A stretch of DNA of 64,000 nucleotides, taken from the NCBI RefSeq assembly GCF_002305855.1, contig NZ_CP022163.1, forward strand, positions 7,003,765 to 7,067,764. The letters run 5' to 3'. Shown piece by piece: positions 1 through 64,000 of this stretch. The position numbers and the translations under genes were made by a program. Origin of the DNA: Melittangium boletus DSM 14713 (GTDB taxonomy: Bacteria > Myxococcota > Myxococcia > Myxococcales > Myxococcaceae). How positions within the stretch are numbered: position 1 is the first letter of the stretch; every line of letters starts with the position of its first letter. The notes below the pieces were generated by a model, which saw nothing but the letters and a program-made list of their open reading frames with translations, ran no database searches and was not told the origin of the DNA.

Positions 1-3000
1 GGTCGTACACCGAGCAGTCGAAGGCGGCCGCGGCCGGGGTGAGGAAGTCCGCGGCCAGGCTGATCGAGAGCCACTGCCGGGTGTCCTCGGTGTCCCGTGA
101 GGGGTCTAGCGCGCGGTCGCCGACTGGCGGGTCCGCGACCGGGGCGAGCCAGCGGGGCAGGTCCGCCAGCACGTCGGGGTGATGGGCGTGCTGAAGCAGG
201 GCCCGCGCCCACTGCGGGAACGGCGTGCCGGTGGCGGGCAGCACCGGGGCGCGGCCGTCGCGGACCGCCGCCCAGGCCGTGTGCAGGTCGTCGAGCAGGA
301 TGCGCCAGGACACGCCGTCCACGCACAGGTGGTGCGCGGTCAGCTTGAGCCGATCCTCGCACCAGGTGGCGTGCAGGACGCGGCCGAGGGCCAGGTTGAT
401 GGGCCGGTCCAGCTCAACGGTGACGTGCTCCAGCACCCGCAGCGCCCACACACCCTTCACTTCGGACAGTGCGAGGCGCAGCATGCCGTGGTGGTCGACC
501 AGCGCCTGGACCACGGCGCGCACCTGCTCGGCCGTGCACCCGGCCGGGGTGCGCACGGTCATCGACTGGACGAACCGGTTGTCCGGCGCGCCCCGGCCGC
601 GCAGCCAGTGCATGACCGGGGTGAGCGGCACGGTCGGGTCGTCGGGGTCGCCGAGAGCCAGGCTCCGGCCGCGCGCGGCGGGCAGCGCGAGGCCCTTGGC
701 CAGGGCGGTGACGGTCGGGGCGCGGAAGACGTCGGAGGTGCTGACGGCCAGCCCGGCGCGCTGCGCGGCGGCGGCGAGCTGAATGGCCCGGATGCTGTCG
801 CCACCGAGCTTGAAGAAGTCCCCGTCCACGGGCACCTCGGCCCGGCCGAGCACCTGCGCGAACAGCTTCGCGAGGGTCCGCTCGGCGGCCGAGCCGGTGG
901 CGCGCACCGGCTCGGGCGCGGGGGCAGCGGGGTCGGGCAGGGCGGCGCGGTCGAGTTTCCCGTTGCGGGTCAACGGCAGCGCGGCCAACCCGACCACGGC
1001 CGAGGGCACCAGGAACGGCGGCAGCCGCTCACCGAGCCGCTCCAGCAGCCCGTCCGGGACCTCGCCGACGACGTAGGAGACCAGGCGGCCCTCGCGCAGC
1101 ACGGTCGCGGCCTGCCGCACCCCCGGCTGGGCCAGCAGCGCGGCGTCCACCTCACCCAGCTCCACCCGAAAGCCGCGCAGCTTGACCTGGCCGTCGGCGC
1201 GCCCGGCGAACTCCAGCTGCCCGTCGGCGTTCCAGCGGGCCAGGTCGCCGGTGCGGTAGACGCGGGCACCGGGCGGACCGGACGGGTCGGGCAGGAAGCG
1301 CTCGGCGGTGGCCGCCGGCCGGTTCAGGTAGCCCAGGGCCACGCCCGCGCCACCGATGTACACCTCGCCGATGGTGCCGAGCGGCACGGGGCGCAGGGCC
1401 GCGTCGAGCAGGAGCACCCGCATGCCGTCCAGGGGACGGCCGATGGGGACCACGTCGGTGACCGGGCCCGCGGGGTAGCGGGTGGCGAAGACGGTGGTCT
1501 CGGTCGGGCCGTAGCCGTTGACGACGGTGAGCCCGGGCAGTGCTTCCCGCACGGCGCGCACGGCGGCGGGGGAGACTACGTCACCGCCGGTCCACACCTG
1601 GCGCAGCCCGGTAAGGCAGCGCGGGTCCTGGGTGGCGATCGCGTTGAACAGCCCGGCGGTGAGCCACATGCCGGTGACCCCGGCGGTGGCGATGGTGCGG
1701 GCCAGCTCGCCGGGGTCGAGCCTGCCGGGCGGGGCGAGCACGATCTCGCCGCCGGTGAGCAGCGGGACCCACAGCTCCAGGTTGATCGCGTCGAAGGCCT
1801 GCGGAGAGTGCAGCAGCACCCGCTCGGCGCCGCCCTCGGTCCACCAGCGGTCGGCGGCGAGGTCGACCAGGTTGGCGTGCGTGACACCGACGCCCTTGGG
1901 CGTGCCGGTGGAGCCCGAGGTGAACATGACGCAGGCCAGGTCGTCCCCGCCGACCTCCGGGCACGCGGCGCCCGGGCCGGTGCCGTTGACGGTCAGCACG
2001 CGCAGACCGGGGGCCGTCGCGTCCGCCTGGTCGGTGAGCAGCAGCCGGGCCCCGGAGTCGGCGAGCACGACCGCACGCCGGGGCGGCGGGTCCTCGGCGT
2101 TCAGGGGCACGTAGGCCGCGCCGGACTTGAGCACGGCGAGCACGGCGACCACCAGGTCCACCGAGCGCTGCAGCAGCATCGCGACGTTGTTGCCGGGCCC
2201 GGCACCCGCCCCGGCGAGCCGGGCGGCCAGGGCGGTGGCCCGCGCGTCCAGCTCGCGGTAGGTCAGCCTCCGCCCGGTCGCCGGGCAGTGCACCGCACCG
2301 GCCTCCGGTTGTTGGCGGACCCGCGCGGCGAAGGCCGAGGTCACCGTGCTGGCTCGCGCCGCCTGTGCGGCCCCGGCTCCCAGGTCGGTCAGGTGCGCGC
2401 GCTCGGCGGCCGTGGTGGGTTGGACGTCGACCAGGGGCGTGTCCGGGGTGGCCTCGACCAACTGCCACAGCACGTGCTCGAACCGCTCGCCCAGCTCCCG
2501 CAGCCGCTTGGGGGAGCACGTGGTGGGGTTGGCGTCGAAGTCCAGGCGCAGCCTGCCGTCACCCCGGTCGTAGGCCACCACGGACAGGTCCTCCGACGGC
2601 GGGGCCTGGAGGTTGTGCACGGTCACCGTCGCCGAGCCGAAGCGCAGCACGTGGTCGAACCGCTGGATGTTGAGCACCGGTCCGAAGAACTTCCGCCCGT
2701 CCTCTGGCAGCCCCAGCTCGCGCCGCAGGCGTTCGCCCCGGTAGCGCTGCCGCGACCGGATGGCGCTCAGCTGCGCGGACACCTCCTGGAGCAGGCCGCC
2801 CACGGTGCCCACCAGGTTGACGCGGATGCGCAGGGGCACCACGTTGGCCGTCATGGCGGGCACGGCCACCTCCGCCGCGCGGCCGGAGACGGGCAGGCTG
2901 AGCAGCAGGTCCGGCTGCCCGGTGACGGCATGCACGTGCACGGCGGTGGCCGCGGTGACCACGCGGGACCACCGCGTCCCCAACCGCTCGGCGCCCTGCC

Positions 3001-3704
3001 GCAGCCGGGCGAACTCCCCTTCCTCCAGCACTCGGGTCCACCGCACCGAGGCCTCGGCGGCGGGCGCGGCGCGCGACCCGACCACCACCGGCTCGGGCCG
3101 GTCGGCCAGCCGTGCGAGCCACCACTCGCGGTCCTCGGCCAGTGCGGCCGAGTCGCGGTACGCCTGCTCGGCCGAGGTCACCTCGGCCAGGGCGGCCCAC
3201 CCGGTTCCGGGCACGACGCGCCCTTCCCGGAGGCACTCGTAGATCTCGGCCACGCGCCGCACGAGCAGCGCCATGCCCGCGCCGTCGAGGGCGATGTGGT
3301 GCACCCGCAGGAACACCCACTGCCGCTCCTCGGCCAGCCGCAGCACGGCACCGAGGAACAGCTCCTCGCCCGCCGCCGCGAGGCGCTCCGCCATCCACGC
3401 CCGCGCCGAGGCGATGGGATCGGGGGCCTCCCGGAAGTCCACGGTGGTGACCCGGGGTTCGGCGGAGTCCAGGACCCGTTGCCGGGGAAGGGAATCGGCC
3501 GTCTCCTCGAAGACCACCCGGACCGCCTCGCACTCCGCGGCGGCCCGCGTGAGCGCTGCGGTCAGCAGGTCGGTCCGGACGGTCCCGCACAGGTCCAGAT
3601 ACTCAGCCCACTGGTAGGAGCCGGGACGGCTGTACCCGGCGCGCTCGGCGAGCCACACACCGGTCTGGGCATCGGACAGTTCGAGTCTAGCGCTCTGGTC
3701 GACC
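1..3704 (-). CDS. Non-ribosomal peptide synthetase, 5' part (starter condensation domain then adenylation domain; continues beyond window start)
   Basis: Minus-strand frame is open from ~3704 to position 1. The translation starts with a C-domain ('ELSDAQTGVWLAE...VHHIALDGAGM' = HHxxxDG motif). It is followed by an A-domain ('LTYRELDARATALAARL', 'FTSGSTGTPKGVGVTHANLV', 'LTGGEIVLAPPG'). Candidate GTG start with GGTGAGGA upstream at ~3704. The ORF track omits it because it runs off the window edge. Confidence 0.8.
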
Positions 3705-3807
3705 ACGTGGGAGGTGTCCTCACCAGCTTGTGTGGGTCAGCGGGGCGCTCTTCTAGCACGGAATGTTTTGGCAAAAAGCAAAGTTCGAGTTTTCCCGTTT
3801 TAGCGCA

Positions 3808-4160
3808 CTATTGGAGGAGGGCGTCGGGCCAGCCCGCTGGACAAGCGGGGTCTCCGTGAGAAGGAGAGCAAGCCATTGGATGAGGCCACCTGCCTTGGGG
3901 ACCCTGCCTCTGCTCCTGGACAGCTCCCACCACCGGGCTGTTGATATACCCCCGGTCGATGTACAGCTCGTCCATTCCAATGCCTTGTCGCCTTATGTCT
4001 TTCTGGAGCTCCGGAGTGGCCTCCGCCTCGGGCCGGTTGGCTGGAGTGACGGTGCAGGCGACTAACGGGCCCATCTCCACCTCCGCGGCGATGTGCTGCT
4101 TGAACCCATTGAAGCGCTTGCTCTGGCTCTTGCGGCCGTGACGCATTTCGCTGTCTTCCA
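3808..4160 (-). pseudogene. Transposase remnant (IS1182/IS5-superfamily-like internal fragment)
   Basis: Minus-frame peptide 'MRHGRKSQSKRFNGFKQHIAAEVEMGPLVACTVTPANRPEAEATPELQKDIRRQGIGMDELYIDRGYINSPVV' resembles the conserved core of IS1182-type transposases ('MRHGRKSSSKRFDGYK...TPANxxD'). No intact N- or C-terminus. Local GC is lower. Sits exactly at the junction between the NRPS and the YD-repeat genes. Confidence 0.5.
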
Positions 4161-4342
4161 CCGACACTCGCTTGTCAGGTGCTACCGCCTGGTGGAACTG
4201 TCCGGGGTCCTTGGAGAGGGCGATCCCGAGAGCGGAAGTTGCGCGAGCCTTCGAGAAGAGCCGGCAGCGAGGCTCTCGATCTTCCGGAGCAGAGCGCGAT
4301 CCACCTCCCCACCTGGGTGAGGGTTCCAGTCGTTCAGGGCTG

Positions 4343-5662
4343 CTAGTCACACTCGTACTTGAAGTCGCGGCGCACCGGACCGTCGTCCAGGCCCGGCGTG
4401 CCCGAGTACTCCTCGTGCACGAGCCGTCCCTTGTCATCGCGCTCGTGGGTGCGCCGGGCATCCACGACGCCGTCCTGGTCGCTGTCCCACTCGTCGAGCC
4501 AGACGATCTTCGTGCCACACAGGTATGTGAGCCGGCGGGTGGTGGTCAGGTACGTGGTCACCAAAGGGTATTCGATGCCGGGGCCCGAGAGCTGGGTGTA
4601 GACCTTGCCAAGCCGCTCGAGCAGCAGCAGGCCCGAGGCGTCGTAATAGAGGGTCCGCACGAACTCGTGGCTGCGGTAATAGCCGCCGTATTTTTCCCAG
4701 CTTCGGAACACCCGGCGGGCCGCGTCGTGGGAGGTGACGGTGTGTCGGACATGCTCGAAGCCCTCCTCCTGTTCGTCCACGAGGTTGCCCCGGTCGTCGT
4801 ACAGGTTCGTGAAGCTCATGTGGTGGTCGTCGGTCCACGCGTTCTGTTTCACGTGGCCATTGGGCCAGTAGGTAAACGTCTCGCAGCGGGCGACTCTCAG
4901 GTCGCAGTCCGGCCGACTGTCGATCTCCACCAACTGACCCACCGCGTTGTAGTGGTAGACGATCGGGCCGTCCTGTCCGTTCGAGGTCTGGCGCTCGATG
5001 CGTTCGAGACGGCCCTTCGCGTCGCGGATGTACTGGTAGGAGCGGGGAAGGGTGGGCGCGTCGAACGTCTCGGTCCGCCGCGCGAGCCGGCCCGCGTCGT
5101 CATACGCCCACTCGATTTGGTCCCAGGAGCCCTCGGGGAACTCGAGGCGGCGGAGCGTTTCGTGGCCGTTCTTCCAGGTGTGGAACTCGGTCTCTTGCAG
5201 CGTGCCATCCGGCCCGTAGCGGCGCCGCTCCAGCAGGCGGCTGTCGGCGTCGTAGCGGGCCACCTCGCGGTCGCCGTTGGCGAAGACCGAGGTGCCCTCG
5301 CACGCCGTGGCGCGCACGGGCGCCACCTTCCCCTTCCAGGGCACACAGGCCACGGGCTTGAGGGTGGGGGAACCCTCGAGGCCCGCGCTCACGGGGGGAA
5401 CCTCGCCCGGCGACGGCGGGGGCTGCACCACGGGCACCGTGGGCTCCTGGGTGGGCGTCTCGGGCTGCGTCGAGGGCTCACCCGGAGGAGGCGCCTCACC
5501 CGTGGGGGGCGTGGACGCGGGCGGCTGGGCGGGCACGGGCGTGTCCGGGAGGGGCGCCGGGGCTTCGGGTGTGGGCCCTGGCGCGGGCTCCTCGCGCGTC
5601 GCACCACACCCCACGAGCATCGCGCACACGCTCCATCCCATCAGCCTCCAGTGCTTGCGCAT
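4343..5662 (-). CDS. YD-repeat (RHS-repeat-like) lipoprotein, paralog A
   Basis: Start ATG at ~5662 with GGAGGGGAG RBS. Lipoprotein signal 'MRKHWRLMGWSVCAMLVGCGA', then a Pro-rich linker. Multiple 'YDxxGRL'-type YD repeats ('ARYDADSRLLERRRYGPDGTL', 'YDDAGRLARR', 'YDDRGNLVDE'). The C-terminal ~60 aa are nearly identical to the divergently encoded paralog. Confidence 0.7.
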   Translation of the reverse strand: MRKHWRLMGWSVCAMLVGCGATREEPAPGPTPEAPAPLPDTPVPAQPPASTPPTGEAPPPGEPSTQPETPTQEPTVPVVQPPPSPGEVPPVSAGLEGSPTLKPVACVPWKGKVAPVRATACEGTSVFANGDREVARYDADSRLLERRRYGPDGTLQETEFHTWKNGHETLRRLEFPEGSWDQIEWAYDDAGRLARRTETFDAPTLPRSYQYIRDAKGRLERIERQTSNGQDGPIVYHYNAVGQLVEIDSRPDCDLRVARCETFTYWPNGHVKQNAWTDDHHMSFTNLYDDRGNLVDEQEEGFEHVRHTVTSHDAARRVFRSWEKYGGYYRSHEFVRTLYYDASGLLLLERLGKVYTQLSGPGIEYPLVTTYLTTTRRLTYLCGTKIVWLDEWDSDQDGVVDARRTHERDDKGRLVHEEYSGTPGLDDGPVRRDFKYECD

Positions 5663-5891
5663 TCCCATCTCCCCTCCGGTTGGTTGGCCGGCAAGGTGTG
5701 CACGTGGAGTGTGGGCGCCCATAGCCCCCGGTCGCTCGCTTGGGTACATGCCGAACGCTTGGCGACGGAAACGACATGAGGCGCGGACTCCACTCTACAC
5801 GCCTCCCATTCGCCCGATGCGTTGACTCCGGGTGAAGTCTTGTAGGGCGATGGGTCCATGAACACCTTCCCGCGACAACAGGGGAGGGAGC

Positions 5892-7157
5892 ATGGGACGG
5901 GGGCGGAGCGCATGGATGCTGGCCATGTGTCTGGTGGTGAGCGCATGTGGAAGCACGTCACCATCTCCCGCCGAGCCCACCGAGTCGGGGGAGCGGACGG
6001 GGCTGGGTCCGGGCGACGACCCGGCTGGCGGTGGCACGGTGTCCGGACTGGAGGGTGAGCCGTCCCTGCCGCCGCGTGCGTGCATCCCCTGGACGCGCCC
6101 GACGCCCCCGGTGCGAGCCACGGCGTGCGCGTCCTTCTCCGTGTTCGCGGATGGCTCCTCCGTGCGCGCCCGGTATGACGCCGACAGCCGTCCCCTCGAG
6201 GTGCGCGAGTTCTCGAGCGACGGCACGCTCCACACGGTGGAGACGCGTGTCTGGAGCGAGGGACTCGAGCGGCTGTACCGCCGGGAGGAGCTCGCGTTCG
6301 GCTTGTCCACCCAATCGGAGTGGACTTATGACGGCCGGCGGCTGCTGCGGCGCGTGGACTCGTTCTCGCACGACCCCCCGAAGACGTATGACTACGTCTA
6401 CGACGCCCAGGGCCGTATCACGCGCGTCGTGCGCCAGTGGTCCGGGGAGTCGGTCACGAGTCTCTACACCTACGACGTGCAAGGGCGCCTGGTGCGCATC
6501 GCCGACGAGCAGAGCGATTGGCTGTGCGGCTCGGGGGACAGCCGATGCGCGAGCCTGTCCTATTGGCCCAATGGTGTGCTCAAGCGCCACGAGTGGGAGA
6601 CCGGGAAGATGAACTTCGAGGAGGAGTTCGATGCGGCGGGCCGGCTCGTCGGGTCGCTCGCGCAAGACCCGGACCACCTGAGGCGCCGCCAGCTGGGCTA
6701 CGACGAGGCGGGGCGTTTGCGCCGGGAGTGGCGCTTGCACTCCTGGTACGTCTGGGACGCCACCTCCGTCACGCGCACCGTCTACGATCCCGCGGGGCGG
6801 CGCGAGCGGTTCGCGGAGGAACTGGCGGACTATGGCGAATGTGGGGCCCGTTTGCCGGATTGCGAGCCGGAGCGGAGCTCCGTGCACGTCACCCGCCGGA
6901 CCACCTTTTTCTGTGGCACGGAGATTGTCGCGCTCGACGAGTGGGACGGCGACGAGGACGGCGTGGTGGATGCCACGCGTACGCACGAGCGCGATGACGC
7001 GGGCCGGCTGGTGCACGAGGTGTACTCGGGCACGCCGGGACTGGATGACGGGCCCGTGCTGCGCGACTTCACCTATGAGTGCGCCCCGTCCGGCGTCGCT
7101 CAGACGCAGGGCGATGCCGGTGGTGAAGCCCGCGCCCGCGCTGCACAGGTGAGGTGA
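5892..7157 (+). CDS. YD-repeat (RHS-repeat-like) lipoprotein, paralog B
   Basis: ATG with GGGGAGGGAG RBS. Lipoprotein signal 'MLAMCLVVSACGS'. YD repeats ('ARYDADSRPLEVREFSSDGTL', 'YDAQGRITRV', 'YDVQGRLVRI', 'YDEAGRLRRE'). C-terminus 'WDGDEDGVVDATRTHERDDAGRLVHEVYSGTPGLDDGPVLRDFTYEC' matches paralog A. Confidence 0.7.
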   Translation: MGRGRSAWMLAMCLVVSACGSTSPSPAEPTESGERTGLGPGDDPAGGGTVSGLEGEPSLPPRACIPWTRPTPPVRATACASFSVFADGSSVRARYDADSRPLEVREFSSDGTLHTVETRVWSEGLERLYRREELAFGLSTQSEWTYDGRRLLRRVDSFSHDPPKTYDYVYDAQGRITRVVRQWSGESVTSLYTYDVQGRLVRIADEQSDWLCGSGDSRCASLSYWPNGVLKRHEWETGKMNFEEEFDAAGRLVGSLAQDPDHLRRRQLGYDEAGRLRREWRLHSWYVWDATSVTRTVYDPAGRRERFAEELADYGECGARLPDCEPERSSVHVTRRTTFFCGTEIVALDEWDGDEDGVVDATRTHERDDAGRLVHEVYSGTPGLDDGPVLRDFTYECAPSGVAQTQGDAGGEARARAAQVR

Positions 7158-7368
7158 TCCAAACCTCCCGTCTCCACACTTCACAACGCGCCGGGCGATT
7201 CTAAGGCACTCGGCGTTGCCGTGAGCGCGCACACATGCACGCCGTGGGATGGCGTACGGCCTCCACGCAACCTCCAGGGCACAGTTCTCCGCTAACGAGG
7301 AGGCGCGGATCGGCTTAGAGGACCAATCGGCGGGAACCAGGTTCACGAGGATGGAATGACCGAAGGCC

Positions 7369-8043
7369 TCATGCAGCTGGCCTGACCAGCCCGAGCTTCA
7401 AAAGGCTGTCCGAAGTGGCGACGACGGCGTCCTCGAAGGGCCGAGGCGACCAGCCCAGAAGCTTCTCTGCCTTTGCGCTGCTCGTCTCGCGCACCGACCC
7501 CAGGTGCGGCAGGACCACCTTCGCGGCCGGGTTGTGCAGTGCCGCAAGCCTCACGCGCCAATTGGGGAGCTCGCGCGTAGAGACGTGCGCGCCCAGCTTC
7601 CGCTTCAGTACCCGCGCCACGTCCGCGATGGAGTGGGTGCCCGGTGCCGCGGCGATGAAGCGCTCGCCCTTCGCCGCCGGGTGAGTCATCGCGCGTAGGT
7701 GCAGCTTCGCCACGTCGCGGACATCGACGTACGGCGAATAGACCTTCGGGCAGCCCGACATCGCGCCGCTCAGGAGCTGCTTGATGATTCCGATCGAGTG
7801 CGACGTGTCAGGCCCAAGCACCGGTCCCAGCACGCCAACGGGATTCACCGCGCTCAGTTCCAGTGCTCTGCCTTCACGCGCGAGGAAATCCCAGGCGGCG
7901 CGCTCCGACAGGGTCTTGGATCGCTGATAGAGCGGAACCCACGCCTCCTCACTGCTCCAGTCCGTCTCCAGATAAGGCCCACGTTTGGCGGTTGGAGTGG
8001 CGAGGCGGAGAAGCGTTACACCTGATTCTACAAAAGCGTGACG
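7369..8043 (-). pseudogene. NAD-dependent epimerase/dehydratase (SDR) family gene, N-terminally disrupted
   Basis: The C-terminal 159-aa ORF is clean. Extending upstream in frame gives '...PLYQRSKTLSERAAWDF...' (the catalytic YxxxK of SDRs). That frame hits a TAA at ~8045 with no Met and no Rossmann 'TGxxGxxG' segment. Rossmann-like remnants appear only in other frames at 8050-8400. Confidence 0.45.
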
Positions 8044-8419
8044 ATGCTCTGCCGCGGTCGGGCTCGCCCGCGATTAAGAGGACCCGGAGGTTTCCGTCCT
8101 CCACATTCAGCACCGCGGCGGCGTCCTGGGGCGCGAGACCTTCGACATCGCAGAGCACCACCGCCGCCCGCCACGCGTCGGGGAGCTTCCGGAACTCGCC
8201 CTCCAGGTGTCGCAGCAGCTCGCGGTTTCCTGCGACTTGCTCTGGGTCCTCCAGCGCCGCGGGCCAGGGTCAGCTTCCGCCAGGTGGGCGTGGGGTTGGT
8301 GCCGCAGTCGGTGGCCACCGCGGAGTCGATGGGGAAGGCCGTGGCGGACGCACGCGCGACAGCGCGCAACGCGGGTCGGGGGACGTCAGGGTCCGCGAGC
8401 GCACCCACCCCGGCTGGGC

Positions 8420-9106
8420 GGGGGCGCGCAGCATGAAGACGGCATCATTGAAGTCCCGGTCTTCGCCCCCACTCAAGTCCTCGAAGCCGAGGAACCACCG
8501 GTCCGGCGTGGTGCTCGGGGCGCTCAACAGGGCGTGTGGCATGGTGCCCGTGCCCGACACGGGCAGGAAGGCGGCTTCCTGTCCGAGCGGAGCGGTGCCG
8601 GTGGGGGGCGCCAGGTTGTAGAGGTCCTCGTGCAGGTCCGCGATGCCATTGCCATTGGCGTCTCGCAGCGTGTCGTCCGATGAGTCCGCCGGTGTGCCCT
8701 GGGTGTCGATGTAGCCGCGGGCGACGAGATCGTCGTAATACAGCCAGCCGAGTGTGTTGCTCCCGGTCGTGGTTCCTCCGACGAGCGAGATGCTCAGCGG
8801 CTGGTCGTGGGTGAAGACGATGCGTTCCACGGACAGAGGGGGCGCCGGTGGGGTGGTCTGGATTTTCGAGTTCGGCGTGAGCGTCACGTTCTGGAGCGTC
8901 TCGAAGTCCGCGGGGAGGAAGGACGTCTGGTGATTGAGGCTCAGGTTCTGCGTCACGCTGAAGCCGAACCCCATCGTGGCGGACAGCCCAAGGTCATTGG
9001 TGGCGGTCACCGAGACAGGGGCGCTCCCCTCCGCCAGACAGATGGGCGCGGTCCACAGCAGGCCGCTGTCGTTCGTTCCTGATACCAGCATCCGCGATCC
9101 AGTCAC
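8420..9106 (-). CDS. DUF4114-domain protein (possibly truncated; no signal peptide found)
   Basis: Minus ORF containing 'WFLGFEDLSGGEDRDFNDAVFMLRA', the characteristic DUF4114 C-terminal motif. The open frame downstream of the motif (to 8270) is low-complexity read-through. N-terminus uncertain (GTG at 9106 or ATG at 9091). No secretion signal, although this family is usually secreted. Confidence 0.4.
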
Positions 9107-9250
9107 CCAGCCGCCCTCGTCCCGCGGGGGACGGAGGACACCCTGGTGCTCCCGGCGACCGACCCCTCAACAGAGCGCCTGTTCCGTCCCATGCGTTTCG
9201 CGAACTTGAGGGCAGGATGGACGTGATGTATATACATCATCGGTGCCTGC

Positions 9251-10135
9251 ATGAATGTCGACTCCATCCTCTTCTTGGTCCTGGGCGTGATCTGGGGAAC
9301 GAACTTCCTCTTCATGAAGGAGGCCGTTCAGGTCATCTCGCCGCTGCAGGTGGCCTGGCTGCGCGCCTCGTTCGGGGCAGTCCCCATCCTGCTCTTCGCG
9401 TTCTCGCGCAGGAGCCTGGCGAAGGCCGACCTCCGCAACGCGCACCACTTCGCGGCAATGTCGATTCTCTCCATCGTTGTCCCGTACGTGAGCTTCGTGA
9501 AGGGCACGCAGTATCTGCAGTCGGGAGCGGCCGGCGCGATCAGCGGCATCATCCCCTTGATGACAGCGGTGGCCGCCGCGCTCTTTCTTCCGAAGGATCG
9601 ATTGAGCGCGAGAAAAGGACTCGGATTGCTTCTCGGGCTCGTCGGCGTTGCCTGGGTCGCCGACGTGACCCGGCTCTTCGAGGCCTCATCGAGCAATGCC
9701 CTGCACGGCACCCTCTGCATGCTCTTGGGTTCGGCGGGATACGCGTCAGGGATGGTCTACGCCTACAAGTTCATCACGCCCTTGAAGCTCAGCCCCATCG
9801 CGCTTGCCGGGTATCAAACCGCCGGTGCGGCCTTGTTGCTCGCGTTCATCACCCCCATGAAGGGCGTCGAGGCGGTGGCGAGCGTGCCTGCATCCCTCGC
9901 CGCGCTCGCATTGGGGCTCGGACTGCTCGGCACGGGGATCGCGTTCATCCTCTACTACCGCATCATCGAGCGCCTGGGCGCGATCACCGCGTCGTCGGTC
10001 TTCTATATCCCGCCAGTGGTCGCCCTCGCCGTCGGCGCGCTTGTTGGCAAGGAGGGGCTTTCTCTCTCCCAGTGTCTGGGAACCGCGGTCATCTTGCTCG
10101 GCGTCTTTCTTGCCCGAAATGGAGCTCCGGCTTGA
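9251..10135 (+). CDS. EamA/DMT-family transporter
   Basis: 294 aa with ~10 hydrophobic helices and two EamA-like halves ('LFLVLGVIWGTNFLFMK', 'LLLGLVGVAWV'). Confidence 0.85.
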   Translation: MNVDSILFLVLGVIWGTNFLFMKEAVQVISPLQVAWLRASFGAVPILLFAFSRRSLAKADLRNAHHFAAMSILSIVVPYVSFVKGTQYLQSGAAGAISGIIPLMTAVAAALFLPKDRLSARKGLGLLLGLVGVAWVADVTRLFEASSSNALHGTLCMLLGSAGYASGMVYAYKFITPLKLSPIALAGYQTAGAALLLAFITPMKGVEAVASVPASLAALALGLGLLGTGIAFILYYRIIERLGAITASSVFYIPPVVALAVGALVGKEGLSLSQCLGTAVILLGVFLARNGAPA

Positions 10136-10608
10136 AACCAAAGAAGAAGAGTCCCGAGGCTTCGCAGCCAGATTTGAAGCCCATTCAGTGCGTGTGCACG
10201 AACTTGAAGATGGCTTCACGCGTTGTGGGCCGTGCGTATGACCTGGCGCTCGAGGAGAGCGGCGTGAACGTCATCCAGTACTCGATCTTGATCAACGTCT
10301 CGCGCTACCAGCCCATCTCCCAGATGCGGCTCGCCGAACATCTCGAGATGGAACGGACGACTTTGTACCGTGCGCTCGACATCCTCGAAAAGAAGGGCCT
10401 CGTGGCCTCTGAATCGAACGGCGAAGGCGTCGCGAAGGTGGTGCGGCTGACCGCTCGCGGGACAGACGTCACGTCCGCTGCTGCGCGAAAATGGAACTTG
10501 ATGCACGAGGGGTTCCTGTCGAAGTTCGGCCCCCGGAGGCTCAAGGAGCTCAATGCGCTCCTCGGCGAAGTTCGAGACCACTTCAAGCACGTCAACCCCT
10601 CCACCTGA
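10132..10608 (+). CDS. MarR-family transcriptional regulator
   Basis: Winged-helix MarR pattern 'VNVIQYSILINVSRYQPISQMRLAEHLEMERTTLYRALDILEKKGLV...VRLTARG'. TTG start overlaps the EamA stop. Alternative ATG at 10213. Confidence 0.75.
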   Translation: MKPKKKSPEASQPDLKPIQCVCTNLKMASRVVGRAYDLALEESGVNVIQYSILINVSRYQPISQMRLAEHLEMERTTLYRALDILEKKGLVASESNGEGVAKVVRLTARGTDVTSAAARKWNLMHEGFLSKFGPRRLKELNALLGEVRDHFKHVNPST

Positions 10609-10612
10609 AGGT

Positions 10613-10884
10613 GATGTCCGCGTGAGGCGCGAGGATGGTGCCCCAGAAGCCGTAGCTGGTGGCCTCGATCTTCGTGGTGTCGACGAAGTTGAAGAGGACG
10701 CTCTTCTGATTGATGCCACCGCTGAATGACTGGCCGAGGTGGCGAACCGGGCGTACGCGCCCCGGATGTTGATGACGACGCGGGAGTTGACCGGCGCGTT
10801 GATGGAGAAGTCGTTCTTCCGGCCGAAGACGCTGGTGTCCACGTCCTCGGCCACCTGGGAGACGCTCTTGCCTCCCTCGCACAC
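10613..10884 (-). pseudogene. Choice-of-anchor-A domain fragment (frameshifted)
   Basis: Two adjacent minus frames give '...NDFSINAPVNSRVVINIRGAYARF' and 'SGGINQKSVLFNFVDTTKIEATSYGFWGTILAPHADITF'. Together these match the choice-of-anchor-A pattern (VVINV-G...LFNFP...GSILAP-A). No start and no signal peptide. Confidence 0.4.
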
Positions 10885-10929
10885 TGAAGCTCCGCCTCTT
10901 CCTTCTCTCCATGGACACTACCTCTCGTG

Positions 10930-11085
10930 TAGCCGACTTATGCGGTATGTCCACTAAAACGCCTCTCCCGCACTTCATGTGCTCCATGAGCCGTCCAAGA
11001 GCGGGACTCCTGCTGCTCCGTCGCACGCGACTCGCCAGCCGAGCAGCGAACACACAAAGTGCGGGAGAGCCACTAAAGCGGGGCA
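10930..11085. repeat. MITE-like element copy A (terminal inverted repeats CCGYTTTAGTGGCTCTCCCGCACTTT)
   Basis: Left arm 10933-10970 ('ctaaaacgcctctcccgcacttcatgtgctcc'). Right arm 11043-11070 ('acaaagtgcgggagagccactaaagcgg') is its reverse complement. Second copy at 57787-57967. Confidence 0.5.
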
Positions 11086-11108
11086 GGCTCACCCCGAGGT
11101 GCTACGTG

Positions 11109-12137
11109 ATGCGTTGTTCACTGGTGCTGCTCTGCTTGGCCCTGATGGGGTGTGGCGGCGCTGCTCCAAGCGTCCGTCATACGCCGGATGAGCAGAGGCG
11201 CTGTGTATATGTCCCGTCCCGTGACGAGGCGGCCGGAGCCTGGAATGAGACGGTGCCCTCCGCTCACGCGGGTGTGAACGTGGTGCTTGTCGCGGCGACG
11301 GCGGGGGCTTCGCCCGTGGCTCCCCCTGCCCCAAGTCCGGCTCCTGCCCTGGAATGGCTGTCGGGTGAGGGGTTGGGGAACGGCATTCCCCGGGGCGTGC
11401 TCCGGTTGGTGCCTGAAGGAGGCGCGGGCGCGGAGGTAGGGGCTGGCGGAGCCGCAGGGGAGACGGTGGTGGTGGGGGGAGCGTTCGTCGCAGCCGTTGG
11501 CAGTGGGCTGCTGGTCTGCCTGACGGCTCGTGCGGCCCTGGATGGGGAGAAGACCCCCATCGAGATTGCGGACGAGTATTACGGCACACACTTCGGAGAC
11601 GTGATGGGGTGGGTTCAAGGTCAATACCCGGCCCAGGTTCCTCCTCCTGGCGCAGCGCCCAGGTCGAAACCCGACGAGAGCACCGGCAAGAGGCTGGGGC
11701 GCATCTATGTCACCTACACAAAGCTCAATAAGATGACCCACCGCTACTACGCGGGGCGGACCAGCATGGTCGTCGATCTTGCTGTGTCCCTCGAATTTCA
11801 GGCCGCACTGGCGGTTTTCCTCCGAGACAGAAACCACCACCTGGACGAGAATGCTGAACCGGGTGGCGCCATGTTCGGCTTGGCGCAGACTGATCGATTT
11901 GATGTCGGCACCGGGGTTGACTATAGCCGTCGATACGACGACGTCGCTTACTGGCGGATTCGCGGGAGAGAGCAGCAGTTGATTGATTCCCTTGGAGGAG
12001 CCCACGCTGACACCGGAGCGCCTTATCGCACCGAGAACGCCGTACGCGGCGTGGCGAAAGAAAATCCACAAGGCAGAAGGTTCCACTCCGCCGCGACGGA
12101 GTTGTGGGGCCAACTTCACCCTTACACGGGATACTAG
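11109..12137 (+). CDS. Lipoprotein, candidate OME-delivered (SitA-like) polymorphic toxin; function of C-terminal domain unknown
   Basis: Start ATG 11109 (GTG 11106) preceded by GAGGTG, lying inside the right arm of the MITE-like element. Lipobox 'LLCLALMGCGG'. Ala/Gly/Pro-rich linker, then a globular C-terminal domain. Followed 3 nt later by a small low-GC ORF. Confidence 0.55.
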   Translation: MRCSLVLLCLALMGCGGAAPSVRHTPDEQRRCVYVPSRDEAAGAWNETVPSAHAGVNVVLVAATAGASPVAPPAPSPAPALEWLSGEGLGNGIPRGVLRLVPEGGAGAEVGAGGAAGETVVVGGAFVAAVGSGLLVCLTARAALDGEKTPIEIADEYYGTHFGDVMGWVQGQYPAQVPPPGAAPRSKPDESTGKRLGRIYVTYTKLNKMTHRYYAGRTSMVVDLAVSLEFQAALAVFLRDRNHHLDENAEPGGAMFGLAQTDRFDVGTGVDYSRRYDDVAYWRIRGREQQLIDSLGGAHADTGAPYRTENAVRGVAKENPQGRRFHSAATELWGQLHPYTGY

Positions 12138-12139
12138 GG

Positions 12140-12595
12140 ATGCCGCGAATCTACAAACCGGGCTCGTTCTTGAGAATCCCCCTTGCCGACGGCTCCTTCG
12201 GTTACGGCAGGGTGCTCAAACTGCCGCATGATGCCTATTACGATTACAGGACCGACACTCCAGATTCCGATCTGGAGCGGATTGCCTCCAAGCCTATCCT
12301 TTTCAAGATCATGGTTCGCCATATGGAGGAGAGGGCATGGGAGTTCATTGGGTGGAAAAAGCTGGAGGAGCAGTTTTCTCAACCGGTCGTCCAGTTCATG
12401 CAGGACATTGGGAACCTCCGCGACTGCACGATCTTCGACACCGTCGGCAATTCGAGGCGCGCGGAGCCCCAGGAGTGTGTGGGACTTGAGCGCTCGGCTG
12501 TCTGGGAAGAGGTGGGAGTCGAGCAACGCCTGCTCGACTCCTTCATGGGGCGGCCCAACGATGACGTGGAGCGCGTGAAGGTGCGCCTGAAATAG
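12140..12595 (+). CDS. Small cytoplasmic protein, candidate immunity protein (Imm-like)
   Basis: 152 aa, no signal peptide, N-terminus 'MPRIYKPGSFLRIPLADGSFGYGRVL'. GC ~55% versus ~69% background. Tightly coupled to the upstream lipoprotein. Confidence 0.5.
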   Translation: MPRIYKPGSFLRIPLADGSFGYGRVLKLPHDAYYDYRTDTPDSDLERIASKPILFKIMVRHMEERAWEFIGWKKLEEQFSQPVVQFMQDIGNLRDCTIFDTVGNSRRAEPQECVGLERSAVWEEVGVEQRLLDSFMGRPNDDVERVKVRLK

Positions 12596-12734
12596 GCACG
12601 CGCATAGGAGCGGACGCGGCTCAAAGCGGCGGGTTGTTCTGCGTGGAAGCGGCGGGAATCGAACCCGCCGCGCTCGGCCTCTCCGAGTCTCCGGGCATTC
12701 CGGAACCGCTGCCGTGGGAACCGGAGTGTCGTGA

Positions 12735-14084
12735 CTAGCCGATGCGGCCGATGGTGGCGCCCCGCTCGTAGACGGTGATGGGGCCATCCTCGGAGACGTT
12801 GATGGCCACGCCCCGGAAGCTCGCCCGCCACGCCGCGAGCGCCCGGGCTCCGGGCATGCTGGGCTCGCGCAGCCCCAGCCGGGCGATCTCCCTGGGGCTC
12901 GAAATCATGCAGGCGATGTCCAGCACGCTGCCGTCCTTGTCGAGCACCACGGCGCCGTCCGTGGCGGCCGCCGCGGTGATGACCTGGCGCTGCGCCCAGA
13001 CGGAGATGTTCTGGCCCCTCAGGCTGCGGCGCAGGTGGGAGTTGGCCGCGAGCGCGTGTCCATGGTCGGGGATGAAGTCCGTCAGATCCTCGCGCGAGTC
13101 GAGCAGGCAGAAGAGGGCCCCCGTGCGCTCGAAGGACAGGTCGATGGCGGCCCGGAGCACGCCGATGACCACGTCCTCGCGGAAGCGCAGGGACAGCCGC
13201 TCGTGCAGGGCCTCGTAGTCGAGCACGCGCCAGTGGCCGTGGGTCTTCTGGAAGACGGAGCCCTTGCCACTGAGGATGAACAGGTCTCCCTGCGGCGAGG
13301 CCACGAGCGCCACGTCATGCGCGGAGTGGCCGAGCACGGCCTGCACGGGGACGAGCGTTTCGTGCGGGGCGTAGCGCAGGGCGGCGTCGTTGCGGTCCAC
13401 CTCGGCGAGCGAGATGAAGCCGATGATGTTGCCGGAGTGCATGCTGCCGAGCAGCGCCACGCGGCGGCCATCCACCACGGTGCGGATCCACTTCTCGCGC
13501 AGGAGCGCGTTCTCGATGGAGATGCCGCCCGGCAGGGGGATGAACTTGTTCTGCAGCTTCTGCACGAGCTTGGGCGCCTTGCGCGCGACGATGAGGCAGT
13601 GGCGCACGGCGCGGCCCTCGTAGGTGAGGGCCATGGAGTCCTCCACGGCGCGGATCCAGTTGGACATCTGGTGCGGCCGGTAGTTGAGGAAGCGCGCCAC
13701 GGCGCGGCGCAGGCGCGTCTGCTCGAGCGAGGCCCAGTGCTCGTTGAGCGGCAGGGCGGCGGAGACGTGGGTCAGGTCGTCGTTGAAGACGCGGCAGAAG
13801 GCTCGCGCGAAGTGGCTGTCGCTCGTGCGCACCGGGCGCCACAGGTCGATGAGGAGCCCCGCCTGGGGCGTGGGTTGATCGAAGTAGAGCAGGGCGGCGA
13901 GCCGTGTCTCGTCGAGCGGCACCACCTTGGGCTTGAGCGCCGCGCGAGGGCCCAGCGCCTCGATCTGCGCGGCGAGGTCCGCCGCCGACAGCGAGGACGT
14001 GGTGCTGCCCGGGAAGATGTCCTTGAAGGCATTGGCCAGCGAGGCGAGTGCATCGACGATGACCAGGGGCCTGCGCGTTCGCAT
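12735..14084 (-). CDS. DAC (diadenylate cyclase)-like domain protein with ~300-aa unknown N-terminal region; RHR motif degenerate
   Basis: C-terminal ~150 aa align to the DisA_N/CdaA DAC fold ('TDGAVVLDKDGSVLDIACMI', 'GARALAAWRAS...VAINVSEDGPITVYERG' versus CdaA 'GTRHRAA...VVSEETG'). The DGA motif is kept, but RHR is replaced by ARA. Confidence 0.65.
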   Translation of the reverse strand: MRTRRPLVIVDALASLANAFKDIFPGSTTSSLSAADLAAQIEALGPRAALKPKVVPLDETRLAALLYFDQPTPQAGLLIDLWRPVRTSDSHFARAFCRVFNDDLTHVSAALPLNEHWASLEQTRLRRAVARFLNYRPHQMSNWIRAVEDSMALTYEGRAVRHCLIVARKAPKLVQKLQNKFIPLPGGISIENALLREKWIRTVVDGRRVALLGSMHSGNIIGFISLAEVDRNDAALRYAPHETLVPVQAVLGHSAHDVALVASPQGDLFILSGKGSVFQKTHGHWRVLDYEALHERLSLRFREDVVIGVLRAAIDLSFERTGALFCLLDSREDLTDFIPDHGHALAANSHLRRSLRGQNISVWAQRQVITAAAATDGAVVLDKDGSVLDIACMISSPREIARLGLREPSMPGARALAAWRASFRGVAINVSEDGPITVYERGATIGRIG

Positions 14085-14150
14085 CTGGAGGACATCCTAG
14101 GACGGGCGCGGGCCCCCGCACCGTTTCGTTTTCGTGGTGCGGTGCGTTGC

Positions 14151-14888
14151 TCAGGCGCCGCGGGTGGCCGCGTCCACGCGGTCCAGGTACCGGGAAAGCC
14201 GGGAGCGCGCGGAGATCTGATCGCGCTGCCAGGGCGTGATGTCCTGGCGCAGGCTGAAGAGCTGGGCGAACAGGCCCAGGTCGGCGATGGAGAAAGCGCC
14301 CAGCCAGAAGCCCTCCTCGGGGGCGCGGGCCTCCAGCGCGTCGAGCTGGGCCTGGAAGCGCCGCCAACACGCCTCCGGGCCCGCGCGCCAGACATCCCGT
14401 GCCACGACGGCGCTCACGATTTTCTTGCGCATCCGACCGGAGATGAGGCCCCGCAGGGGCGCGGGAATGGGCTTGAAGATCCGGTCGCGGAACCCGGCCC
14501 AGTTGCGATCGTCGGCCCAGCGCGAGGAGATGAAGAAGCCCACCAGCGACGTGTCCGCGAATTCCTCCCACAGGACGGCCTCGGCGGCGAGCTTCGCGTC
14601 CTGGGTCCCGTGGAAGGTGCGCCCCGTGAGGGACTGGAGCCTCAAGAGGATGTCGGTGGAGTCTCCCACGGCTTCGTTGTCCCCGATGAGGAGCACGGGC
14701 GCCTGTCCGGTGGAGTAGTACTTCTTGAAGCTGCCGGGCATGCCGTGGCGGCGCTCATAGGGCAGGCCCAGGTACTTCAGCGCGCGGTGCACCTTCACGC
14801 AGAACGGCGAGTAGCTTTCCAGGCCAGGGATGTCGGTTTCTCCGAGCTCGCACAGCACGAGCTTGGGCAGGGACGAGGGGGTGGTCAT
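14151..14888 (-). CDS. Glutathione S-transferase family protein
   Basis: Thioredoxin-like GST N-domain ('KLVLCELGETDIPGLESYSPFCVKV...PVLLIG') and a helical C-domain. Confidence 0.75.
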   Translation of the reverse strand: MTTPSSLPKLVLCELGETDIPGLESYSPFCVKVHRALKYLGLPYERRHGMPGSFKKYYSTGQAPVLLIGDNEAVGDSTDILLRLQSLTGRTFHGTQDAKLAAEAVLWEEFADTSLVGFFISSRWADDRNWAGFRDRIFKPIPAPLRGLISGRMRKKIVSAVVARDVWRAGPEACWRRFQAQLDALEARAPEEGFWLGAFSIADLGLFAQLFSLRQDITPWQRDQISARSRLSRYLDRVDAATRGA

Positions 14889-14977
14889 GGTGGCTCTTTC
14901 AATCGAATCGCCTCGGGGCGTCAAGCCACGCCTGGGCCTGATACCCTCGCGGCCCCCCTTCCTCCCTGGGAGTTCAC

Positions 14978-16132
14978 GTGACGGAGATAGAGAGCCTGGC
15001 GGCGTTCGAACAACACCTGACGGGTGGCAAAAGCCTCTCCAACGTCATCCTCCAGGGGTTGGACCTGATGGAGCAGGGGGAGGTGTTGCTGCGCGCGGAC
15101 CTCTCGGGCTCCGTCTTCCTGGGCTGCCTGCTGGACGCCAGGATCTTGCAGGAGGTGATCGGGCGGGGCGCCATGGTGTTCCCGCCGTTCTCGGGGCTGC
15201 CCTACTCGCCCTACCGGGGGGGCCTCTACACGCCCGAGGAGCTATACGCGGGCTTCGACCCCGCGCATCCCGAGAGCTACGCGGACACCCCGGACGCCCG
15301 CATCTACGCGCACTGGAACTCGCGAGGAGGGCCCAATCCGCCGTCGATCCTCGAGACCCTGGCGCAGCGGCTCCATGACCACGCCATCAGCGACGCCCTG
15401 GAGGAAGCCCTCATCGACCAGGGCCAGCCACGCCGGGTGGTGGCCATCATGGGCGGCCACTCCATGCTCCGAGGACAGGCGGACTACCGCGCGGTGGCGG
15501 AGCTGGCCCGCGCCCTGGCGCGTCTGGGCTTCTTCCTGGTGAGCGGCGGAGGCCCCGGCGCCATGGAGGCCACGCACCTGGGCGCGTGGTTCGCCGGACG
15601 GAGCGACGGCGAGCTGGACGCGGCGCTCGAGGTGTTGGCGCTGGCGCCGGGCTACAAGCACCGCGAGTGGCTGTCCCGGGCCTTCGAGGTGCGCGCCACC
15701 TGGCCGCTACGGGACGAGGATCGAGCCATCAGCGACAGCCTGGGCATTCCGACCTGGCTCTACGGCCACGAGCCGCCCAACCCCTTCGCCACGCGCATCG
15801 CCAAGTACTTCGCCAACAGCGTGCGCGAGGAGGGCCTGCTCACCATCGCCCAGGGCGGGGTCGTCTACTCGCCGGGCAGCGCCGGCACCGTTCAGGAGGT
15901 GTTCCAGGACGCGTGCCAGAACCACTACAACACGGTGGGCGTCATCAGTCCGATGATCTTCCTGGGCCGCGAGTTCTGGACGAAAACGAGGCCCGTGTAC
16001 CCGTTGCTGGAACACCTCGCCCAGGGGCACGACTACTCACGCTATCTGCTGCTCACGGACTCCCAGGAGGAGATCATCCAGGCGCTCGTGAAGTTCAACC
16101 AGGAGCGCGAGGCCCAGCGCGTCGCGGGTTGA
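14978..16132 (+). CDS. LOG-family Rossmann-fold protein (PpnN/YgdH-like nucleotide 5'-monophosphate nucleosidase family)
   Basis: 'VVAIMGGHSM...GFFLVSGGGPGAMEATHLGA' is the LOG/TIGR00730 'GGGxGxMEA' signature. Has N- and C-terminal extensions. GTG start. Confidence 0.7.
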   Translation: MTEIESLAAFEQHLTGGKSLSNVILQGLDLMEQGEVLLRADLSGSVFLGCLLDARILQEVIGRGAMVFPPFSGLPYSPYRGGLYTPEELYAGFDPAHPESYADTPDARIYAHWNSRGGPNPPSILETLAQRLHDHAISDALEEALIDQGQPRRVVAIMGGHSMLRGQADYRAVAELARALARLGFFLVSGGGPGAMEATHLGAWFAGRSDGELDAALEVLALAPGYKHREWLSRAFEVRATWPLRDEDRAISDSLGIPTWLYGHEPPNPFATRIAKYFANSVREEGLLTIAQGGVVYSPGSAGTVQEVFQDACQNHYNTVGVISPMIFLGREFWTKTRPVYPLLEHLAQGHDYSRYLLLTDSQEEIIQALVKFNQEREAQRVAG

Positions 16133-16212
16133 GTCCGTTGTCGCGTGCGGCGCGACCCCTGTAAGGGTCCGGCGAGTGCTTCGTCAGCCCAGGTGAAAGG
16201 AGCGATTTTCAC

Positions 16213-18582
<2,370 letters not shown>

Positions 18583-18591
18583 CCTCCGCCT

Positions 18592-19194
18592 TCAAGATCG
18601 GGCGCTCTGGCACGAGCAGTCCAGACACCCGCGTGCGGCACACGCGCCGCACGTGTGCTGGAGCCGCGTCTTGAGTGCCTGACGGGCCCGGTGCAGGCGG
18701 ACCATGGCGTTGTTGGGGGTGACTCCCGCCTCTCGCGCCACCTCGGAGACCGGGTGCTCCTCCAGGTCCACCCGCCGCACCATCCGTGCGTACTCGGGCT
18801 TGAGCGAGGGCAACACGCCGTGCAGGCACGCACAAACCTTCGGTTCGGCTCCCGGCTCGGGCTGTACCGCGACGGGCTCCCGGGCCTCACGCTCGAGCAC
18901 CCGGGATTCCGCGTTCCGGTGCCGATAATGGTCGGTCACGGCGTTGCGCAGCAGACGGTAGAACCACGCCACCGCGCGTTCCGTGTCCCGCAGCGATGCG
19001 CCTTTCTCGATCGCCTTGACGTACGCGGCCTGGAGCAAATCCTCCACCACCCTCTCGCTGTCCACCCGGCTCGCCAGGAAGGAGGCGAATCGCGCCCGAT
19101 GGCTCAACAAGGTTCGCAGAACCTCCTCATGCACCGGGGCTTGCTCCGATCCGGTGTCGGACTCGGCGATGGAGGGGAGGGGCGGATTTCTCAT
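18592..19194 (-). CDS. ECF sigma factor with C-terminal Cys-rich extension (CorE-like, putative copper-responsive)
   Basis: Sigma-70 region 2 ('DLLQAAYVKAIEKG...WFYRLLRNAVTDHYR') and region 4 ('VDLEEHPVSEVAREAGVTPNNAMVRLHRARQALKTRL'). C-terminal 'HTCGACAARGCLDCSCQ' plus internal 'VCAC'. Convergent with the Cu-ATPase. Confidence 0.7.
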   Translation of the reverse strand: MRNPPLPSIAESDTGSEQAPVHEEVLRTLLSHRARFASFLASRVDSERVVEDLLQAAYVKAIEKGASLRDTERAVAWFYRLLRNAVTDHYRHRNAESRVLEREAREPVAVQPEPGAEPKVCACLHGVLPSLKPEYARMVRRVDLEEHPVSEVAREAGVTPNNAMVRLHRARQALKTRLQHTCGACAARGCLDCSCQSARS

Positions 19195-19269
19195 GTCGAT
19201 GGGGAAGTATAACGAGGGGCATGGCCCCGGAACCATGCGCGGCCGCTCAGCACGCATGCGAGCAGGACG

Positions 19270-20886
19270 TCATCCCCTCATCAGGTCGGCCCAATTCAAG
19301 TCGAACCGGGCGAGGTACTTGCGCAGCCGATCCGCGTCATTGACGCTCTTCTTCTGGGCCCGGGATTGGGCGAACAGGAGTCGTCCCGCGTCGGAGAGCG
19401 AGCGGGCCTGACGGCACACGGTGAGGACTTCCGCGAGCTGCGCCCGGTCGAACCGATCGAGCGCTTCCGCCCGCTCGGCTCCCAGCACCTCCGTCACCAC
19501 GTCCTCCGCCGGGTGGCGCCGCGTGCCGGGCGTCCACGCGGCGAGCAGCCGCTCCCACTCCTCGTCCACGCCCTCGCGGGTGATGCGTCCTCCCGGCGCG
19601 AGCGTGGCCATGCGCAGCACCGCCGCGTTGAGGTCCCGGAAGTTGCCGCTCCAGCGCGCCTCGGGCGAGGTGGCGAAGCGCAGGAAGTGCTCCTGGGCCT
19701 CCTTGTTCATCGTCACCCGCGTGTCCAGTGCCTGCGAGGCCTGATCCAGCTCGTAGAGCAGGTTGGGGAGGATGTCCTCGGGCCGCTCGCGCAGGGGCGG
19801 CAGGCGGAAGGTCCACAGGTTGATGCGCGCGAGCAGATCCTCCCGGAAGCGTCCGCCCTCCACCTCGGCCAGCAGGTCGCGGTTGGTGCCCGCGAGGAGC
19901 TGGAAGTCGCTCTCCACCTCCTTGTCCGAGCCCACGGGCAGGAAGCGTTTGTCCTCGAGCGCCCGGAGGAGCATGGCCTGCTCGTCCGCGCCGAGCTCGC
20001 CGATCTCATCGAGGAACAACAATCCACCGTGTGCCTGCCGCAGCAGCCCCGGCCGGTCCGCCACCGCACCGGTGAACGCGCCCTTCACGTGGCCGAAGAG
20101 GGCGGACATCGCCCCGTCCCCACGCAGGGTGGCGCAGTTGACGTCCACGAACGGGCCGCTCACGTGCCGCCGGGTCTTCTTGAGCTGGTAGATGCGCTTG
20201 GCGAGCTGGGACTTGCCCGCCCCCGTGGGCCCCATCAGGAGGAGGGGCGCGCGGGAGCTCGTGGCCACCTGTTCGATCCGCTCGATGAGCCGGTTGAAGG
20301 CCGCGTTCCTCGTGTCGATGCCCGCCTTGAGGAAGGACAGGCCCTCGCGCTGCTCCTGCTGGAAGCGGCTCGCCAGCGTGTCGTACTGGGACAGGTCCAG
20401 GTCGATGAGGGCATGCACGCCGGGGCCTCCCTGATCCCTTCCCCCATGCGAGGGCGACGTCTGCACGAGCCGGGCGGGGATGTGGCGGCTCTCCACCAGG
20501 AGGAAGAGGCAGATCTGCGTGATGTGCGTCCCGGTGGTGATGTGGACGAGGTAGTCCTCCTGCTCGGGCTGGAAGGGGTAGGCCTTCGCGTAGTCGAGCA
20601 GCGCGCCGTAGACCTCCTCCAGGTCCCACGGGTTGCGGATGTCCACGGGGGTGGGGCGCACGCGCGTTTCCGGGGACACCTGGGCGATGTCCGCCGTCAC
20701 CGTCTGGGCCAGGTCCGCCTGCGCCGGGGGGTGGAGCAGTTCCAGGCGGTGCACCACCAGATCCTCCTGCTGGCACAGTCCCACGGTGGGCCGCCACCGC
20801 TCCCACCGCTTCGGAGTCCTCCCCGTGTCCAGGGTGGTGCCCAGCATCCCGATCACCACCGTCTCGCGCGCCCGTGTCTTCGCCAT
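19270..20886 (-). CDS. rtcR: Sigma-54-dependent transcriptional regulator RtcR (CARF-like N-domain + AAA+ + HTH)
   Basis: AAA+ sigma-54 activator motifs ('LLMGPTGAGKSQLAKRIY', 'GAFTGA', 'GLLFLDEIGEL', 'RFREDLLARINLWTFRLPPLRERPEDI'). Divergent from rtcBA. Confidence 0.85.
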   Translation of the reverse strand: MAKTRARETVVIGMLGTTLDTGRTPKRWERWRPTVGLCQQEDLVVHRLELLHPPAQADLAQTVTADIAQVSPETRVRPTPVDIRNPWDLEEVYGALLDYAKAYPFQPEQEDYLVHITTGTHITQICLFLLVESRHIPARLVQTSPSHGGRDQGGPGVHALIDLDLSQYDTLASRFQQEQREGLSFLKAGIDTRNAAFNRLIERIEQVATSSRAPLLLMGPTGAGKSQLAKRIYQLKKTRRHVSGPFVDVNCATLRGDGAMSALFGHVKGAFTGAVADRPGLLRQAHGGLLFLDEIGELGADEQAMLLRALEDKRFLPVGSDKEVESDFQLLAGTNRDLLAEVEGGRFREDLLARINLWTFRLPPLRERPEDILPNLLYELDQASQALDTRVTMNKEAQEHFLRFATSPEARWSGNFRDLNAAVLRMATLAPGGRITREGVDEEWERLLAAWTPGTRRHPAEDVVTEVLGAERAEALDRFDRAQLAEVLTVCRQARSLSDAGRLLFAQSRAQKKSVNDADRLRKYLARFDLNWADLMRG

Positions 20887-20888
20887 AC

Positions 20889-20921
20889 GGATAGGAATTT
20901 ATCCCAGAGGATAGGAAATCG
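20889..20921. promoter_or_regulatory. Candidate RtcR upstream activating sequence: palindrome GGATAGGAATTTATCC plus repeated GGATAGGAAAT half
   Basis: 20889-20904 is GGATA-N6-TATCC inverted repeat. 20909-20919 repeats GGATAGGAAAT. ~60 bp upstream of the sigma-54 promoter. Confidence 0.4.
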
Positions 20922-20955
20922 GGCGCGGAAAGACGCTCCCCCTGGGGAGAAGCGT

Positions 20956-20971
20956 TGGCACGCGCCCTGCT
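20956..20971 (+). promoter_or_regulatory. Sigma-54 (-24/-12) promoter for rtcBA
   Basis: TGGCACgcgccCTGCT matches TGGCAC-N5-TTGCW (GG at -24, GC at -12). ~55 bp upstream of the rtcB ATG. Confidence 0.6.
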
Positions 20972-21025
20972 CTACCCCTCCCCGTGCCCGGCGGGACCGG
21001 GCGGACACTTCCGAGGGAGCAGGCC

Positions 21026-22261
21026 ATGAAGACCCAGCGCGATTACGAAGTCCTGACGAACGAGGCGGGTGGGGTGCCCATCAAGGCGTGGACGGTGGGG
21101 GTGCCGTTCGAGGACGAGGCCAAGAAGCAGCTCCGGGCCATGGCGACCCTGCCCTTCGTCCACAAGTGGGTGGCGGCGATGCCGGACGTGCACCGGGGCT
21201 TCGGTGCGACGGTGGGGAGCGTGGTGGCGACCGCGGGCGCGGTGATTCCCGCCGCGGTGGGCGTGGACATCGGCTGCGGGATGATCGCCGTGCGCACCAC
21301 GCTGCGCGCGGAGCAGTTGCCGGACTCGCTCGCCGGGGTGCGCTCGGCCATCGAGCGCACGGTGCCTCATGGCCGGACGGATAACGGCGGCCGCAACGAC
21401 AAGGGCGCCTGGCGCGAGGCCCCCGCTGCCCACCAGGAGGCCTGGGCCCGGCTGAAGCCCGGCTATGACGCCATCCTCGAGAAGCACCCGCGCCTGGGCC
21501 GTGGCCCGGACCTGGGTCACCTCGGGACGCTCGGGACGGGAAACCACTTCATCGAGGTGTGCCTGGATGAGGCCGGCCACGTGTGGGTGATGTTGCACAG
21601 TGGTTCGCGCGGTGTGGGCAACCGCATCGGAAGCCACTTCATCGAGCTGGCGAAGGAGGAGATGAGCCGCTTCTTCATCCACCTGCCGGAGCGGGATCTG
21701 GCGTACCTGCCCGAGGGGACGGTGCACTTCCAGGACTACCTGCACGCGGTGAGCTGGGCGCAGGACTACGCGGCCACCAATCGCGAGCTGATGATGCGCT
21801 CGGCGGTGGAGGCGTTGAAGGCGAGCGGGGAGCTGCCGGAGTTCTCGCTCACCGACGCGGCGGTGAACTGCCACCACAACTACGTGTCGCGCGAGCACCA
21901 CTACGGAAAGAACGTGCTCGTGACGCGCAAGGGGGCGGTGCGGGCGCGGGAAGGGGACCTGGGAATCATCCCCGGCAGCATGGGGGCGCGCTCGTACATC
22001 GTGCGCGGAAAGGGAAACCCGGAGTCCTTCCATTCGTGCAGCCACGGCGCGGGCCGGGTGATGTCGCGCGAGGCCGCCAAGCGGCACTTCTCGCTGGAGG
22101 ACCACGCCCGGGCGACGGCGGGCATCGAGTGCCGCAAGGACGCGGACGTCATCGACGAGACGCCCGGGGCCTACAAGCCCATCGATGCGGTGATGGCGGC
22201 GCAGGCGGGGCTGGTCGACATCGTTCATACCCTGCGCCAGGTGGTGTGCGTGAAGGGGTGA
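21026..22261 (+). CDS. rtcB: RNA-splicing ligase RtcB
   Basis: 'DIGCGM', 'GTGNHFIE', 'MLHSGSRGVGNRIGSHF', 'NCHHNY', 'HSCSHGAGR'. ATG 21026 with GGGAG RBS. Confidence 0.9.
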   Translation: MKTQRDYEVLTNEAGGVPIKAWTVGVPFEDEAKKQLRAMATLPFVHKWVAAMPDVHRGFGATVGSVVATAGAVIPAAVGVDIGCGMIAVRTTLRAEQLPDSLAGVRSAIERTVPHGRTDNGGRNDKGAWREAPAAHQEAWARLKPGYDAILEKHPRLGRGPDLGHLGTLGTGNHFIEVCLDEAGHVWVMLHSGSRGVGNRIGSHFIELAKEEMSRFFIHLPERDLAYLPEGTVHFQDYLHAVSWAQDYAATNRELMMRSAVEALKASGELPEFSLTDAAVNCHHNYVSREHHYGKNVLVTRKGAVRAREGDLGIIPGSMGARSYIVRGKGNPESFHSCSHGAGRVMSREAAKRHFSLEDHARATAGIECRKDADVIDETPGAYKPIDAVMAAQAGLVDIVHTLRQVVCVKG

Positions 22262-22410
22262 GCGGAGTGTGCCTGGAACCCTGACCCGGGAGGACGCCAT
22301 GAGGGGATAAAGACATCGAGACGCCCGCTCCCTCCGAGACTTCGGTCAGTAGGATGGGGGAGCGGGCGTCGCTACGTGCGGGCAAGGGGATTCACAGGGA
22401 GGGAGACGAC

Positions 22411-23427
22411 ATGGTTCGCATCGATGGTTCGAAGGGAGAGGGGGGCGGGCAGGTCCTGCGCACGTCGCTGGCGCTGTCGCTGGTGACGGGGACGCCGTTC
22501 CAGATGGAGAACATCCGCGCGGGGCGCTCCAAGCCGGGACTGTTGCGCCAGCACCTGACGTCGGTGAAGGCGGCGGCGGCCGTGGGCGGGGCGGAGGTGG
22601 AGGGCGCGGAGCTGCATTCCCGGACGCTGACGTTCCGGCCCCGGAGCGTGAAGCCGGGGGACTACCACTTCGCGGTGGGCACGGCGGGGAGCGCCACGCT
22701 GGTGTTGCAGACGGTGCTGCCGGCGCTCCTGAGCGCGAGCGGGCCGTCCACGCTGGTGCTGGAGGGCGGGACGCACAACCCGGCGGCGCCGCCGTTCGAC
22801 TTCCTGACGAAGGCGTACCTGCCGCTGGTGCGGAAGATGGGGCCGGTGGTGGAGGCGTCGCTGGAGCGGCCCGGGTTCTTTCCCGCGGGGGGAGGGAAGT
22901 TCCGCGTGAGTGTGCGGCCCGCGCCGCTCGAGCCCCTGCACCTGTTGGAGCGGGGGAAGGTGGTGCGCCGGCTGGCCACGGCGATGGTGGCGCAGGTGCC
23001 GTTCGACGTGGCTCAGCGGGAGCTGACGACGGTGGGGCGCACGCTCGGGTGGAGCGCGGAGGAGCGCCGGGTGGAGGAGGTGAAGCGCTCGGCGGGACCG
23101 GGAAACGTATTGTCGCTGGAGGTGGAGAGCGAGCACGTCACCGAGGTGTTCACGGGCTTCGGGGAGCGGGGTGTGCGGGCGGAGGCGGTCGCCGAGGCGG
23201 TGGCGGAGGAGGCCCGGGTCTACCTGGAGGCCGAGGTGCCCGTGGGCCCGCACCTGTGTGATCAGCTGTTGCTCCTGCTGGCCCTGGCCCGGGGAGGCTC
23301 GTTCCGGACGCTGCCCCTCGAGGGACATGCGCTCACCCAGATGGAGACGTTCGCGCACTTCACCGATGTGCGGGTCACCGAGACCCCCATCGCCCCCCGG
23401 GTGAGGGAAATCGTGGTGCGCGGTTGA
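22411..23427 (+). CDS. rtcA: RNA 3'-terminal phosphate cyclase RtcA
   Basis: 'IDGSKGEGGGQVLRTSLALSLVTGTPF...AVGTAGSATLVLQTVLPAL...HLCDQLLL' is typical of RtcA. The listed ORF begins earlier, at a spurious in-frame ATG. Confidence 0.85.
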   Translation: MVRIDGSKGEGGGQVLRTSLALSLVTGTPFQMENIRAGRSKPGLLRQHLTSVKAAAAVGGAEVEGAELHSRTLTFRPRSVKPGDYHFAVGTAGSATLVLQTVLPALLSASGPSTLVLEGGTHNPAAPPFDFLTKAYLPLVRKMGPVVEASLERPGFFPAGGGKFRVSVRPAPLEPLHLLERGKVVRRLATAMVAQVPFDVAQRELTTVGRTLGWSAEERRVEEVKRSAGPGNVLSLEVESEHVTEVFTGFGERGVRAEAVAEAVAEEARVYLEAEVPVGPHLCDQLLLLLALARGGSFRTLPLEGHALTQMETFAHFTDVRVTETPIAPRVREIVVRG

Positions 23428-23663
23428 TGGCGGGCTTCACCGAGGAGCAGTTGAACGCCGCGCTGCGTCGCGCGAGCGAGGAGCTGGGCTTTCCCTCCTA
23501 TTATGAGGCGTGTGTCCGGCCCCTCGTGCGTGACCCCGAGGGCCATTGGCCCCGCTGCTGCGGCGGGGGGTGTGATCCCTGTGCCCAGAGGCTCATCCAG
23601 GTGGCGCTGAGAACGCTGGAACTCCTGGGCACGCCCCGCGTGGCCCCCCTGCCGGAGGGGTGA
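23427..23663 (+). CDS. Small oxidoreductase-like-domain protein (CCGGGCDPC motif)
   Basis: 78 aa. Its ATG overlaps the rtcA stop (TGATG). Good GC3 codon usage. 'PRCCGGGCDPCAQRL' resembles the Oxidored-like (PF09791) C-C-G-x-G-C-x-x-C signature. Confidence 0.5.
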   Translation: MAGFTEEQLNAALRRASEELGFPSYYEACVRPLVRDPEGHWPRCCGGGCDPCAQRLIQVALRTLELLGTPRVAPLPEG

Positions 23664-23667
23664 AGGA

Positions 23668-25695
23668 CTACGGGGAGGCGGGAGCGGTGGACACCTTGGG
23701 CAGATCCAGTGCGGGATTGCGTGAGAAGAAGCCCATGGGCAGCAGCTTGAAGCCCGCGTGCGCCACGGGCATGACCGGCCACTCCTCGGGGCGCGGTGTG
23801 TGGGTTACCCCGAGCGTATACCAGACCACCACGTCCTCGTTGACCAAGGGCTGGTTGTCTCGCACCCAGGTGGGCAGCCCGTCGCCCCCCTCGCTCTGAT
23901 TGGGATAGGCACCGGCGGCATACAGCTCCCCGGGGACATGGCGCGTGGCCCAGAAGTGGTGATCGATGAAGCCCGCGCGCTTGCGCGACACGTTCTCGGG
24001 CGCGGCGAAGGGCACGGTGTTCTCTCCTGGCACGAGCACATAGCCCGTGGGACCGCCCAACGCGTTGCGCTCCTGGGGGTTCTGGATCACCCACCGCCGG
24101 GCATTCACCAGGCTCATGTCCCGCTGGGACTGGGCCTCGCTCGCGAGCGGTTCCATGCGCATGGTGAAGGCATTTCCCGCGGGGTTGGCCGCTCCTCGTG
24201 GCAGGGGATGGGTGTTCATCTCCAGGATGGAGTTGCGAGGCCCATCCACGTCGAAGTCGAGCCGGAAGTTGAAGAAATGCTGGTGATGGACCGCGATCAC
24301 GTCCTTCTGCACCAGGTGACCGTACAGCTCATGCTCGGCGTGCTCGGACTGGGGAGTCATGCCCTTGGCCAGCATGATGCCCGTCAGTTGGACGTCGACA
24401 TCGATCGAGCCATCTTGTTTGAAGATGTAATAGAGGACGTAGTCATAGTTGGCGACCGCGACCCCGTACGCCACCACCAGCTCACTCCCCCGCCGGGACT
24501 CGTTGCGCTTCGTCTCGTAGTCGTAATGCTTCCACAGGATGCCGCCGTCGCGCTCATAGAGGGCGAGCGCACGAGGGATTTCGGAGACCTCGCCGGAGTT
24601 CTTGGCCTGGGCCGCCGGGAGGAAGGTGGCGCTGGCGGGGACGTCCACGCCGGGCTCGAGCGGGCTGAGATAGTTCCCAAAGCCATACTCTCCCACGTCG
24701 AAGGCGCTCCTCCAGGACCAGGTGTCCTCGGGATCTCCATAGGGAACCACCATCTCGGAGAGGGAGAGCCGGTGGAGGATCTTCCGCTCCCGGCCCTGGT
24801 CCGTATAGGTGACCTGGTGGAGCACCGCGCCCTCTCGCGGGTGGGCTTCCACGCGGAAGCGCCAATTCTGCCAGCGCACTTCATTTCCTGTCAGGGTGTA
24901 GTTCACGCCCTCCGGGTGGGTCACGACAACGGGGTGTGGACGGGGGCGAAGCACCCCCACGGACGCCTCGTCATAAGCCCCCGCGTCCTGGGGAATCGGA
25001 ATGTCCCCCCGGTCGATGACCTCCACTACCTCGCGCTTCGTGAGATCCAGGAGCGCGAGCACGCCCTCCACGGGCCGAGCGTAGGCATTGCCACTGTCTC
25101 CCTTGAAGAAGGGAAAGATCCTCATCAGGCGGTGATCCGCGCGCTGAGGATCCAGGGAGGGTCCCGGCGCCCAGGTGTCCAGATGGATGTGCTCGGGGTG
25201 GGTCACGCCCCGCCGCTGCATGGCGGCTCGCCAGCGCTCATCCTGCCACACCAGCTCCTTACCCAATTCCTTGTCCCGAGTGCCCAGGGACGGCTGCACA
25301 CCGGGAACCTGATTCCAGCTTTCCACGGCCGTGGGAGGCGTCAGCCGGACGCGCGCCTCGAAGGTCAGGTTGCGCGCGAAGTCATAGACCACCACGAAGG
25401 CGCGGCGCGCAACGGGAGTCCCCGCCGCGAAGGCATCCAATTCCTCCTTGGAGGGCTCCCACGGCGAGACCAGGGGAAACACACTGTTCTCATTCACGTG
25501 CCCCTGCTCGCGCAGGAGCTGGATCGCCTGGGCGTACTCCGCCACCGTGAACGCATCCAACGGGTGGGGTGAAGGAGCCGGTTGCGTGGAGGATTCACCC
25601 TCCGGTGGCGCCACCGGCTCGGGTTTCTTGGCACACGAGAGGCTCGAGAGGGTCAATAGACCCGAGAGCAGGACGCACCGCGTCAGTGAATACAT
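23668..25695 (-). CDS. Copper amine oxidase (TPQ-containing primary-amine oxidase), lipoprotein
   Basis: 675 aa. Lipobox 'LLTLSSLSCAKK'. TPQ consensus 'VANYDYVLYY' (N-Y-D/E-Y). Copper-ligand His residues ('HHQHFFNFRLDFDVDG', 'VTHTPRPEEWPVMP'). Confidence 0.85.
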   Translation of the reverse strand: MYSLTRCVLLSGLLTLSSLSCAKKPEPVAPPEGESSTQPAPSPHPLDAFTVAEYAQAIQLLREQGHVNENSVFPLVSPWEPSKEELDAFAAGTPVARRAFVVVYDFARNLTFEARVRLTPPTAVESWNQVPGVQPSLGTRDKELGKELVWQDERWRAAMQRRGVTHPEHIHLDTWAPGPSLDPQRADHRLMRIFPFFKGDSGNAYARPVEGVLALLDLTKREVVEVIDRGDIPIPQDAGAYDEASVGVLRPRPHPVVVTHPEGVNYTLTGNEVRWQNWRFRVEAHPREGAVLHQVTYTDQGRERKILHRLSLSEMVVPYGDPEDTWSWRSAFDVGEYGFGNYLSPLEPGVDVPASATFLPAAQAKNSGEVSEIPRALALYERDGGILWKHYDYETKRNESRRGSELVVAYGVAVANYDYVLYYIFKQDGSIDVDVQLTGIMLAKGMTPQSEHAEHELYGHLVQKDVIAVHHQHFFNFRLDFDVDGPRNSILEMNTHPLPRGAANPAGNAFTMRMEPLASEAQSQRDMSLVNARRWVIQNPQERNALGGPTGYVLVPGENTVPFAAPENVSRKRAGFIDHHFWATRHVPGELYAAGAYPNQSEGGDGLPTWVRDNQPLVNEDVVVWYTLGVTHTPRPEEWPVMPVAHAGFKLLPMGFFSRNPALDLPKVSTAPASP

Positions 25696-25843
25696 ATCTT
25701 TGGATGTCTCCCAAGCACTTCATCCGCATCACAGCCGGTGCATCTCACACGCCGCCGCGGCACGAACCATCACGCGAACGGCATCTGATGACTGTCATGA
25801 CAATCGAGGTGCCCAGGCGTCCGGCGCCGAACGGTGGGGCCCT

Positions 25844-26539
25844 TCAGAAGAGGCGCATGCCCAGGCCCAGCCGCAGCCCGTAGCCCAATTGAGTCTGGGT
25901 CAGCCGGCTCGCGCCCTGGAACACGTCCACACCCAATTGGCCCAGCAGGGACAGCGTGAGGTCTTCCCCGATGTAGATTTCCGCGCCAGCTCCCGCCAGG
26001 GGCTTCACCCGCCAGTGGCTGCTCGTGCTCAGGCCCTGGTCGTAGGCGACCTCCACCTGCCCCAGCGCCGTCACCGTCTCCGTCACCTGGTACGTCCCCA
26101 CCAGCGCGGGGTTGATGCGCAGGAACCATCCGCGCACGTTCTGGGTGTCGAAGTACCGGCTGCCCGGGTTGGCCGTCACGCCCACGCCCAGCTCCGGCGC
26201 CAACGTCCACGCCCCGTCCGTCCAGACCCGCAGTCGCGTCGTCACCTCGGCCGTCGTCGCCAGCCGCAGATAGTCGAACCGCGCCCGGGCGCCGATCTCC
26301 CAGCCGGGCAAAAGTCCCTGCCGGTACGCCACGCCCAGCTCCGGAACGCCCACCCACCCGGAGATCGCCGAGCCCCCCTCCGGCAGGGTCGCGGGGGCCA
26401 CCATCGCCCCGATGTCCTCGTGCCGGTCCACCGCCGCCACCTGCTCCGTCACCGGCGCGCTCTTCGTCTCCTGGGCCGCCGCCACCCGCGCCAGCGCCAC
26501 CCACGGCACCACCACCCACGTCCGCATCGATCGCTTCAT
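25844..26539 (-). CDS. Predicted outer-membrane beta-barrel protein
   Basis: Signal peptide 'MKRSMRTWVVVPWVALARVAAAQE'. Alternating amphipathic strands. C-terminal 'GLGMRLF' ends in Phe. Confidence 0.5.
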   Translation of the reverse strand: MKRSMRTWVVVPWVALARVAAAQETKSAPVTEQVAAVDRHEDIGAMVAPATLPEGGSAISGWVGVPELGVAYRQGLLPGWEIGARARFDYLRLATTAEVTTRLRVWTDGAWTLAPELGVGVTANPGSRYFDTQNVRGWFLRINPALVGTYQVTETVTALGQVEVAYDQGLSTSSHWRVKPLAGAGAEIYIGEDLTLSLLGQLGVDVFQGASRLTQTQLGYGLRLGLGMRLF

Positions 26540-26754
26540 AGGGCCCTGCACTCTGGCTCGGGCCTCCGCGTCCGTCGAGCGCTTCTTCCTCGCCGTTCTG
26601 CCAGGTAGCCAACAAATTCAGGGAGTTGGCTCCCAGGGGGCACATATTTCCCGGCTCTTGCGTGGCCTGCTTCTGTTTCCTGCTAGTCTAGCTTTCTAGG
26701 AACACGGTTCAGTGCTCGACGCGGTCGCGATCTTTCCTGATACAGGAGTGTTTC

Positions 26755-27873
26755 ATGGTTTCCAGCACGACCTTCGCCACCGTCCTCGAGCCGGCTCCGT
26801 CGTGTGCCTCCGCGGATGTCAGTCCCCGGCGGCGTTCCTGCCGGACCCGCCCGCGCGTGCTGCTCGTCGAGTCCCAGCCCGAGGTGCGTGACGCACTTGC
26901 TCAGGCGCTGGTGGGGGCGGGGTTCGAAGTGCTCGCCGCCTCGGCGATCGAGGCCGTGCTCGAGGCGCTGGGCGAGAACTGCGCGCTGCCGCACCTGGTG
27001 TTCGCCCCCGCTGAGTCCTCCCAGGGAGGGATGGACGGCGCGGCCCTGTGCGAGCGGCTGCGCGCCGATGCCCGGACGGCGCATCTGCCGGTGTACCTGC
27101 TCGCGTCCCAGGACTCGCCCGCGCTGCGGGAGCGGGTTGACGCGGTGCGTGCGGATGACCTGCTCGTGCAGCCCGTTTCGCCGCGCGTGGTGGTGTCGCT
27201 CGCGCGCCTCAAGGCGGGCCGGGGAGCCTTCGCGTCCGCCTACGAGGCGCATACCGTCCGCATGCCCCTGGCCCAGGTCGTTCACGCGCTGTTGCACGGC
27301 TCGCGCGCGGGTCGTGTGGAACTGCGCGACAATGCCGGCTGGCTCACCTTCCGCCAGGGGCACGTGGTGGACGCGTCCTTCGAGGGGGAGCGGGGGCTCG
27401 TCGCCATCCGTCGGCTGCTCTTCTTCGGCTCGGGTGCCTACGCGGTGTCCTTCGGGGAGGAACTGGCGGACGGCAAGCTGTTGCTCAACTCGCGCATCTA
27501 CGACTCGCTGCTGCTGCCGGCCGCCGAGCGCTTCCTGGCGCTGTGCGCGCTGGGCATCCCCCTGTCCGCCCGCCTGACGGTGGACTTCAAGCGGCTGGCG
27601 GACGCGCTGCGCTCGCTGCCCGATGACGTGGGCCAGGTCATCCGGCTGTGCGACGGGCACCGCAGCGTGCACACGGCTCTCCTGGAGTGTGCCCTGCCCG
27701 AGGTCACCACCCTGGAGGTGCTGACGTGCCTGTACGCGCAGGGGGTGCTGGTGCCGGCCAACTTCATCGCCGAGCGCGAGCCGACGCCCCAGCACGTGCC
27801 GCGCTTCTTCGAGCCGGTGCTCGAGGAGTCCGAGGAGCCCTTCGCCGACGCGTTCGCGGCCACGGGTTCCTGA
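26755..27873 (+). CDS. Response-regulator receiver domain protein with C-terminal DUF4388 (PATAN-like) domain
   Basis: 'RVLLVESQPEVRDALAQALVGAGFEVLAASAIEAV' is a REC domain (phospho-acceptor Asp region 'LVFAPAESS'). The C-terminal part resembles DUF4388. Confidence 0.65.
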   Translation: MVSSTTFATVLEPAPSCASADVSPRRRSCRTRPRVLLVESQPEVRDALAQALVGAGFEVLAASAIEAVLEALGENCALPHLVFAPAESSQGGMDGAALCERLRADARTAHLPVYLLASQDSPALRERVDAVRADDLLVQPVSPRVVVSLARLKAGRGAFASAYEAHTVRMPLAQVVHALLHGSRAGRVELRDNAGWLTFRQGHVVDASFEGERGLVAIRRLLFFGSGAYAVSFGEELADGKLLLNSRIYDSLLLPAAERFLALCALGIPLSARLTVDFKRLADALRSLPDDVGQVIRLCDGHRSVHTALLECALPEVTTLEVLTCLYAQGVLVPANFIAEREPTPQHVPRFFEPVLEESEEPFADAFAATGS

Positions 27874-27958
27874 GCGGCACGGGCCGTTCTGCGGGTTTGA
27901 CTCCGCCGGGCCACTGGGAGAGAAGGCGCGAGCACTCGCCTCCAGGAGCGCTACTGCC

Positions 27959-28708
27959 ATGTCCGGTCACAATCGATGGTCGAAGCTCAAGCGGGCCAAC
28001 GCCATCATGGGCAAGACCAAGGGCAAGCTCTACTCCAAGCTCATCAAGGAGATGACGGTCGCGGCGCGCCTGGGCGGAGGCAACCCGGACGGCAATGCCC
28101 GTCTGCGCGTGGCCATCGCCGCGGCGCGCGAGGCCAACATGCCCAACGACAACATCCAACGAGCCATCAAGAAGGGCACGGGGGAGTTGGAGGGCGAGAG
28201 CTACGAGGAAATCGTCTACGAGGGCTATGGCCCGGGCGGCGTGGCGGTGCTCGTGGAATGCCTCACCGACAACCGCAACCGCTCGGCGGCGGACGTGCGC
28301 TCCATGCTCGGCAAGGAGGGCGGCAACATGGGCGCGGAAGGCTCGGTGAACTGGATGTTCCACAAGAAGGGCGTCATCACCGTGAAGTCCGGCCCCACCG
28401 AGGAGCGGGTGATGACGGTGGCCCTGGACGCGGGCGCCGAGGACATCCTCGACCAGGGCGCCGAGGGCTTCGAGGTGCGCACCGCTCCGGCGGACCTGCA
28501 CGCGGTGGCGTCGGCCTTGGAGGGCGCGGGCCTCGTGCTCGGCGAGCAGAAGTGGACGTACATCCCCCAGAACACGGTGCGCCTGGAGGGAGACAATGCG
28601 AAGAAGATGCTCAAGCTGATGGAACTGCTCGAGGACAACGACGACGTGCAGAACGTCTACGCCAACTTCGAGATGGATGACGCGCTGTTGGAGTCGCTCT
28701 CGGGGTGA
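27959..28708 (+). CDS. yebC: YebC/PmpR-family transcriptional regulator
   Basis: 'MSGHNRWSKLKRANAIMGKTKGKLYSKLIKEMTVAARLGGGNPDGNARLR...' is full-length YebC. Confidence 0.9.
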   Translation: MSGHNRWSKLKRANAIMGKTKGKLYSKLIKEMTVAARLGGGNPDGNARLRVAIAAAREANMPNDNIQRAIKKGTGELEGESYEEIVYEGYGPGGVAVLVECLTDNRNRSAADVRSMLGKEGGNMGAEGSVNWMFHKKGVITVKSGPTEERVMTVALDAGAEDILDQGAEGFEVRTAPADLHAVASALEGAGLVLGEQKWTYIPQNTVRLEGDNAKKMLKLMELLEDNDDVQNVYANFEMDDALLESLSG

Positions 28709-28796
28709 GGGGGCGGGAACGGGCCCGTCGACACGAGGGGGGCCCGCGCGTTATAGGGCTCGCTGAACCCCTGTTCCGTTGTTCCTGGAGAGGCAT

Positions 28797-29366
28797 TTGC
28801 GCGTCCTCGGCATCGATCCTGGCAGCCGCTTCATGGGCTATGGCGTGGTGGAGGATCGGCGCGGGAAGCTCGTGCACGTGGGCCATGGCGTCATCAAGGT
28901 GGACCCCGAGGCCGCGCTGGAGTGGCGCCTGAAGGAACTGCATGACGCGCTGCTCACCGCGCTCAAGCTCCACCGGCCGGACGCGGTGGCGGTGGAAGGC
29001 GTGTTCACCTTCCGCAATGCCCGCAGCGCGCTCATCCTCGGGCATGCCCGCGGGGTGGCGCTCCTGGCGGCGGCCCAGGCGGGGTTGACCGTGTACGAGT
29101 ACGCCCCCGCCAAGGTGAAGCGCTCGGTGGGCGCGGGCGGCTCGGCGGACAAGGACGCGGTGGCGCGCATGGTGTGCACCTTCCTGGGGCTGGAGGAGTT
29201 GGAGCGCTCGGACGTGAGCGATGCGCTCGCGGTGGCGCTCTGCCACCTCAACCATGGCCGCGCGGGAGTCCCGGCCGCGGGCGGCTCGAAGGCCCGGGGC
29301 AAGTCGGCGCGGGCGCGGCTCGCGGACAAGCTGACGCCGTCCTACCGTCGGCCGGAGGCACGATGA
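28797..29366 (+). CDS. ruvC: Holliday junction resolvase RuvC
   Basis: 'LRVLGIDPGSRFMGYGVV' and 'VAVEGVFTFRNARSALILGHARG'. TTG start at 28797 with GGAGAGG RBS (ORF track begins at an upstream TTG). Confidence 0.85.
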   Translation: MRVLGIDPGSRFMGYGVVEDRRGKLVHVGHGVIKVDPEAALEWRLKELHDALLTALKLHRPDAVAVEGVFTFRNARSALILGHARGVALLAAAQAGLTVYEYAPAKVKRSVGAGGSADKDAVARMVCTFLGLEELERSDVSDALAVALCHLNHGRAGVPAAGGSKARGKSARARLADKLTPSYRRPEAR

Positions 29367-29974
29367 TCGCTTCACTGCGCGGCACCGTTCAGGAAAAGGG
29401 CCTCGACGAGGCCATTCTCGACGTGGGGGGCGTGGGCTACCGCGTCTTCTTTTCCACGCTGACGCTGGGGCGCCTGCCCGCCGAGGGCGAGGCCGTCCAG
29501 GTGCGCATCCGCACCGTGGTGCGCGAGGACGCCTTCGAGCTGTTCGGCTTCCTCACCCGCACGGAGGAAGAGCTCTTCCTGTTGCTCAACTCGGTGTCCC
29601 ACGTGGGGCCGAGGCTCGCGCTGGCGGTGCTCTCGGGCATGGAGGCGCCGGAGCTGGTGGCGGCGCTCGGCCGGGGCGAGGTGGCTCGCCTCACCAAGAT
29701 TCACGGTGTCGGCAAGAAGACCGCCGAGCGGCTGGTGCTGGAGCTCAAGGAGAAGGTGAAGACGCTGCACCTGGAGCAGGTGGCCACGCAGATGCAGCCC
29801 GAGGCGCCCGCCTCGAAGAACCTGGCCGACCTCATCTCCGCGCTCGTCAACCTGGGCTACAAGGTGCCCCAGGCGGAGAAGGCCGCGGCATCCGCCAGCG
29901 AGCGGCTGGGGGAGGAGGCCGCCTTCCAGGCGCTCTTCCGCGAGGCCCTCAAGATGTTGCGCGCCACGCCCTGA
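29363..29974 (+). CDS. ruvA: Holliday junction branch-migration protein RuvA
   Basis: 'MIASLRGTVQEKGLDEAILDVGGVGYRVFFS...LTKIHGVGKKTAERLVLELK'. ATG overlaps the ruvC stop (ATGA). Confidence 0.85.
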   Translation: MIASLRGTVQEKGLDEAILDVGGVGYRVFFSTLTLGRLPAEGEAVQVRIRTVVREDAFELFGFLTRTEEELFLLLNSVSHVGPRLALAVLSGMEAPELVAALGRGEVARLTKIHGVGKKTAERLVLELKEKVKTLHLEQVATQMQPEAPASKNLADLISALVNLGYKVPQAEKAAASASERLGEEAAFQALFREALKMLRATP

Positions 29975-29976
29975 AT

Positions 29977-30636
29977 TCAGAAGTGGGTGACGCGCACCTC
30001 GGGCTCCGGCGCGTCGTCCGGAACGCCCTCGCGCTTGCGCTGGCAGGCCGCGCAGCACTCCGCCCAGGGCACGAGCTGCAGGCGCTCCAGGGGAATGGCG
30101 CCCTGGCAGTCCTCACACCGGCCATAGGCGGAGGGATTCGTGCCGAGCTTGTTCAGGGCGGCGCGCACGCGGGGCAGGAGCACATCGTTGCGCTCCTCGC
30201 CGGACTCCGCCGCGTCCTGGAGCTGCTCGCGCTGCTCTTCGTCGATCGCCGACCAGACCCATTCCGGCGGTGGCTGGGCCGTGAGGATGTAGTGGAGGAC
30301 ATGCAGCTGGTGCTCGGCCTCGCGGCGCTGGGCGTCGCGGCGCAGGGCCTGCAGCTTCGGGTTCTCCATCATCCGCGACAGGCGCTTCTGCACGTCCCGC
30401 CGCATCCCCGCGTCCCGGGTGATGACGTCGATGTAGGCCTCCGGGGTGACGCCCCGGGGTTCGCAGATCTGCTGCAGGACGCGCTCGAAGATGGGCTCGA
30501 TGCCCGCGGTGGCGGCGGTGGAAATCCACGTGGTGGCGGAATTCAGCGCGTCGAGCGACGAGAGGACGGACTGGTGGATGTCCTTCCACTGCGGCGAAGG
30601 GCCTTCTGGAGAACCGGTCGTCATGCCTGGGGCCAT
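29977..30636 (-). CDS. DksA/TraR-family C4 zinc-finger protein (long form)
   Basis: C-terminal 'YGRCEDCQGAIPLERLQLVPWAECCAACQ' is the DksA/TraR C4 finger. ATG at 30636 (alternative at 30624). Confidence 0.6.
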   Translation of the reverse strand: MAPGMTTGSPEGPSPQWKDIHQSVLSSLDALNSATTWISTAATAGIEPIFERVLQQICEPRGVTPEAYIDVITRDAGMRRDVQKRLSRMMENPKLQALRRDAQRREAEHQLHVLHYILTAQPPPEWVWSAIDEEQREQLQDAAESGEERNDVLLPRVRAALNKLGTNPSAYGRCEDCQGAIPLERLQLVPWAECCAACQRKREGVPDDAPEPEVRVTHF

Positions 30637-30827
30637 ATAACCACAAGGGTGCCGGAAGACACACGGACCCTTGGCTGGAGGGGCCCGCTCTCTTGGTTGC
30701 TCATGGGTCGCACCAGGATGGCTCACGCCCGCGTCGGTTCGGAGCGGCCGGATGCTCCATTCTGGCCGCGCCCGAGCCCTTTCGGGACGGGGCCTCGGAG
30801 GGAGACGGGCCCGGCACGGGGCTCGCA

Positions 30828-33134
30828 ATGCCCGGGGGTGAACCTCCATCCCACATAGGTGTTGGCGTGCCCCCCTCGAATTCCGGCAGCGAAGCCATCC
30901 AGCGCATCTCCCTGAAGAACCGCGAGTACGCCTACATCGAGGACGCCAACCGGGGCGTGGTGCTGGTGGAGATCGGCCCCAAGGTGCTCACGCTGGAGGC
31001 CCACCTCACCCTGGTGATGAAGAGCCGGATGGTGGAACTGGGCACGGGGAGTTGGTGCGTGGTGCGCAACCCCGTGGTGCGCGCCGAGGGCCGGGTGGCG
31101 CTGGATGACTTCGGGCAGGCGCGCATCGCGGTGGGAGACCGGGAGGTGCGCGTGGGCCCCCAGGTCTTCCCCCTCTACCCGGGCGAGGAGCTGGAGGGGG
31201 AGATCGCCGCCGAGTACGTGCTGGGGGTCAACGAGGCGCTGCGCCTGCGCGCGCTCACGGCCTTCACGGAGGAGCCGTCCTCGGGGAGCGCCCCGCGCCG
31301 CCGCGAGGCGGGTGACGAGTGGTTGATGCGGGGGCCGGGCCGCTACGTGCCCAACGCGGCGGTGGTGGTCGTCTCGGACGAGAAGGCGCGGGTGCTCAAG
31401 GAGACGGAGTATTGCGTCGTGCTCAACCCGGTGGACCGCGCCACGGGGCGCATCCAGGAGGGCCGCCGCAAGGTCATCTCGGGGCCGGACGTGTTCTTCC
31501 TCGAGCCCGGCGAGGAACTCGAGGGCGACGTGCGCCGCAAGCACGTCCTGTCGGAGATGCAGGGGCTCAAGCTCCAGGCCCTGGATGAGCTCTCCGAGCC
31601 GGAGGAGGGCGGTGCTCCCCGGGCGCGCAGGGCGGGCGACACGTGGATCGTCCGGGGGCCACGCACGTACGTGCCCAGCGAGAAGGTGCTCATCCTCAAG
31701 GAGATCTCCGCGCTGTCGCTCGGGCAGAGCGAGGGCCTGTACGTGAGGGACTTGCGCTCGGGCAAGGTGTCGCTCGTGCAGGGGCCCTGTCAGTTCATGC
31801 CCGAGGCGCACCAGGAACTGCACGAGAAGCGCCTGTCCCCCGAGGCCGAGGCGCTGCTGGGGCTCGTTCCGCCGCCGCCGGCCGTTCAGGGCGAGGGCAA
31901 GGTGCCGCGTCCGATGCCGGAGAAGGTGGACCGCACGCGCGCCATCGTCCTGCGCATCGAGGACAACACGGCGGTGCTCATCAATGACTTCGAGACGAAC
32001 CACGCGCGGGTGGAGTTCGGACCGTCGAAGGTGATGCTGCGTCCGTACGAGGACGTGACGGTGCTGGACCTGTCGGGAGGCACGCCCAAGAAGGCGAGGC
32101 AGCTCAAGGTGTTGATGCTCCGGTTGGGGCCGGACTTCGCCACGGATCTGTTCGAGGTGGCCACGCGCGACCATGCCCGGCTGCGCATCAAGCTCTCCTA
32201 CAAGTGGCAGTTCGACGTGGAGGGGGACTCGGAGAAGGACAAGGCCATCTTCCGGGTGAACGACTTCATCGGCTACGTCTGCGAGAACCTGGCCTCGCGC
32301 ATCCGCCAGGTCGCCGCGGAGAACGACTTCGAGACCTTCCACAAGACGGCCAGCGTGCTCATCCGCCGCGCCATCTTCGGGGTGGACGAGGGGGGCAAGC
32401 CGCGCAAGGACCGGCTCTTCTCCGAGAACCAGCTGCGCATCATCGACATCGACATCAAGGACATCGCGCCGGTGGACGACAAGACGGCCCTCAAGCTGCG
32501 CGAGGCCATCGACACCAACATCCAGATTCAGCTGGACGCATCGCGTCAGGAGGCGCAGGCCGCCGCCGAACTCAAGCGCATCCGCAGCGAGGAGGAGAAG
32601 CAGCTCGCGGACATTTCCAGTCACCGCAAGGCGGAGGCCGAGCGCCAGTCCCTCATCGAGCTGCAGAACCGCAACAACCAATTGGCCACGTTGAGCCGGG
32701 CGAAGGTGGAGGCCGAGGCGCAGCTCGAGAAGGCGCGGGTGGAGAGCGAGGAGGCGCTGGCGCGCGCGGAGGCCGAGGCCCGGGCCTCGCGCATCCGCAC
32801 CGAGGCGGAGCTGGAGCGCGAGCGCAAGATGACGGAGATGACGATGGAGCGGCAGAAGCGGCTCAACGACCTGGAGGTGGAGCGCCAGGCGCGGCTCTCC
32901 GAGGTGGAGGCCGGGCAGTTCCGTCAGCGGGTGGAGGCGCTCGGGGGTGGGGAGAACTTCGTCAAGGCCGTGGCCGCCCAGGCGCAGGCGGCCGTGGTGG
33001 GCGGGCTGGACAAGGTCGTGTTCCTGCCCAGCGGCTCCAACCTCAACCTCTTCGACTCCATGCAGGGGCTGCTCGGGCCGGGTGGGGCGGGCGCGGCGCG
33101 TCCCGGTACGGGCGGCGGCGGCGGCGGCAATTAG
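30828..33134 (+). CDS. Major vault protein (MVP) homolog
   Basis: ~770 aa. Tandem MVP-repeat domains ('YAYIEDANRGVVLVEIGPKVLTLEAHLTLV', 'VVRNPVVRAEGRVALDDFGQARIAVGDREVRVGPQVFPLYPGEELEG' recurring ~55 aa apart). Then a shoulder domain and a long cap-helix coiled coil ('ELKRIRSEEEKQLADISSHRKAEAERQSLIELQNRNNQLATLSRAKVEAEAQLEKARVESEEALARAEAEARA'). Gly-rich tail. Start uncertain (ATG 30828 or a GTG ~30873). Confidence 0.8.
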   Translation: MPGGEPPSHIGVGVPPSNSGSEAIQRISLKNREYAYIEDANRGVVLVEIGPKVLTLEAHLTLVMKSRMVELGTGSWCVVRNPVVRAEGRVALDDFGQARIAVGDREVRVGPQVFPLYPGEELEGEIAAEYVLGVNEALRLRALTAFTEEPSSGSAPRRREAGDEWLMRGPGRYVPNAAVVVVSDEKARVLKETEYCVVLNPVDRATGRIQEGRRKVISGPDVFFLEPGEELEGDVRRKHVLSEMQGLKLQALDELSEPEEGGAPRARRAGDTWIVRGPRTYVPSEKVLILKEISALSLGQSEGLYVRDLRSGKVSLVQGPCQFMPEAHQELHEKRLSPEAEALLGLVPPPPAVQGEGKVPRPMPEKVDRTRAIVLRIEDNTAVLINDFETNHARVEFGPSKVMLRPYEDVTVLDLSGGTPKKARQLKVLMLRLGPDFATDLFEVATRDHARLRIKLSYKWQFDVEGDSEKDKAIFRVNDFIGYVCENLASRIRQVAAENDFETFHKTASVLIRRAIFGVDEGGKPRKDRLFSENQLRIIDIDIKDIAPVDDKTALKLREAIDTNIQIQLDASRQEAQAAAELKRIRSEEEKQLADISSHRKAEAERQSLIELQNRNNQLATLSRAKVEAEAQLEKARVESEEALARAEAEARASRIRTEAELERERKMTEMTMERQKRLNDLEVERQARLSEVEAGQFRQRVEALGGGENFVKAVAAQAQAAVVGGLDKVVFLPSGSNLNLFDSMQGLLGPGGAGAARPGTGGGGGGN

Positions 33135-33143
33135 CGTCCTCCG

Positions 33144-34217
33144 TCACGCCGCGTGGCGGGCGGCGGAGGGCGGCTGGATGGCGCCGTGACCCGGAGGGGG
33201 GAGGGTGAGCGTGGGGTGGAGGCCCGGCGACACCAGCGCGCTCGTCAGGAGGGAGGAGGGGTGGACGTTCACGAAGCCCCCCTCCACCTGGGAGGGGCCC
33301 GCGAACACCTTCTCCAGGATCATCGACGAGTACTGCTCCAGGGAGCTCTCGCGGGTGTTGCCATTGAGCACCACCTCCCAGCCCATCTGTTCGGCGAAGG
33401 CGCGCACCCCGGGGATGAGGGATTGGAGCGGGGTGTAGCTCTCCGTCGCCACGGCGTTCTCGCTCACCACGAACACCTCCTGCCCGGTGGCCACCGCGAG
33501 CGACATGTTGCCCAGCGTGTGGCCCGGCGTGGACAGGAGCGCCACGCCCCGGCCCAGCCACGTATCGCCCTCCAGGAGCACCACGCGCTCCTCGGGCACG
33601 CCGGTCGTTCCGTCCTCGACGTACCAGACGCGCTCCAGGGGGTGCAGGTTCTTCACCGCGGCCCACTCGGCCCGCTGCACCAGCAGCTTCGCGCGGGGGA
33701 AGTAGGCCGGCTGACCATCTCCGCCGAGCCAGCGCCGCAAGTCCTGTGCGTGCAGGTGATCGAACGCGAGGTAGTCCACGTCCTCGGGCCGCAACCCGAG
33801 CGCCTGGAGGTGTTCCTGTACCGTGCCGTGCCGCCGCGTCATCACCTTGGTGGTGACGAAGTCGCCATACTTCTCGCGCAGCGATTTATAGAAGGGCGCC
33901 TCATGGCCGCGCTCATAATCGCTCGGATTGAAGAGCAGGGTGCGCTGCGTCCCGTCCTCCTGGTACTGCACCACCTGCATCCGGTTCAGCATCATCACGT
34001 ACGGGGCGAGGGTGCGCGCCGCGCCACTGAAGGCGAACAGGGTGGGGTAGGGGAAGGTGACGAGGTCGCACGTGGCCAGCGCGGTGACGGGGCCCTCGGC
34101 GGTGAAGGCCTCGCGCGCCTCCTGGGCGGCCCGGCGCAGCTTCCGCAGCCGACGCCCGGCCGCCTGCTCGGTGCGCGCCTCGGGGAGGAAGGGGAGAGGT
34201 CGAAAGGGAGCGGTCAT
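33144..34217 (-). CDS. MBL-fold metallo-hydrolase
   Basis: 'LLSTPGHTLGNMSLAVATGQEVFVVSENA' is the MBL HxHxDH-region equivalent. ATG at 34217. Convergent with the MVP gene; the stops are ~10 bp apart. Confidence 0.6.
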   Translation of the reverse strand: MTAPFRPLPFLPEARTEQAAGRRLRKLRRAAQEAREAFTAEGPVTALATCDLVTFPYPTLFAFSGAARTLAPYVMMLNRMQVVQYQEDGTQRTLLFNPSDYERGHEAPFYKSLREKYGDFVTTKVMTRRHGTVQEHLQALGLRPEDVDYLAFDHLHAQDLRRWLGGDGQPAYFPRAKLLVQRAEWAAVKNLHPLERVWYVEDGTTGVPEERVVLLEGDTWLGRGVALLSTPGHTLGNMSLAVATGQEVFVVSENAVATESYTPLQSLIPGVRAFAEQMGWEVVLNGNTRESSLEQYSSMILEKVFAGPSQVEGGFVNVHPSSLLTSALVSPGLHPTLTLPPPGHGAIQPPSAARHAA

Positions 34218-34434
34218 GGGATCACCGGGAGGTAACGCGTGAGCGCGGGCGGATGTGTCGCCCATTACGCACGGTGGCTGGACGCTCCGCGAGCGGCGCG
34301 GCGGCGGCGGGTTCACTGGTAGACGGGGTTTCCGGGCGGGCTGGCCGGCGGCGGGCGGCGGGCCCGAGGGGCGATGAGAGAGGCCGCCATGCCAGGGCCG
34401 TTCTGGTAGGGTGGGGAAAGAGGATTCACGGGAC

Positions 34435-35466
34435 ATGGCGAAGCGGAAAACGGACGACGCGCTCTCGGGAGAGGCGCTCAATGACGAGGGCCGGGTCGAG
34501 GCCTCGCTCCGGCCACGCTCCTTCGACGAGTACGTGGGCCAGAGCGCCGTCGTCGACAAGCTCAGGGTGTATGTCCAGGCGGCGCGCAGCCGCGGGGAAG
34601 CGCTCGACCATTGCCTCTTCTCCGGGCCTCCGGGTCTGGGCAAGACGTCGCTCGCCTACCTCATGGCCACGGAACTGGGCGTGGGCATCCACGTGACGAG
34701 CGGCCCCGCGCTCGAGCGCAAGGGGGACCTGGCGGGCCTGCTCACCAACCTCAACGAGCGCGACATCCTCTTCATCGACGAGGTGCACCGCCTCAACGCC
34801 GCCATCGAGGAGTACCTCTACCCGGCCATGGAGGACTTCCGGCTGGACATCACCATCGACACGGGCCCCGCCGCCCGGGCGATGAAGATCGACCTGCCGC
34901 CCTTCACCCTCATTGGCGCCACCACCCGCACGGGCCTGCTCACCTCGCCCTTGCGCGACCGCTTCCAAATTCAGGAGCGGCTCGAGTACTACGAGCCCAA
35001 GCACCTGGAGATGATCCTCAACCGCTCGGCGCGCATCCTCGGCGTGAAGCTGGAGCGGGACGGGGCCCGGGAGATCTCCACCCGCGCCCGGGGCACGCCC
35101 CGCATCGCCAACCGGCTGTTGCGCCGCCTGCGGGACTTCGCCCAGGTGGAGGGGGATGGCACCATCACCCGGGAGCTGGCGTCCCAGGCGCTCACCCGGC
35201 TGGGCGTGGATGCCTCGGGCCTGGATGCCATGGACCGGAAGATCCTCCTGGCCATCCTGGAGAAATTCGGTGGGGGCCCGGTGGGGGTGGAGACGATCGC
35301 CGCCAGCGTGGGCGAGCAGCGCGATACCATCGAGGACGTGTACGAGCCCTACCTGCTGCAAGAAGGCTTCCTCCAGCGCACGCCGCGGGGCCGCACGGCC
35401 ACGCATCGCGCGTACACCTACTTCAACAAGAAGGCGCCCGAATCGGCGCAGGGGTCCCTCTGGTGA
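34435..35466 (+). CDS. ruvB: Holliday junction DNA helicase RuvB
   Basis: '[18 protein letters not shown]' Walker A. '[10 protein letters not shown]' Walker B. '[22 protein letters not shown]'. ATG 34435 with AAGAGGA RBS. Confidence 0.9.
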
Positions 35467-36953
35467 GTTCCGCGCCCGCAGTTCCTCCGACCCGAGCCTC
35501 GCGCGTTCCTCGTGACTTCTACGAGGAGCTGGTGCGCGCCTCACAAGGCAGCCAGGCCGGCTTCCTCTCCGAGCGCGAGCGCTGGTTGCGCGCCCTGACC
35601 GTGGATGCCCGCGAGGAGCTGCTCTTCGAGTTCGAGATGCTCCTGCGCGGCATGGAGCGCTACGTCCACCAGCAGGACAATGGCGTCACCGCGGAGTCCC
35701 ACGAGCAGCCGCTCGTCACGCGGGACTTCCGCGAGGAACTCAAGGACATCCGCGCCACGCTCAGCCAGAGCATCCGCCTGGCGCGCCACCTGTTGGATCC
35801 GGACTCGGACCAGAAGCTCCAGTTCCGCCGCTACGTGGAGACGCAGCTCGCGGATGACCGGGGCCTGCGCTCGCGCATCGAGGGCGAGCGGCAGCAGGAG
35901 ACGCCCCAGGAGAGCCTCTTCGTCCTGCGCCAGTCCTTCGAGTCGCTGCGCAACCTCATCGACCACCTCCTGCAGTTGCCAGTGTGCGGGCTGAGCCTCT
36001 TCACCGACGTGGGCAACCTGGTGCTGCGGGAGATCGTCCTCAACCGCTACTTCCGGCCCTGCCGTCTGACCGAGTTCCGCCTGGAGTATGATCGGCTGCG
36101 CTCGGCGCGGCTGCTGGCGCTCCTGGCCACGGTGCCCGCGGAGACCCGGCCGCTCTTCACCACCGCCTACCTGGGCCTGTTCCGCCTGCTGCATTGCCTG
36201 GCCTACGTGAGCCAGGACGCCCAGGGCCCCATTCCCCGGCGCGTGCGCGTGCTGCTCGCGCTGGTGCGCAGCGAGGCGCTCAGCCTGGTGGGCTACCTGA
36301 AGAACGAACTGGCGCCCCGGGCGGGCCCCAAGCCGCTCCAGGCCGCGTGTCTGCGCGCCGCGCGGGACATCGCCCGCGAGACCGAGCGCATCGCCCGCGA
36401 CATCCTCGTGGAGCTGGATCGCGATCGGGCCGCCGCCGCCCGGGCCTCCTACGCCTTCACCCAGCTGCTGCAGACGCAGGTGGTGGCGCTCACGGAAGCG
36501 CTTTCCCCGGGCTCCACGTCCGGAGAGGCCCCCTTCGAGCAGCTCACCTCCGCCACCGAGTGCGCGAGCCGGTTGCGCATGGACTTGTGGGTCTTCTCCC
36601 AGCTGTGCCGTGCGGCGGAAGGCCACCTGCGCAACGACGACGTGCCCGCGTCCGAGTCCGTCATTTCCAGCATCGTGGCCTTCCTCGGCTATTTCCAGGA
36701 CGGCAGCTACCAGCTGCTGCGTTACGTGGATTACGAGGCGTTCGACCGCTTCTCGGCGCTGCTCACCGAGCTGCCGTGGCCTCCCGAGGGCCCCGCCGTC
36801 CGCACCCGGCTCATCGTGGACCTGAAGGCCTTCTCCCAGGTGCTGGAGAACACCTTCGCCGCCGTGAGCCGGCGCGCCCAGCTCCGGGGCTTCCATTTCG
36901 ATCGGATCGAGGCCGAGGCCCTGCGCGACCGGTTCCTCTCCACCGCGCAGTAA
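35465..36953 (+). CDS. Hypothetical protein (helical, conserved-looking), translationally coupled to ruvB
   Basis: GTG overlaps the ruvB stop (GTGA). ~495-aa continuous frame with consistent GC3. No recognisable domain. Confidence 0.45.
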
Positions 36954-37343
36954 ACGCGTTTGTCCGGAAGTGGGCATTGCAATCGCCCCAGACTCCTCGT
37001 TCGTGATCGGCCTCCGTTTGATTCCAGGCATCCGCTTGCGCTATGCGGGGGCCCTCATGACGCGCCCCGACGGGCGTCTGGGTGAGGGAAAGTCCTGACA
37101 CCTTTGTCACGGTGTCGAGACAGATGCACAGCGGATCGAGGGGGGACGGGACTCCGGATGTCGCGGAAGTCCTGGCGAGCGGATGAAAAACCCCAGTGAA
37201 ACCAACGACTTGGCTCATTCCCGAAGCTCGGGGATCCGCTGGGAACGGAGGGGACTCACTGGCGTATCGCTTGCAATGATGCGCGGCGCGTCAGATGGGC
37301 AGTGAACAGAGCAGCACCCGCATCGAAGAGGCGACACCGAACC

Positions 37344-38273
37344 ATGCCTTCCAGTTCATTCAACCAGCGCACGCTCCTCCAGCCCGTCCACTGCCAGGGG
37401 GTGGGCCTCCATTCCGGGGCTCCGGTGAACCTGTCCCTGCTGCCCGCGCCGGTGAACCACGGCATCTGCTTCGTGCGCACGGACACGCCGCGGCCGGTGG
37501 TCCTCCCGGCGCTGTCGGAGTACGTGGTGGACACGTCGCTGGCCACGACGCTGGGGCGTGACGGGGTGAAGGTGAGCACGGTGGAGCACCTGATGTCGGC
37601 GCTGGCTGGCATGGGGCTGGACAACGTGCGCGTGGAGCTGGACGGGCCCGAGGTGCCCATCATGGACGGCAGCGCCGCGCCCTTCGCCGCGCTGATCTCC
37701 GAGGCGGGGCTGCGCGAGCAGGAGGAGCCGCGCCGCGTCCTGGTGATGAAGAAGACGGTGGCGGTGGTGGACGGGGACAAGGAAGCGAGCCTGTCGCCCG
37801 CGAAGAACTTCCGCATCTCCTGCACCGTGGATTTCAAGCACCCGCTCATCACCGAGCAGTCCTTCGAGCTGGAGTTCTCCGACCGGTGCTTCGCCCGGGA
37901 GATCTCCCGCGCGCGCACCTTCTGCTTCCGCCGGGACGTGGAGATGCTGCAGAAGATGGGCCTGGCGCGGGGCGGCTCGCTGGACAACGCCATCGTGGTG
38001 GACGAGTTCTCCATCCTCAACCCGGATGGCCTGCGCTTCGCCGACGAGTTCGTGCGTCACAAGATCCTGGACGCCATCGGGGACATCTCCCTCTTCGGCC
38101 GTCCGGTGGTGGGTCACCTCAAGGCCTTCAAGACGGGCCACGCGCTCAACCAGAAGCTGGTCAAGGCGGTGCTGGCGGATCCGAGCTCCTACGAGATCGT
38201 CCCCATGCGCAAGTCCGTGGATTTGCCCGAGTTGCGCCTGCCGGAGCTCGGGCTCGAGCCGCTGGTGGCCTGA
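37344..38273 (+). CDS. lpxC: UDP-3-O-acyl-N-acetylglucosamine deacetylase LpxC
   Basis: 'QRTLLQPVHCQGVGLHSGAPV', 'TVEHLMSALAGMGLDNV', 'EVPIMDGSAAPF', 'HKILDAIGDISL' are LpxC hallmarks. Confidence 0.9.
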   Translation: MPSSSFNQRTLLQPVHCQGVGLHSGAPVNLSLLPAPVNHGICFVRTDTPRPVVLPALSEYVVDTSLATTLGRDGVKVSTVEHLMSALAGMGLDNVRVELDGPEVPIMDGSAAPFAALISEAGLREQEEPRRVLVMKKTVAVVDGDKEASLSPAKNFRISCTVDFKHPLITEQSFELEFSDRCFAREISRARTFCFRRDVEMLQKMGLARGGSLDNAIVVDEFSILNPDGLRFADEFVRHKILDAIGDISLFGRPVVGHLKAFKTGHALNQKLVKAVLADPSSYEIVPMRKSVDLPELRLPELGLEPLVA

Positions 38274-38321
38274 GAAATTTCTTTGCGAGTCCCGGGTTTT
38301 CTCGACTAAGGACCCGTACCC

Positions 38322-39401
38322 ATGCCCATGCGCACCTCTTCCACCCTCCTGGCCGCGTTCCTCGCGGCTTCTTTCGTCTCCGGTTGTAACAAGGAGAAGG
38401 CCCCGGCGGCCGCCGCCACCGCGACCACCCCCTCCTCGACGGAGCCCTCCGCGGACACGGTCGTGGCCACCTTCGGCGACGGTCAGAAGATCACCTTCGG
38501 TGAGCTGAACGACCGCCTCAAGGATCCGCTGGCCAACCTGGAGAAGCAGAAGTACCAGACGCGCAAGCAGGGTCTGGATGGCTTCGTGGTGGAGAAGCTG
38601 GTGAAGGCCGAGGCCACCAAGCGCAACCTCTCCGAGGAAGCGCTGGTCAAGGCCGAGGTCGACGACAAGATTCCCCAGCCGCCCGAGGAGGAGATCAAGA
38701 AGCTGTACGACGAGGCCAAGGAGCGGCTGCCCCCGGGCACCACCTATGAGCAGGTCAAGCCGCAGATCGTCGACTTCCTCACCGGCTCCAAGAAGCAGGA
38801 GCGCGCGCGGGACTACTTCGCCGAGCTGAAGAAGAACGCGAACGTGCAGATCACCCTGCCCGAGCCGCCGCGCCCGCCCGTCGAGCGCAAGCAGGTGGCC
38901 GCCATCGGTCCCGCGAAGGGCCCGGACAGCGCGCCCATCACCATCGTGGAGTTCAGCGACTTCCAGTGCCCCTTCTGCAGCCGCGCCATCAAGACGGTGG
39001 ACGAGGTGATCAAGGCGTACCCGGACAAGGTGAAGCTGGTGTTCCGCCAGTTCCCGCTGGAGTTCCACAAGGAGGCGCCCAAGGCCGCCGAGGCCTCGCT
39101 GTGCGCCAGCGACCAGGGCAAGTTCTGGGAGTACCACGACACGCTCTTCGCCAATCAGTCCGCGCTGCAGGTCGACAAGCTCAAGGAGCACGCCAAGACG
39201 CTGGGCCTGGACACGGCGAAGTTCGACAAGTGCCTGGACAGCGGTGAGAAGGCCGCCACGGTGAAGGCCGATCAGGACGACGGCCAGAAGGTGGGCGTCA
39301 ACGGCACGCCGGCCTTCTTCATCAACGGCATCCTCCTGTCGGGCGCCCAGCCCTTCGACGAGTTCAAGAGCGTCATCGACGCCGAGCTGGCCAAGAAGTA
39401 A
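38322..39401 (+). CDS. DsbA-family thiol:disulfide oxidoreductase lipoprotein with N-terminal chaperone-like domain
   Basis: Lipobox 'LAASFVSGCNKEK'. Thioredoxin CxxC 'FSDFQCPFCSRA'. Confidence 0.8.
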   Translation: MPMRTSSTLLAAFLAASFVSGCNKEKAPAAAATATTPSSTEPSADTVVATFGDGQKITFGELNDRLKDPLANLEKQKYQTRKQGLDGFVVEKLVKAEATKRNLSEEALVKAEVDDKIPQPPEEEIKKLYDEAKERLPPGTTYEQVKPQIVDFLTGSKKQERARDYFAELKKNANVQITLPEPPRPPVERKQVAAIGPAKGPDSAPITIVEFSDFQCPFCSRAIKTVDEVIKAYPDKVKLVFRQFPLEFHKEAPKAAEASLCASDQGKFWEYHDTLFANQSALQVDKLKEHAKTLGLDTAKFDKCLDSGEKAATVKADQDDGQKVGVNGTPAFFINGILLSGAQPFDEFKSVIDAELAKK

Positions 39402-39416
39402 GGAAGGCGGCTTCAC

Positions 39417-40697
39417 GTGGCGGTGCGCCCCAAGGCGACGCTTCGTCTGGGACGGGATGGTGAGCCGGGCGTGCTCGAGTTGGAGCGCCCGCTCGCCGCC
39501 AGTCTCTCCCCTGGCCAACCCCTCGTGGCGCATTTCCACTCGCCCGAGGGAGTGGTGCTGTTGCGCGAGCCCGCCGCCCTGGGCGGCTTCTTCGCCGGCA
39601 GTCTCCGCTCGCTGTCGGTGGAGGAGGTGCTCGGCCATGTGCACTCCGGCATCCGCAGCGGCCAGCTCATCCTCCAGAACGGCCCGGTGCAGCGCACCGT
39701 CACCTTCCGGGACGGCCAGCCCACCTTCGCCGTGTCCAGCGTGCACCATGAGCGCCTGGGCTCCGTGGTGGTGCAGTTGGGCCTCGTCACTCCCGAGCAG
39801 CTGCACCACGCGCTGGGCAAGGTGTCGCCCTCGTTGCGCATTGGCGCGGTGCTCACCCGCGAGGGCTTCCTGTCCGAGGCCAACCTCTACAGCGCCATGA
39901 CGTACCTGGTGCGCGAGGTGATGCTCAACCTCTTCGAGATGTCCGAGGGCAGCTTCCTCTTCATCGAGGGCCGTCCGCCACCGGGCGACTCGGTGAAGCT
40001 CCAGGAGCGCACCCGGGATCTCATCCTCCAGGGCCTCAAGCGTGGAGAGGCCGTGGCGCGGCTGCGCCGGCGCTTCCCGGACGATCTGACGGTGGTGGCC
40101 GGCTCCGAGTCACCTCCTCCCGGCGAGGAGGCCCTGTTCGCCCAGGCCTCCGCGGGCAGCGTGCTGGGCGTGCTGCGCTCCTTTTGGGAGGGCAGCCTCT
40201 TCTCCTTCCTCACCTGGGTGGATGAGCGCCTGCGCGACGGCTCGCTCGTCATCCAGCAGAAGTCCGCCGTGCCTCCCGTGGCGCCCGTGCCCCTCGTTCC
40301 CCGGCGGCCCTCGGGCTCCTTCGCCGTGGTGCCCCCTCCGGTCGTGGCGCCCCTGGGCCCCGAGGAGCGCTTCAACGCGCTGCTCGCGCAGATCCACACC
40401 GCCATCCGCCTGGCGGGCGCCAATCCGAACCTGCTCCAGGGCTTCCTCGAGTCTCCCCAGCCCGGGCTGGAGACCGCCTACGAGGGCGTGAAGCTCGGGC
40501 CGGATGGCCGGCTGGACGTGGAGCGCATCCGCCAGAACGTCTCCAGTGGGGGCGAGGCGCTCGCGCGCGCCATGACGCTCGAGGCGCTGGACGCCTTCGT
40601 GTCCTACGCGCTGTTCTCCGCGCGCAACGTGCTGCCGGGCGAGATGTCCGAGCGGCTCTATCGCGGCTACCGCGATCTCCAGGAGGGCTTGTCGTGA
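39417..40697 (+). CDS. DUF4388 (PATAN)-domain protein
   Basis: GTG start. 'LGHVHSGIRSGQLILQNGPVQRTVTFRDGQPTFAVSSVHHERLGSVVVQLGLVTPEQL' is typical of DUF4388. Confidence 0.6.
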   Translation: MAVRPKATLRLGRDGEPGVLELERPLAASLSPGQPLVAHFHSPEGVVLLREPAALGGFFAGSLRSLSVEEVLGHVHSGIRSGQLILQNGPVQRTVTFRDGQPTFAVSSVHHERLGSVVVQLGLVTPEQLHHALGKVSPSLRIGAVLTREGFLSEANLYSAMTYLVREVMLNLFEMSEGSFLFIEGRPPPGDSVKLQERTRDLILQGLKRGEAVARLRRRFPDDLTVVAGSESPPPGEEALFAQASAGSVLGVLRSFWEGSLFSFLTWVDERLRDGSLVIQQKSAVPPVAPVPLVPRRPSGSFAVVPPPVVAPLGPEERFNALLAQIHTAIRLAGANPNLLQGFLESPQPGLETAYEGVKLGPDGRLDVERIRQNVSSGGEALARAMTLEALDAFVSYALFSARNVLPGEMSERLYRGYRDLQEGLS

Positions 40698-41419
40698 CGG
40701 ATGCTTCCCCCGCGCGGGAGCGGCTCGCGCTCGCCGCGGATCTCCCCCTGGACGAGGGCCTGCGGCTCTACGCGCAGGTGGCGCCCCATGTGGGCTACGC
40801 CAAGGTGGGCCTGTCGCTCTTCGTGGAGCATGGCCCCGCGGCCGTGGCCGCCTTCCAGAAGCTGGGGGCGCGGATCTTCCTCGACCTCAAGCTGCACGAC
40901 ATCCCCAACACCGTGGAGCTGGCCGCCGCGCGCGCCGGGGCGCTGGGCGTGTCCCTGCTCACCGTGCATGCCGCCGGAGGCGAGCCCATGCTGCGCGCCG
41001 CGGTGAAGGGCGCGCGCGCGGGAGCCCAGGCCCAGGGTCATGCGCCGCCGCGAATCCTCGCGGTGACGGTCCTCACCTCCATGTCCGCCGAGGACGTGGC
41101 CGACGTGGGCCTGTCCGGTGCTCCCGAGCAGGCCGCCCTGCGGCTCGCGCGGCTGGCCATGCGCGCGGGCGTGGAGGGCCTGGTGTGCTCACCCCGCGAG
41201 GCGGAGTCCTTCCGCCGCGAGCTCGGCACCGCGCCCTTCCTGTGCACGCCGGGCATCCGCCCGGCGGGCGCGGCCCTGGGGGACCAGAGCCGCGCGGAGA
41301 CGCCGGCCTTCGCGGTGCGCGCTGGAGCGGACCTCCTGGTGGTGGGCCGCCCCATCCACACCGCCGCCCAGCCGGTGGACGCCGCACGCGCCATCGCCCT
41401 GGAAGTTTCATCCGCTTGA
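40694..41419 (+). CDS. pyrF: Orotidine-5'-phosphate decarboxylase
   Basis: 'LALAADLPLDEG...AKVGLSLFVEHGPAAV...IFLDLKLHDIPNTV' is the OMPdecase active site (DxK...D). GTG overlaps the previous stop. Confidence 0.85.
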   Translation: MTDASPARERLALAADLPLDEGLRLYAQVAPHVGYAKVGLSLFVEHGPAAVAAFQKLGARIFLDLKLHDIPNTVELAAARAGALGVSLLTVHAAGGEPMLRAAVKGARAGAQAQGHAPPRILAVTVLTSMSAEDVADVGLSGAPEQAALRLARLAMRAGVEGLVCSPREAESFRRELGTAPFLCTPGIRPAGAALGDQSRAETPAFAVRAGADLLVVGRPIHTAAQPVDAARAIALEVSSA

Positions 41420-41513
41420 CAACACGCGGTTGAGGGCTTGCCACGGCCCCTGGCCGCATCCCCCGCTCGTCCCCAGCTTGTGTCCCGAGGCCATCGGGCC
41501 TGGGGAGACTCAC

Positions 41514-42110
41514 ATGGACGCAAGGCGGTTGTTGGGTTGGGGCCTGGTCGCGCTCTGCACGGCGTGCAGCGGAGCGAAGCAGGCGGTGCGGGAGCCGTCC
41601 GAGCAGGCGACAGGGGGTTCTGGCCTCGTGGCTCAATCCCCGGGTGCGTCCGATTCCAGACGCTACGTGGACCAGACCCTGGGCTTCGAGCTCACCCAGC
41701 CGGGGGGGGACTGGTTGTTGGATGAGACGGGTGAGCAGACGCCCGAGGGGCTCGCCATTCCCGTCGTGCTGCACCACCGCACCAGCGGGGCCCAGATGGT
41801 GTTGCAGGTGGCGCCCGCGGTGGCCTCGCCCATTCAGTTCGCCGAGCGGCTGACGATGGGCCTGCGCAGCCAGCCCGGCTTCGTCACCAGCGATCCCGAG
41901 CCGCTGCCCCTGTCCGATAGCGCCGTGGGCTTCCACTTCGCCGTGGGCGACAACGTGCGCGGGCGGGTGGTGGTGCGTGACGGCAGCGCCGGCCACGTCT
42001 TCATGATGCTCGCCACCTGGCCGACGGCCGCTCCGGAGGAGGTGCCCGAGACGGTGGACGCCCTCTTCGAGAGCGTCCACCCGCTGCCCCTGGCGCCCGA
42101 GCAGACCTGA
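41514..42110 (+). CDS. Hypothetical lipoprotein
   Basis: ATG with GGGGAG RBS. Lipobox 'LVALCTACSGA'. 198 aa. Confidence 0.5.
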   Translation: MDARRLLGWGLVALCTACSGAKQAVREPSEQATGGSGLVAQSPGASDSRRYVDQTLGFELTQPGGDWLLDETGEQTPEGLAIPVVLHHRTSGAQMVLQVAPAVASPIQFAERLTMGLRSQPGFVTSDPEPLPLSDSAVGFHFAVGDNVRGRVVVRDGSAGHVFMMLATWPTAAPEEVPETVDALFESVHPLPLAPEQT

Positions 42111-42113
42111 GCG

Positions 42114-43709
42114 CTAGCCCTTCGCGCGGCCGCCCCGCGGGCTCTTGGCGGCCGCCGGGGGCTTGGGCGTGGGGGCCTCGGTGGCCGCGTCCGCCTCGAG
42201 CTGGGTGGTGCGCCGCCGCACGTACTCCACCAGCGTGCGCACGCCCACGCCCGTGGGGCCCTTGGCGTTGTAGCCGCGCTCCTTGGGGCTGATGGACGGA
42301 CCCGCGATGTCCAGGTGCACCCACGGCGTCTCGCCGACGAACTCCTTGAGGAAGAGCGCGGCGTTGGTGGCGCCCGCCCAGCGCTCGCCCGAGTTCTTCA
42401 TGTCGGCGATCTCCGAGCGCAGCGCGTCCTTCTGCAGCTCCGTCACGGGCAGGCGCCACATCTCCTCGCCCGCGGCGCGCGCCGACTCCATCACCTCGTT
42501 CACCGTGGCGTCATGCTCGCCAAAGGCACCCACGATGTAGTTGCCCAGGGCGACGATGCACGCGCCGGTGAGCGTGGCCAGGTCGATGAGCGCCGACGGC
42601 TTGTGCTCGTTCGCCCAGGTGAGCACGTCGCCGAGCACCAGGCGCCCCTCGGCGTCCGTGTTCGTCACCTCCACCGTCTTGCCCAGGCGCGACACGAGGA
42701 CGTCGCTGGGCCGGTAGGACGTGCCCGAGGGCATGTTCTCGCACGCGCCAATGAAGGCGTGCACGGGGAAGGGCGGCTTGAGCGCGGCGATGACCTTCAT
42801 GGCGCCGAGCACCGCGGCCGAGCCCGCCATGTCCGTCTTCATGTCCACCATGGAGTCGGTGGGCTTGAGCGACAGGCCACCCGAGTCGAAGGTGATGGCC
42901 TTGCCCACGAGTGCCAGGGGCGGCTGCTTCGCCTGCTTCGCGTTCTTCGGCGTGTATTCCACGTGGATGAGCTGCGGCTCGTTCGCGCTGCCCTGGGCCA
43001 CCGCGAGGAACATGCCCATCCTCAACTTCTCGATCTCCTTGCGCCCGCTCACGCTCACCTTGAGCCCCACTTCGCGGCCCATCTCCTGCGCGGCCTGGGC
43101 CAGGCGCGCCGGGTTGACCACGTTGGGCGGCTCGTGGGTGAGATCCCTCGCCCAGTTGGTGGCCTCGGCCACGCGCTGCGCGAGCGCCACGGCCTGCTCC
43201 TGCTCCTTCGTCTTCTCCCCGTCGACGTGCAGCTTCACGGCCGTCAGCTTCGGCGCGTTCTTCTCCTCGCGGGCCGAGGACTTGTAGCGATCGAAGCGGT
43301 AGGCGCCCAGCTCCAGGCCCTCGACCACGGCGCGCACGGCACCCGTCACCTCCAGGCCCCCGGGCACCGCGAACACCAGCGTGCGCGTCTTGAGGCGCTG
43401 GGCCGTCTTCGCGGCGCGGCCCGCGGTGAGCCGCAACACCTCCGGGGTGAAGCGCGCGCGCGTGCCCAGGCCGAGCAGCAACACGCGATCCGCGGCGAGT
43501 TTACCCAGGGTGTGGATGACGAAGGACTGATCGCCCTTCCCCTTGAAGCCCTCCTGGGCGGCGGCGGCGAGCAGCCGCGAGTCCAGCGCCGCGTGCACTC
43601 CGGCCAGGATGCCGGGAGGGGTGTCTCCGGTCTCGCCTTCGAAAAGGGGGATCACGAGCAACTCACCGCTCGCGCGGGCCAGTTCGCCGGAGACGAAGCT
43701 GAAGTTCAT
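42114..43709 (-). CDS. pepA: Leucyl aminopeptidase (M17)
   Basis: 'NTDAEGRLVLGDVLTWANE' (M17 NTDAEGRL signature). 'VGKAITFDSGGLSLKP'. Confidence 0.9.
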   Translation of the reverse strand: MNFSFVSGELARASGELLVIPLFEGETGDTPPGILAGVHAALDSRLLAAAAQEGFKGKGDQSFVIHTLGKLAADRVLLLGLGTRARFTPEVLRLTAGRAAKTAQRLKTRTLVFAVPGGLEVTGAVRAVVEGLELGAYRFDRYKSSAREEKNAPKLTAVKLHVDGEKTKEQEQAVALAQRVAEATNWARDLTHEPPNVVNPARLAQAAQEMGREVGLKVSVSGRKEIEKLRMGMFLAVAQGSANEPQLIHVEYTPKNAKQAKQPPLALVGKAITFDSGGLSLKPTDSMVDMKTDMAGSAAVLGAMKVIAALKPPFPVHAFIGACENMPSGTSYRPSDVLVSRLGKTVEVTNTDAEGRLVLGDVLTWANEHKPSALIDLATLTGACIVALGNYIVGAFGEHDATVNEVMESARAAGEEMWRLPVTELQKDALRSEIADMKNSGERWAGATNAALFLKEFVGETPWVHLDIAGPSISPKERGYNAKGPTGVGVRTLVEYVRRRTTQLEADAATEAPTPKPPAAAKSPRGGRAKG

Positions 43710-43833
43710 GGGGGAAGGCAACTCCTGATAGAGGGGAGAGGGGCGTGGGACTGTAGCGCCGCGAATGTTTCAGGCAAGAACGGTCGAGAGTTCCCGCGTT
43801 GCATTGACACTCCACGCTGACTAGGTCCCCGCC

Positions 43834-44727
43834 ATGCCTTCGTTGCTGTTGCACCTCACGGCCATCGAGAGGCTGGCCGCCAACCCGGGAGCGCTCCCCG
43901 AGGACTTCGTGCGCGCTTTGTCCGAGGACCTGGCCTACGCACGTTTTGGCGCGGCCCTGCCGGATCTCCCCCTGTGCGAGGGGCTGTTCGGCGGGCTCGC
44001 CTCGAGCGTGTCCGGGCGGGATTGGCCCCTCTACGCGAAGCTCTTCCACGAGCGTGCTCCGGTGACCCTGGGCCTCAAGATGGCGGAGTTGGTGGCGGCC
44101 GGCGCCCTGGTGGGCACCGAGGCCGGGCTCGCGCTGCTGGCCGGCTATTTCACCCACCTGTCCCTGGACCGGGCGCTCCATCCTCAAGTGGACAAACTGG
44201 TGTTGCGCCACCGGCGCCGGGGCGAGCACGCGCTCGTCGCGCACCGGCAGATCGAATGGACGCAGACGCTCTTCTACCTGCGCGAGTTGCATGGAGTGGA
44301 CCTGATGGGCAGTCCCCGCCTGCGCTCGCGCTTCCAGGTGACCAAGAGCACGGGCCTTCCCCTCAAGGGCATTGGCCGCGGCATCTATGAGTTGGTGCGG
44401 CTGGCCTCGCAGGAGACGTTTCAGCAGGCGCCCAGCAAGTCCGAGGTGGACGCGTGGGTGCGGGGCCTGTACCGCGCGGGGCTCTACCTCTCCAGCCCCG
44501 TGGGGCGCATGAAGGCGCTGCCGGCCTGGTCGCAGCTGAGCTTCCAGGAGTTGTACCGCAACGACACGTTCGACTTCGCGCGCGAGGTGGAGCTCGCGGT
44601 GGAGCAGACGCGCGGCGTGTTGCGGCGGCTGCTCGCGTATATGGCCCGCGGTATTTTCACGCCGCGTGCGCGGGCGCGCTTCCTCACGGAGTTTCCCGAG
44701 GGCACCATCGGGGTGAACGCCGCCTAG
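43834..44727 (+). CDS. Hypothetical protein
   Basis: 297-aa ORF with consistent codon usage. No confident family assignment. Confidence 0.45.
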   Translation: MPSLLLHLTAIERLAANPGALPEDFVRALSEDLAYARFGAALPDLPLCEGLFGGLASSVSGRDWPLYAKLFHERAPVTLGLKMAELVAAGALVGTEAGLALLAGYFTHLSLDRALHPQVDKLVLRHRRRGEHALVAHRQIEWTQTLFYLRELHGVDLMGSPRLRSRFQVTKSTGLPLKGIGRGIYELVRLASQETFQQAPSKSEVDAWVRGLYRAGLYLSSPVGRMKALPAWSQLSFQELYRNDTFDFAREVELAVEQTRGVLRRLLAYMARGIFTPRARARFLTEFPEGTIGVNAA

Positions 44728-44852
44728 GCCTGGACGCCAACACCCTTCGGGACACGCCCCCCAGGGGGAAGGGCAGACGGCCGATCGAGCCGGGAAGTGT
44801 CAGGGAATGCGCCTATCCGATCGTCAAGGGGGCCCCTATCCTCCTCTTGGGT

Positions 44853-45620
44853 ATGACGCTTCTCTTCTTGATCGCCGCGGGTGTCCTCTCGGGGACGTTG
44901 GGTGCCCTCCTCGGGGTGGGGGGAGGGGTCATCCTGGTGCCTACCCTGGTGCTTGGCTTCCAGGTGCCATTGGAGGACGCCGTCCCCGCGAGCCTCATGT
45001 GCGTGGTGGCGAGCTCCTGCGGCGCGTCGGCCAGCTATCTGGAGCGGCGGCTGAGTGATGTGCGCCTGGGTCTGACCCTGGAGCTGGCCACGGTGACGGG
45101 CGCCATCGTGGGCGGACTGGTGGCGACCCTGGTGGCGCCGGCCTGGGTCGCGCTCGTCTTCGGGCTCTTCGCCCTCTACGTGTCGGCGCAGATGCTGCTC
45201 GCACGGGGAGGCCGGGAGCAGCGGCTCGAGGACTACACACCCACCAATTACCCCCTGGGCATCTCCGGCTCCTTCGTGGCGGGCAGCCTGTCGGCGCTGC
45301 TGGGCGTGGGCGGTGGCCCCCTCAAGGTGCCGTTGATGACCTACGGCATGCGGGTGCCCTTCAAGGTGGCCAGCGCCACGAGCAATCTGATGATCGGCGT
45401 GACGGGCGCGGCGAGCGTGGCCGCCTATGCGTGGCGTGGCCACGTGAAGCTCGCGCTGGTGGCGCCCCTGGTGGTGGGGGTGCTGGCGGGGGCCTCGGTG
45501 GGCAGCCGGTTGATGCCGCGGGTGCCCACGGGGGTGTTGCGCCGGCTGTTCGCGGGTGTGCTGCTGATGGTGGCGGCGCAGATGTTGTGGAAGGGAGCGG
45601 AAGGACTATGGCCGAAATAG
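44853..45620 (+). CDS. TauE/SafE (DUF81) family sulfite/anion exporter
   Basis: Two 'LGVGGG' repeats ('LGALLGVGGGVILVP', 'LSALLGVGGGPLKVP'). ~8 TM helices. Confidence 0.8.
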   Translation: MTLLFLIAAGVLSGTLGALLGVGGGVILVPTLVLGFQVPLEDAVPASLMCVVASSCGASASYLERRLSDVRLGLTLELATVTGAIVGGLVATLVAPAWVALVFGLFALYVSAQMLLARGGREQRLEDYTPTNYPLGISGSFVAGSLSALLGVGGGPLKVPLMTYGMRVPFKVASATSNLMIGVTGAASVAAYAWRGHVKLALVAPLVVGVLAGASVGSRLMPRVPTGVLRRLFAGVLLMVAAQMLWKGAEGLWPK

Positions 45621-46018
45621 CCGAAATGACCTCACGGGAGCCCAGACCGGTGGCCGTTCCCGTGTCCATGGATCCCACACCTTCCGAGTCCCGGGCCCGG
45701 CCCTCGGCCACGCACGTCGAGCGGGCCGAGGCCGGAGAGCAGTGGATCGCCCGGCTGCTGCGCGGGGGCGCCCTGTGCAGCGGTGCGCTCTTCCTGGTGT
45801 CGCTCGCGCTGGAGTCCCTGCCGGACTCCGAGTCCGTGCACGTGCTCATCGACATCCTGCGCAAGGGCGCGGCGTCCGCCCTGCTGGTGACGCCCGTGGT
45901 GCGCCTGATGGTCGCGGGCACCACCCTGGGGCTGCGCGGCGAGTGGCGCTATGCGCTCTACGCCGCGGGAGTCCTGGGCCTGCTCGCGGTGGCGGTGGGC
46001 ACGGGCCTCCACGCCTGA
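45608..46018 (+). CDS. DUF1634-like small membrane protein (usual partner of DUF81 transporters)
   Basis: ATG overlaps the TauE 3' end. Two to three hydrophobic helices ('GALCSGALFLVSLALE', 'YAAGVLGLLAVAVGTG'). Confidence 0.55.
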   Translation: MAEIAEMTSREPRPVAVPVSMDPTPSESRARPSATHVERAEAGEQWIARLLRGGALCSGALFLVSLALESLPDSESVHVLIDILRKGAASALLVTPVVRLMVAGTTLGLRGEWRYALYAAGVLGLLAVAVGTGLHA

Positions 46019-46022
46019 GCCG

Positions 46023-46892
46023 TCACACCCCGCGCGCGTCGAAGTGGGCGAGCACCTTGCGCGCCCGGGCCACGTCGTCCGCCCGGCCCTGGTGCTCGAA
46101 GAGGGGGATGACCGTCTCGAGCTCCGCGCGCGCCATCTTCCAGTCCTGCACGAAGGTGCACGCGATGCTCAGATCCCACCGGGCCCGCGACTCGTAGGCA
46201 TGGTCGTGCAGCTTCGAGTACAGCTCCGCCGCCGTGCGCAGGTGGGGCCGCGCCGCCTCGTGGTTGCCGAGCAGTCCCTCGGCCTCGCCCAGGAGCAACC
46301 GGCAGAGCGCGAGCGGCTCGAGGTCCTCTTCCTTCTCCAGCACGAGCAGCGCCTCGGCGAAGCGCTTGCGGGCCGCCTCGTAGTCGCCCGTCTCCATGCG
46401 GATGTCGCCGATGTCCAAGAGCAGCCGGGCCACGCGCGGCCCGTTCTTCGCCTGCCGGTAGAGCAGCAGCGCCTCCTGGTACTTCTCCTCGGCGCCCTTG
46501 GGCTGCCCGAGCGAGCGCAGCGACTCGCCGATGGCCGCCCGGCACAAGGCCTCGTTCTCCTGATCCTTCAGCTCGTTGAAGAGGAACGCGGCCCGGGCGA
46601 TGTGCTCGATGGCGCCCCGGTGATCCTCGAAGTGGGCGCGGGCCACGCCCAGCCCGAAGAGCACCTGGGCCTGGCCGTCCTTGTCCGCGGCGGACTGGAA
46701 GAAGCCCAGGGCCTCCTCGTAGTGGCGGCGGCTCTCGGCGTGATCCTCCAGCATGCCGTGCAGCTCGGCGAGCTGCAGCAGCCCCTTGCCAATCTCCCCC
46801 GGGTCGCTGGTGATGCGCGTGACGGCGAGCGCGTTGCGCTGTTGCTGGATGGCTTCGAGGATGTGGGCGCGTTCGGTGTCGTTGGGACTCAT
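46023..46892 (-). CDS. TPR-repeat protein
   Basis: Repeated 34-aa TPR units ('AESRRHYEEALGFF', 'GAEEKYQEALLLYRQAKN', 'YEAARKRFAEALLVLEK'). Confidence 0.7.
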   Translation of the reverse strand: MSPNDTERAHILEAIQQQRNALAVTRITSDPGEIGKGLLQLAELHGMLEDHAESRRHYEEALGFFQSAADKDGQAQVLFGLGVARAHFEDHRGAIEHIARAAFLFNELKDQENEALCRAAIGESLRSLGQPKGAEEKYQEALLLYRQAKNGPRVARLLLDIGDIRMETGDYEAARKRFAEALLVLEKEEDLEPLALCRLLLGEAEGLLGNHEAARPHLRTAAELYSKLHDHAYESRARWDLSIACTFVQDWKMARAELETVIPLFEHQGRADDVARARKVLAHFDARGV

Positions 46893-46903
46893 GGCGGGGC
46901 GGC

Positions 46904-48442
46904 TCAGTTCTCCTCGCCCTTGTTACGGCGCCGGGGCGCCTTGTCCAGCGATTCCGCCCGGCCGGCCTCGTGCACCAGCAGGGGCGAGAAGAAGCAGTCC
47001 TTCTTGGTGTACTCGTCGAAGGAGAAGGCGAAGCGGTAGCTGGCGGCCGCGCGCTGGTTGCAGTCGGTGCGCTCGCAGAAGCGGCAGGAGATGCCACTGG
47101 GGACCGCGTCCTTGCGCAGGTCCGTGGTGGGCAGCCCATAGGCCAGGTACTTGGCGTTCTCCGCGTGGGTGCCCAGACCGATGGAGTAGGCCGTGCCGCG
47201 CACGATGGAGCCCTCGATGGGTTGCAGCTGCACCTTGGCGAAGCAGAAGTACGACGTGCCATCCGGCATCATCGAGTACTGCCGGGTGAGCTGCGAGGGA
47301 TTGAGGAAGGCCAGGTGCACGGCCCACTTGCCGCACGAGCCGCCGCCCGAGGCGAACTTGATGCCCGTGCCGCTGTAGCGCTTGGAGATGTTGCCCGCGA
47401 TGTCCGAGCGCAGGAAGTGGAAGGGCAGGCCGCGGCGCTTGGGATCCGACAGGTTGCACAGGCGGTGGGCCACCGTCTCGTACGTGGTGCCGAAGAGGTT
47501 GGACAGGAGCTCCACGTCGTAGCGCGTGCGCTCCACATCCTTGAAGAACTCCCCGTAGGGCAGCATCAGCGCGCCCGCGAAGTAGTTGGCCAGGTGCACC
47601 TTGATGAGCCGCAGCGTCTCGGCGTGCCGCGTGCGCGCCGCGCCGACGATCCGCTCCACCAGCTTCTCCTTGTCCAGCATCAGGATGCCGATGGAGGCGG
47701 CGAGCTGGAACTTGAGCGGCTGCTCGGTCAGGTCCGGCGAGAGGGTGAGCTCCTGGTTCTCCGCGTCCAGGCGGCGCACCACCGAGGAGCCGCTGGAGGC
47801 GGCCTCCAGGCGCACCCGGTAGCCGAAGCGCTCCTCCAGCAGGGGCACGAGCTGGGGGCTCGACAACAACCGCCCGAGCTTGAAGTCGCGCCGCATCGAC
47901 TCGGCCTGTTCCTCCAGCTCGGGGAAGTAGTTGTGGTGGGACTCGAGGAAGTCGCTCACCTCGTCGAAGGGGGAGTAGTCGAAGCGGGGGCCCGCCGAGC
48001 TGCCCGGCGTCGCGTTCATCCGCGCGCTCTCCTCCACGTTGAGCTGCGCGAGCACGTTCTCCAACTGTGTGCGCGTGTTCTTGTAGAGGTTGAAGAGCGC
48101 GGCCACCGTGCCGGCGAGCTTCGGCTCCGCGGACAGGCTCTGCAGGGACTCCGAGTCGATATCCAGGCTCTTGAGCAGGGGCTCGTCCAGCAGCTTCGCG
48201 AGCGCCTCGTCCACGCGGCCCTCGCCCAGGGTGGACATGAACTGCTCGGGATCCTGATCGAAGTAGCGCAGCGCCTTCCACAGCAGCGGGAAGGGCATGA
48301 CGCGCTTGCCCTTCTCGATGAGGTTCAAGTAGGCGGGGGACACCCCCAGGTCCTTGGCCGCATCCGTCTGCTTGATGTTGCGAGCGAGCCGCAAGCCCCG
48401 GAGTTTGAGGCCCACGTTCGCGTTCAGTGCGTTCTCGTTCAT
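46904..48442 (-). CDS. XRE-family HTH regulator with C-terminal DUF2083/ImmA-like domain (ScfR/PrpR-like)
   Basis: 'VGLKLRGLRLARNIKQTDAAKDLGVSPAYLNLIEKGKR' is an HTH_XRE. The long C-terminal region has Cys/His residues ('CRFCERTDC'). ATG at 48442. Confidence 0.7.
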   Translation of the reverse strand: MNENALNANVGLKLRGLRLARNIKQTDAAKDLGVSPAYLNLIEKGKRVMPFPLLWKALRYFDQDPEQFMSTLGEGRVDEALAKLLDEPLLKSLDIDSESLQSLSAEPKLAGTVAALFNLYKNTRTQLENVLAQLNVEESARMNATPGSSAGPRFDYSPFDEVSDFLESHHNYFPELEEQAESMRRDFKLGRLLSSPQLVPLLEERFGYRVRLEAASSGSSVVRRLDAENQELTLSPDLTEQPLKFQLAASIGILMLDKEKLVERIVGAARTRHAETLRLIKVHLANYFAGALMLPYGEFFKDVERTRYDVELLSNLFGTTYETVAHRLCNLSDPKRRGLPFHFLRSDIAGNISKRYSGTGIKFASGGGSCGKWAVHLAFLNPSQLTRQYSMMPDGTSYFCFAKVQLQPIEGSIVRGTAYSIGLGTHAENAKYLAYGLPTTDLRKDAVPSGISCRFCERTDCNQRAAASYRFAFSFDEYTKKDCFFSPLLVHEAGRAESLDKAPRRRNKGEEN

Positions 48443-48766
48443 CGCCGCGTCCTGGAGCGGGGGCCCACGTGTCCTTCCGGGGCACCTCCGTTCCATCCAC
48501 TGTGCGGACGCATTTACCGATTTGCAATAAACGTTTTCAGCCGAAACCCCCCTTGTCCTCGAACCGACGGTGCACGCCGGGCCTGCGCGGACTTCCTCTT
48601 GGGCCGCGTCTAAGCCGTTGATTCACCAAGGGTTGTTGGAAAGAGGACGAGCCGTGGCCCCCGTGGAGGGCGGCTGTCAAATTTTACCAGCGCGGTTTAC
48701 CAGCGGGGAGCGTTGACGCCCCGCGGCACGGCGCGGTCCCGCGACGCGTGCGCTCGCGCGGACCCT

Positions 48767-48792
48767 GTAACCTGAAATTCCCGCATGGCGTA
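48767..48792 (+). promoter_or_regulatory. Candidate ECF-type promoter (GTAACC-N16-CGTA) upstream of the MNIO precursor gene
   Basis: 'AAC' -35 core and 'CGT' -10 core with 16-nt spacing, ~45 bp before the ATG at 48839. A tandem 13-bp repeat TTTACCAGCGSGG sits at 48683-48708. Confidence 0.35.
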
Positions 48793-48838
48793 CGGGTTCA
48801 CGAGCGAACCCCCCGCCTTCCGCGGGGGATTTCCCGCC

Positions 48839-49114
48839 ATGACCCGAAAGGCCACACCCATGAACGTCAAGACCCTGACCGCTCTCGTTGGAACCCTCTC
48901 CCTCGGTGCTCTCGCCACCGGCTGTGCGACCGCGAAGCCCGCGGCCGCCCCCTCCGAGCAGGGCTCGGCCACCGTGAACAGCGCGGCCGCCACCCCCGAG
49001 AAGGCCGCCGAGGGCACCTGCTCCGGCAAGGCCTCGCCCACCACCGAGAAGGCCGCCGAGCACGGCTGTGGCGCGGGCGGCTGCGGCGCCAGCGGCTGCG
49101 GCGGCAAGAAGTAG
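48839..49114 (+). CDS. Small secreted Cys/Gly-rich peptide, candidate MNIO (DUF692) precursor
   Basis: 91 aa (or 84 from the ATG at 48860). Signal/lipobox 'MNVKTLTALVGTLSLGALATGC'. Core 'EGTCSGK...EHGCGAGGCGASGCGGKK'. Ends 99 bp before the DUF692 gene. Confidence 0.55.
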   Translation: MTRKATPMNVKTLTALVGTLSLGALATGCATAKPAAAPSEQGSATVNSAAATPEKAAEGTCSGKASPTTEKAAEHGCGAGGCGASGCGGKK

Positions 49115-49212
49115 TCAACCTCCAGGCCCTCGGCGACGCCGGGGGTCGTTTCATCCGGGCGGTGGGGAAGTCTTGTCCCGCCGCCCGTGTCTTTTTCCCC
49201 GAGGGAGACGGC

Positions 49213-50061
49213 ATGCCGGTGGGTGATGCGTACGGACGGAAGTGGAAGCCGCTGGGAGTGGGGATCGGGCTGCGGCGCGAGTTCTACACGCTCCTGCCGG
49301 AGACCTCCCGGGCGCTCGACTGGGTGGAGATCATCCCCGAGAACTTCCTCACCCTGGGGGGCCGTCCCCAGCGCGCGCTGGACGCGTGTGGAGAGCGCTG
49401 GACGCTCCTGCCCCATGGCGTGGCGCTCAACGTGGGCGGGCCGGATCCCCTGGACGAGGCCTACCTCGCCGGGCTCCGGGCGCTGGTGGAGCGCGTGGAT
49501 GCGCCCTTCTTCTCGGATCACCTGTGCTACGCGCGGCTGGGCGGGGCGTACCTCTACGATCTGCTGCCGTTGCCCTTCTCCGAGGAGGCCGTGGAGCACG
49601 TGGTGCCCCGGGTGCGCGAGGCGCAGGCGCGGGTGGGCCGGCCCTTCCTGCTGGAGAATCCGAGCTACTACGCGCACATGCCCGGCGGCACCCTGGCGGA
49701 AGCGGACTTCCTGCGGCACGTGGTCGAGCAGGCCGACTGTGGCCTGTTGCTGGACGTGAACAACGTGTACGTGAACGCGTGCAACCATGGCTATGACCCG
49801 CGCGCCTTCGTGGACGCGCTGCCGTTGGAGCGGGTGGGGCAGCTCCACCTGGCGGGGCACGAGCGCCAGCCGGACGTGCTCATCGACACGCATGGCGGGC
49901 CCGTCTGCGACGAGGTGTGGTCGCTCTACCGCTATGTGCTCGAGCGCACGGGGCCGGTGTCCACGTTGATCGAATGGGATCAGCACATCCCCTCGCTGGA
50001 CGCGGTGCTGGACGAGGCGGATCGGGCACGCGCGCTGATGGCGCGGGTGGAGGCGCGATGA
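49213..50061 (+). CDS. DUF692 multinuclear non-heme iron oxidative enzyme (MNIO; MbnB/BufB/HvfB family)
   Basis: ATG with GGGAG RBS. TIM-barrel DUF692 pattern 'LGVGIGLRREFY...LDWVEIIPENF...HGVALNVGG...FSDHLCY...FLLENPSYY...LLDVNNVYVNACNHGYD...LHLAGHE'. Confidence 0.85.
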   Translation: MPVGDAYGRKWKPLGVGIGLRREFYTLLPETSRALDWVEIIPENFLTLGGRPQRALDACGERWTLLPHGVALNVGGPDPLDEAYLAGLRALVERVDAPFFSDHLCYARLGGAYLYDLLPLPFSEEAVEHVVPRVREAQARVGRPFLLENPSYYAHMPGGTLAEADFLRHVVEQADCGLLLDVNNVYVNACNHGYDPRAFVDALPLERVGQLHLAGHERQPDVLIDTHGGPVCDEVWSLYRYVLERTGPVSTLIEWDQHIPSLDAVLDEADRARALMARVEAR

Positions 50062-50774
50062 AACCCGGACTGCGCGGCTTCTTCGACTCGATGGAGAGCT
50101 ACTTCACGGACCCGGCGCCGGAGGCCCTGGAGCGCCTGTACGCGGCGCATCCAGGCTGGGACGCCCCCCGTTCGCGGGTGGCGCTCTATGGCCAGATGGT
50201 GCGTCACCACGGCGATGCCACGCTCGACAAGCTCTACCCCCGGGTCCGCGGGTGCGTGGACGCGGAGACCTGGACGGCGCTGCTCCGGGCCTACGCGGCG
50301 TCCCGTCCCGCCCGGCCCTTCGAGATGAACCAGGTGGGCGAGGGGTTCGCCGGATTTCTCGCGGACGAGGCCCACGCGCGGGGCCTGCCGGACTTCCTGC
50401 CCGCGCTGGCGCGCTTCGAGTGGACGGACTTCGCGGTGTACATGTCCAGGGAGGAGGTGCCGGCGCGGGTGGAGCGGCTGACGGTGAACCCCACGCTGGC
50501 GATGCTGGAGCATCCCTTCCAGCTCTGCGCCTGGCTGCGGGGGGGCACCCCGGAGCGGCCGGCCCCGGGACAGGAGCTGGCGCTGCTCTGGAGGCACCCG
50601 GAGCGGCTGGTGACGATGTTCCTCGCGGCGGACGACCGCGCGCTGCTGGTGCTCAAGATGGCGGTGGAAGGACTCACGCCGGAGCAGGTGGCGGCGGCCA
50701 CGGGCGTGGACGCGCGCGCCATCCACGACGCCGTGGCGGCCCGTGTGGAGGAAGGCCTCGTGCTGGCGCCTTGA
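50058..50774 (+). CDS. DUF2063-family MNIO partner protein (BufC/HvfC/MbnC-like)
   Basis: ATG overlaps the DUF692 stop (ATGA). 'FFDSMESYFTDPAPEALERLYAAH...LYGQMVRHH' is a typical DUF2063 N-terminus. Confidence 0.8.
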   Translation: MKPGLRGFFDSMESYFTDPAPEALERLYAAHPGWDAPRSRVALYGQMVRHHGDATLDKLYPRVRGCVDAETWTALLRAYAASRPARPFEMNQVGEGFAGFLADEAHARGLPDFLPALARFEWTDFAVYMSREEVPARVERLTVNPTLAMLEHPFQLCAWLRGGTPERPAPGQELALLWRHPERLVTMFLAADDRALLVLKMAVEGLTPEQVAAATGVDARAIHDAVAARVEEGLVLAP

Positions 50775-50825
50775 GCCCACGGGCCAGGGCGGTCCCGGGA
50801 GGACCCGGAGCCGCCCCGGTGGGAC

Positions 50826-53271
50826 TCAGTTCAGCTTCACCCGGCAGACATTGCCGCTGGACGTGGTGGTGCAGGTCAGGCCATTGCAGCACGCGGAGCC
50901 GCCGCCGCAGGGCTGATCCTTGCCGGAGCACGGCGGACGGCACGAGCAGTTGTCGCCCGAGCAATCCCCGCCCGTGGTGTCATCCAGGCAGCGCAGACCA
51001 TCGCAGCAGGGCGCCACGGTCGAGCACTTCTGGAAGGCGGGCGCGCACTGGGGAATGGGCTTGCACGCGCACGCGCCCTCGATGTCGCAAGGCAGGGGCG
51101 GATCCCGGTTGAGCTGCACGCACTTGAGGCCGTTGCAGCAGGTGGCGCCGGCCGAGTCGCAGCCCTCGTCCACCGTGGAGCAGCCGTTGCTCACCAGGTA
51201 CTGCGCCCACTGGGCGATGTGGTTGGACGTGGTGATGTCCTGGAAGGGCAGGGCGAAGGCCACGTACGAGCCGTCCTCGCCCGCGAGCACCTTGTCGGGA
51301 TCCACCGCCGCCATCCACAGGAGAGTGCTCTTGCGGGCCTCGGACGCGTTGCTGGCGTCGGCCGTCTTGCGCAAGCCGTAGTTGCGCGAGGACGAGAACG
51401 TCAACCACATCAGCCGGCTGGTGTCCCCGGTGTTGCCCTGGGTCACGAAGGGGCTCCACTTCGGGTAGCTGTTGGTGAGCGTCTGGAGGTAGGCGCCCGC
51501 GCCGTCCTTGTCATCCGTGATGCCGGGTTTGTTGGCGTTCTTGAGCTCCACGAGGGCGGCGTTGGCCTCCAGCTTCGCGGCCCAGAGCGTGGCGGTGGGA
51601 TCCGTGTCCCCGTTGCAGTCCTGGCTGGTGTCGCTGTTGATGGGGCAGGTGGACTCGTTGAACACGAGGAACGCGTTGTCCGGGGCGATGGCGGGGTAGT
51701 AGCGGTGCTTGGCGTAGGGGTTGCTGCCCGTGAGCGGCACGGGAGGCACCACCGTGAGGGGCGCGCTCCAGCTGCCCGCGGTCTCCCGCACCATCTGGAT
51801 GGAGCCCGTGAACGTCCGCCGGTTCTGCGGGGGATAGCCGGTATAGCCCACGGACGTGTAGGCGATCGTCTTGCCGTCGGCGCTCCAGTCCGGATGGGTG
51901 GCGGGGTTCTGGCTCGTGCCCGTGTTGGCGATCTGGCTCTCGAAGGCGCCCGTGTCGCCGTTGAAGAGCAGCAGGCCGAACTTCGTGGCCTGCTCGGCGC
52001 TGTAGACGCCGACGAACTTGCTGCCATCCGGATTCCAGGACTCGAAGGCGCTCTGGTACTTCGACGTCAGGGCGATGCCCGCGTCGGACGGCGTGCCGCC
52101 ATCCCCGTCGGGGGTGTAGGTGGAGAGATCCTTGATGAGCGCGAGCTGGCCCTCGTTGCGGCCCAGGGTCGGATCTCCCTCCACCGCGGCCACCAGCTTC
52201 TTGCCGTTGCGGCTCAGCGAGTGGCAGCCCACGCAGCCCACGCCGCTGGTGTTGATGTTGTTCTTCGTGAGCATCGACGTGGCGGTCTGGGGCCCGGTGC
52301 CCGCGAAGTCGTAGCGCGTCACGCCGACCTGATCCGGCTTGGTGGTCCAGTAGTAGAGCGCGCCCTTGATCTCCGCGCGGGCGAACTGGAGGGAGATGGG
52401 ATCGGACACACCCACCGACGTGCCCGCGTCATCCGTGGCGCGCAGCGCGAGCGTCACCAGCTGGCCACCGCGGTTGCTCTCCGCGAGGAACTTCCACACG
52501 GTCTCGTCCGGCGTGTAGATGCAGCCCCGGGTGATGCCCGTGGGCAGGGTGACTCCCGAGGGCAGGTAGCAGCGCAGGTAGACGCGCACGTCGGTGATGT
52601 CGTTGGTGAAGCGCAGCTCGAACAGGGTGTTGGTGGTGGGGCCGGGCGTGAAGTGGATCTCCAACTGCCCGAGGTTCGGCGGCACCATGACCTTGTCGGC
52701 GGGGTAGACGAGCGACGGCTTGCGGGCGGGATCCACCGTTCCACCGAACTTCGAGTCCGCGTTGGCCGGCACGTCCGCGGAGCCCGGGGCTGGATCCGCC
52801 GTCTTCTGGGAGAGCTGGAGCAGGAGCTCGGTGGAGATGGACAGGGTGTCCACGCGGGCATGCACGGCGCTCTTGCCGCCCACGGTGGTGCTGGAGGTGA
52901 AGGTGGGTCCGGAGAAGGTGCCCAGCCGTGTGTCCTCGATGCTGAAGAAGGCCTGGGACGTCAGATCCTCGGAGTGCCCGTCGGAGTAGATGCCGAGCAC
53001 GGAGAACTTCTGCGTGGCCGCCGTACTGCCCGAGGCCTTGAGGATGGGGTTGGGAGGCGAGATGGACAGCGAGTCGAGCGTGATGCCTCCGTCCGGGCTC
53101 GTGTCTCCGCCGTCACGGCCGTCTCCCGTGCCACTCCCCGCGTCGTTTCCGTTTCCGCCACCCGTGCCGCTATCGAGCGTCCCCGGGGTGGGGTCGGCGC
53201 CGCCGCAAGTACAACCGGACAGCGTGGCCACTGCCATCAGGAGTCCAAGTAACCAGGTCTTCTTCCACATG
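50826..53271 (-). CDS. Large lipoprotein with beta-propeller-like central region and three C-terminal knottin-like (C-x6-C-x6-CC-x4-C) repeats
   Basis: ATG at 53271. Lipobox '[15 protein letters not shown]'. TolB-like '[13 protein letters not shown]' and '[12 protein letters not shown]'. C-terminus has three 'C...C...CCNGL(K/T)C' / 'CCDGLRC' units. Confidence 0.7.
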
Positions 53272-53430
53272 GCCCGTAGCGTAGCGCCATTTCCTGGCCC
53301 TCGCCCGGGGGTTGGCCGGGGGGGCGCGGTTTTGCCGGGGCGGACGCATCGGTGGTGCTTCGTGCTTCCCCGGAGGAGGCGTTCGGCGCAATCTCCCGCT
53401 CGGTCGTTCTTCCCGAAGAGAGGCCTTGTC

Positions 53431-54519
53431 ATGCGCGTCATCAACTTCAATGCCGGCCCCGCGGGGCTGCCTCTGCCCGCGCTCGAGCGGGCGAAGGAGG
53501 AGCTGCTCGATTTCAAGGGCTCCGGCATGTCCATCATGGAGCACAGCCACCGGGGCAAGCAGTACGACGCCGTCCATGAAGAGACGATCTCGTTGCTCAC
53601 CGAGCTGCTGGGCATCCCCGACACGCATCAGGTGCTCTTCCTCACGGGAGGCGCCTCGCAGCAGTTCGCCCAGCTCCCGATGAACTTCCTGCGCCCCGGC
53701 GAGAGCGCGGACTACCTGATGACGGGCGTGTGGAGCGAGAAGGCCTACGACGAGGCGAAGCTCGTGGGCCAGGCGCGCATCGCCGCCACCGCGGTGCAGC
53801 CGGACAAGAAGTACGTGCGCGTGCCCCGGCAGGACGAGTTCCAGCTCGACCCGAAGGCGGTCTACGTCCACCTGACGAGCAACAACACCATCTACGGCAC
53901 CCAGTGGCACACCTGGCCCGAGGTGGGGGACGTGCCGCTCGTCGCGGACATGAGCTCGGACTTCATGTGGAAGCCCGTGGACGTGAGCCGCTTCGCGTTC
54001 ATCTACGCCGGAGCCCAGAAGAACCTGGGTCCCTCTGGCGTGCTCATCGCCGTGGTGCGCAAGGACTTCATCGCCCGGGGCCGCCAGGACATCCCGAAGA
54101 TCTTCCGCTACTCCACCCACGCGGACAGCAACTCGCTCTACAACACGCCGCCCACCCTGGCCATCTACCTGTGCCGCAACGTGCTCTCCTGGGCCAAGGA
54201 GCTGGGCGGGCTCACGCAACTGGAGAAGCGCAACCGGGAGAAGGGGGAGTTGCTGTATGGCACCCTGGACAAGCTCTCGGGGTTCTACCGGGCGCCGGTG
54301 GAGAAGGACTCGCGTTCCTACATGAACGCGGTCTTCTACCTGCCCACGCCGGAGCTGGACGACGCGTTCGTGGCCGCCGCGACGCGCTCCGGCATGGTGG
54401 GTCTCAAGGGCTACCGCAGCGCGGGGGGCATCCGGGCCTCGCTCTATAACGCGGTGTCTCCGGATGACGTCCGGACACTCGTGTCCTTCATGGAGGAGTT
54501 CGCCCGGAAGAACGGCTAG
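53431..54519 (+). CDS. serC: Phosphoserine aminotransferase
   Basis: '[14 protein letters not shown]', '[10 protein letters not shown]', '[13 protein letters not shown]' (PLP-lysine region). Confidence 0.9.
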
Positions 54520-54554
54520 GGTGCCCGCCTCTTTCCCGTCTCCAGGAGGAGTTC

Positions 54555-55115
54555 ATGAAGAACGCCACGCTGTGCGCTGTCCTGCTGCTCGCCCTGTCCG
54601 CGCTGCCCGCCAACGCCAAGGAGATCGCCGGGGTGAAGTTCCCCGACACGGCGTCCGTGGACGGCCAGGAGCTCAAGCTCAACGGTGTGGGCCTGCGCAA
54701 GAAGGTCGTCTTCAAGGTGTACGCGGTCGGCCTGTACCTGCAGACCCCGTCCAAGGATGCCTCGAAGGTGATCTCCTCGGAGCAGATCAAGCGCGTGCGC
54801 ATGTCCATGCTGCGTGACCTGGAGAAGAAGCAGATCACCGACGCCATCGTCGAGGGCTTCAAGAAGAACGCGGGGAGCAATCTGTCCGCGCTCCAGGCGC
54901 GGCTGGACACGTTCGCGGCGGGCATTCCCGACTTGAAGGAAGGGCAGGAACTGGTGCTCACCTACGCGCCGGGCAAGGGCACCTCCATCGAGAGCAGCTC
55001 GGGGCAGAAGCTGTCCGTGGAGGGCAAGGACTTCGCGGACGCGCTCTTCTCGGTGTGGCTGGGCGCCAGCCCCGTGGATGGCAGTCTGAAGAAGGGAATG
55101 CTCGGGGAGGAGTAA
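54555..55115 (+). CDS. Chalcone-isomerase-like family protein, secreted
   Basis: Signal peptide 'MKNATLCAVLLLALSALPANA'. 'FKVYAVGLYL' beta-strand motif typical of the CHI-like fold. Confidence 0.55.
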   Translation: MKNATLCAVLLLALSALPANAKEIAGVKFPDTASVDGQELKLNGVGLRKKVVFKVYAVGLYLQTPSKDASKVISSEQIKRVRMSMLRDLEKKQITDAIVEGFKKNAGSNLSALQARLDTFAAGIPDLKEGQELVLTYAPGKGTSIESSSGQKLSVEGKDFADALFSVWLGASPVDGSLKKGMLGEE

Positions 55116-55194
55116 GTCCCCGCGTTCCCCGCTGTTTCGTCACCCGTGCGCTGGCCGCCCTGTTCGTGGCGGCCCGCACGTCTCTTACCCCCAC

Positions 55195-57303
55195 ATGGAG
55201 AAACACTGGATGAGAAAGGCATTGCTCGCCGCTTGCTGCCTCATGGCTTCCGCCTGCAAGACGGCCACGCCCGCGCCCTCGCAGACCGAGCCTCAGGCGC
55301 CTCCCGCGCCGCCCCCGCCCGCCCAGCCGTTGCCGATGCCCGCCGGTCTGGATGCCTCGGCGATGAACGAGCAGGCGAACCCCTGCGACGACTTCTACGA
55401 GTACGCGTGTGGCAACTGGATGAAGACGACGGAGATCCCCGCGGACCGCCCCCGCTGGTCGCGCGGCTTCGACTCCATCACGGCGCGCAACGAGGAGATC
55501 CTCCGGAACATCCTGGAGGCGGCGTCCACGGGCAAGGCCCCCGAGGGCACGCCCTACGCCCAGAAGCTGGGTGACTTCTACGGCTCCTGCATGGACGAGG
55601 CGAAGCTCGAGGCCTCGCTGCCCGCGCTCAAGGCGGACCTGGCGAAGCTGACGGTGGCCAAGGACGCGAAGGCACTGGCCCAGCAGGTGGGCACCCTGCA
55701 TGCCCGCGCCGTCTTCCCCTTCTTCCGCTTCAGCTCCAACAACGACCTCAAGGACGCCAGCCAGATGATCGGCGAGGTGGACCAGGGCGGCTTGAGCCTG
55801 CCGGACAAGGACTACTACCTGCGCGACGACGAGAAGTCGAAGGCGCTGCGGGGCGCGTTCGTGGAGCACGCGAAGAACGTCTTCGTGCTGCTCGGCGAGA
55901 CGCCCGACGTGGCGGCCAAGAGCGCCGCGACGGTGATGGAGGTGGAGACGGCGCTGGCCAAGGTGTCCCAGTCGCGCGTGGAGCGCCGCGAGCCCAAGAA
56001 CCTCTACCACCGCCTGGATCGCAAGGGCCTCAAGGCGGAGACTCCGGCCTTCCCGTGGGATGTGTACTTCACGGCCGTGGGCGCCAAGGACGTGCAGGCG
56101 CTCAACGTCACTCATCCTCCCTTCTTCAAGGAGCTGGAGCGTCTGGTGCGGACCACGCCTCCCGCGGAGTGGAAGACCTACCTGACGTGGCACTACGTCT
56201 CGAGCAGCATTCCCGCCCTGCCCAAGGCCTTCCAGGACGAGCGCTTCCGCTTCTCGCAGAACCTGACGGGCGCGAAGGAGGACACGGTCCGTTGGAAGAA
56301 GTGCGTGCGCTACACCAACGCGGGTCTGGGCGAGGCGCTCGCGCGGCCCTTCATCGCGCAGACGTTCGGCGCGGACGGCAAGGCGACCACGCAGCAGATG
56401 GTGGTGGAGCTGGAGAAGGCCTTCGAGCGCGATCTGGACACGCTCACCTGGATGGACGCGCCCACCAAGGAGCAGGCGCTGGTGAAGGCGCGCAAGATCG
56501 TCAACAAGATTGGCTACCCGGACCAGTGGCGCAACTACGACGCGGTGAAGGTGGATCGCGGCTCGTTCCTCGCCTCGTGGACGGGCGTCAACGCGTTCGA
56601 GCAGGCGCGGCAGTTGGCGAAGATCGGCAAGCCGGTGGACAAGAACGAGTGGTTGATGTCTCCGCCCACGGTGAACGCCTACTACAACCCGCCCTTCAAC
56701 GAGATCGTCTTCCCGGCGGGCATCCTGCAGCCGCCCTTCTTCGATCGCGAGGCGACGGCGCCGGTGAACTTCGGCGCCATGGGCATGGTGGTGGGACATG
56801 AAGTCACCCACGGCTTCGACGACGAGGGCCGGCAGTATGACGCGGAGGGCAACCTGCGCGACTGGTGGACGCCCGCCTCGGACAGCGCCTTCCGCGAGCG
56901 CGTCGCGTGCGTGAAGACGCAATACGACGGCTACACGGCGGTGGATGACCTCAAGGTCAACGGGGCCCTGACGCTCGGGGAGAACGTGGCGGACCTGGGG
57001 GGCCTGAAGCTGGCGCACTCGGCCATGGAGGAGTGGCTGCGCAAGAATCCGGAGGAGGCGAAGCGCGCGAGCGGTTCGCGCTTCACGCCGAGCCAGCAGC
57101 TCTTCCTGGGCTACGCGCAGTCCTGGTGCTCGAAGACCCGGGACGCGTTCGCCCGGCAGTTGGTGCTGGTGGATCCGCACTCGCCGCCGTACTGGCGGGT
57201 GAACGGCCCGGTGGGCAACCTGCCGGAGTTCCAGCGGGCCTTCTCGTGCAGGGCGGACGCGAAGATGGTGCGTCCTCCGGCCGAACGCTGCGAGGTCTGG
57301 TAG
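55195..57303 (+). CDS. M13-family zinc metallopeptidase (PepO/endothelin-converting-enzyme-like), lipoprotein
   Basis: Lipobox 'LLAACCLMASACK'. 'NAYYNPPFNEIVFPAGILQPPFF', 'VVGHEVTHGFDDEG' (HExxH) and 'ENVADLGG' (ExxxD). Confidence 0.85.
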   Translation: MEKHWMRKALLAACCLMASACKTATPAPSQTEPQAPPAPPPPAQPLPMPAGLDASAMNEQANPCDDFYEYACGNWMKTTEIPADRPRWSRGFDSITARNEEILRNILEAASTGKAPEGTPYAQKLGDFYGSCMDEAKLEASLPALKADLAKLTVAKDAKALAQQVGTLHARAVFPFFRFSSNNDLKDASQMIGEVDQGGLSLPDKDYYLRDDEKSKALRGAFVEHAKNVFVLLGETPDVAAKSAATVMEVETALAKVSQSRVERREPKNLYHRLDRKGLKAETPAFPWDVYFTAVGAKDVQALNVTHPPFFKELERLVRTTPPAEWKTYLTWHYVSSSIPALPKAFQDERFRFSQNLTGAKEDTVRWKKCVRYTNAGLGEALARPFIAQTFGADGKATTQQMVVELEKAFERDLDTLTWMDAPTKEQALVKARKIVNKIGYPDQWRNYDAVKVDRGSFLASWTGVNAFEQARQLAKIGKPVDKNEWLMSPPTVNAYYNPPFNEIVFPAGILQPPFFDREATAPVNFGAMGMVVGHEVTHGFDDEGRQYDAEGNLRDWWTPASDSAFRERVACVKTQYDGYTAVDDLKVNGALTLGENVADLGGLKLAHSAMEEWLRKNPEEAKRASGSRFTPSQQLFLGYAQSWCSKTRDAFARQLVLVDPHSPPYWRVNGPVGNLPEFQRAFSCRADAKMVRPPAERCEVW

Positions 57304-57382
57304 TGGCCAGGGCGGGCGCCCGGATGAAGCCAAGCGGGGTGCCCGCCCCCTCCAGCGTCACGAAGTGCGGTAGGGAAGGGGC

Positions 57383-57739
57383 ATGAACGCTCCAATCTAC
57401 ACGCTCGTCCGAGGCGCCGACTGGCGGGCAGCCAAGACGGTGGGTGCCTACTGCGGCTCGGCCGACGACACGCGCGACGGCTTCCTGCACTTTTCCACGG
57501 CCGAGCAGGTGCGCGACAGCGCGCGCAAGCACCGCGCGGGGGAGCGAGACCTGTGGCTGGTGGCCGTCGATCCGGAGGCGTTGGGCGCGGCGCTGCGGTG
57601 GGAGCCAGCCTCGGGTGGCCGTCGCCCGGGGTTGTTCCCGCACTTGTACGGCCCGCTGCCGGTGTCGGCCGTGGTGTCGGCGGTTCCACTGCCGCTGGGC
57701 GGCGACGGGCAGCACACCTTCCCCGACGGGGTGCCGTAG
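57383..57739 (+). CDS. DUF952-domain protein (intact copy)
   Basis: 118 aa, 'DGFLHFSTAEQV...LWLVAVDPEAL'. Its 3' 336 bp are repeated at 59287-59623. Confidence 0.7.
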   Translation: MNAPIYTLVRGADWRAAKTVGAYCGSADDTRDGFLHFSTAEQVRDSARKHRAGERDLWLVAVDPEALGAALRWEPASGGRRPGLFPHLYGPLPVSAVVSAVPLPLGGDGQHTFPDGVP

Positions 57740-57786
57740 GGAGCGTTCAATCCCACTCCGCCGACGAGGCAGTCGTGGGCCTGATC

Positions 57787-57967
57787 CGTTTTAGTGGCTC
57801 TCCCGCACTTTATGTGCTCCGCGAACTGGAATGCTTTCTGCTCCAACAAGCGTTGCTCGCCACATGAGCGGTGAACATACAAAGTGAGGAGAGGCACGTA
57901 ACCGGCTCAAACCCGAACGCCACGCAGATGGCGAACCGCCTGCGACGGAGGAGAGCCACAAAATCGG
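57787..57967. repeat. MITE-like element copy B (same inverted-repeat family as 10930-11085)
   Basis: Left arm 'ccgttttagtggctctcccgcactttatgtgctcc' (57787-57821). Degenerate internal arm 57884-57905. Right arm 'ggaggagagccacaaaatcgg' (57947-57967) is the reverse complement of the left arm. Confidence 0.5.
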
Positions 57968-57990
57968 TTCAGAATCCATTGAAGGATATT

Positions 57991-58464
57991 TCATTCACCC
58001 AGCCAATAGAGACCGCGCCGGGTTCGCAGCACCTGCTCCAGGAACTCCGAGAGGGAACTGGCGACCTGCTTGCAGTAGGCCGGATCCGGCCACGCCTCGT
58101 GGTCGCCGTCGAAGAGGGGGTAGAGACCATTCTCCTGGCGACGCACATCTACCAGCACGTAGTTACCGTCCTGTACGTCGCAGAAGGCGAACACCGAGGC
58201 AGGACCCCACGTATCGTTATCCTCACCGTAGATGGCTACCCGTGCTCGGACGATCTCGGACAGGGGAAGCATCTGATACGGCGAGTTCGGCAGCCTCTTG
58301 ATCAACTCCGCCCCGTTGCAGTGCAGATAGAAGGCACGAAGGTCCGAGTCCAGCTTCCAGCCCACCCTCTGCTCGAACGCATCGATCTCCTCCGGCGTAG
58401 CAGGTGGATAGGGGAAGTGATCGCGGGAGACTTCCTCCAGCAGGCGGCTCATGGGCGTGGGCAT
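57991..58464 (-). CDS. SMI1/KNR4 (SUKH-1) family immunity protein
   Basis: 'TPEEIDAFEQRVGWKLDSDLRAFYLHCNGAELI...YQMLPLSEI...VFAFCDVQDGNYVLVDV' is a SUKH-1 pattern. No signal peptide. GC ~60%. ATG 58464 lies 3 nt after the toxin stop. Confidence 0.7.
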   Translation of the reverse strand: MPTPMSRLLEEVSRDHFPYPPATPEEIDAFEQRVGWKLDSDLRAFYLHCNGAELIKRLPNSPYQMLPLSEIVRARVAIYGEDNDTWGPASVFAFCDVQDGNYVLVDVRRQENGLYPLFDGDHEAWPDPAYCKQVASSLSEFLEQVLRTRRGLYWLGE

Positions 58465-58466
58465 CG

Positions 58467-59132
58467 TCAATTGTCTGTGTAGGGCAGATCGGGGCCCACT
58501 GTATTCCAGGGTGGCTGGCCGCCGTAGCACGCGGGATACGCCCTGTTGTACAGGTCGTGGACGCTGGGCTTCGCGGGGAAAATATTGTTGGGGTCCACTG
58601 GATTGCCTCCGTGCTGGAGGTCCCGGATGTGATGGCCGGGCCACGACTTGGTGCCATCGCCAGGCCACTCTCCAAATTTCTTGCTCCAGTCCTCCCGGAA
58701 GGACTCTCGAAATCTGTCCCACCTCTTGCGCTCCACTTCCTTCTTGTCTGTCGGCAGCTTGGGGTAGTTGCAGCAGCAGTGCCAGATGCCGTAGCGGCTC
58801 CCGGAATCAACGTCCACGGGTAAGAGGATGAGGCGGCCCTCCCAATCGAACTTGAGATCGGCCAGCCAAACGCAACCCATGAGCGGGGAACCTTCACTGG
58901 CGCACTGCATCTGGCACTGGTTCATGAATTGACGGCGGCACTGCCAGGGACCGTAGAAGAGGGTTGTCTTCATCCGTCCACCCGGAACCATCAGCCACGG
59001 CAGTTCCTTCTTCACAGCGGGCTTGGCCCCGGGTGATGGCGTGGGTTTAGTCCCGAGGGAACCGCTCGACTCGTTGATGGAGCCGCACGCGGCGAGGAGC
59101 ATCAGCAGTACCGCCGTCCAGTCCAGCTTCAT
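58467..59132 (-). CDS. Lipoprotein with C-terminal Tox-GHH (HNH/EndoVII-superfamily) nuclease domain; SitA-like OME toxin candidate
   Basis: ATG at 59132. Lipobox 'LLMLLAACGS'. Cys-rich middle region ('CRRQFMNQCQMQC', 'WHCCCNY'). C-terminal 'SWPGHHIRDLQHGGNPVDPNNI' matches the GHH signature. GC ~58%. Confidence 0.65.
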   Translation of the reverse strand: MKLDWTAVLLMLLAACGSINESSGSLGTKPTPSPGAKPAVKKELPWLMVPGGRMKTTLFYGPWQCRRQFMNQCQMQCASEGSPLMGCVWLADLKFDWEGRLILLPVDVDSGSRYGIWHCCCNYPKLPTDKKEVERKRWDRFRESFREDWSKKFGEWPGDGTKSWPGHHIRDLQHGGNPVDPNNIFPAKPSVHDLYNRAYPACYGGQPPWNTVGPDLPYTDN

Positions 59133-59286
59133 GAGAATCCCCCGTGATGATGGCCACCCCTTGCTGGGTAGCCAATTCGAGGGGATACCCGATGCGGCTG
59201 ACAACTCTCGGCGCTCGATACTCTCGGCGGCGTCCTCCGGGATCATCAAAAGCGCCAGTGTTTTGGCATAAGAGGGTGTGCCCGTC

Positions 59287-59623
59287 GCTCGTCCGAGGCG
59301 ACGACTGGCGGGCAGCCAAGACGGTGGGTGCCTACCGCGGCTCGGCCGACGACACGCGCGACGGCTTCCTGCACTTTTCCACGGCCGAGCAGGTGCGCGA
59401 CAGCGCGCGCAAGCACCGCGCGGGGGAGCGAGACCTGTGGCTGGTGGCCGTCGATCCGGAGGCGTTGGGCGCGGCGCTGCGATGGGAGCCGGCATCGGGC
59501 GGGCGTCGTCCGGGGCTGTTCCCGCACCTGTACGGCCCGCTGCCGGTGTCGGCCGTGTTGTCGGCGGTTCCGCTGCCGCTGGGCGGCGACGGGCAGCACA
59601 CCTTCCCCGACGGGGTGCCGTAG
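59287..59623 (+). pseudogene. 3' partial duplicate of the DUF952 gene (direct repeat of 57404-57739, ~96% identical)
   Basis: Nucleotide alignment shows ~14 mismatches in 337 bp, mostly synonymous. No N-terminal 5 codons and no start codon. Confidence 0.7.
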
Positions 59624-59632
59624 GACGGGCGC

Positions 59633-60667
59633 TCAGAAGAAGCTGAGCTGGGTGCCCGACTTCATGGGCCGACGGAAGGGACTCTCCTTGTCGCCGCTGT
59701 CCAGGGACATGGTGGTTTTCAGCCCCAGGCGGCGGGCGGTGGTCGCGAAGAGCTGGTGGAGGGTGTCCGCGTACAGGCCCTCGCCGCGCATGCGCACCTT
59801 GAAGCGTGAGTCGTTGAGTTCTCCGCCCCGCGTCTCGCGGATGCGGTGGAGGACGCGCTCGGCGCGCAGGGGCAGCTTGTCGCGCAGACGCTGCTCGAAG
59901 ACGGCCTGCACGGGGCCGGGCAGCCGCAGCAGGGTGGAGAAGGCCCGGGTGGCCCCCGCCTCGCGCGCCGCGGTGAGCACGCGCACCATGTCCTCGTCAT
60001 TGAGGCCGGGGATGATGGGAGCCACCGCCACGCCCACGTCGATGCCCGCGGCGGCCAGCCGCTCGATGGTGAGCAGGCGCCGGCGGGGCGAGGCCACGTA
60101 GGGCTCCATGGCCCGGGCCACGTGCTCGTCGTGGAAGGGGAGGGTGATGCATACGGAGAGCCGTGCGTGCTCGGCGAGCGTCTGGAGCACGTCGAGGTCG
60201 CGCTCGATGAGGAGCCCCTTGGTGATGATGCCCACGGGGTTGCGGTACTCGGCGCAGACCTCCAGGCAGGCGCGGGTGAGCCGCAGCGAGGCCTCCAGGG
60301 GCTGGTAGCAGTCGGTGATGCCGCTGAAGGCGACGGACTCGCCCTTCCAGCTCCTGCGCTCGAAGGCCTCGCGCAGCAGCTCCGCGGCGCGCGGCTTGAC
60401 GACGAGTTTGGTCTCGAAGTCCGTACCCGCGCCGAAGCCGAGGTACTCGTGATAGGGCCGGGCGTAGCAGTACGCGCAGGCGTGCAGGCAACCGCGGTAC
60501 GGGTTGACGCTCCAGGAGAAGCCCACGTCCGGACTGTCGTTGCGCCCGAGCACCTCGCGGCTGTGATCCTCCAGGACCTCCAGCTTCGCGGGGGGAATCT
60601 CCTCCAGGTACTCCACTGCGGTGGTGTCCCAGGGGTTGGGCGGGTTGGAGACGGGCCGGGGTTTCAC
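59633..60667 (-). CDS. Radical SAM protein (SplB/PA0069-like family)
   Basis: 'NPYRGCLHACAYCYARPYHEY' is a CxxxCxxC radical-SAM cluster motif. GTG start. Confidence 0.8.
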   Translation of the reverse strand: MKPRPVSNPPNPWDTTAVEYLEEIPPAKLEVLEDHSREVLGRNDSPDVGFSWSVNPYRGCLHACAYCYARPYHEYLGFGAGTDFETKLVVKPRAAELLREAFERRSWKGESVAFSGITDCYQPLEASLRLTRACLEVCAEYRNPVGIITKGLLIERDLDVLQTLAEHARLSVCITLPFHDEHVARAMEPYVASPRRRLLTIERLAAAGIDVGVAVAPIIPGLNDEDMVRVLTAAREAGATRAFSTLLRLPGPVQAVFEQRLRDKLPLRAERVLHRIRETRGGELNDSRFKVRMRGEGLYADTLHQLFATTARRLGLKTTMSLDSGDKESPFRRPMKSGTQLSFF

Positions 60668-60730
60668 ACGCTCAGGGTGTGCCTGAAAGAACGTTCAGTC
60701 AAGCGGGGTTCCGTACCGGAGGGGCCGGGT

Positions 60731-61402
60731 CTACAAGGGGCTCGTCTGCACCTGGCGCGGCGCTGCTGGCTCCAACAGCATTCCCTCGGACAGCCGCACG
60801 GTATCGCCCAGGAAGTAGTAACCCCACAGTCTGCCGCTCACGTGGACTCCCTGTCCCTCGCGCAGTTGCTCGAGCTGGGCGTTGTAGAGGGGATCGAAGT
60901 TCACCTGCACCTTCAACGTCTGGCCCTCCTCGGGCCGGAGCACGAGTTGACTGGCGATCCCCTCGTTTGCATGGACCTCCTCCACGCGCCCCTTCCAGGA
61001 CACCCAGTGCCCCTCGTACTTCTCGCGCCATTCCTGCTTGCGCTGCGCGAGGGAGCGGTCCCCGGCATCGCGCATGTCCATGAACACCTGCATCGCCGCG
61101 ATGTCTTCCGCTGGGCGTTGCGCGACGGGGGGCGGTCGCGCGCTGTATTTCGGCGCGTCCATTCTGATGGCGTACCTCGTCTCGTGGAGCGTCCCGAAGA
61201 CGCCCAGTGGAGCGCAGCACATGAGGCTCACGAGGCCCAGAGCGCTCTTGAGGAGGGTGCGGCCTGAGAAACGGCGGGGGGCCTCTTTCTCGGACGCGGA
61301 GCGGGATTCACCCAGGCGGTCCGGTTCGCAGTAGTGACAGAACGAGGTGCCCGCGGCCAGGGGCGCATTGCAATTGGCGCACCGGTTTTTTCGCATCTGC
61401 AT
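60731..61402 (-). CDS. Zinc-ribbon membrane protein, hypothetical
   Basis: 'CANCNAPLAAGTSFCHYCEP' is a zinc ribbon. It is followed by one TM helix ('ALGLVSLMCCAPLGVFG') and a C-terminal domain. Confidence 0.5.
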   Translation of the reverse strand: MQMRKNRCANCNAPLAAGTSFCHYCEPDRLGESRSASEKEAPRRFSGRTLLKSALGLVSLMCCAPLGVFGTLHETRYAIRMDAPKYSARPPPVAQRPAEDIAAMQVFMDMRDAGDRSLAQRKQEWREKYEGHWVSWKGRVEEVHANEGIASQLVLRPEEGQTLKVQVNFDPLYNAQLEQLREGQGVHVSGRLWGYYFLGDTVRLSEGMLLEPAAPRQVQTSPL

Positions 61403-61446
61403 GGCGCACCCTACCACCGCCGCGAGCGCTCCTGGCCCGCTGAGAC

Positions 61447-61503
61447 TCGAGTCGGAAAAAGCGAAGGGCCTGGAACTCCTGGAGGATGTCTCCAGGAGTT
61501 CCA
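61447..61503 (-). terminator. Rho-independent terminator downstream of tRNA-Gly
   Basis: Perfect 19-bp stem 'GGGCCTGGAACTCCTGGAG'/'CTCCAGGAGTTCCAGGCCC' with a 6-nt loop. Followed on the minus strand by 'CTTCGCTTTTTCC'. Confidence 0.55.
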
Positions 61504-61517
61504 GGCCCTTCATTCAG

Positions 61518-61590
61518 AGCGGCGGACCGGGTTCGAACCGGCGACCCCGAGCTTGGGAAGCTCGTGCTCTACCAGCTGAGCTACCACCGC
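61518..61590 (-). tRNA. tRNA-Gly (anticodon CCC)
   Basis: Reverse complement 'GCGGTGGTAGCTCAGCTGGTAGAGCACGAGCTTCCCAAGCTCGGGGTCGCCGGTTCGAACCCGGTCCGCCGCT' folds as a cloverleaf. 7-bp acceptor stem, D-arm GCTC/GAGC, anticodon loop TTCCCAA, T-arm GCCGG/CCGGT with TTCGAAC loop. CCA not encoded. Confidence 0.85.
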
Positions 61591-61657
61591 GCGGCAAGCA
61601 GGGGGAAAGTAGGGGGATGGACCCTGCTTGTCAACGAGCAAGTCGCGAGGGAGACGT

Positions 61658-63568
61658 CTAATCGCCTTCCTCGACGGTCAGTTGGTAGGAGTCCTGGAAG
61701 TTGGCCTCCCGGTTGCGGGCGTCCCGTACCTCCAGGATGTAGACGTCGGGCTCGGCGCTGTAGCGGATGACCTCGGGCTGGTCGCCCTTGGCGCGGTCCG
61801 ACGTCTGCACGAGCGACAGCTTGCCGTCCTCGCCCAGGCGGTGCAGGTACAGCCCCACGTCCACCTTGAGGATGCCCAGCAGGGTGGCCTTGAGCGCCGT
61901 GCGCACGGGCCGGTCCGATAGATCCAACCGGTAGTAGTCCACGTCCTTGAGGGGGTAGACGGTGCCGCGCACCGCCCGGCCCAGGGTCAGCTCCGTGGCG
62001 CGATCCGCGGAGTTGTTGGGCTCGCGCTCCTGGCTACCGTCGTCGGGCACGGTGGTGATGGACAGGCGGTAGGGCTGCTCGGCGTTCTCGTAGTCGCGCA
62101 CCCACTTGCCCTCCACCTTGCGCGACGCGCTCTGGACGCGGAAGTAGCACGCGCCGCTGCACGCCACGTTGTTGAGGCGCTCGGGCTCCTTGATGGCGCC
62201 ATCGTTGGCGCGCTGGAGCACCGTCTCCTTCTGGTTCTCGCCCTCGGGGGGTTGAATCACGGACAGTTCCAGATCCATGCGCTCCACGCCGGACAGCTCC
62301 ACCCGGGCGAGCACGGGCTCCGAGGTCTTCAGCACGAAGTGGTCCACGTCGCCCTTGGGGGACAGGAAGCCTTCCTTGTAGCCGGCCAGCGGCAGCGGCG
62401 TGGCCTTGTACAGCTCCTCGTTGGGTTCGAGCTCCGCGTTGGCTCCGGCCTCTTCCTGCGTCACCGTGAGCGTGTAGGCCTTTTCCGGGTTGAAGCCCCG
62501 CTTCGCGTCCTTGCCGGTGCCGGACCACCCGCTCTTGACCACCAGGTACACCACGCGATCGCTCGCCCGGACGCCGACGTTGCGCAGGGACAGCGCCTCG
62601 CCCTCGTTGCCCTTCGTGGTGAAGAGGGGCGCCTCGGCGGCCGTGAGCACGGACAACTCCGGGCGGACGCCCTCGATGCCGCCCAGGTCGATCTTCAGCG
62701 CCACCATGGGGGGCTCCACGGGCAGGGGAGCGGGGGCGGGCGTGGCCGGAGACGGTGCCTGTGGGGGCACGGGGATGGGAACCTCGAGCGGCGGCATGTT
62801 CTCCGCCGGGGGCGGTGTGCCGGTGGCGGACTCTTCCGAGGGGGTGCCCGGCTCCGGGGACACACCGCCTTCGGAGGGCGGGGGCTCGGCGGCGGGCGGA
62901 GGCGTCGCGGGAGGCGGCTGGGTGGCCCCCGCCGCGTCCGGAGGAGGCGTGGGGAGGGCGGGCTCGGGAAGCTCCAGCCGGTACCAGTCCTCATCTCCCG
63001 CGTGGCCGATGAATCCCGCCACGGCCTGCCCGAGCTGCAGCGGAGTGGCGTCCACGGCCCGGTCATTGGGCTCGCGCTCCACGCCGTCCTCGGGCGCGTG
63101 GTAGCGCACCTCGAGCGTGTAGGCACCGCCGGTGCCCTTGCGCGCCGAGGCCACCCGCACCCAGCGCTCGTGCTCGACGAAGAGGTTGGGGAAGCGCTCG
63201 GGCTTGCCCACGCCCGCGCTGTTGATGCTGGCGCTGCGCACGCCAGGGGCGTCGTACACCTCGAGCAACACGTCTCCGCCGGGGATGCCGGAGACGCTCA
63301 CGTCCGCCACCCGGGGGTTGGCCGGGGCGAGCCGGTACCAATCCTCATCGGGCTTGGAGGGATCCGCGCCCAGACTGGCGCTCACCGTCGCGTCCTTCGC
63401 GACGACGAGGGCCTGTTCGGGCCGCTCGTTGGGCTCCTTCTCGCTGAGCTGCTCGGGTCCGGTTTCCACGGGACCCGCATCGGGGGTCTCGGTCTCCTGC
63501 TCCTTCGAGCAGCCACTCGGGCAGCCCGCGAGAAGCAGGCACAGCCATACCCCACCCAGACGTCGCAT
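61658..63568 (-). CDS. Lipoprotein with four PPC/pre-peptidase-C-terminal-like beta-sandwich domains and a Pro-rich linker
   Basis: Lipobox 'WLCLLLAGCPSGC'. Four repeats of 'EPN(D/E)...A(T/D)xL.LG..V.G.I...GDxDWYRL' ('EPNERPEQALVV...DEDWYRL', 'EPNDRAVDATPLQLGQAVAGFIGHAGDEDWYRL', 'EPNEELYKATPL...GDVDHFVL', 'EPNNSADRATELTLGRAVRGTVYPLKDVDYYRL'). Confidence 0.65.
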   Translation of the reverse strand: MRRLGGVWLCLLLAGCPSGCSKEQETETPDAGPVETGPEQLSEKEPNERPEQALVVAKDATVSASLGADPSKPDEDWYRLAPANPRVADVSVSGIPGGDVLLEVYDAPGVRSASINSAGVGKPERFPNLFVEHERWVRVASARKGTGGAYTLEVRYHAPEDGVEREPNDRAVDATPLQLGQAVAGFIGHAGDEDWYRLELPEPALPTPPPDAAGATQPPPATPPPAAEPPPSEGGVSPEPGTPSEESATGTPPPAENMPPLEVPIPVPPQAPSPATPAPAPLPVEPPMVALKIDLGGIEGVRPELSVLTAAEAPLFTTKGNEGEALSLRNVGVRASDRVVYLVVKSGWSGTGKDAKRGFNPEKAYTLTVTQEEAGANAELEPNEELYKATPLPLAGYKEGFLSPKGDVDHFVLKTSEPVLARVELSGVERMDLELSVIQPPEGENQKETVLQRANDGAIKEPERLNNVACSGACYFRVQSASRKVEGKWVRDYENAEQPYRLSITTVPDDGSQEREPNNSADRATELTLGRAVRGTVYPLKDVDYYRLDLSDRPVRTALKATLLGILKVDVGLYLHRLGEDGKLSLVQTSDRAKGDQPEVIRYSAEPDVYILEVRDARNREANFQDSYQLTVEEGD

Positions 63569-63760
63569 TCCGTTCCCTCTTGGCATTCGGGTGCCTACTC
63601 AATCCCCTGGCACCCGGGTGTCAAGGATCGCCAACAGGCGGCCTGACGCTTTCATCCCAGGAGGAGGAGCGGCGAGAGGGCGGAGCGCGGGTATGACCGG
63701 CCCCTCTTCGAGAAGGGGACCGGGGGCGGGCGAGAGAGAGGCCGCCTTGCGAGAGGGAGA

Positions 63761-64000
63761 TCAGCCCGCCGCTGACTTCTTGTTCCTGCTGAAGTTGCGG
63801 AAGAAGTGGATGATCTGCTGCTCGGCTTTCTTGGCGTCGGTGGCGTCGGCGAATTCGGATTCGAGGAAGATGCCGCCGCACGACTCGCAGGTGTCGTAGC
63901 TCAACGGGTGTTGACGGTCTCCACCATCGACCCGGACGAGATCCACCTGGCATTCAGGGCACTGGCCGGTCAGCGCGTCCGCGTCGACCTTGCCTCCTTG
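63761..64000 (-). CDS. zf-TFIIB-type zinc-ribbon protein, C-terminal part (start outside window)
   Basis: Open frame to the window edge. '...GQCPECQVDLVRVDGGDRQHPLSYDTCESCGGIFLESEFAD' resembles PF13453 (CPxC...CxxCGGxWLD). Confidence 0.45.
   Translation of the reverse strand, partial: QGGKVDADALTGQCPECQVDLVRVDGGDRQHPLSYDTCESCGGIFLESEFADATDAKKAEQQIIHFFRNFSRNKKSAAG

What the first reader, a model, noticed from the sequence alone, without database searches (positions are those of the whole stretch)
30828..33134. Bacterial major vault protein homolog embedded between ruvA and ruvB
A ~770-aa protein has tandem ~55-aa MVP repeats, a shoulder region and a long cap-helix coiled coil ending in a poly-Gly tail. 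This is the architecture of eukaryotic MVP, which is rare in bacteria. It sits in a 4.5-kb block (dksA-like, MVP, MBL hydrolase) that splits the usually contiguous ruvA-ruvB pair. No TEP1/vPARP-like partners are visible.
Basis: partly seen in the sequence, partly recalled or inferred. Interest (0 to 1): 0.7.

Follow-up and report, generated by a model that had tools for sequence, protein, structure and literature searches.

The report
Myxobacterial major vault protein gene
This gene really does encode a bacterial relative of the protein that builds the eukaryotic "vault" particle, but such myxobacterial copies are already described in the literature, and it is a lone gene with its own control region rather than part of a block that disrupts ruvA-ruvB.

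Summary
The ORF at 30828-33134 (more likely starting at GTG 30867, 755 aa) matches every Pfam vault domain and aligns end to end with solved rat, rabbit and human MVP (E about 1e-136, 35-38% identity).

It has seven repeats, not nine. The missing part includes repeat R4, which helps dock PARP4. The cap helix keeps its full length (154 aa).

Near-identical orthologues occur in Melittangium boletus (94%), Vitiosangium, Archangium, Hyalangium and Corallococcus. The Corallococcus and Melittangium copies were already reported in silico in 2013 and 2023. None has been studied experimentally in the papers I found.

The "block" reading fails:
- ruvA and ruvB are already separated by the MBL-like gene in 30 of 32 related loci.
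- The dksA-like gene sits in the same locus of Cystobacter fuscus, which has no MVP there.
- In other genera MVP lies elsewhere, with no shared neighbour.

What does travel with MVP is about 160 nt of upstream DNA carrying an invariant GG-N10-GC, sigma-54-type element.

The gene is vertically inherited and under strong constraint: dN/dS is 0.13-0.18 and dN is lower than for ruvB.

No TEP1, vPARP or vault RNA is present in the window.

The most likely product is a soluble, shorter vault-like cage that is made only under certain conditions. This is untested.

The parts
30867..33134 (+). MVP homologue coding sequence. Probable start GTG 30867, 755 aa.
   Evidence: ORF. Pfam vault domains. E about 1e-136 to solved MVPs. 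Orthologues start at the position of GTG 30867. The RBS is seen.
30903..32126 (+). Seven MVP repeat domains (aa 26-433 in 768-aa numbering). They correspond to rat R1, R2, one repeat standing for R3-R5, then R6-R9.
   Evidence: Pfam Vault, Vault_2, Vault_3 and Vault_4. phmmer pairs query 31-184 with MVP 12-162 and query 131 onward with MVP 220 onward. A gap of about 112 columns separates these proteins from the 9-repeat forms. Strand pattern of the AF2 model. Foldseek against the murine R1-R7 crystal structure gives TM 0.74-0.75 (normalised to the target).
32127..32477 (+). Shoulder domain, SPFH-like (aa 434-550).
   Evidence: PF11978 at 1.5e-44, covering 1-118 of 118 profile positions. Foldseek secondary hits to HflK/C, flotillin, prohibitin, stomatin and erlin cages, E 1e-6 to 1e-4.
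32478..32939 (+). Cap-helix coiled coil (aa 551-704, 154 aa).
   Evidence: AF2 helices 551-593 and 600-704. It aligns with the cap helix of rat and rabbit MVP with no net length change. Rich in A, E, R and Q.
32940..33131 (+). Cap-ring region and Gly-rich C-terminal tail (aa 705-768). The stop codon is 33132-33134.
   Evidence: Aligned with MVP up to residue 856-858. Conserved LNLF...LLG motif. Low pLDDT. Tail sequence.
30813..30827 (+). Candidate sigma-54 (-24/-12) promoter element, GGCACGGGGCTCGCA (GG-N10-GC). It lies 39 nt before GTG 30867.
   Evidence: The GG, GC and GGCAYG positions are invariant in 11 orthologous upstream regions from at least 5 genomic contexts. The pattern has 1 hit in the window (0.31 expected). 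Across the 97 fetched loci it has 14 hits, 13 of them directly upstream of MVP. Control: the rtcR-rtcB intergenic region has TGGCACGCGCCCTGCT.
30709..30786 (+). Conserved upstream blocks: CGCNCCANNNTGG at 30709-30721, GCTCCATTCTGG at 30754-30765, and an imperfect palindrome at 30771-30786. They are candidate activator-binding sites.
   Evidence: Invariant columns in alignment A4. The block A pattern has 1 hit in the window against 0.05 expected. RNAalifold gives no net covariation support for an RNA structure (covariation term +1.31).
30857..30861 (+). Ribosome-binding site AGGTG, 5 nt before GTG 30867.
   Evidence: Sequence. AGGTG is present in 9 of the 11 aligned orthologous loci.
29363..29974 (+). 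Context only: ruvA (203 aa).
   Evidence: RuvA_N, HHH_5 and RuvA_C, with TIGR00084 at 1.4e-56. The start is set by comparison with the 203-aa orthologues.
29977..30624 (-). Context only: DksA/TraR-type C4 zinc-finger protein (215 aa). It is resident in this locus in Archangiaceae whether or not MVP is present.
   Evidence: PF01258 at 1e-09. Below the cut-offs for true DksA. Orthologues are 215 aa. Present next to ruvA in Cystobacter and Archangium loci that show no MVP within the fetched range.
33144..34217 (-). Context only: MBL-fold, lactonase-like protein (357 aa). This is the ancestral occupant of the ruvA-ruvB spacer in Myxococcaceae and Archangiaceae.
   Evidence: Weak NCBIfam hits to AHL lactonases (1e-10, far below cut-offs). 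No Pfam hit. The 357-aa orthologue is 80% identical. It lies between ruvA and ruvB in 30 of 32 loci.
34435..35466 (+). Context only: ruvB (343 aa).
   Evidence: RuvB_N, AAA_lid_4 and RuvB_C, with NF000868 at 5.8e-151. Orthologues are 343 aa.

Best explanation
The gene encodes a chromosomal, vertically inherited myxobacterial orthologue of the major vault protein.

Shown:
- It has the full MVP domain order: N-terminal beta-sandwich repeats, an SPFH-like shoulder, a 154-aa cap helix and a cap ring.
- It has seven repeats instead of nine. The missing part includes R4, which together with R3 forms the docking surface for the PARP4 MINT domain in the human vault.
- It is soluble by sequence. No hydrophobic segment is present.
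- It is under strong purifying selection.
- It stands alone, with no conserved neighbour.
- It carries its own conserved upstream region of about 160 nt.

Inferred:
- Like eukaryotic MVP and other SPFH cage proteins, it self-assembles through lateral repeat and shoulder contacts and a bundle of cap helices.
- This gives a dome of roughly 38-39 subunits. Two domes then pair at the conserved R1 edge.
- The result would be a closed, hollow, cytoplasmic vault-like shell, about 10 nm shorter than the rat particle. It would lack the PARP4, TEP1 and vault-RNA accessories.
- Transcription starts from a sigma-54-type -24/-12 promoter driven by an unknown enhancer-binding protein. The shell would then be made only under particular conditions, such as starvation, development or stress.
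- Its role would be sequestration or storage of cytoplasmic cargo. This last step is the least supported.

Its position between ruvA and ruvB is incidental. That spacer is a variable region in this family.
For: Family membership:
- All vault Pfam domains score above cut-off.
- E is about 1e-136 to solved MVPs, aligned end to end.
- Foldseek top hits are vault structures at E 1e-50 to 1e-39.

Seven repeats and loss of R4:
- Searches show the gap.
- The PARP4 docking residues Q164, R169, Q172 and D214 lie on repeats 3-4 (PMC12280208).

Cap helix:
- Its length is unchanged.
- The published regression for SPFH cages, y = 0.1782x + 10.22 (PMC12624060), gives about 38 subunits for 154 aa.

Solubility: the maximum Kyte-Doolittle 19-residue window is 1.33.

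Constraint and descent:
- dN/dS is 0.13-0.18 among close orthologues.
- Against Corallococcus, MVP dS is 0.51, compared with 0.43-0.64 for yebC, ruvC, ruvA and ruvB.
- MVP dN is 0.082, below ruvB (0.124-0.128), yebC (0.165) and ruvA (about 0.25).
- GC is 0.695 against 0.689 for the window.

No conserved partner: eight contexts were inspected.

Upstream region: conserved, with an invariant GG-N10-GC.

R1 edge: the N-terminal R1 is highly conserved across the clade.
Against: - No particle has ever been reported for a bacterial MVP in the papers I found. Assembly is inferred purely from homology.
- The copy number and the pairing of two halves cannot be predicted with these tools.
- The residues that hold the two halves together in the rat vault were not mapped here.
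- The -12 element reads TCGC (TGGC in two loci), not the consensus TTGC.
- The consensus with up to 2 mismatches occurs at chance frequency in the window: 6 found, 5.9 expected. The sigma-54 call therefore rests on conservation, not on the match itself.
- The motif is absent from the more distant clade at 41-68% identity.
- The three named human NAD+-pocket residues (R437, R511, L517) are not conserved. They align with Q354, L426 and R432, by my mapping of the alignment onto PMC12280208.
- Cargo and physiological role are unknown even for eukaryotic vaults.
Confidence: 0.55

Rival explanations
1. The protein forms only open half-vault or SPFH-type domes, or rings. These would sit on a membrane or on another surface rather than forming a closed two-halved particle.
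For: The shoulder is an SPFH domain. Structural neighbours after MVP are the membrane-bound cages HflK/C, flotillin, prohibitin, stomatin and erlin. The vault is described as the exception among SPFH complexes in forming a complete enclosure without membrane association, and half vaults are reported (PMC12624060). A 2026 paper is titled 'The vault associates with membranes in situ' (PMC13100048; title and abstract only).
Against: There is no hydrophobic or transmembrane segment. There is no signal-peptide-like N-terminus (by inspection; no predictor was run). R1, which forms the waist in eukaryotic vaults, is retained and is among the best conserved parts in the bacterial clade. Sequence identity to true MVP is 35-38% over the full length, against 12-18% to the SPFH cages.
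Confidence: 0.25
2. The dksA-like, MVP and MBL-like genes form one functional or mobile module, such as an island or defence cassette, that was inserted into a contiguous ruvA-ruvB operon.
For: The three genes fill the 4.46-kb ruvA-ruvB gap in the window. The same order is found in Melittangium and in a close metagenomic relative. The spacer accepts cargo: a VgrG-Rhs cassette lies there in L081.
Against: The MBL-like gene lies between ruvA and ruvB in 30 of 32 loci, across Myxococcus, Corallococcus, Pyxidicoccus, Cystobacter and Archangium, almost all without MVP. The dksA-like gene is present with no MVP in range in Cystobacter and Archangium loci. MVP occurs at other loci without either gene. 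The three genes are on alternating strands. None matches a PADLOC model. No flanking repeats were found. GC equals that of the host.
Confidence: 0.03
3. The gene is a recent eukaryote-to-bacterium transfer with no adapted function: a decaying or neutral passenger.
For: Myxobacteria carry other eukaryote-like genes. Daly et al. raised transfer from eukaryotes as a possibility for bacterial MVPs (PMC3762200). Identity to animal and amoebozoan MVP is 35-38%.
Against: dN/dS is 0.13-0.18 and the ORF is intact in many genera. Synonymous divergence equals that of core genes. GC matches the host. In a midpoint-rooted NJ tree the 7-repeat bacterial clade lies outside eukaryotes plus the 9-repeat cyanobacterial and Anaerolineae forms, not inside eukaryotes. 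The upstream control region is conserved and looks bacterial.
Confidence: 0.03
4. The conserved upstream region is not a sigma-54 promoter. It is some other element, such as a sigma-70 or ECF promoter with operators, or a structured 5' leader.
For: The -12 element deviates from consensus (TCGC or TGGC). Single-sequence matches are no more frequent than chance. The imperfect palindrome at 30771-30786 shows a few compensatory changes. An ECF sigma gene lies in the window at 18592-19257.
Against: The GG-N10-GC spacing and the GGCAYG block are invariant across 11 loci, while neighbouring columns vary. The exact pattern is almost exclusive to MVP upstream regions in about 1.4 Mb of fetched loci, with 13 of 14 hits, though it was derived from those regions. 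L092, which was not used to derive it, also has it. RNAalifold's covariation term is unfavourable at +1.31. No sigma-70-like site was found.
Confidence: 0.4

Closest known systems
Eukaryotic major vault protein (rat, human and rabbit MVP; PDB 4V60/4HL8, 9BW5, 9Z4W)
   Same: The domain order is the same: repeats, SPFH-like shoulder, cap helix of about 155 aa, cap ring. Identity is 35-38% over at least 80% of the length, with E about 1e-136. Fold matches reach E 1e-50. The protein is soluble.
   Different: It has seven repeats instead of nine, with only one repeat in place of R3-R5. The repeat-4 part of the PARP4/MINT docking surface is therefore missing. No TEP1, vPARP or vault RNA lies nearby. 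The three named NAD+-pocket residues are not conserved. It has a Gly-rich tail. It has a bacterial promoter. Particle formation has not been shown.
Myxobacterial MVP homologues already noted in silico: Corallococcus coralloides H8MNI3 (Daly et al. 2013, PMC3762200), and Corallococcus coralloides and Melittangium boletus in the tree of Santos et al. 2023 (bioRxiv 10.1101/2023.11.10.566534)
   Same: These are direct orthologues: 94% identity to the Melittangium boletus protein and 85-87% to Corallococcus. Length (about 757 aa) and domains are the same. In Melittangium the locus is also the same.
   Different: The protein itself differs in nothing essential. The window comes from a different, unnamed close relative. 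The seven-repeat count, the synteny analysis, the selection measures and the conserved upstream element are not in the parts of those papers that I read.
Nine-repeat bacterial MVPs of cyanobacteria and Anaerolineae, often annotated 'colicin uptake protein'
   Same: These are full-architecture MVP homologues in bacteria, 38-40% identical to the window protein.
   Different: They are 850-890 aa with nine repeats. They group with eukaryotic MVPs rather than with the myxobacterial clade in the NJ tree. This agrees with the two-clade picture of bioRxiv 10.1101/872010.
SPFH-family cages (HflK/C, flotillin, prohibitin, stomatin, erlin, QmcA)
   Same: They share the SPFH-fold shoulder followed by a long helix that bundles into a dome. 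Subunit number scales with helix length.
   Different: Those proteins are membrane-anchored, lack the N-terminal repeat barrel, and form single domes. Identity is only 12-18%.
MVP-like proteins of phages (Santos et al. 2023; uncultured huge phages LR756500, LR756501 and LR756503)
   Same: They are recognisable MVP relatives outside eukaryotes.
   Different: Identity to the window protein is only about 23% over 70-74% of its length. They belong to a different bacterial and viral subclade. The window gene shows no sign of phage or plasmid association.

Membership tests
Major vault protein (MVP) family | Tandem MVP repeat domains (Pfam Vault, Vault_2, Vault_3, Vault_4) | tested here: met
   All four models score above the gathering threshold, with E 3e-05 to 1.2e-32.
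Major vault protein (MVP) family | MVP shoulder domain (PF11978) after the repeats | tested here: met
   E 1.5e-44, covering 1-118 of 118 profile positions at aa 434-550.
Major vault protein (MVP) family | Long cap-helix (about 155 aa) followed by a cap-ring C-terminus | tested here: met
   The AF2 helix spans 551-704. It aligns with the rat and rabbit cap helix and cap ring up to residue 856-858, with no net indel in the helix. The cap-ring part is modelled with low confidence.
Major vault protein (MVP) family | End-to-end sequence homology with MVPs of solved vault shells | tested here: met
   phmmer E 7.5e-137 to 7e-133. Foldseek E 8e-50.
Major vault protein (MVP) family | Nine repeat domains (R1-R9), as in the rat vault | tested here: not met
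   There are seven. A gap of about 112 alignment columns separates it from the 9-repeat forms. Query repeat 3 aligns alternatively with MVP 114-162, 167-213 or 220-272. Short MVPs of about 545 aa also exist in excavate eukaryotes, so repeat number varies within the family.
Major vault protein (MVP) family | Self-assembly into a 78-subunit (2 x 39) barrel | not testable with these tools
   Only a monomer could be modelled. The helix-length regression from PMC12624060 predicts about 38 per dome. That is an extrapolation.
Vault ribonucleoprotein (complete particle) | Minor components: TEP1 (TROVE/NACHT/WD40), vPARP/PARP4 and vault RNA | tested here: not met
   Among about 50 window ORFs scanned there is no TROVE, PARP, VIT/vWA or NACHT domain. 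The only WD40-like match is one sub-threshold PD40 repeat at 50826-53624. Rfam finds only a tRNA. The MVP neighbours in 8 other contexts show none either. The rest of the genome was not available.
Vault ribonucleoprotein (complete particle) | PARP4 MINT docking surface on repeats 3-4 (human Q164, R169, Q172, D214) | tested here: not met
   The segment equivalent to human MVP residues about 163-219 is absent. The residues are taken from PMC12280208.
Vault ribonucleoprotein (complete particle) | NAD+/ADP pocket behind the keyhole loop (human R437, R511, L517) | tested here: inconclusive
   In the alignment these map to Q354, L426 and R432, so they are not conserved. The loop stays basic, however (TPKKARQLK against RPKRPHARR), and K421 is invariant in A1.
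SPFH-domain cage proteins | SPFH fold followed by a coiled-coil helix | tested here: met
   Foldseek hits to HflK/C, flotillin, prohibitin, stomatin and erlin at E 8e-07 to 1e-04, probability 1.0.
SPFH-domain cage proteins | Membrane anchor (transmembrane segment, hairpin or lipidation site) | tested here: not met
   The maximum Kyte-Doolittle 19-residue mean is 1.33. The N-terminus MPPSNSGSEAIQ is hydrophilic. No dedicated predictor was run.
Sigma-54-dependent promoter | GG and GC doublets separated by exactly 10 nt (-24/-12), upstream of the gene and on its strand | tested here: met
   GGCACGGGGCTCGCA lies at 30813-30827. It is invariant in register across 11 orthologous loci, and 13 of the 14 occurrences in the fetched loci lie upstream of MVP.
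Sigma-54-dependent promoter | Upstream activator (enhancer-binding protein) sites about 80-150 nt upstream, and dependence on RpoN | tested here: inconclusive
   Conserved blocks lie at 30709-30721 and 30754-30765, with a palindrome at 30771-30786. No activator was identified. Dependence on RpoN is not testable here.
Co-inherited dksA-like / MVP / MBL-like module | The three genes occur together wherever MVP occurs | tested here: not met
   MVP occurs without them in L083, L084, L085, L088, L096 and L097. They occur with no MVP in range in L002, L005, L006, L012 and L057, among others.

The most novel reading that the evidence does not exclude
Some myxobacteria (Melittangium, Corallococcus, Archangium and relatives) build genuine, closed vault particles. 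The barrel would be shortened to seven repeats. There would be no PARP4, TEP1 or vault RNA. Production would be switched on by a sigma-54 enhancer-binding protein. This would be the first prokaryotic vault. It would offer a genetically tractable system for asking what the bare MVP shell does, and it would support a bacterial origin of the eukaryotic vault from SPFH-type cages.
Probability: 0.4. Interest if true: 0.75.

Novelty: new member of a known kind. Interest (0 to 1): 0.42.

Why it matters
Most eukaryotes have vaults, the largest ribonucleoprotein particles known in their cells. Their function has stayed unclear since their discovery in the 1980s.

A bacterial orthologue that keeps every assembly domain but lacks all accessory components could show what the bare shell is for. 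It might be studied in organisms that can be grown, deleted and imaged by cryo-tomography.

This analysis adds several points to what the papers I read report for the myxobacterial homologues:
- There are seven repeats, and the PARP4-docking repeat R4 is lost.
- The cap-helix length is unchanged.
- The constraint on the protein is stronger than on RuvB.
- The gene is inherited vertically and has no partner gene.
- A conserved, probably sigma-54-dependent, control region points to conditional expression and gives a handle for experiments.

It also removes a misleading lead. The ruvA-ruvB location says nothing about function.

Tried and rejected
- **Conserved neighbours as partners.** Eight MVP contexts were inspected. 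No gene recurs outside the ruvA-ruvB locus of the Melittangium-type relatives, and no candidate partner emerged. The upstream 244-aa Corallococcus protein is unrelated to the dksA-like gene.
- **Vault RNA or Y RNA.** Rfam on the whole window finds one tRNA.
- **TEP1 or vPARP.** Pfam on about 50 ORFs finds none. The RtcR-RtcB-RtcA operon about 7.4 kb upstream was considered, because Rtc operons elsewhere include the TROVE protein Rsr (my own knowledge). No TROVE gene is present here, and the operon is part of the conserved backbone.
- **Defence system.** MVP, the dksA-like gene and the MBL-like gene have no PADLOC match.
- **Mobile element.** There are no flanking repeats, no composition shift and no plasmid match. 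The only phage matches are at about 23% identity.
- **Recent horizontal transfer among myxobacteria.** This was considered because MVP is 87% identical between families while RuvA is about 70%. It was rejected because dS equals that of core genes. The high identity reflects constraint.
- **RNA structure in the conserved upstream region.** The RNAalifold covariation term is unfavourable.
- **The sigma-54 consensus as a single-sequence statistic.** It is not significant: 6 found against 5.9 expected. Only the conservation carries weight.
- **Sigma-70 promoter and terminator scan.** Nothing useful was found.
- **Metagenome scan for more loci.** Only 7 were returned.
- **Rooting the tree with short MVPs.** These turned out to be excavate eukaryotes, not an outgroup.
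- **Failed or erroneous calls.** One script call failed without output. Three calls returned input errors (72, 74, 77).


Full report
**The ORF and its domains.** The window has about 69% G+C. On the + strand an ORF runs to a stop at 33132-33134, with possible starts at TTG 30693 and ATG 30828 (768 aa). Pfam places Vault_2 (1.2e-32), Vault (3.9e-30), Vault_4 (3e-05), Vault_3 (5.3e-22) and MVP_shoulder (1.5e-44, aa 434-550) on it, all above the curated cut-offs. NCBIfam has no model for it. phmmer against all PDB chain sequences gives E 7.5e-137 to 7e-133 for the full-length rabbit, rat and human MVP chains. The alignment continues to residue 756-758 of 768, which is MVP residue 856-858.

**Gene starts.** Orthologues are 752-766 aa and begin MP(P)S... 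at the position of window residue 14. At that position the window has GTG 30867, preceded by AGGTG at 30857-30861. The ATG at 30828 immediately follows a conserved promoter-like element (see below). I take 30867-33134 (755 aa) as the gene. By comparison with called orthologues, the dksA-like gene is 29977-30624 (215 aa, start MTTGSPEGP) and the MBL-like gene is 33144-34217 (357 aa). ruvA is 29363-29974 and ruvB is 34435-35466.

**Architecture.** I aligned the protein with 30 homologues (A1). The myxobacterial proteins lack about 112 columns that are present in the animal, Dictyostelium, cyanobacterial and Anaerolineae proteins. phmmer aligns query 31-184 with MVP 12-162, and query 131 onward with MVP 220 onward. 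There is a weak alternative match to MVP 167-213. So one repeat stands where rat MVP has R3, R4 and R5: seven repeats rather than nine. The rat domain boundaries are from my memory of Tanaka et al. 2009. The R3-R5 range of 102-274 is confirmed by PMC12280208.

In the human vault, the PARP4 MINT domain binds an acidic stretch on repeats 3 and 4, through Q164, R169, Q172 and D214 (PMC12280208). The repeat-4 part of that surface has no counterpart here.

The helix after the shoulder has the same length as in the eukaryotic proteins. Two 2-residue indels cancel. The AlphaFold2 model (mean pLDDT 75.5) gives helices at 551-593 and 600-704. Foldseek against the PDB returns vault structures first (E 8e-50 to 7e-39). 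The murine R1-R7 crystal structures follow, with TM 0.74-0.75 normalised to the target. After those come the SPFH cages HflK/C, flotillin, prohibitin, stomatin and erlin, at E 1e-6 to 1e-4.

A published regression relates SPFH cage subunit number to CC1-helix length: y = 0.1782x + 10.22, accurate to within two subunits for all known structures (PMC12624060). For 154 aa it gives about 38, close to the 39 of the rat half-vault. This is an extrapolation, not a measurement.

There is no hydrophobic segment. The maximum 19-residue Kyte-Doolittle mean is 1.33.

**Distribution and the literature.** The closest proteins are a metagenomic one at 96% and Melittangium boletus at 94%. Next come Vitiosangium (90%), Archangium and Hyalangium (88-94%) and many Corallococcus (85-87%). 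A second metagenomic group lies at 67-73% and a few unnamed ones at 40-49%. The 9-repeat bacterial proteins annotated 'colicin uptake protein' score 37-40%, and eukaryotic MVPs 34-38%.

An exhaustive HMMER search of 1.84 billion cluster representatives found 1,674 proteins at E<=1e-3 and 215 at E<=1e-30. The family is rare.

It is not new, however:
- Daly et al. 2013 list Corallococcus coralloides H8MNI3 among putative bacterial MVPs (PMC3762200).
- Sokolskyi 2019 describes MVP homologues in Myxococcales, Cytophagales and Oscillatoriales. He finds two clades, one of eukaryotes plus cyanobacteria and one of chemotrophic bacteria.
- Santos et al. [quoted passage not shown]

My NJ tree on 701 well-aligned columns gives the same split. 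I found no experimental work on any bacterial MVP.

**The ruvA-ruvB setting.** I fetched 80 loci around ruvA from Myxococcaceae and Archangiaceae genomes and located the window's proteins in them by tblastn.
- In 32 loci ruvB lies within the 10 kb fetched downstream of ruvA.
- In 30 of these the MBL-like gene lies between the two genes. This holds for Myxococcus, Corallococcus, Pyxidicoccus, Citreicoccus, Cystobacter and Archangium.
- Only two more distant genomes (L060, L070) have ruvA and ruvB adjacent.
- In many Archangium loci ruvB is more than 10 kb away.
- The dksA-like gene is present next to ruvA in the Archangiaceae-type loci.
- Cystobacter fuscus (L002) has ruvA, dksA-like, MBL-like and ruvB without MVP. 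Its sequence matches the window up to about 30685 and then diverges.
- MVP lies in this spacer only in the window, its 96% relative (L081), Melittangium (L082) and Vitiosangium (L004, L087).
- The other genes in the spacer differ each time: a VgrG-Rhs cassette, three small genes, or an ATP-grasp, an M10 peptidase and a GxGYxYP protein.

In Corallococcus the gene lies between unrelated secreted proteins. Other relatives have it between a 689/709-aa protein and an alcohol dehydrogenase (L088, L097), next to cupin and beta-lactamase genes (L096), after a histidine kinase (L084), between two Ser/Thr kinases, or beside a pectate-lyase-like protein (L085). No neighbour recurs, and none has a PADLOC match. 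The '4.5-kb block' is therefore not a unit. The split of ruvA-ruvB is ancestral in this family, and the spacer is a variable region.

**Origin and selection.** GC of the gene (0.695) equals that of the window (0.689). dN/dS is 0.13-0.18 among orthologues of 87-96% identity. Between the window and Corallococcus, dS of MVP (0.51) falls in the range of yebC, ruvC, ruvA and ruvB (0.43-0.64). Its dN (0.082) is lower than that of ruvB (0.124-0.128), yebC (0.165) and ruvA (about 0.25). The gene has therefore been inherited vertically since before these genera split. It has been moved or lost in some lineages, and it is more constrained than core recombination proteins. It matches no plasmid. In phages it matches only about 23%-identical proteins in three uncultured huge-phage records.

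**A conserved control region.** In every context the gene is preceded by about 190-340 nt of non-coding DNA. Alignment of 11 upstream regions from at least five contexts shows conservation from about -160 to the start codon:
- CGCNCCANNNTGG at window 30709-30721.
- GCTCCATTCTGG at 30754-30765, roughly the inverted complement of the first block.
- An imperfect palindrome at 30771-30786.
- GGCAYG-N4-T[C/G]GCA at 30813-30827.
- AGGTG just before the start codon.

The fourth block has GG and GC separated by exactly 10 nt. That spacing is the hallmark of sigma-54 (-24/-12) promoters, whose consensus is YTGGCACGrNNNTTGCW (established knowledge, from memory).

A control exists in the same window. The rtcR-rtcB intergenic region has TGGCACGCGCCCTGCT at 20956-20971, upstream of an RtcB-RtcA pair whose regulator RtcR is a sigma-54 activator.

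As a single-sequence match the consensus is not significant: 6 found against 5.9 expected with up to 2 mismatches. The evidence is conservation. The exact pattern occurs once in the window (0.31 expected). It occurs 14 times in the 97 fetched loci, and 13 of those are immediately upstream of MVP. One of the 13 is L092, which was not used to define the pattern. RNAalifold gives no net covariation support for an RNA structure. The motif is absent upstream of the 41-68% relatives. I regard sigma-54 dependence as the best reading, at about 0.55-0.6. It is not shown.

**Partners.** Pfam scans of about 50 ORFs across the window found ordinary chromosomal genes:
- RtcR-RtcB-RtcA
- a copper P-type ATPase
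- a copper amine oxidase
- an M17 and an M13 peptidase
- LpxC and a DsbA-like protein
- an MbnB/TglH-DUF2063 pair
- an ECF sigma factor

No TROVE, PARP, VIT/vWA or NACHT domain turned up. Rfam finds only a tRNA. The three named human NAD+-pocket residues map to Q354, L426 and R432, so they are not conserved, although the loop stays basic.

**Interpretation.**
- Shown: a true MVP orthologue with seven repeats, intact and strongly constrained. It is soluble, stands alone, and carries its own conserved upstream region.
- Inferred: it assembles like MVP into domes of about 38-39 subunits that pair at the conserved R1 edge, giving a closed shell shorter than the rat vault. Four repeats fewer in total would shorten it by roughly 10 nm (my estimate). 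The shell would have no accessory components and would be made conditionally.
- Its cargo and role are unknown. I commit to sequestration or storage of cytoplasmic material under starvation, development or stress as the most likely role, with low confidence.
- The main rival is an open half-vault or SPFH-type dome on a surface.
- The module reading and the junk-transfer reading are essentially excluded.

**Verdict.** The finding is real and correctly identified. It is a new member of an already described, though never experimentally studied, group, and its genomic setting is incidental. Its value lies in pointing to a possibly tractable bacterial system for the long-standing question of what vaults do.

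Noticed in passing
window 30709-30827; L081-L083, L087, L088, L090-L092 and L095-L097 upstream of MVP: About 160 nt of non-coding DNA travels with the myxobacterial MVP gene through at least five different genomic contexts. It contains an invariant GG-N10-GC (sigma-54-type) element and two or three conserved dyad blocks. The relatives at 41-68% identity lack it.
   Followed up: yes
window 29975-34434; loci L001-L080: The ruvA-ruvB spacer is a variable region in Myxococcaceae and Archangiaceae, ranging from about 30 nt to more than 10 kb. An MBL-like gene is nearly always present. Lineage-specific cargo includes a VgrG-Rhs toxin cassette (L081 12770-20228), an ATP-grasp gene, an M10 peptidase and a GxGYxYP protein (L087).
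   Followed up: partly
window 19270-23427: rtcR (sigma-54 activator, - strand) lies divergent from rtcB and rtcA (RNA ligase and RNA cyclase). A -24/-12 promoter, TGGCACGCGCCCTGCT, is at 20956-20971, and repeated GATAGGAA motifs lie in the intergenic region. No Rsr/TROVE gene or Y RNA accompanies it.
   Followed up: partly
window 48748-50774: An MbnB/TglH/ChrH-family RiPP-modification enzyme (E 1e-102) overlaps a DUF2063 protein. This suggests a small peptide-modification cluster. A precursor peptide was not looked for.
   Followed up: no
window 16213-18582 and 23668-25695: There is a heavy-metal P-type ATPase with YHS and HMBD domains, and a copper amine oxidase. An ECF-type sigma factor lies at 18592-19257.
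   Followed up: no
window 10001-12700: This stretch has lower G+C (0.625 against about 0.69). It has no ORF with the high third-position GC typical of genes here, and its three longest ORFs have no Pfam match. It is possibly foreign or non-coding DNA.
   Followed up: partly
window 5892-7157: A 421-aa ORF has a single RHS repeat match. It may be an Rhs fragment or an orphan toxin module.
   Followed up: no
phage records LR756500.1 (21189-23171) and LR756501.1 / LR756503.1 (17725-19566): Uncultured huge phages (462-735 kb) encode proteins about 23% identical to the window MVP over 70-74% of its length. So distant MVP-like proteins exist in very large phage genomes, beyond the two gut phages reported in 2023.
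   Followed up: no
proteins P0196, P0197, P0214 and P0224: Short MVPs of about 545 aa occur in excavate eukaryotes (Andalucia, Stygiella, Naegleria). Repeat number therefore varies within eukaryotes as well.
   Followed up: partly
window 26755-27873 and 39417-40697: Two proteins carry the PatA_N/DUF4388 domain. The first (weak match, below the Pfam cut-off) also has a response-regulator receiver domain. They flank the yebC-ruvCAB-lpxC region, and both are conserved in Melittangium.
   Followed up: no

Follow-up and report, generated by a model that had tools for sequence, protein, structure and literature searches.

A three-gene locus of Melittangium boletus DSM 14713 joins a small Cys-rich open reading frame to genes for an MNIO (DUF692) enzyme and a DUF2063 protein. 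It raises two questions: what kind of product the locus makes, and whether that product has to do with copper. We examined it within a window of 64,000 nucleotides, the whole stretch of DNA that was analysed. Judged by its sequence, the operon most likely makes a small membrane-anchored, Cys-modified metal-binding peptide of the bufferin/oxazolin ("captophorin") kind. We see in it no new kind of system but a myxobacterial branch of a known one, so far uncharacterised. We give a probability of about 0.68 to the reading that the locus is a minimal captophorin-type (bufferin/oxazolin-like) RiPP operon working by the mechanism proposed below.

Organisation and conservation of the operon

Open reading frames and domain matches placed three genes on the + strand in the order precursor, MNIO, DUF2063.

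48860..49114, + strand: precursor gene, 84 aa, open reading frame from the ATG at 48860
49213..50061, + strand: MNIO (DUF692) gene, 282 aa, Pfam PF05114 at E=3.3e-103
50058..50774, + strand: DUF2063 partner (PME type 1) gene, 238 aa, Pfam PF09836 at E=1.5e-12

All sequence features described in the initial annotation were present at their coordinates. Its reading of the locus as an MNIO/DUF2063 RiPP-type operon was borne out by the PF05114 and PF09836 matches, and the translational coupling it had proposed for DUF692 and DUF2063 was seen as an ATGA overlap of the two genes at 50058-50061. MNIO, DUF2063 partner (with a putative RRE) and Cys-rich precursor occur together here, the combination by which a captophorin cluster is recognised.

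The small secreted-peptide open reading frame proved real: it stands directly 5' of the MNIO gene in more than 50 Myxococcaceae/Archangiaceae genomes. The order precursor-MNIO-partner was strictly kept across orthologous loci. The closest relatives were the Cystobacter fuscus loci, in which the MNIO is 87-88% identical and the RamB-like regulator beside the operon 94-95% identical. No DoxX gene was linked to the operon in the window or in any of the myxobacterial loci examined, and no sigma/anti-sigma pair was found in the annotated parts of the window or within ±6 kb of the myxobacterial loci. The operon has no further Cys-rich open reading frame linked to it. A convergent 932-aa Cys-rich lipoprotein was considered as a cluster member and rejected: its gene runs on the other strand and occurs in the Archangium/Vitiosangium loci alone.

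The precursor peptide

Translation from the ATG gave MNVKTLTALVGTLSLGALATGC followed by ATAKP...EGTCSGK...EHGCGAGGCGASGCGGKK; a start at 48839 instead would give 91 aa. In orthologues, GAAAGGAA stands before the MN[VI]K start of the precursor.

48846..48851, + strand: Shine-Dalgarno-like GAAAGG, 8 nt 5' of the ATG at 48860

The peptide has a predicted Sec signal and lies directly 5' of the MNIO-DUF2063 pair. Its lipobox was called by rule-based inspection (basic n-region, uncharged h-region, [LA]-[AT]-G-C, Cys at residues 15-35), and each element was found: K4 in the n-region, TLTALVGTLSLGALA as the h-region, and L-A-T-G-C22. The predicted SPII-type signal peptide thus spans residues 1-21 and ends in the lipobox L-A-T-G-C, with the Cys22 codon at 48923-48925. 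G21 and C22 were invariant in 30 precursor homologues; among the orthologues M1, N2, K4 and the G-C of the lipobox were nearly so. In two sources, homologues carry the name 'Lipoprotein'.

Besides the lipobox Cys (C22), the peptide has four core Cys (C54, C70, C75 and C80). They lie within a core of residues 23-84, in the contexts E-G-T-C-S, E-H-G-C-G, A-G-G-C-G and A-S-G-C-G, and the canonical EGKCG motif is absent. Across 138 core Cys of the precursor family, E was found at -3 in 57%, G at -2 in 52%, S at -1 in 56% and G at +1 in 67%, while Lys occupied -1 in only 16. The family consensus, EGSCG, falls in the same register as EGKCG. Read in that register, the repeated E-G-S-C-G corresponds to the EGKCG of oxazolins and fontiphorins, Ser, Gly or Thr standing where that motif has Lys. 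These Cys motifs were retained in orthologues while the remaining core drifted. Because most precursor Cys have no flanking Lys, substrate recognition could differ from that of the characterised enzymes.

The initial annotation had suggested that the Cys/Gly-rich lipoprotein reading frame resembles HvfA-type peptides, and it can be upheld as a conserved precursor candidate related to the EGKCG peptides. Assignment by HMM had been proposed as a check. HvfA models matched weakly, far below the curated NCBIfam cut-offs (NF050188 and NF050137; 18.9-19.2 bits against 95 for NF050188), and the precursor fell in no Pfam family, hence not in DUF2282. Only 11 of 40 family members matched any HvfA model (best E=3.8e-4). 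A search with a profile of the precursor family returned only 33 cluster representatives; the weakest of these were EGKCG proteins, matched only at E=1e-5 to 4e-4.

The MNIO enzyme and its partner

The MNIO matched PF05114 over model positions 1-262 of 263, a full TIM barrel, with 345 bits against a gathering score of 25. The motifs SDHL, LEN, LDVNN, HLAGH, DTH and EWD, which are predicted to hold the metal ligands and catalytic residues, were all present and aligned with those of 3BWW, 8HCI and MbnB. The closest solved structure was 3BWW, the H. somni enzyme (E=2.9e-59). Against NCBIfam models the protein scored above the BufB equivalog cut-off (NF050167; 321.6 bits vs 310) and below that for HvfB (NF003818; 291.5 bits vs 360).

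Two sites bear on the choice of substrate. Arg21-Arg22 occupy positions equivalent to R15/R16 of FonB, an Arg-Arg pair proposed to bind the Glu of the motif (PMC13097082). The Asp-Gln of EWDQ is equivalent to FonB D249/F250; the residue after the catalytic Asp is Phe in Lys-Cys enzymes and Asp in Cys-Lys enzymes (PMC13097082), and in the window MNIO it is Gln. The gammaproteobacterial locus L079, which served as a Cys-Lys control, has an MNIO with Asp-Asp, in agreement with that scheme. Asp-Gln was also seen in myxobacterial MNIOs that have a different type of precursor, and the sample of loci is biased towards it, since EWDQ formed part of one of the patterns with which they were collected.

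The partner carries its PF09836 match at the N-terminus (48.1 bits vs 27.2) and remained below the NCBIfam HvfC equivalog cut-off (62.8 bits vs 142). N-terminal SbtM sequence matched its C-terminal 180 aa (residues 60-238; E=2e-18); the match of the protein to 3DEE was weak.

Promoter and intergenic elements

48683..48708, + strand: two tandem 13-nt copies, TTTACCAGCGCGG and TTTACCAGCGGGG, identical at 12 of 13 bases
48767..48792, + strand: ECF-type promoter, with -35 GTAACC (48767-48772), a 16-nt spacer and -10 CGTA (48789-48792)
48807..48831, + strand: inverted repeat with 10-nt arms and a 5-nt loop, within the predicted 5' leader
49156..49197, + strand: terminator-like hairpin between the precursor and MNIO genes, 12-bp stem with 10 G-C pairs, plus TGTCTTTTTC

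The GTAACC-N16-CGTA element, described initially as an ECF-like promoter, behaved as a conserved ECF-type promoter. It was the single such site in the 64 kb on both strands, where shuffled sequences predicted 0.05, and no near-matches were found beside other window genes of interest. Transcription is predicted to start a few bases 3' of the CGTA. Some 40 of 56 orthologous loci share the motif cTGTAACC-N15/16-CGTA 5' of the operon on the + strand, with a variable spacer sequence; the M. xanthus clade does not have it.

Its form points to the ECF16/SigF-NrsF type of promoter (PMC3511200, PMC3420878). The operon motif, cTGTAACC-N16-CGTA, differs from the ECF16/SigF consensus tGTAACc-N16-CGAA by one -10 mismatch. 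Bradyrhizobium EcfF, an ECF16 factor, tolerates CG(t,a) in the -10, and a sigmaF site GTAACC-N16-CGAA has been mapped by 5'RACE 5' of the Caulobacter bufferin operons (PMC3511200). In the positive control L079 the sigma/NrsF pair is adjacent, and the distance from promoter to precursor in the window equals that in the NrsF-linked gammaproteobacterial locus. With NrsF of L079 as query, the 120 matches listed were all close, Steroidobacteraceae-type proteins, and none among them was myxobacterial.

The hairpin was found in nearly all orthologous loci, and its T-tract was weak in many genomes. Compensatory changes occurred in only 3 of 12 pairs and conservation was mainly at the level of sequence, so that the case for a structure rests on conservation and position rather than covariation. 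We propose that the hairpin may act as a partial terminator setting the ratio of precursor to enzymes. An Rfam search of 48400-49300 returned no match.

The tandem repeat TTTACCAGCG[C/G]GG, also described initially, was present twice, but it was only partly conserved in the closest relatives: in the Cystobacter loci conservation is confined to the second TTTACC and to GGCTGTCAAA upstream. The repeat may belong to a conserved GGCTGTCAAA...GTTTACC block that lies in the intergenic region shared with a divergent RamB-like regulator. A role as an operator was dropped, conservation in the four closest loci being just partial.

46904-48496, divergent from the operon: RamB/ScfR-like regulator gene

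This regulator is unsupported as a regulator of the operon; in most genera a gene for a ~470-aa HExxH protein, a YceI gene or both intervene.

Proposed mechanism and alternatives

We propose that an ECF sigma of the SigF/ECF16 promoter class, freed by metal or oxidative stress at the envelope, would transcribe the operon from GTAACC-N16-CGTA. The hairpin 3' of the precursor gene would stop part of the transcripts, and the cell would make more precursor than enzymes. The iron-dependent MNIO, bound in the cytoplasm to its DUF2063/RRE partner, would turn the four core Cys, each placed after Glu-x-small and before Gly/Ser, into 5-thiooxazoles (-4 Da each). The modified peptide would then leave by Sec, Cys22 would be diacylglycerylated, signal peptidase II would cut, and the new N-terminus would be acylated. 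The predicted end product is a lipid-anchored, intrinsically disordered chelator of Cu(I) or other soft metal on the periplasm-facing membrane surface, where it would buffer surplus metal.

Several of these steps have precedents. MNIO relatives combine 5-thiooxazole chemistry with copper binding (PMC11626156, PMC13097082), and by analogy the product of the operon would bind copper. FonBC also works with Ala, Arg or Thr in the third motif position; the residue that follows the Cys has to be small (PMC13097082). NedA, a lipidated oxazolin, has been described together with the SPII route (PMC13056109). Where oxazolone-thioamide or thiooxazole had been expected as the modification, we now favour 5-thiooxazole and set oxazolone-thioamide aside (PMC13097082).

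The earlier tie to copper rested on three genes elsewhere in the window.

16165-18582: P1B ATPase with YHS and HMBD domains
18592-19269, - strand: CorE-like ECF sigma whose linker has a CxC motif and whose C-terminal tail is Cys-rich
23668-25719: copper amine oxidase, from the window gene annotation; such an enzyme merely has copper as its cofactor

These genes lie 23-30 kb from the operon and the promoter motif of the operon is absent near them, so the link is not supported. It is highly improbable that the CorE-like (ECF44) copper-sensing sigma controls the operon along with the Cu-ATPase. That sigma has the CxC linker and C-terminal Cys-rich domain that define ECF44 (PMC4937300), the P1B ATPase adjoins its gene, and an AAC/CGT core is shared by many ECF promoters; but the sigma gene is 30 kb away, neither it nor the ATPase has a GTAACC-N15-17-CGTA-like site nearby, and the operon motif is an almost exact match to the ECF16 consensus. 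A rather unlikely alternative keeps the biosynthesis as proposed and changes the trigger or ligand from copper to oxidative/hypochlorite stress or to other soft or toxic metals (Cd, Cr(VI), Au, Zn). Responses of known ECF16 factors would fit it (chromate and cadmium in Caulobacter, H2O2 and singlet oxygen in Bradyrhizobium, HOCl in Brucella), as would the YceI-like gene co-transcribed from the same promoter in several genera; the literature also states that the metal specificity of EGKCG products is unresolved. Yet every MNIO-PME1 product characterised so far is a copper binder, and in Caulobacter Cu induces the operons where Fe, Zn and Mn do not.

The enzyme chemistry could also be other than supposed. 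Either the MNIO acts on a substrate other than the lipoprotein, or it makes another modification (oxazolone-thioamide or another Cys rearrangement) in a Cys context that has no Lys like that of the characterised substrates. Non-RiPP lipoproteins are known in bufferin clusters, the precursor fails the HvfA models, MNIO chemistry is diverse and the specificity site holds Gln. This explanation appears improbable against the strictly conserved gene order, the retention of the Cys motifs despite drift of other core residues, the score of the MNIO above the BufB equivalog cut-off, the 5-thiooxazole installed by all characterised MNIO-PME1 pairs, and the lack of any further Cys-rich reading frame linked to the operon.

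A more specific extension of the captophorin reading is speculative, and we regard it as unlikely. In Cystobacterineae this core-genome operon might serve as envelope effector of a DUF1109-type ECF pathway, through CarQ/CarR or an unlinked SigF-like paralogue. The lipid-anchored Ser-Cys thiooxazole peptide would then serve as a membrane-bound copper sink, and Asp-Gln would be the mark of a third class of substrate specificity, next to Lys-Cys and Cys-Lys. The CarQ/CarR pair responds to copper and singlet oxygen, and CarR is described as a six-helix anti-sigma of the DUF1109 family that can also be inactivated by copper (PMC8156234, PMC9304148). In the literature searched, CarR was the only myxobacterial DUF1109 anti-sigma.

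Significance

Metallophores of the bufferin/oxazolin type are emerging among the most widespread bacterial copper defences, and the characterised examples all come from Pseudomonadota. Social predatory myxobacteria retain a syntenic, core-genome version of the operon. This version has a Ser-Cys context, a predicted lipid anchor, a matching change at the specificity site of the enzyme and a Caulobacter-type ECF promoter. Its precursor offers a compact four-site substrate for studying how MNIO enzymes select Cys, as well as a predicted natural membrane-tethered metallophore, and the operon offers a route to the myxobacterial sigma behind a long-known, unexplained copper response. If the operon acts just like its relatives, it would be a useful but incremental addition.

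Comparison with known systems

Methanobactin (MbnABC) belongs to the same enzyme superfamily, and its Cys-derived heterocycle and sulfur ligand bind copper. The similarity is only distant (E=7e-12). Methanobactin differs from the window system by a leader peptide in place of the Sec signal, by an MbnC partner and by oxazolone-thioamide chemistry, and it is secreted for copper acquisition.

The Caulobacter bufferins (BufABCD with SigF/NrsF; PMC11626156, PMC3511200) are closer. Shared features are an MNIO above the BufB cut-off, a PME1 partner, a Sec-exported precursor (predicted here) and a GTAACC-N16-CG(T/A)A promoter 5' of the precursor gene. However, the window precursor has no Pfam match and falls outside both DUF2282 and Buf_6/12Cys, and the operon has no DoxX gene and no adjacent sigF-nrsF pair. 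A bufferin is a small folded periplasmic protein, whereas the product of the window operon would be unstructured and carry a lipid anchor.

Publications on lipidated oxazolins and "captophorins" date from 2024-2026. The Lys-Cys captophorins comprise the oxazolin HvfABC of Haemophilus, the fontiphorin FonABC and gonophorin (PMC11252979, PMC13097082). The window operon has their precursor-MNIO-DUF2063(PME1) order, with a minimal three genes as in fonABC, and a precursor with repeated E-G-x-C-G units that is predicted to be disordered and exported. In its MNIO the catalytic Asp and the Arg-Arg pair are retained, and the nearest solved relative is 3BWW (H. somni). In contrast, the window family has Ser/Gly/Thr in place of Lys at motif position 3, the precursor has only four core Cys and a lipoprotein (SPII) type signal, Gln replaces Phe after the catalytic Asp, the proteins miss the HvfA, HvfB and HvfC cut-offs, and the host is a member of Myxococcota and not of Pseudomonadota.

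Antoine et al. 2025 (PMC12452194) describe putative 'adjamnio-3' precursors, unstructured Cys-motif peptides with Sec signals beside a separate small MNIO cluster, in a context of bona fide DUF2063 partners and bufferin-like clusters. By that description, they could be the same family as the window precursor. No Myxococcaceae precursors stand among the rows listed in the supplements of the landscape paper.

The RiPP-lipoproteins DybA and NedA (Neisseria dentiae; PMC13056109) share with the window peptide an MNIO-modified core behind a lipobox signal (predicted here), and the predicted order of cytoplasmic modification followed by Lgt/LspA/Lnt processing is the same. NedA differs in bearing canonical EGKCG repeats, and DybA in belonging to the ChrH subfamily, with different chemistry. 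The word 'unusual', applied initially to the precursor, was therefore an overstatement, since MNIO precursors with Sec or lipobox signals, the lipidated oxazolin NedA included, were already published (PMC13056109).

Operon organization and predicted modifying enzymes

Three genes on the forward strand occupy 48.7-50.8 kb of the window, which has a G+C content of 69%.

Features of the operon (window coordinates)
48767-48792, + strand: promoter motif GTAACC-N16-CGTA, the only such site in 64 kb (0.05 expected)
8 nt before ATG 48860, + strand: Shine-Dalgarno-like GAAAGG, recurring in relatives as GAAAGGAA
48860-49114, + strand: precursor gene
49156-49197, + strand: G+C-rich 12-bp hairpin followed by TGTCTTTTTC, between the precursor and MNIO genes
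49213-50061, + strand: MNIO (DUF692-type enzyme) gene, full-length PF05114 match (E=3.3e-103)
50058-50774, + strand: partner gene, N-terminal DUF2063 domain

The MNIO scored 321.6 bits against the NCBIfam BufB equivalog, above the cut-off of 310, and 291.5 bits against HvfB, below the cut-off of 360. Its nearest solved structure was the Histophilus somni DUF692 protein 3BWW (E=2.9e-59), and its stop codon overlaps the partner's start as ATGA. The partner showed a weak match to the Neisseria DUF2063 structure 3DEE, and its other 180 residues matched the N-terminal region of SbtM, a thio(seleno)oxazole maturase (E=2e-18). Such a domain layout is known as PME type 1 (PMC12452194).

In FonB, the MNIO of the fontiphorin system, Arg15/Arg16 flank the Glu of the motif, and the position after catalytic Asp249, which contacts residues around the Cys, holds Phe in enzymes of the Lys-Cys type and Asp in those of the Cys-Lys type (PMC13097082). 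In the window's MNIO the corresponding residues are Arg21-Arg22 (GIGLRRE) and Asp-Gln (LIEWDQ); on alignment to 3BWW, this Gln falls opposite the Phe of ERDF. Asp-Gln was found in 70 of the 78 fetched MNIO genes with a readable motif, a count biased by the use of EWDQ in one search pattern that fetched the loci, and also in myxobacterial MNIOs whose precursor is of another type. The Cys-Lys-type gammaproteobacterial control, L079, carried Asp-Asp, matching the prediction of PMC13097082. The residues at this site suggest that the enzyme would fit a Ser-Cys-type substrate.

The precursor family

Because precursor orthologues all start MN[VI]K, we placed the start at ATG 48860 (84 aa) rather than at 48839 or 48785. 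A search of 5.8 billion proteins returned 42 relatives, those named coming from Melittangium, Archangium, Vitiosangium, Cystobacter and Myxococcus. In the 80 loci fetched with the MNIO as probe, practically all Myxococcaceae/Archangiaceae genomes had a precursor-family ORF (70-100 aa) directly 5' of MNIO-DUF2063, and the chromosomal region is syntenic; the small ORF that the initial annotation placed upstream of DUF692 is thus conserved.

Signal-peptide residues M1, N2, K4, V10, G11, L13-L15, L18, A19, G21 and C22 were near-invariant, and the signal follows the lipoprotein rule: a basic n-region, an uncharged h-region and L-A-T-G-C with Cys 22. The core drifts freely apart from its cysteine motifs, whose context is G-[GA]-E-G-S-C-G-[GA] (138 core Cys, 36 members). 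The EGKCG of oxazolin, fontiphorin and gonophorin has the same five-residue frame, but in the myxobacterial precursors Lys is replaced by Ser (or Gly/Thr). The window's precursor has lost the first Cys and kept EGTCS, EHGCG, AGGCG and ASGCG.

Profile models, proposed earlier for assigning the precursor, do not capture it: the HvfA score is 19 bits, and the cut-off is 95. Only 11 of 40 family members matched curated HvfA models at all; the curated models miss this family. A family profile searched against 1.84 billion cluster representatives found only 33 proteins, the weakest of which (E=1e-5 to 4e-4) were classical KEGKCGEGKCG proteins; the family is therefore small, distinct and only distantly related to the EGKCG family.

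Archangium minus (L040 5588-5980) and one Cystobacter fuscus strain, NCWS (L045 5683-5970), carry a second, paralogous MNIO operon. Its long lipoprotein precursor consists of 17-18-residue repeats (GGEASCGEGSCSGKATQK) with two Cys each, a pattern that mirrors the double-EGKCG repeats, 17 residues long, of published type-1 oxazolins. At both loci this operon had neither a GTAACC promoter nor the intergenic hairpin.

Other Myxococcota MAGs encode a lipoprotein of ~200 aa before the MNIO gene (L061 5361-5981, L066 5381-5983, L073 5386-5988; similar in L062-L072), with (A)GCPA repeats, a C-terminal domain ending CxxCH...FVYTQVP and no Pfam match. It is possibly a further precursor class. GTAACC-N15-CGTA was present ~75 nt 5' of this gene in several of these loci.

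Promoter and intergenic hairpin

The ECF-like promoter proposed initially held up beyond its uniqueness in the window. Of 56 orthologous loci, ~40 had cTGTAACC-N15/16-CGTA(T) upstream of the operon on the + strand; the spacer sequence was not conserved, and these 12.8-kb loci were almost free of the motif elsewhere. The M. xanthus clade had no motif of this type. Distance to the precursor gene was either 80-110 nt or ~750 nt, the motif in the latter case preceding an extra YceI-like gene that there becomes the first gene of the operon. This secreted YceI-like protein (PF04264; L027 4917-5549, with equivalents in Corallococcus, Hyalangium and Pyxidicoccus) makes a four-gene operon.

The motif is one base off the Caulobacter sigmaF site GTAACC-N16-CGAA, mapped by 5'RACE 5' of both bufferin operons, and agrees with the ECF16 consensus given for EcfF of Bradyrhizobium and BcrS of Brucella. 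Control L079 encodes an ECF sigma and NrsF anti-sigma (PF06532) beside its MNIO operon, with GTAAC-N16-CGAA before nrsF and also 70 nt before the precursor gene. Neither the window nor any myxobacterial locus examined had a sigma/anti-sigma pair linked to the operon. The tandem TTTACCAGCGSGG repeat reported upstream is present, but the nearest Cystobacter loci retain it only in part.

Almost every orthologous locus carries, between its precursor and MNIO genes, a hairpin nearly identical to that of the window (CGGGCGG.GGG...CCCGCCGCCCG, then a T-rich tail), with compensatory change in only 3 of 12 pairs. Neither the leader nor the precursor-MNIO spacer matched Rfam. Partial terminators that raise the precursor:enzyme ratio are common in RiPP operons, and we infer that the hairpin acts in this way.

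Copper genes and other neighbours

The initial annotation tied the operon to other copper genes of the window.

16165-19269, convergent: CorE-like sigma gene and P1B-type ATPase gene, the ATPase with YHS and HMBD metal-binding domains

The sigma is ECF44-type, with a KVCAC linker and a Cys-rich C-terminal tail, CGACAARGCLDCSC; no anti-sigma gene adjoins it in the window, which also encodes a copper amine oxidase. All three genes lie 23-30 kb from the operon, and the intervening genes include the RNA repair genes RtcR-RtcB-RtcA, those for RuvC and YebC, and one encoding a homologue of the vault protein. A scan of the whole window found the operon's promoter motif near none of the three. Distance and motif give the proposed tie no support.

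The divergent RamB/ScfR-like regulator (46904-48496, - strand) was rejected as the operon's regulator; it adjoins the operon in Cystobacter-like genomes only. Just 5' of the regulator gene, a block ACTGTGCGGACGCnTTTACnGATTTGCAAT...CGTTTTC (48497-48560), almost invariant in five genomes, is probably its promoter or operator. In most genera regulator and operon are separated by a gene for a secreted ~470-aa protein that contains HExxH (HEMLHL/HELLHL) and matches no Pfam family (L005 4131-5555, L042 3874-5553, L027 3344-4822); it is absent from the window.

The RtcR (sigma-54 activator), RtcB ligase and RtcA cyclase genes (19270-23427) are immediately upstream of the CorE-like sigma gene. Judged by its Vault, Vault_2, Vault_3, Vault_4 and MVP shoulder domains (E down to 2e-44), the predicted 894-aa product of 30450-33134 (+ strand) is a bacterial protein homologous to the shell protein of eukaryotic vaults (Major Vault Protein). 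Convergent with the operon is a large predicted lipoprotein (50826-53624, - strand) with a PD40/TolB-like repeat and three C-terminal Cys-rich CCxGLxC modules, found beside the operon in Archangium/Vitiosangium loci only. A radical SAM protein (PF04055; 59633-60694, - strand), adjoining an ORF with a weak tRNA_anti-like OB-fold match, has no obvious link to the MNIO operon.

Proposed mechanism

Every chemical and physiological step proposed here is inferred by analogy with characterised relatives (PMC11626156, PMC13097082, PMC13056109). Stress would lead an ECF16-type sigma factor to induce the operon, and in the cytoplasm MNIO-PME1 would turn the four core Cys into 5-thiooxazoles. The modified peptide would then be exported by Sec and processed at Cys22 by Lgt/LspA/Lnt, giving a putative lipid-tethered, disordered chelator of Cu(I) or soft metals that faces the periplasm. 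Under M. xanthus sorting rules, a small +2 residue (Ala/Ser) in place of Lys would point to the outer membrane as the predicted destination in myxobacteria.

Relation to known systems

The kind of system is already known. Bufferins were described in 2024, as was oxazolin, whose structure was revised in 2026; the class name captophorin and the description of lipidated MNIO products, including the oxazolin NedA, also date from 2026. A 2025 landscape survey describes hundreds of unclassified Cys-containing, signal-peptide ORFs 5' of MNIOs, and its 'adjamnio-3' family, compared by description only, could be the myxobacterial precursor family. Our literature search found no paper linking Myxococcus DUF692/MNIO genes to this locus. 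What appears undescribed is a precursor family combining a Ser-Cys motif with an invariant lipobox, the synteny of this family in the core genome of two myxobacterial families, an ECF16-type promoter that is conserved with no sigma gene linked to it, and a conserved attenuator-like hairpin.

Follow-up and report, generated by a model that had tools for sequence, protein, structure and literature searches.

A putative lipoprotein toxin-SUKH cassette inserted behind a DUF952 gene of Melittangium boletus DSM 14713

The stretch of Melittangium boletus DSM 14713 DNA analysed here (the window, 64,000 nucleotides, with coordinates counted from its first letter) carries a 1530-bp insert that is absent from related genomes, flanked on one side by a full DUF952 gene and on the other by a 340-bp copy of this gene that is truncated at its 5' end. 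The insert encodes a small lipoprotein and, directly behind it, a SUKH protein. The explanation that we prefer, at slightly better than even confidence, is that the two genes form a horizontally acquired toxin-immunity operon, which entered by insertion-duplication without a recombinase and serves interbacterial or kin antagonism, probably via TraAB exchange. The lipoprotein would define a widespread and so far unmodelled family of HNH-type toxins, paired with SUKH proteins and present in about 130 copies among the species-representative genomes of the Myxococcaceae/Archangiaceae. Because the family is escort-less, it allows one to test in a simple way if exchange-mediated killing needs more than a lipid anchor and a toxin module. 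In addition, the empty and occupied sites and the recurring topology described below document the recombinase-free entry of small accessory cassettes into very large genomes, and these cassettes sit between repeats that make them excisable.

Results

The insert and its empty sites

The native left flank of the locus is an M13 peptidase gene (55195..57303, + strand; Pfam Peptidase_M13_N and Peptidase_M13), collinear with the empty-site contigs L078, L080 and L082, and the native right flank is a PA0069-family radical SAM gene (59633..60667, - strand; NCBIfam NF033668, 5.6e-117). The order M13 peptidase, DUF952, radical SAM without the insert, which an earlier note on this DNA had expected in related strains, was found in four related genomes or contigs (L078, L080/L081 and L082), and at these empty sites the radical SAM gene abuts DUF952. 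The L082 flanks are 93.7% identical to those of the window; blastn aligned window 53000-57755 with L082 1631-6373 and window 59286-62500 with L082 6020-9259. Homology to the empty sites stops at 57755, and the insert occupies 57756..59285. The 16 nt past the stop codon of the full-length gene (57740..57755) match GGAGCGTTCAATCCCA of L080/L082 and are native DUF952-radical SAM intergenic sequence, because the empty sites have them. The GC content of the insert is 0.605, whereas the window has 0.689 and the flanks have 0.68-0.69. GC3 is 0.78 in the toxin and SUKH genes and 0.94 in the M13 peptidase and radical SAM genes. The low-GC segment of the earlier note is thus real, but its bounds (57740-59286) are not those of the insert proper. 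In relatives, a tRNA-Gly gene and island-like genes lie near the site.

The full-length DUF952 gene, small and of a housekeeping type (copy A, ATB32380.1; 57383..57739, + strand) matches PF06108 at 1.9e-28 (98.6 bits), and its exact protein is present in M. boletus DSM 14713. From codon 7 to 2 nt past the stop (57402..57741) its sequence is repeated directly at 59286..59625. This second copy (copy B, ATB32383.1 / WP_245918948.1) lacks the first six DUF952 codons, yet its ORF is still intact. The match is gap-free over 339-340 bp at 96.4-96.5% identity, within 2 nt of the repeat as it had been delimited before (57404-57739 and 59287-59623). Twelve differences fall in the ORF part, nine of them synonymous and three non-synonymous, and one lies just past the stop, so that an earlier count of about 14, almost all synonymous, was roughly right. 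The intergenic sequence after copy B is 9 nt long, 22 nt shorter than in L082.

The differences between the copies are concentrated in a 91-bp patch (57598..57688 in copy A, equivalent to 59482-59572 in copy B), which holds 10 of the 12 (10/91 inside versus 2/247 outside; Fisher p=5e-5), all but one of these ten being synonymous. Within the patch copy B differs from L080/L082 at 2-3 of 91 positions and copy A at 9-12 of 91; expressed for copy B, the distance is 2-3% in the patch and about 9% elsewhere. Outside the patch both copies are equally far from L082 (17/196 and 5/51 each), and the two differences between them are both non-synonymous, one clearly derived in copy B. This distribution indicates that the patch was imported from a diverged functional allele. 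The earlier note derived the distal copy from a diverged homolog, which is right for these 91 bp but not for the rest of the copy.

The lipoprotein

The putative toxin gene (58467..59132, - strand; ATB32382.1) encodes a lipoprotein of 221 amino acids, recognised by its lipobox, the motif WPGHHIRDLQHGGN and a family alignment; the lipoprotein ORF and its GHH signature had both been reported correctly. The protein consists of a signal peptide with lipobox (Cys16), a linker of about 20 residues, a Cys-rich subdomain (residues ~36-125) and an HNH-type subdomain (~126-221). The lipobox is LLAAC, and the signal region reads MKLDWTAVLLMLLAAC followed by GSINES, with Gly at +2 and Ser at +7. According to a published sorting rule (eLife, PMC5562445) the absence of Lys at +2 and of Ala at +7 is read as outer-membrane localisation, and the toxin has neither residue. 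The family is conserved over its full length. In an alignment of 43 sequences H167, H168, N183, H192 and eight cysteines are invariant, Cys16 is nearly so, and the stretch W164-P165-G166-H167-H168 is invariant or nearly invariant, G166 belonging to the latter.

The AF2 model of the toxin (pLDDT 85.7) has strands at 166-168 and 184-186 and a helix at 189-203, with pLDDT values above 90 in these elements. As modelled, the region shows the HNH/EndoVII beta-beta-alpha layout, that is, two strands and a helix bearing the His, the Asn and the metal-binding His. The protein is thus predicted to be a DNase-type toxin in which the Cys-rich subdomain is followed by a beta-beta-alpha-metal nuclease of the HNH/EndoVII type, its active site marked by GHH...N...H. 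Profile positions ~27-217 of the toxin are also found at the C-terminus of the RHS-repeat proteins P0136, P0144 and P0168; the nuclease part alone is present on P0193 (RHS) and P0216 (eCIS core), and the module also occurs in signal-peptide-only forms. The whole mature toxin therefore appears to be one polymorphic-toxin module of about 190 residues.

Neither the full-length window protein nor its C-terminal 111 residues hit any family by hmmscan, even at E<=10, and the toxin was left unmatched by Pfam and NCBIfam models. None of the 43 family members matches Tox-GHH (PF15636), the assignment made in the earlier note, which we reject together with any other Pfam or NCBIfam identity for the toxin. 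A single family member matches Pfam HNH (E=0.027), and the homologous stretch of P0144 passes the same model at 21.6 versus 21.4 bits. PDB sequences were searched with the protein itself and with a profile of its family; the sole match, NDUFB7-like and to the Cys-rich part, was not significant. Foldseek against the PDB matched nothing. By these comparisons the toxin would belong to no catalogued toxin family. With C-terminal HNH/EndoVII toxins of Rhs proteins (e.g. Rhs2-CT, PDB 9t38) and with AHH/WHH/GHH-type domains it shares the predicted beta-beta-alpha core, the HH...N...H motif and an adjacent immunity gene, and in P0136, P0144 and P0168 the same module follows the Rhs core. The window protein differs from these toxins in that Pfam Tox-* and HNH models do not match it, in its additional Cys-rich subdomain at the N-terminus and in being a stand-alone lipoprotein instead of the tip of a large protein.

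The immunity gene and the distribution of the cassette

The second gene of the insert (57991..58464, - strand; ATB32381.1) encodes an SMI1/KNR4 (SUKH-1) protein, which covers the whole PF09346 model at 3.1e-22 and scores 80 bits against a gathering cutoff of 25.4. It begins 2 nt past the toxin stop, in agreement with the tight coupling described earlier, and the two genes are probably coupled in translation. At 76 of 77 loci the toxin gene is followed by a SUKH gene, so that the toxin-immunity pairing is family-wide; variant loci carry orphan SUKH genes, SUKH fragments or tandem cassettes. The lipoprotein form occurs only in Myxococcaceae/Archangiaceae, with up to 4-5 copies per genome, and public annotation lists the family proteins as hypothetical lipoproteins only. 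The M. boletus genome holds a paralogue, which is not a recent source of the cassette because the two are only 91% identical at the protein level.

Upstream of the toxin gene, a region of about 140 nt (59133..59276, - strand) is homologous to independent loci and may be a conserved leader or promoter region of the cassette. The homology extends to 59272-59276 in seven loci and is shorter in others. Fixed, transposon-like termini were considered for the cassette and rejected, since the leader-side end is ragged across loci and carries no conserved terminal sequence. Promoter and terminator scans were not above shuffled expectation, and tblastn yielded no match to the cassette on a phage or plasmid. 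Apart from the window, only L015 has a DUF952 gene in the vicinity of the cassette; the two are separated there by another gene, and we regard the proximity as a coincidence.

Delivery of the toxin and relation to SitA

The operon probably functions in interbacterial or kin antagonism. The lipid anchor would pass the toxin to neighbouring cells by TraAB outer-membrane exchange, as with SitA toxins, and the cytoplasmic SUKH protein should neutralise it in the producer. By analogy, this is most plausibly the delivery route. For M. boletus, traAB orthologs have been listed (PMC6372800), and SitI1 is a SUKH protein (PMC5562445). As in SitA/SitI systems (families SitA1/2, 3, 4, 5, 6 and 7), an outer-membrane-type lipoprotein with a C-terminal nuclease-type toxin is followed immediately, in the same operon, by its immunity gene; genomes hold numerous paralogous loci, these are found in traAB-bearing myxobacteria only, and the toxin modules are shared with other delivery systems.

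SitA families are, however, defined by a family-specific N-terminal escort domain of about 375 residues that precedes the toxin domain (PMC8546572). A protein of 221 residues, of which ~27-217 are one toxin module, leaves no room for such a domain; between lipobox and module there are only some 20 linker residues. The NCBIfam model SitA5_escort does not match the toxin, whereas a control, the SitA5-like AHH toxin that the cassette adjoins at locus L026, matches at 8e-19. Also unlike SitA/SitI, no sitB gene lies upstream of the toxin, and the family is absent among named M. xanthus or M. fulvus proteins. The cassette is thus SitA-like in logic, a resemblance that the earlier note drew as well, but it is not a demonstrated SitA member, SitA5_escort being the escort model compared; identity with SitA7 is argued against by size and by absence from the named M. 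fulvus/M. xanthus matches only. In SitA toxins the escort domain is the part credited with passage into the cytoplasm; lacking it, the toxin of the window would have to rely on its own module for cell entry. A modular mini escort domain was also considered and rejected; the proteins that match in the N-terminal part only proved to be copies of the same gene with a frameshift or a truncation.

Another reading is that the toxin does not travel by TraAB exchange at all. It would then be aimed at non-kin or prey, whether released on outer-membrane vesicles or exposed on the surface, or it would be a periplasmic nuclease kept inactive by an inhibitor. The missing escort domain and the failure to match SitA5_escort are in line with this, as is a toxin module that seems indifferent to its delivery system (Rhs, an eCIS-core protein, signal-peptide-only forms), and the eight invariant cysteines suggest an extracytoplasmic, disulfide-stabilised protein. 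Yet the lipobox form is restricted to traAB-bearing taxa, with multiple paralogues and orphan immunity genes like those of sitAI loci, and the cytoplasmic location of the SUKH partner implies entry of the toxin into the cytoplasm of siblings. We hold this reading to be possible but somewhat doubtful. Since the module rides on Rhs proteins as well, a lipoprotein anchor alone is no proof of outer-membrane exchange.

Mode of entry

The locus reads full gene, insert, 5'-truncated copy and native downstream sequence, and the 1530-bp insert contains no ORF for an integrase, excisionase or transposase. In the mechanism that we favour, a hypothetical circular DNA, in which about 354 bp from the 3' part of DUF952 adjoined the cassette, would have recombined by a single crossover. 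Such an event would keep the DUF952 gene intact and put the insert behind it, 16 nt past the stop codon, with a displaced, 5'-truncated copy beyond. L080/L082-like sequence is present in the patch of copy B as well as in the 16 nt that follow copy A, which would fit a crossover at 57689-57741; the 5' 196 bp of copy B, however, are not L080/L082-like. The 340-bp direct repeats would render the cassette excisable by homologous recombination, and toxin-immunity addiction would select against its loss. The same topology without a recombinase was seen at L051 (zwf, 416 bp), at L009 (mutY, 206 bp, around a dynamin-TIR gene), at L053 (around a CHAT-SIR2 gene) and at L056. The duplication lengths differ by locus (109-416 bp), and the loci other than that of the window duplicate unrelated host sequences (zwf, mutY, intergenic) and have no integrases; IS66 copies flank the cassette only at L055. 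Campbell-type insertion-duplication, as in insertion-duplication mutagenesis and additive transformation, likewise leaves a full target copy, an insert and a truncated copy without a recombinase, and how long the duplication becomes depends on the homologous fragment. Such integration is mainly familiar from the laboratory, whereas the toxin cassette would have used it here as a natural means of entry.

A single crossover predicts that the 5' 196 bp of copy B are donor-derived; they were found to be M. boletus-like, at the same distance from L082 as those of copy A (17/196 each). The model consequently needs a mosaic donor or a later gene conversion from A to B. Alternatively, the insertion may have been duplicative in situ: foreign linear DNA was captured at a break with long staggered ends, or by template switching during replication, and about 354 bp of target were duplicated in the same event. 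Gene conversion by a short exogenous L080/L082-like tract would later have altered 91 bp of copy B, and a deletion behind this copy would have removed 22 nt of the intergenic sequence. Such an insertion with one imported patch and one 22-nt deletion accounts for the locus about as well as a single crossover. Outside the patch the copies are nearly identical and equally distant from L082, which suggests that both stem from the resident gene; the non-patch differences, non-synonymous and in one case derived in copy B, fit the decay of a redundant copy; and the variable duplication length, ragged ends and missing recombinase suit it too. Three separate events are needed, however, where a single crossover with a partly L080/L082-like donor covers both the patch and the intergenic difference, and a template switch from the in-genome paralogue is improbable at its level of protein identity. 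Overall, we consider duplication in situ rather unlikely, and single-crossover insertion-duplication, the Campbell-type integration proposed in the earlier note, as the best reading of the locus; the topology agrees with it, but the locus does not discriminate it from in-situ duplication followed by gene conversion, and it is not proven.

The prophage e14 and phage 21 insert at the 3' end of icd in Escherichia coli and carry a substitute gene end. The locus might by comparison be the remnant of a site-specific integrative element at the DUF952 3' end, whose integrase and other parts were later deleted, or whose cassette is mobilised in trans. Its topology is identical to that of e14/icd-type systems, in which the gene is rebuilt by an element-borne 3' end and the native end is displaced; the target gene is kept intact, the copies differ mainly at synonymous sites, as they do in the patch, and the tRNA-Gly and island-like genes of the relatives would be in keeping with such an element. 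Against this, a 1.5-kb insert with no integrase, excisionase or transposase ORF and no defined core site is unlike e14 or phage 21, the cassette has no conserved terminal sequence, and the other loci duplicate unrelated host sequences, likewise in the absence of integrases. This origin appears very improbable to us.

A wider proposal combines delivery and entry. The lipoproteins of about 220 residues would form a seventh, escort-less class of outer-membrane-exchange toxins, with the Cys-rich subdomain standing in for the escort domain during cell entry, and conflict cassettes would spread in a cycle without recombinases: homologous excision between the duplicated host fragments would yield a circle, which would enter a naive genome by a single crossover and be retained by toxin-immunity addiction. 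The cycle would also cover other single-gene conflict cassettes, such as those with dynamin-TIR and CHAT-SIR2 genes. We put this forward as a speculation that is probably wrong in its full form.

An inverted-repeat element downstream of the SUKH gene

The 235-bp spacer downstream of the SUKH gene contains a REP/MITE-like inverted-repeat element (57781..57972), of 192 bp overall where about 180 bp had been estimated before. Its 23-nt arms (57781-57803 and 57950-57972) are 87% complementary. A search of Rfam with the element gave no match, and its predicted RNA fold has a z-score of -2.9. We rejected the element as a part of the cassette, given that it lies downstream of only three cassettes and once elsewhere in the window: the core, GTGGCTCTCCCGCAC, occurs again at window position 11059 and downstream of the SUKH gene in L004 and L024.

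Organization of the locus

The locus holds a probable HNH-type polymorphic toxin, anchored as a lipoprotein and paired with SUKH immunity, whose insertion came with a long duplication of the target. A direct repeat of 339–340 bp without gaps (57402-57741 and 59286-59625, 96.4–96.5% identity) brackets a segment with a GC content of 0.605, as compared to 0.689 for the window. The left copy (A) is held by a complete DUF952 ORF (57383-57739; PF06108, 1.9e-28; ATB32380); the right copy (B, 59286-59625) contains DUF952 from codon 7 on and is annotated as glutathione S-transferase (ATB32383). Between them, both on the minus strand, lie a gene for a lipoprotein of 221 amino acids (58467-59132; ATB32382), with a lipobox (MKLDWTAVLLMLLAAC|GS) and the motif WPGHHIRDLQHGGN, and a gene for a protein of 157 amino acids (57991-58464; ATB32381), which starts 2 nt past the lipoprotein stop codon; the four accessions are consecutive. 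The two inserted genes have a GC3 of 0.78; in the M13 peptidase and radical SAM genes on either side it is 0.94. The 235-bp spacer downstream of the second gene carries 23-nt inverted repeats (57781-57803 and 57950-57972). Recomputation thus upheld the earlier note's description of the repeat, the lower GC, the lipoprotein with its motif, the SUKH gene and the inverted repeats, and the SMI1/KNR4 (SUKH) identity of the second gene was confirmed by a match to PF09346 (3e-22). The cassette is very probably an acquired toxin-immunity pair.

The uninterrupted order M13 peptidase, DUF952, radical SAM, which the same note had foretold, was found with nothing between the latter two genes in four related records: a second Melittangium genome (L078) and the metagenome contigs L080/L081 and L082. 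The flanks of L082 are 93.7% identical to the window; 53000-57755 aligns to L082 1631-6373 and 59286-62500 to L082 6020-9259. By this alignment, the insert proper is 57756-59285 (1530 bp), the duplicated target corresponds to L082 6020-6373 (from codon 7 of DUF952 through its stop codon and 16 nt into the intergenic region), and the intergenic sequence 3' of copy B is 22 nt shorter than that of L082.

Two features of the surroundings were noted in passing. Beyond the radical SAM gene, L080 differs from the window and carries HTH_17 and HTH_3 genes with a partial match to the tRNA-Gly region, suggesting that this strain has an island at its tRNA; in the window, a perfect palindrome (22 nt, loop of 5 nt; 61463-61511) directly adjoins the tRNA-Gly(CCC) gene (61517-61590). 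The DUF952 proteins of Melittangium/Archangium (57383-57739 in the window) share 70–76% identity with their counterparts in Acetobacteraceae (Roseomonas, Falsiroseomonas, Azospirillum). Similarity this high is unusual between phyla so far apart and points to either old horizontal transfer or very strong conservation.

Origin of the duplication

Within the ORF, copies A and B differ at 12 positions (9 synonymous, 3 non-synonymous), 10 of which fall in a 91-bp patch (57598-57688); the remaining 247 bp hold 2 (Fisher p=5e-5). Copy B differs from L080/L082 at 2–3 positions of the patch, copy A at 9–12; outside it, the two copies are at the same distance from L082 (17/196 and 5/51). Judged from this local nearness of copy B and the equal distances elsewhere, the patch was imported from a functional, diverged, L080/L082-like allele. 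The proposal that copy B came from a diverged homolog holds for the patch only; the 5' 196 bp are M. boletus-like.

A single crossover between 57689 and 57741, for which a circular donor with the cassette and the DUF952 3' region would be required, would in one event yield the duplication, the L080/L082-like patch in copy B, the 16 L080/L082-like nucleotides that follow copy A and the shorter native intergenic sequence after copy B. Under such a model the 5' part of copy B is expected to be donor DNA; as it is M. boletus-like, either the donor must have been a mosaic or the repeats must have undergone gene conversion later. We put the single-crossover origin at slightly under an even chance. 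A rival scheme, in which foreign DNA was captured in situ with duplication of the target and a conversion patch and a deletion of 22 nt came later, requires three events but explains why the copies are nearly identical outside the patch. An integrase-borne element of the kind inserted at the 3' end of E. coli icd (e14) is unlikely, because a recombinase is absent both at the window insert and at analogous loci.

The lipoprotein toxin

The lipoprotein did not match any Pfam or NCBIfam model, even at E<=10, and none of 43 family members matched Tox-GHH. The assignment to Tox-GHH was thus not borne out, and GHH-type is fair as a description of the motif. The family (~218 amino acids) is conserved over its entire length, with eight Cys, H167, H168, N183 and H192 invariant and W164, P165 and G166 nearly so. 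The AlphaFold model from the family alignment is of high confidence (pLDDT 85.7, pTM 0.78) and has a beta-sheet plus helix subdomain (~36-125), a long helix, strands 166-168 and 184-186 and a helix 189-203; the last three form a beta-beta-alpha unit bearing the invariant His, Asn and His. A profile search of 1.84 billion representative proteins lends independent support: the whole module (profile ~27-217) was found as the C-terminus of three RHS-repeat proteins (P0136, P0144, P0168), and the nuclease part alone at the end of another RHS protein (P0193), two CBM96 proteins (P0200, P0208) and an eCIS-core cargo protein (P0216). The homologous stretch of P0144 lies barely above the Pfam HNH cut-off. 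From the matches on RHS proteins, the modelled fold and the invariant residues, the lipoprotein reads as an uncatalogued polymorphic-toxin module of the HNH/EndoVII superfamily joined directly to a lipoprotein signal; an HNH-type nuclease is the probable, predicted activity. For the Cys-rich N-terminal subdomain (residues ~27-105), the profile matched NDUFB7, a twin-Cx9C CHCH protein, weakly and below significance (E=0.046); this may be a hint of a disulfide-stabilised helical hairpin.

Relation to SitA

Six SitA families have been described; in each, a lipobox protein with an N-terminal escort domain of ~375 amino acids peculiar to the family and a C-terminal nuclease is encoded upstream of an immunity gene and transferred in a TraAB-dependent way (PMC8546572, PMC10433427). 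SitI1 is a SUKH protein, and by the sorting rule outer-membrane lipoproteins lack Lys at +2 and Ala at +7 (PMC5562445). M. boletus has traAB orthologs (PMC6372800). The window lipoprotein resembles SitA in its lipobox, sorting residues, predicted nuclease and immunity gene. Unlike SitA, it cannot accommodate an escort domain: between Cys16 and the toxin module there are only ~20 residues, and its N-terminal subdomain belongs to that module on Rhs proteins. Domain swaps as the source of relatives matching the N-terminal part only were rejected; those relatives are frameshifted copies. The window lipoprotein, its two paralogues and one Corallococcus homolog had no match in NCBIfam, SitA5_escort included; as a positive control, a 448-residue AHH toxin adjoining the L026 cassette matched SitA5_escort (8e-19). 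No named M. xanthus or M. fulvus protein was among the best 120 matches of a search seeded with a Myxococcus member. The SitA label was thus not sustained, the defining escort domain having been looked for, by protein length and with the SitA5 model, and not found: the pair has SitA/SitI-like genetic logic, but its membership is unsupported. Delivery by outer-membrane exchange is a tentative reading, which we hold to be somewhat less than evenly likely.

The cassette in other genomes

A scan of species-representative genomes yielded 130 copies of the toxin, exclusively from Archangium, Cystobacter, Melittangium, Vitiosangium, Hyalangium, Myxococcus, Corallococcus and Pyxidicoccus, with up to 4–5 per genome; the cassette was absent from phage and plasmid collections. 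Among 77 fetched loci, a SUKH gene follows the toxin at 76, that is, at every locus not cut by a contig end, and many also bear orphan SUKH genes, SUKH fragments, toxin 3' fragments or tandem cassettes. Since cassette GC is ~0.60–0.63 at all loci, the lower GC is a family property. Independent loci are homologous from the SUKH stop (57988-57991) up to 59272-59276 at the furthest, with a ragged leader end; by these bounds, the mobile unit is essentially the operon plus up to ~140 nt of leader, without fixed termini. M. boletus has two further toxin paralogues, of which the closest (ATB31719/31720) was ruled out as a recent source of the insert, its toxin being only 91% identical.

At L026 (4711-7996), a pair made up of the SitA5_escort-matching AHH-nuclease gene and an Imm11 gene is duplicated in tandem (91% identity over 1279 bp) immediately upstream of the HNH cassette; toxin cassettes thus cluster there. 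At L020, a DUF2569 gene is present twice (5118-5723 and 7221-7853, 83% nucleotide identity), each copy upstream of one of two divergent HNH-SUKH cassettes of opposite orientation.

Similar topologies at other loci

Self-comparison of all fetched loci followed by gene identification, read briefly from the loci themselves rather than against empty sites, revealed the same topology elsewhere. In L051, a full zwf is followed by a cassette and then by a truncated second copy of its 3' end (416 bp), which has a 9-nt deletion and a frameshift. In L009 (4433-7718), mutY is followed by a single AT-rich gene for a dynamin-like GTPase-TIR protein (956 amino acids, GC ~0.5), a 206-bp mutY 3' duplicate (97% identical) and then an HNH cassette; in L053 (4737-7646), 269-bp repeats bracket a CHAT-SIR2 gene of 670 codons. 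The latter two are single defence-like genes between direct duplications (206–269 bp) of adjacent host DNA. A cassette is bracketed by 109-bp intergenic repeats in L056, and TsiV gene fragments lie upstream of the toxin in L049. No integrase was present within these five cases. Together, the cases suggest that recombinase-free insertion-duplication is a route in general use among the small conflict-gene cassettes of these genomes. L055 differs in that two IS66 copies (transposase plus IS66 Orf2-like protein, 99.96% identical, direct orientation; 5425-7893 and 9449-11918) flank the cassette in a composite-transposon-like arrangement.

A REP- or MITE-like repeat of ~35–45 nt with the core GTGGCTCTCCCGCAC occurs in inverted pairs at four places (window 57781-57972 and 10963-11092, L004 9249-9292, L024 9135-9175), at each beside a toxin or immunity gene; it had no match in Rfam, and the RNA fold of the element has z=-2.9. 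A second low-GC lipoprotein toxin-like pair (GC 0.60–0.65) is located at 11109-12595 on the plus strand. Its toxin-like ORF starts MRCSLVLLCLALMGCGG and had no match in Pfam or NCBIfam; the downstream ORF of 163 amino acids, overlapping it by a few codons, matches Imm26 (PF15428, 4.5e-13).
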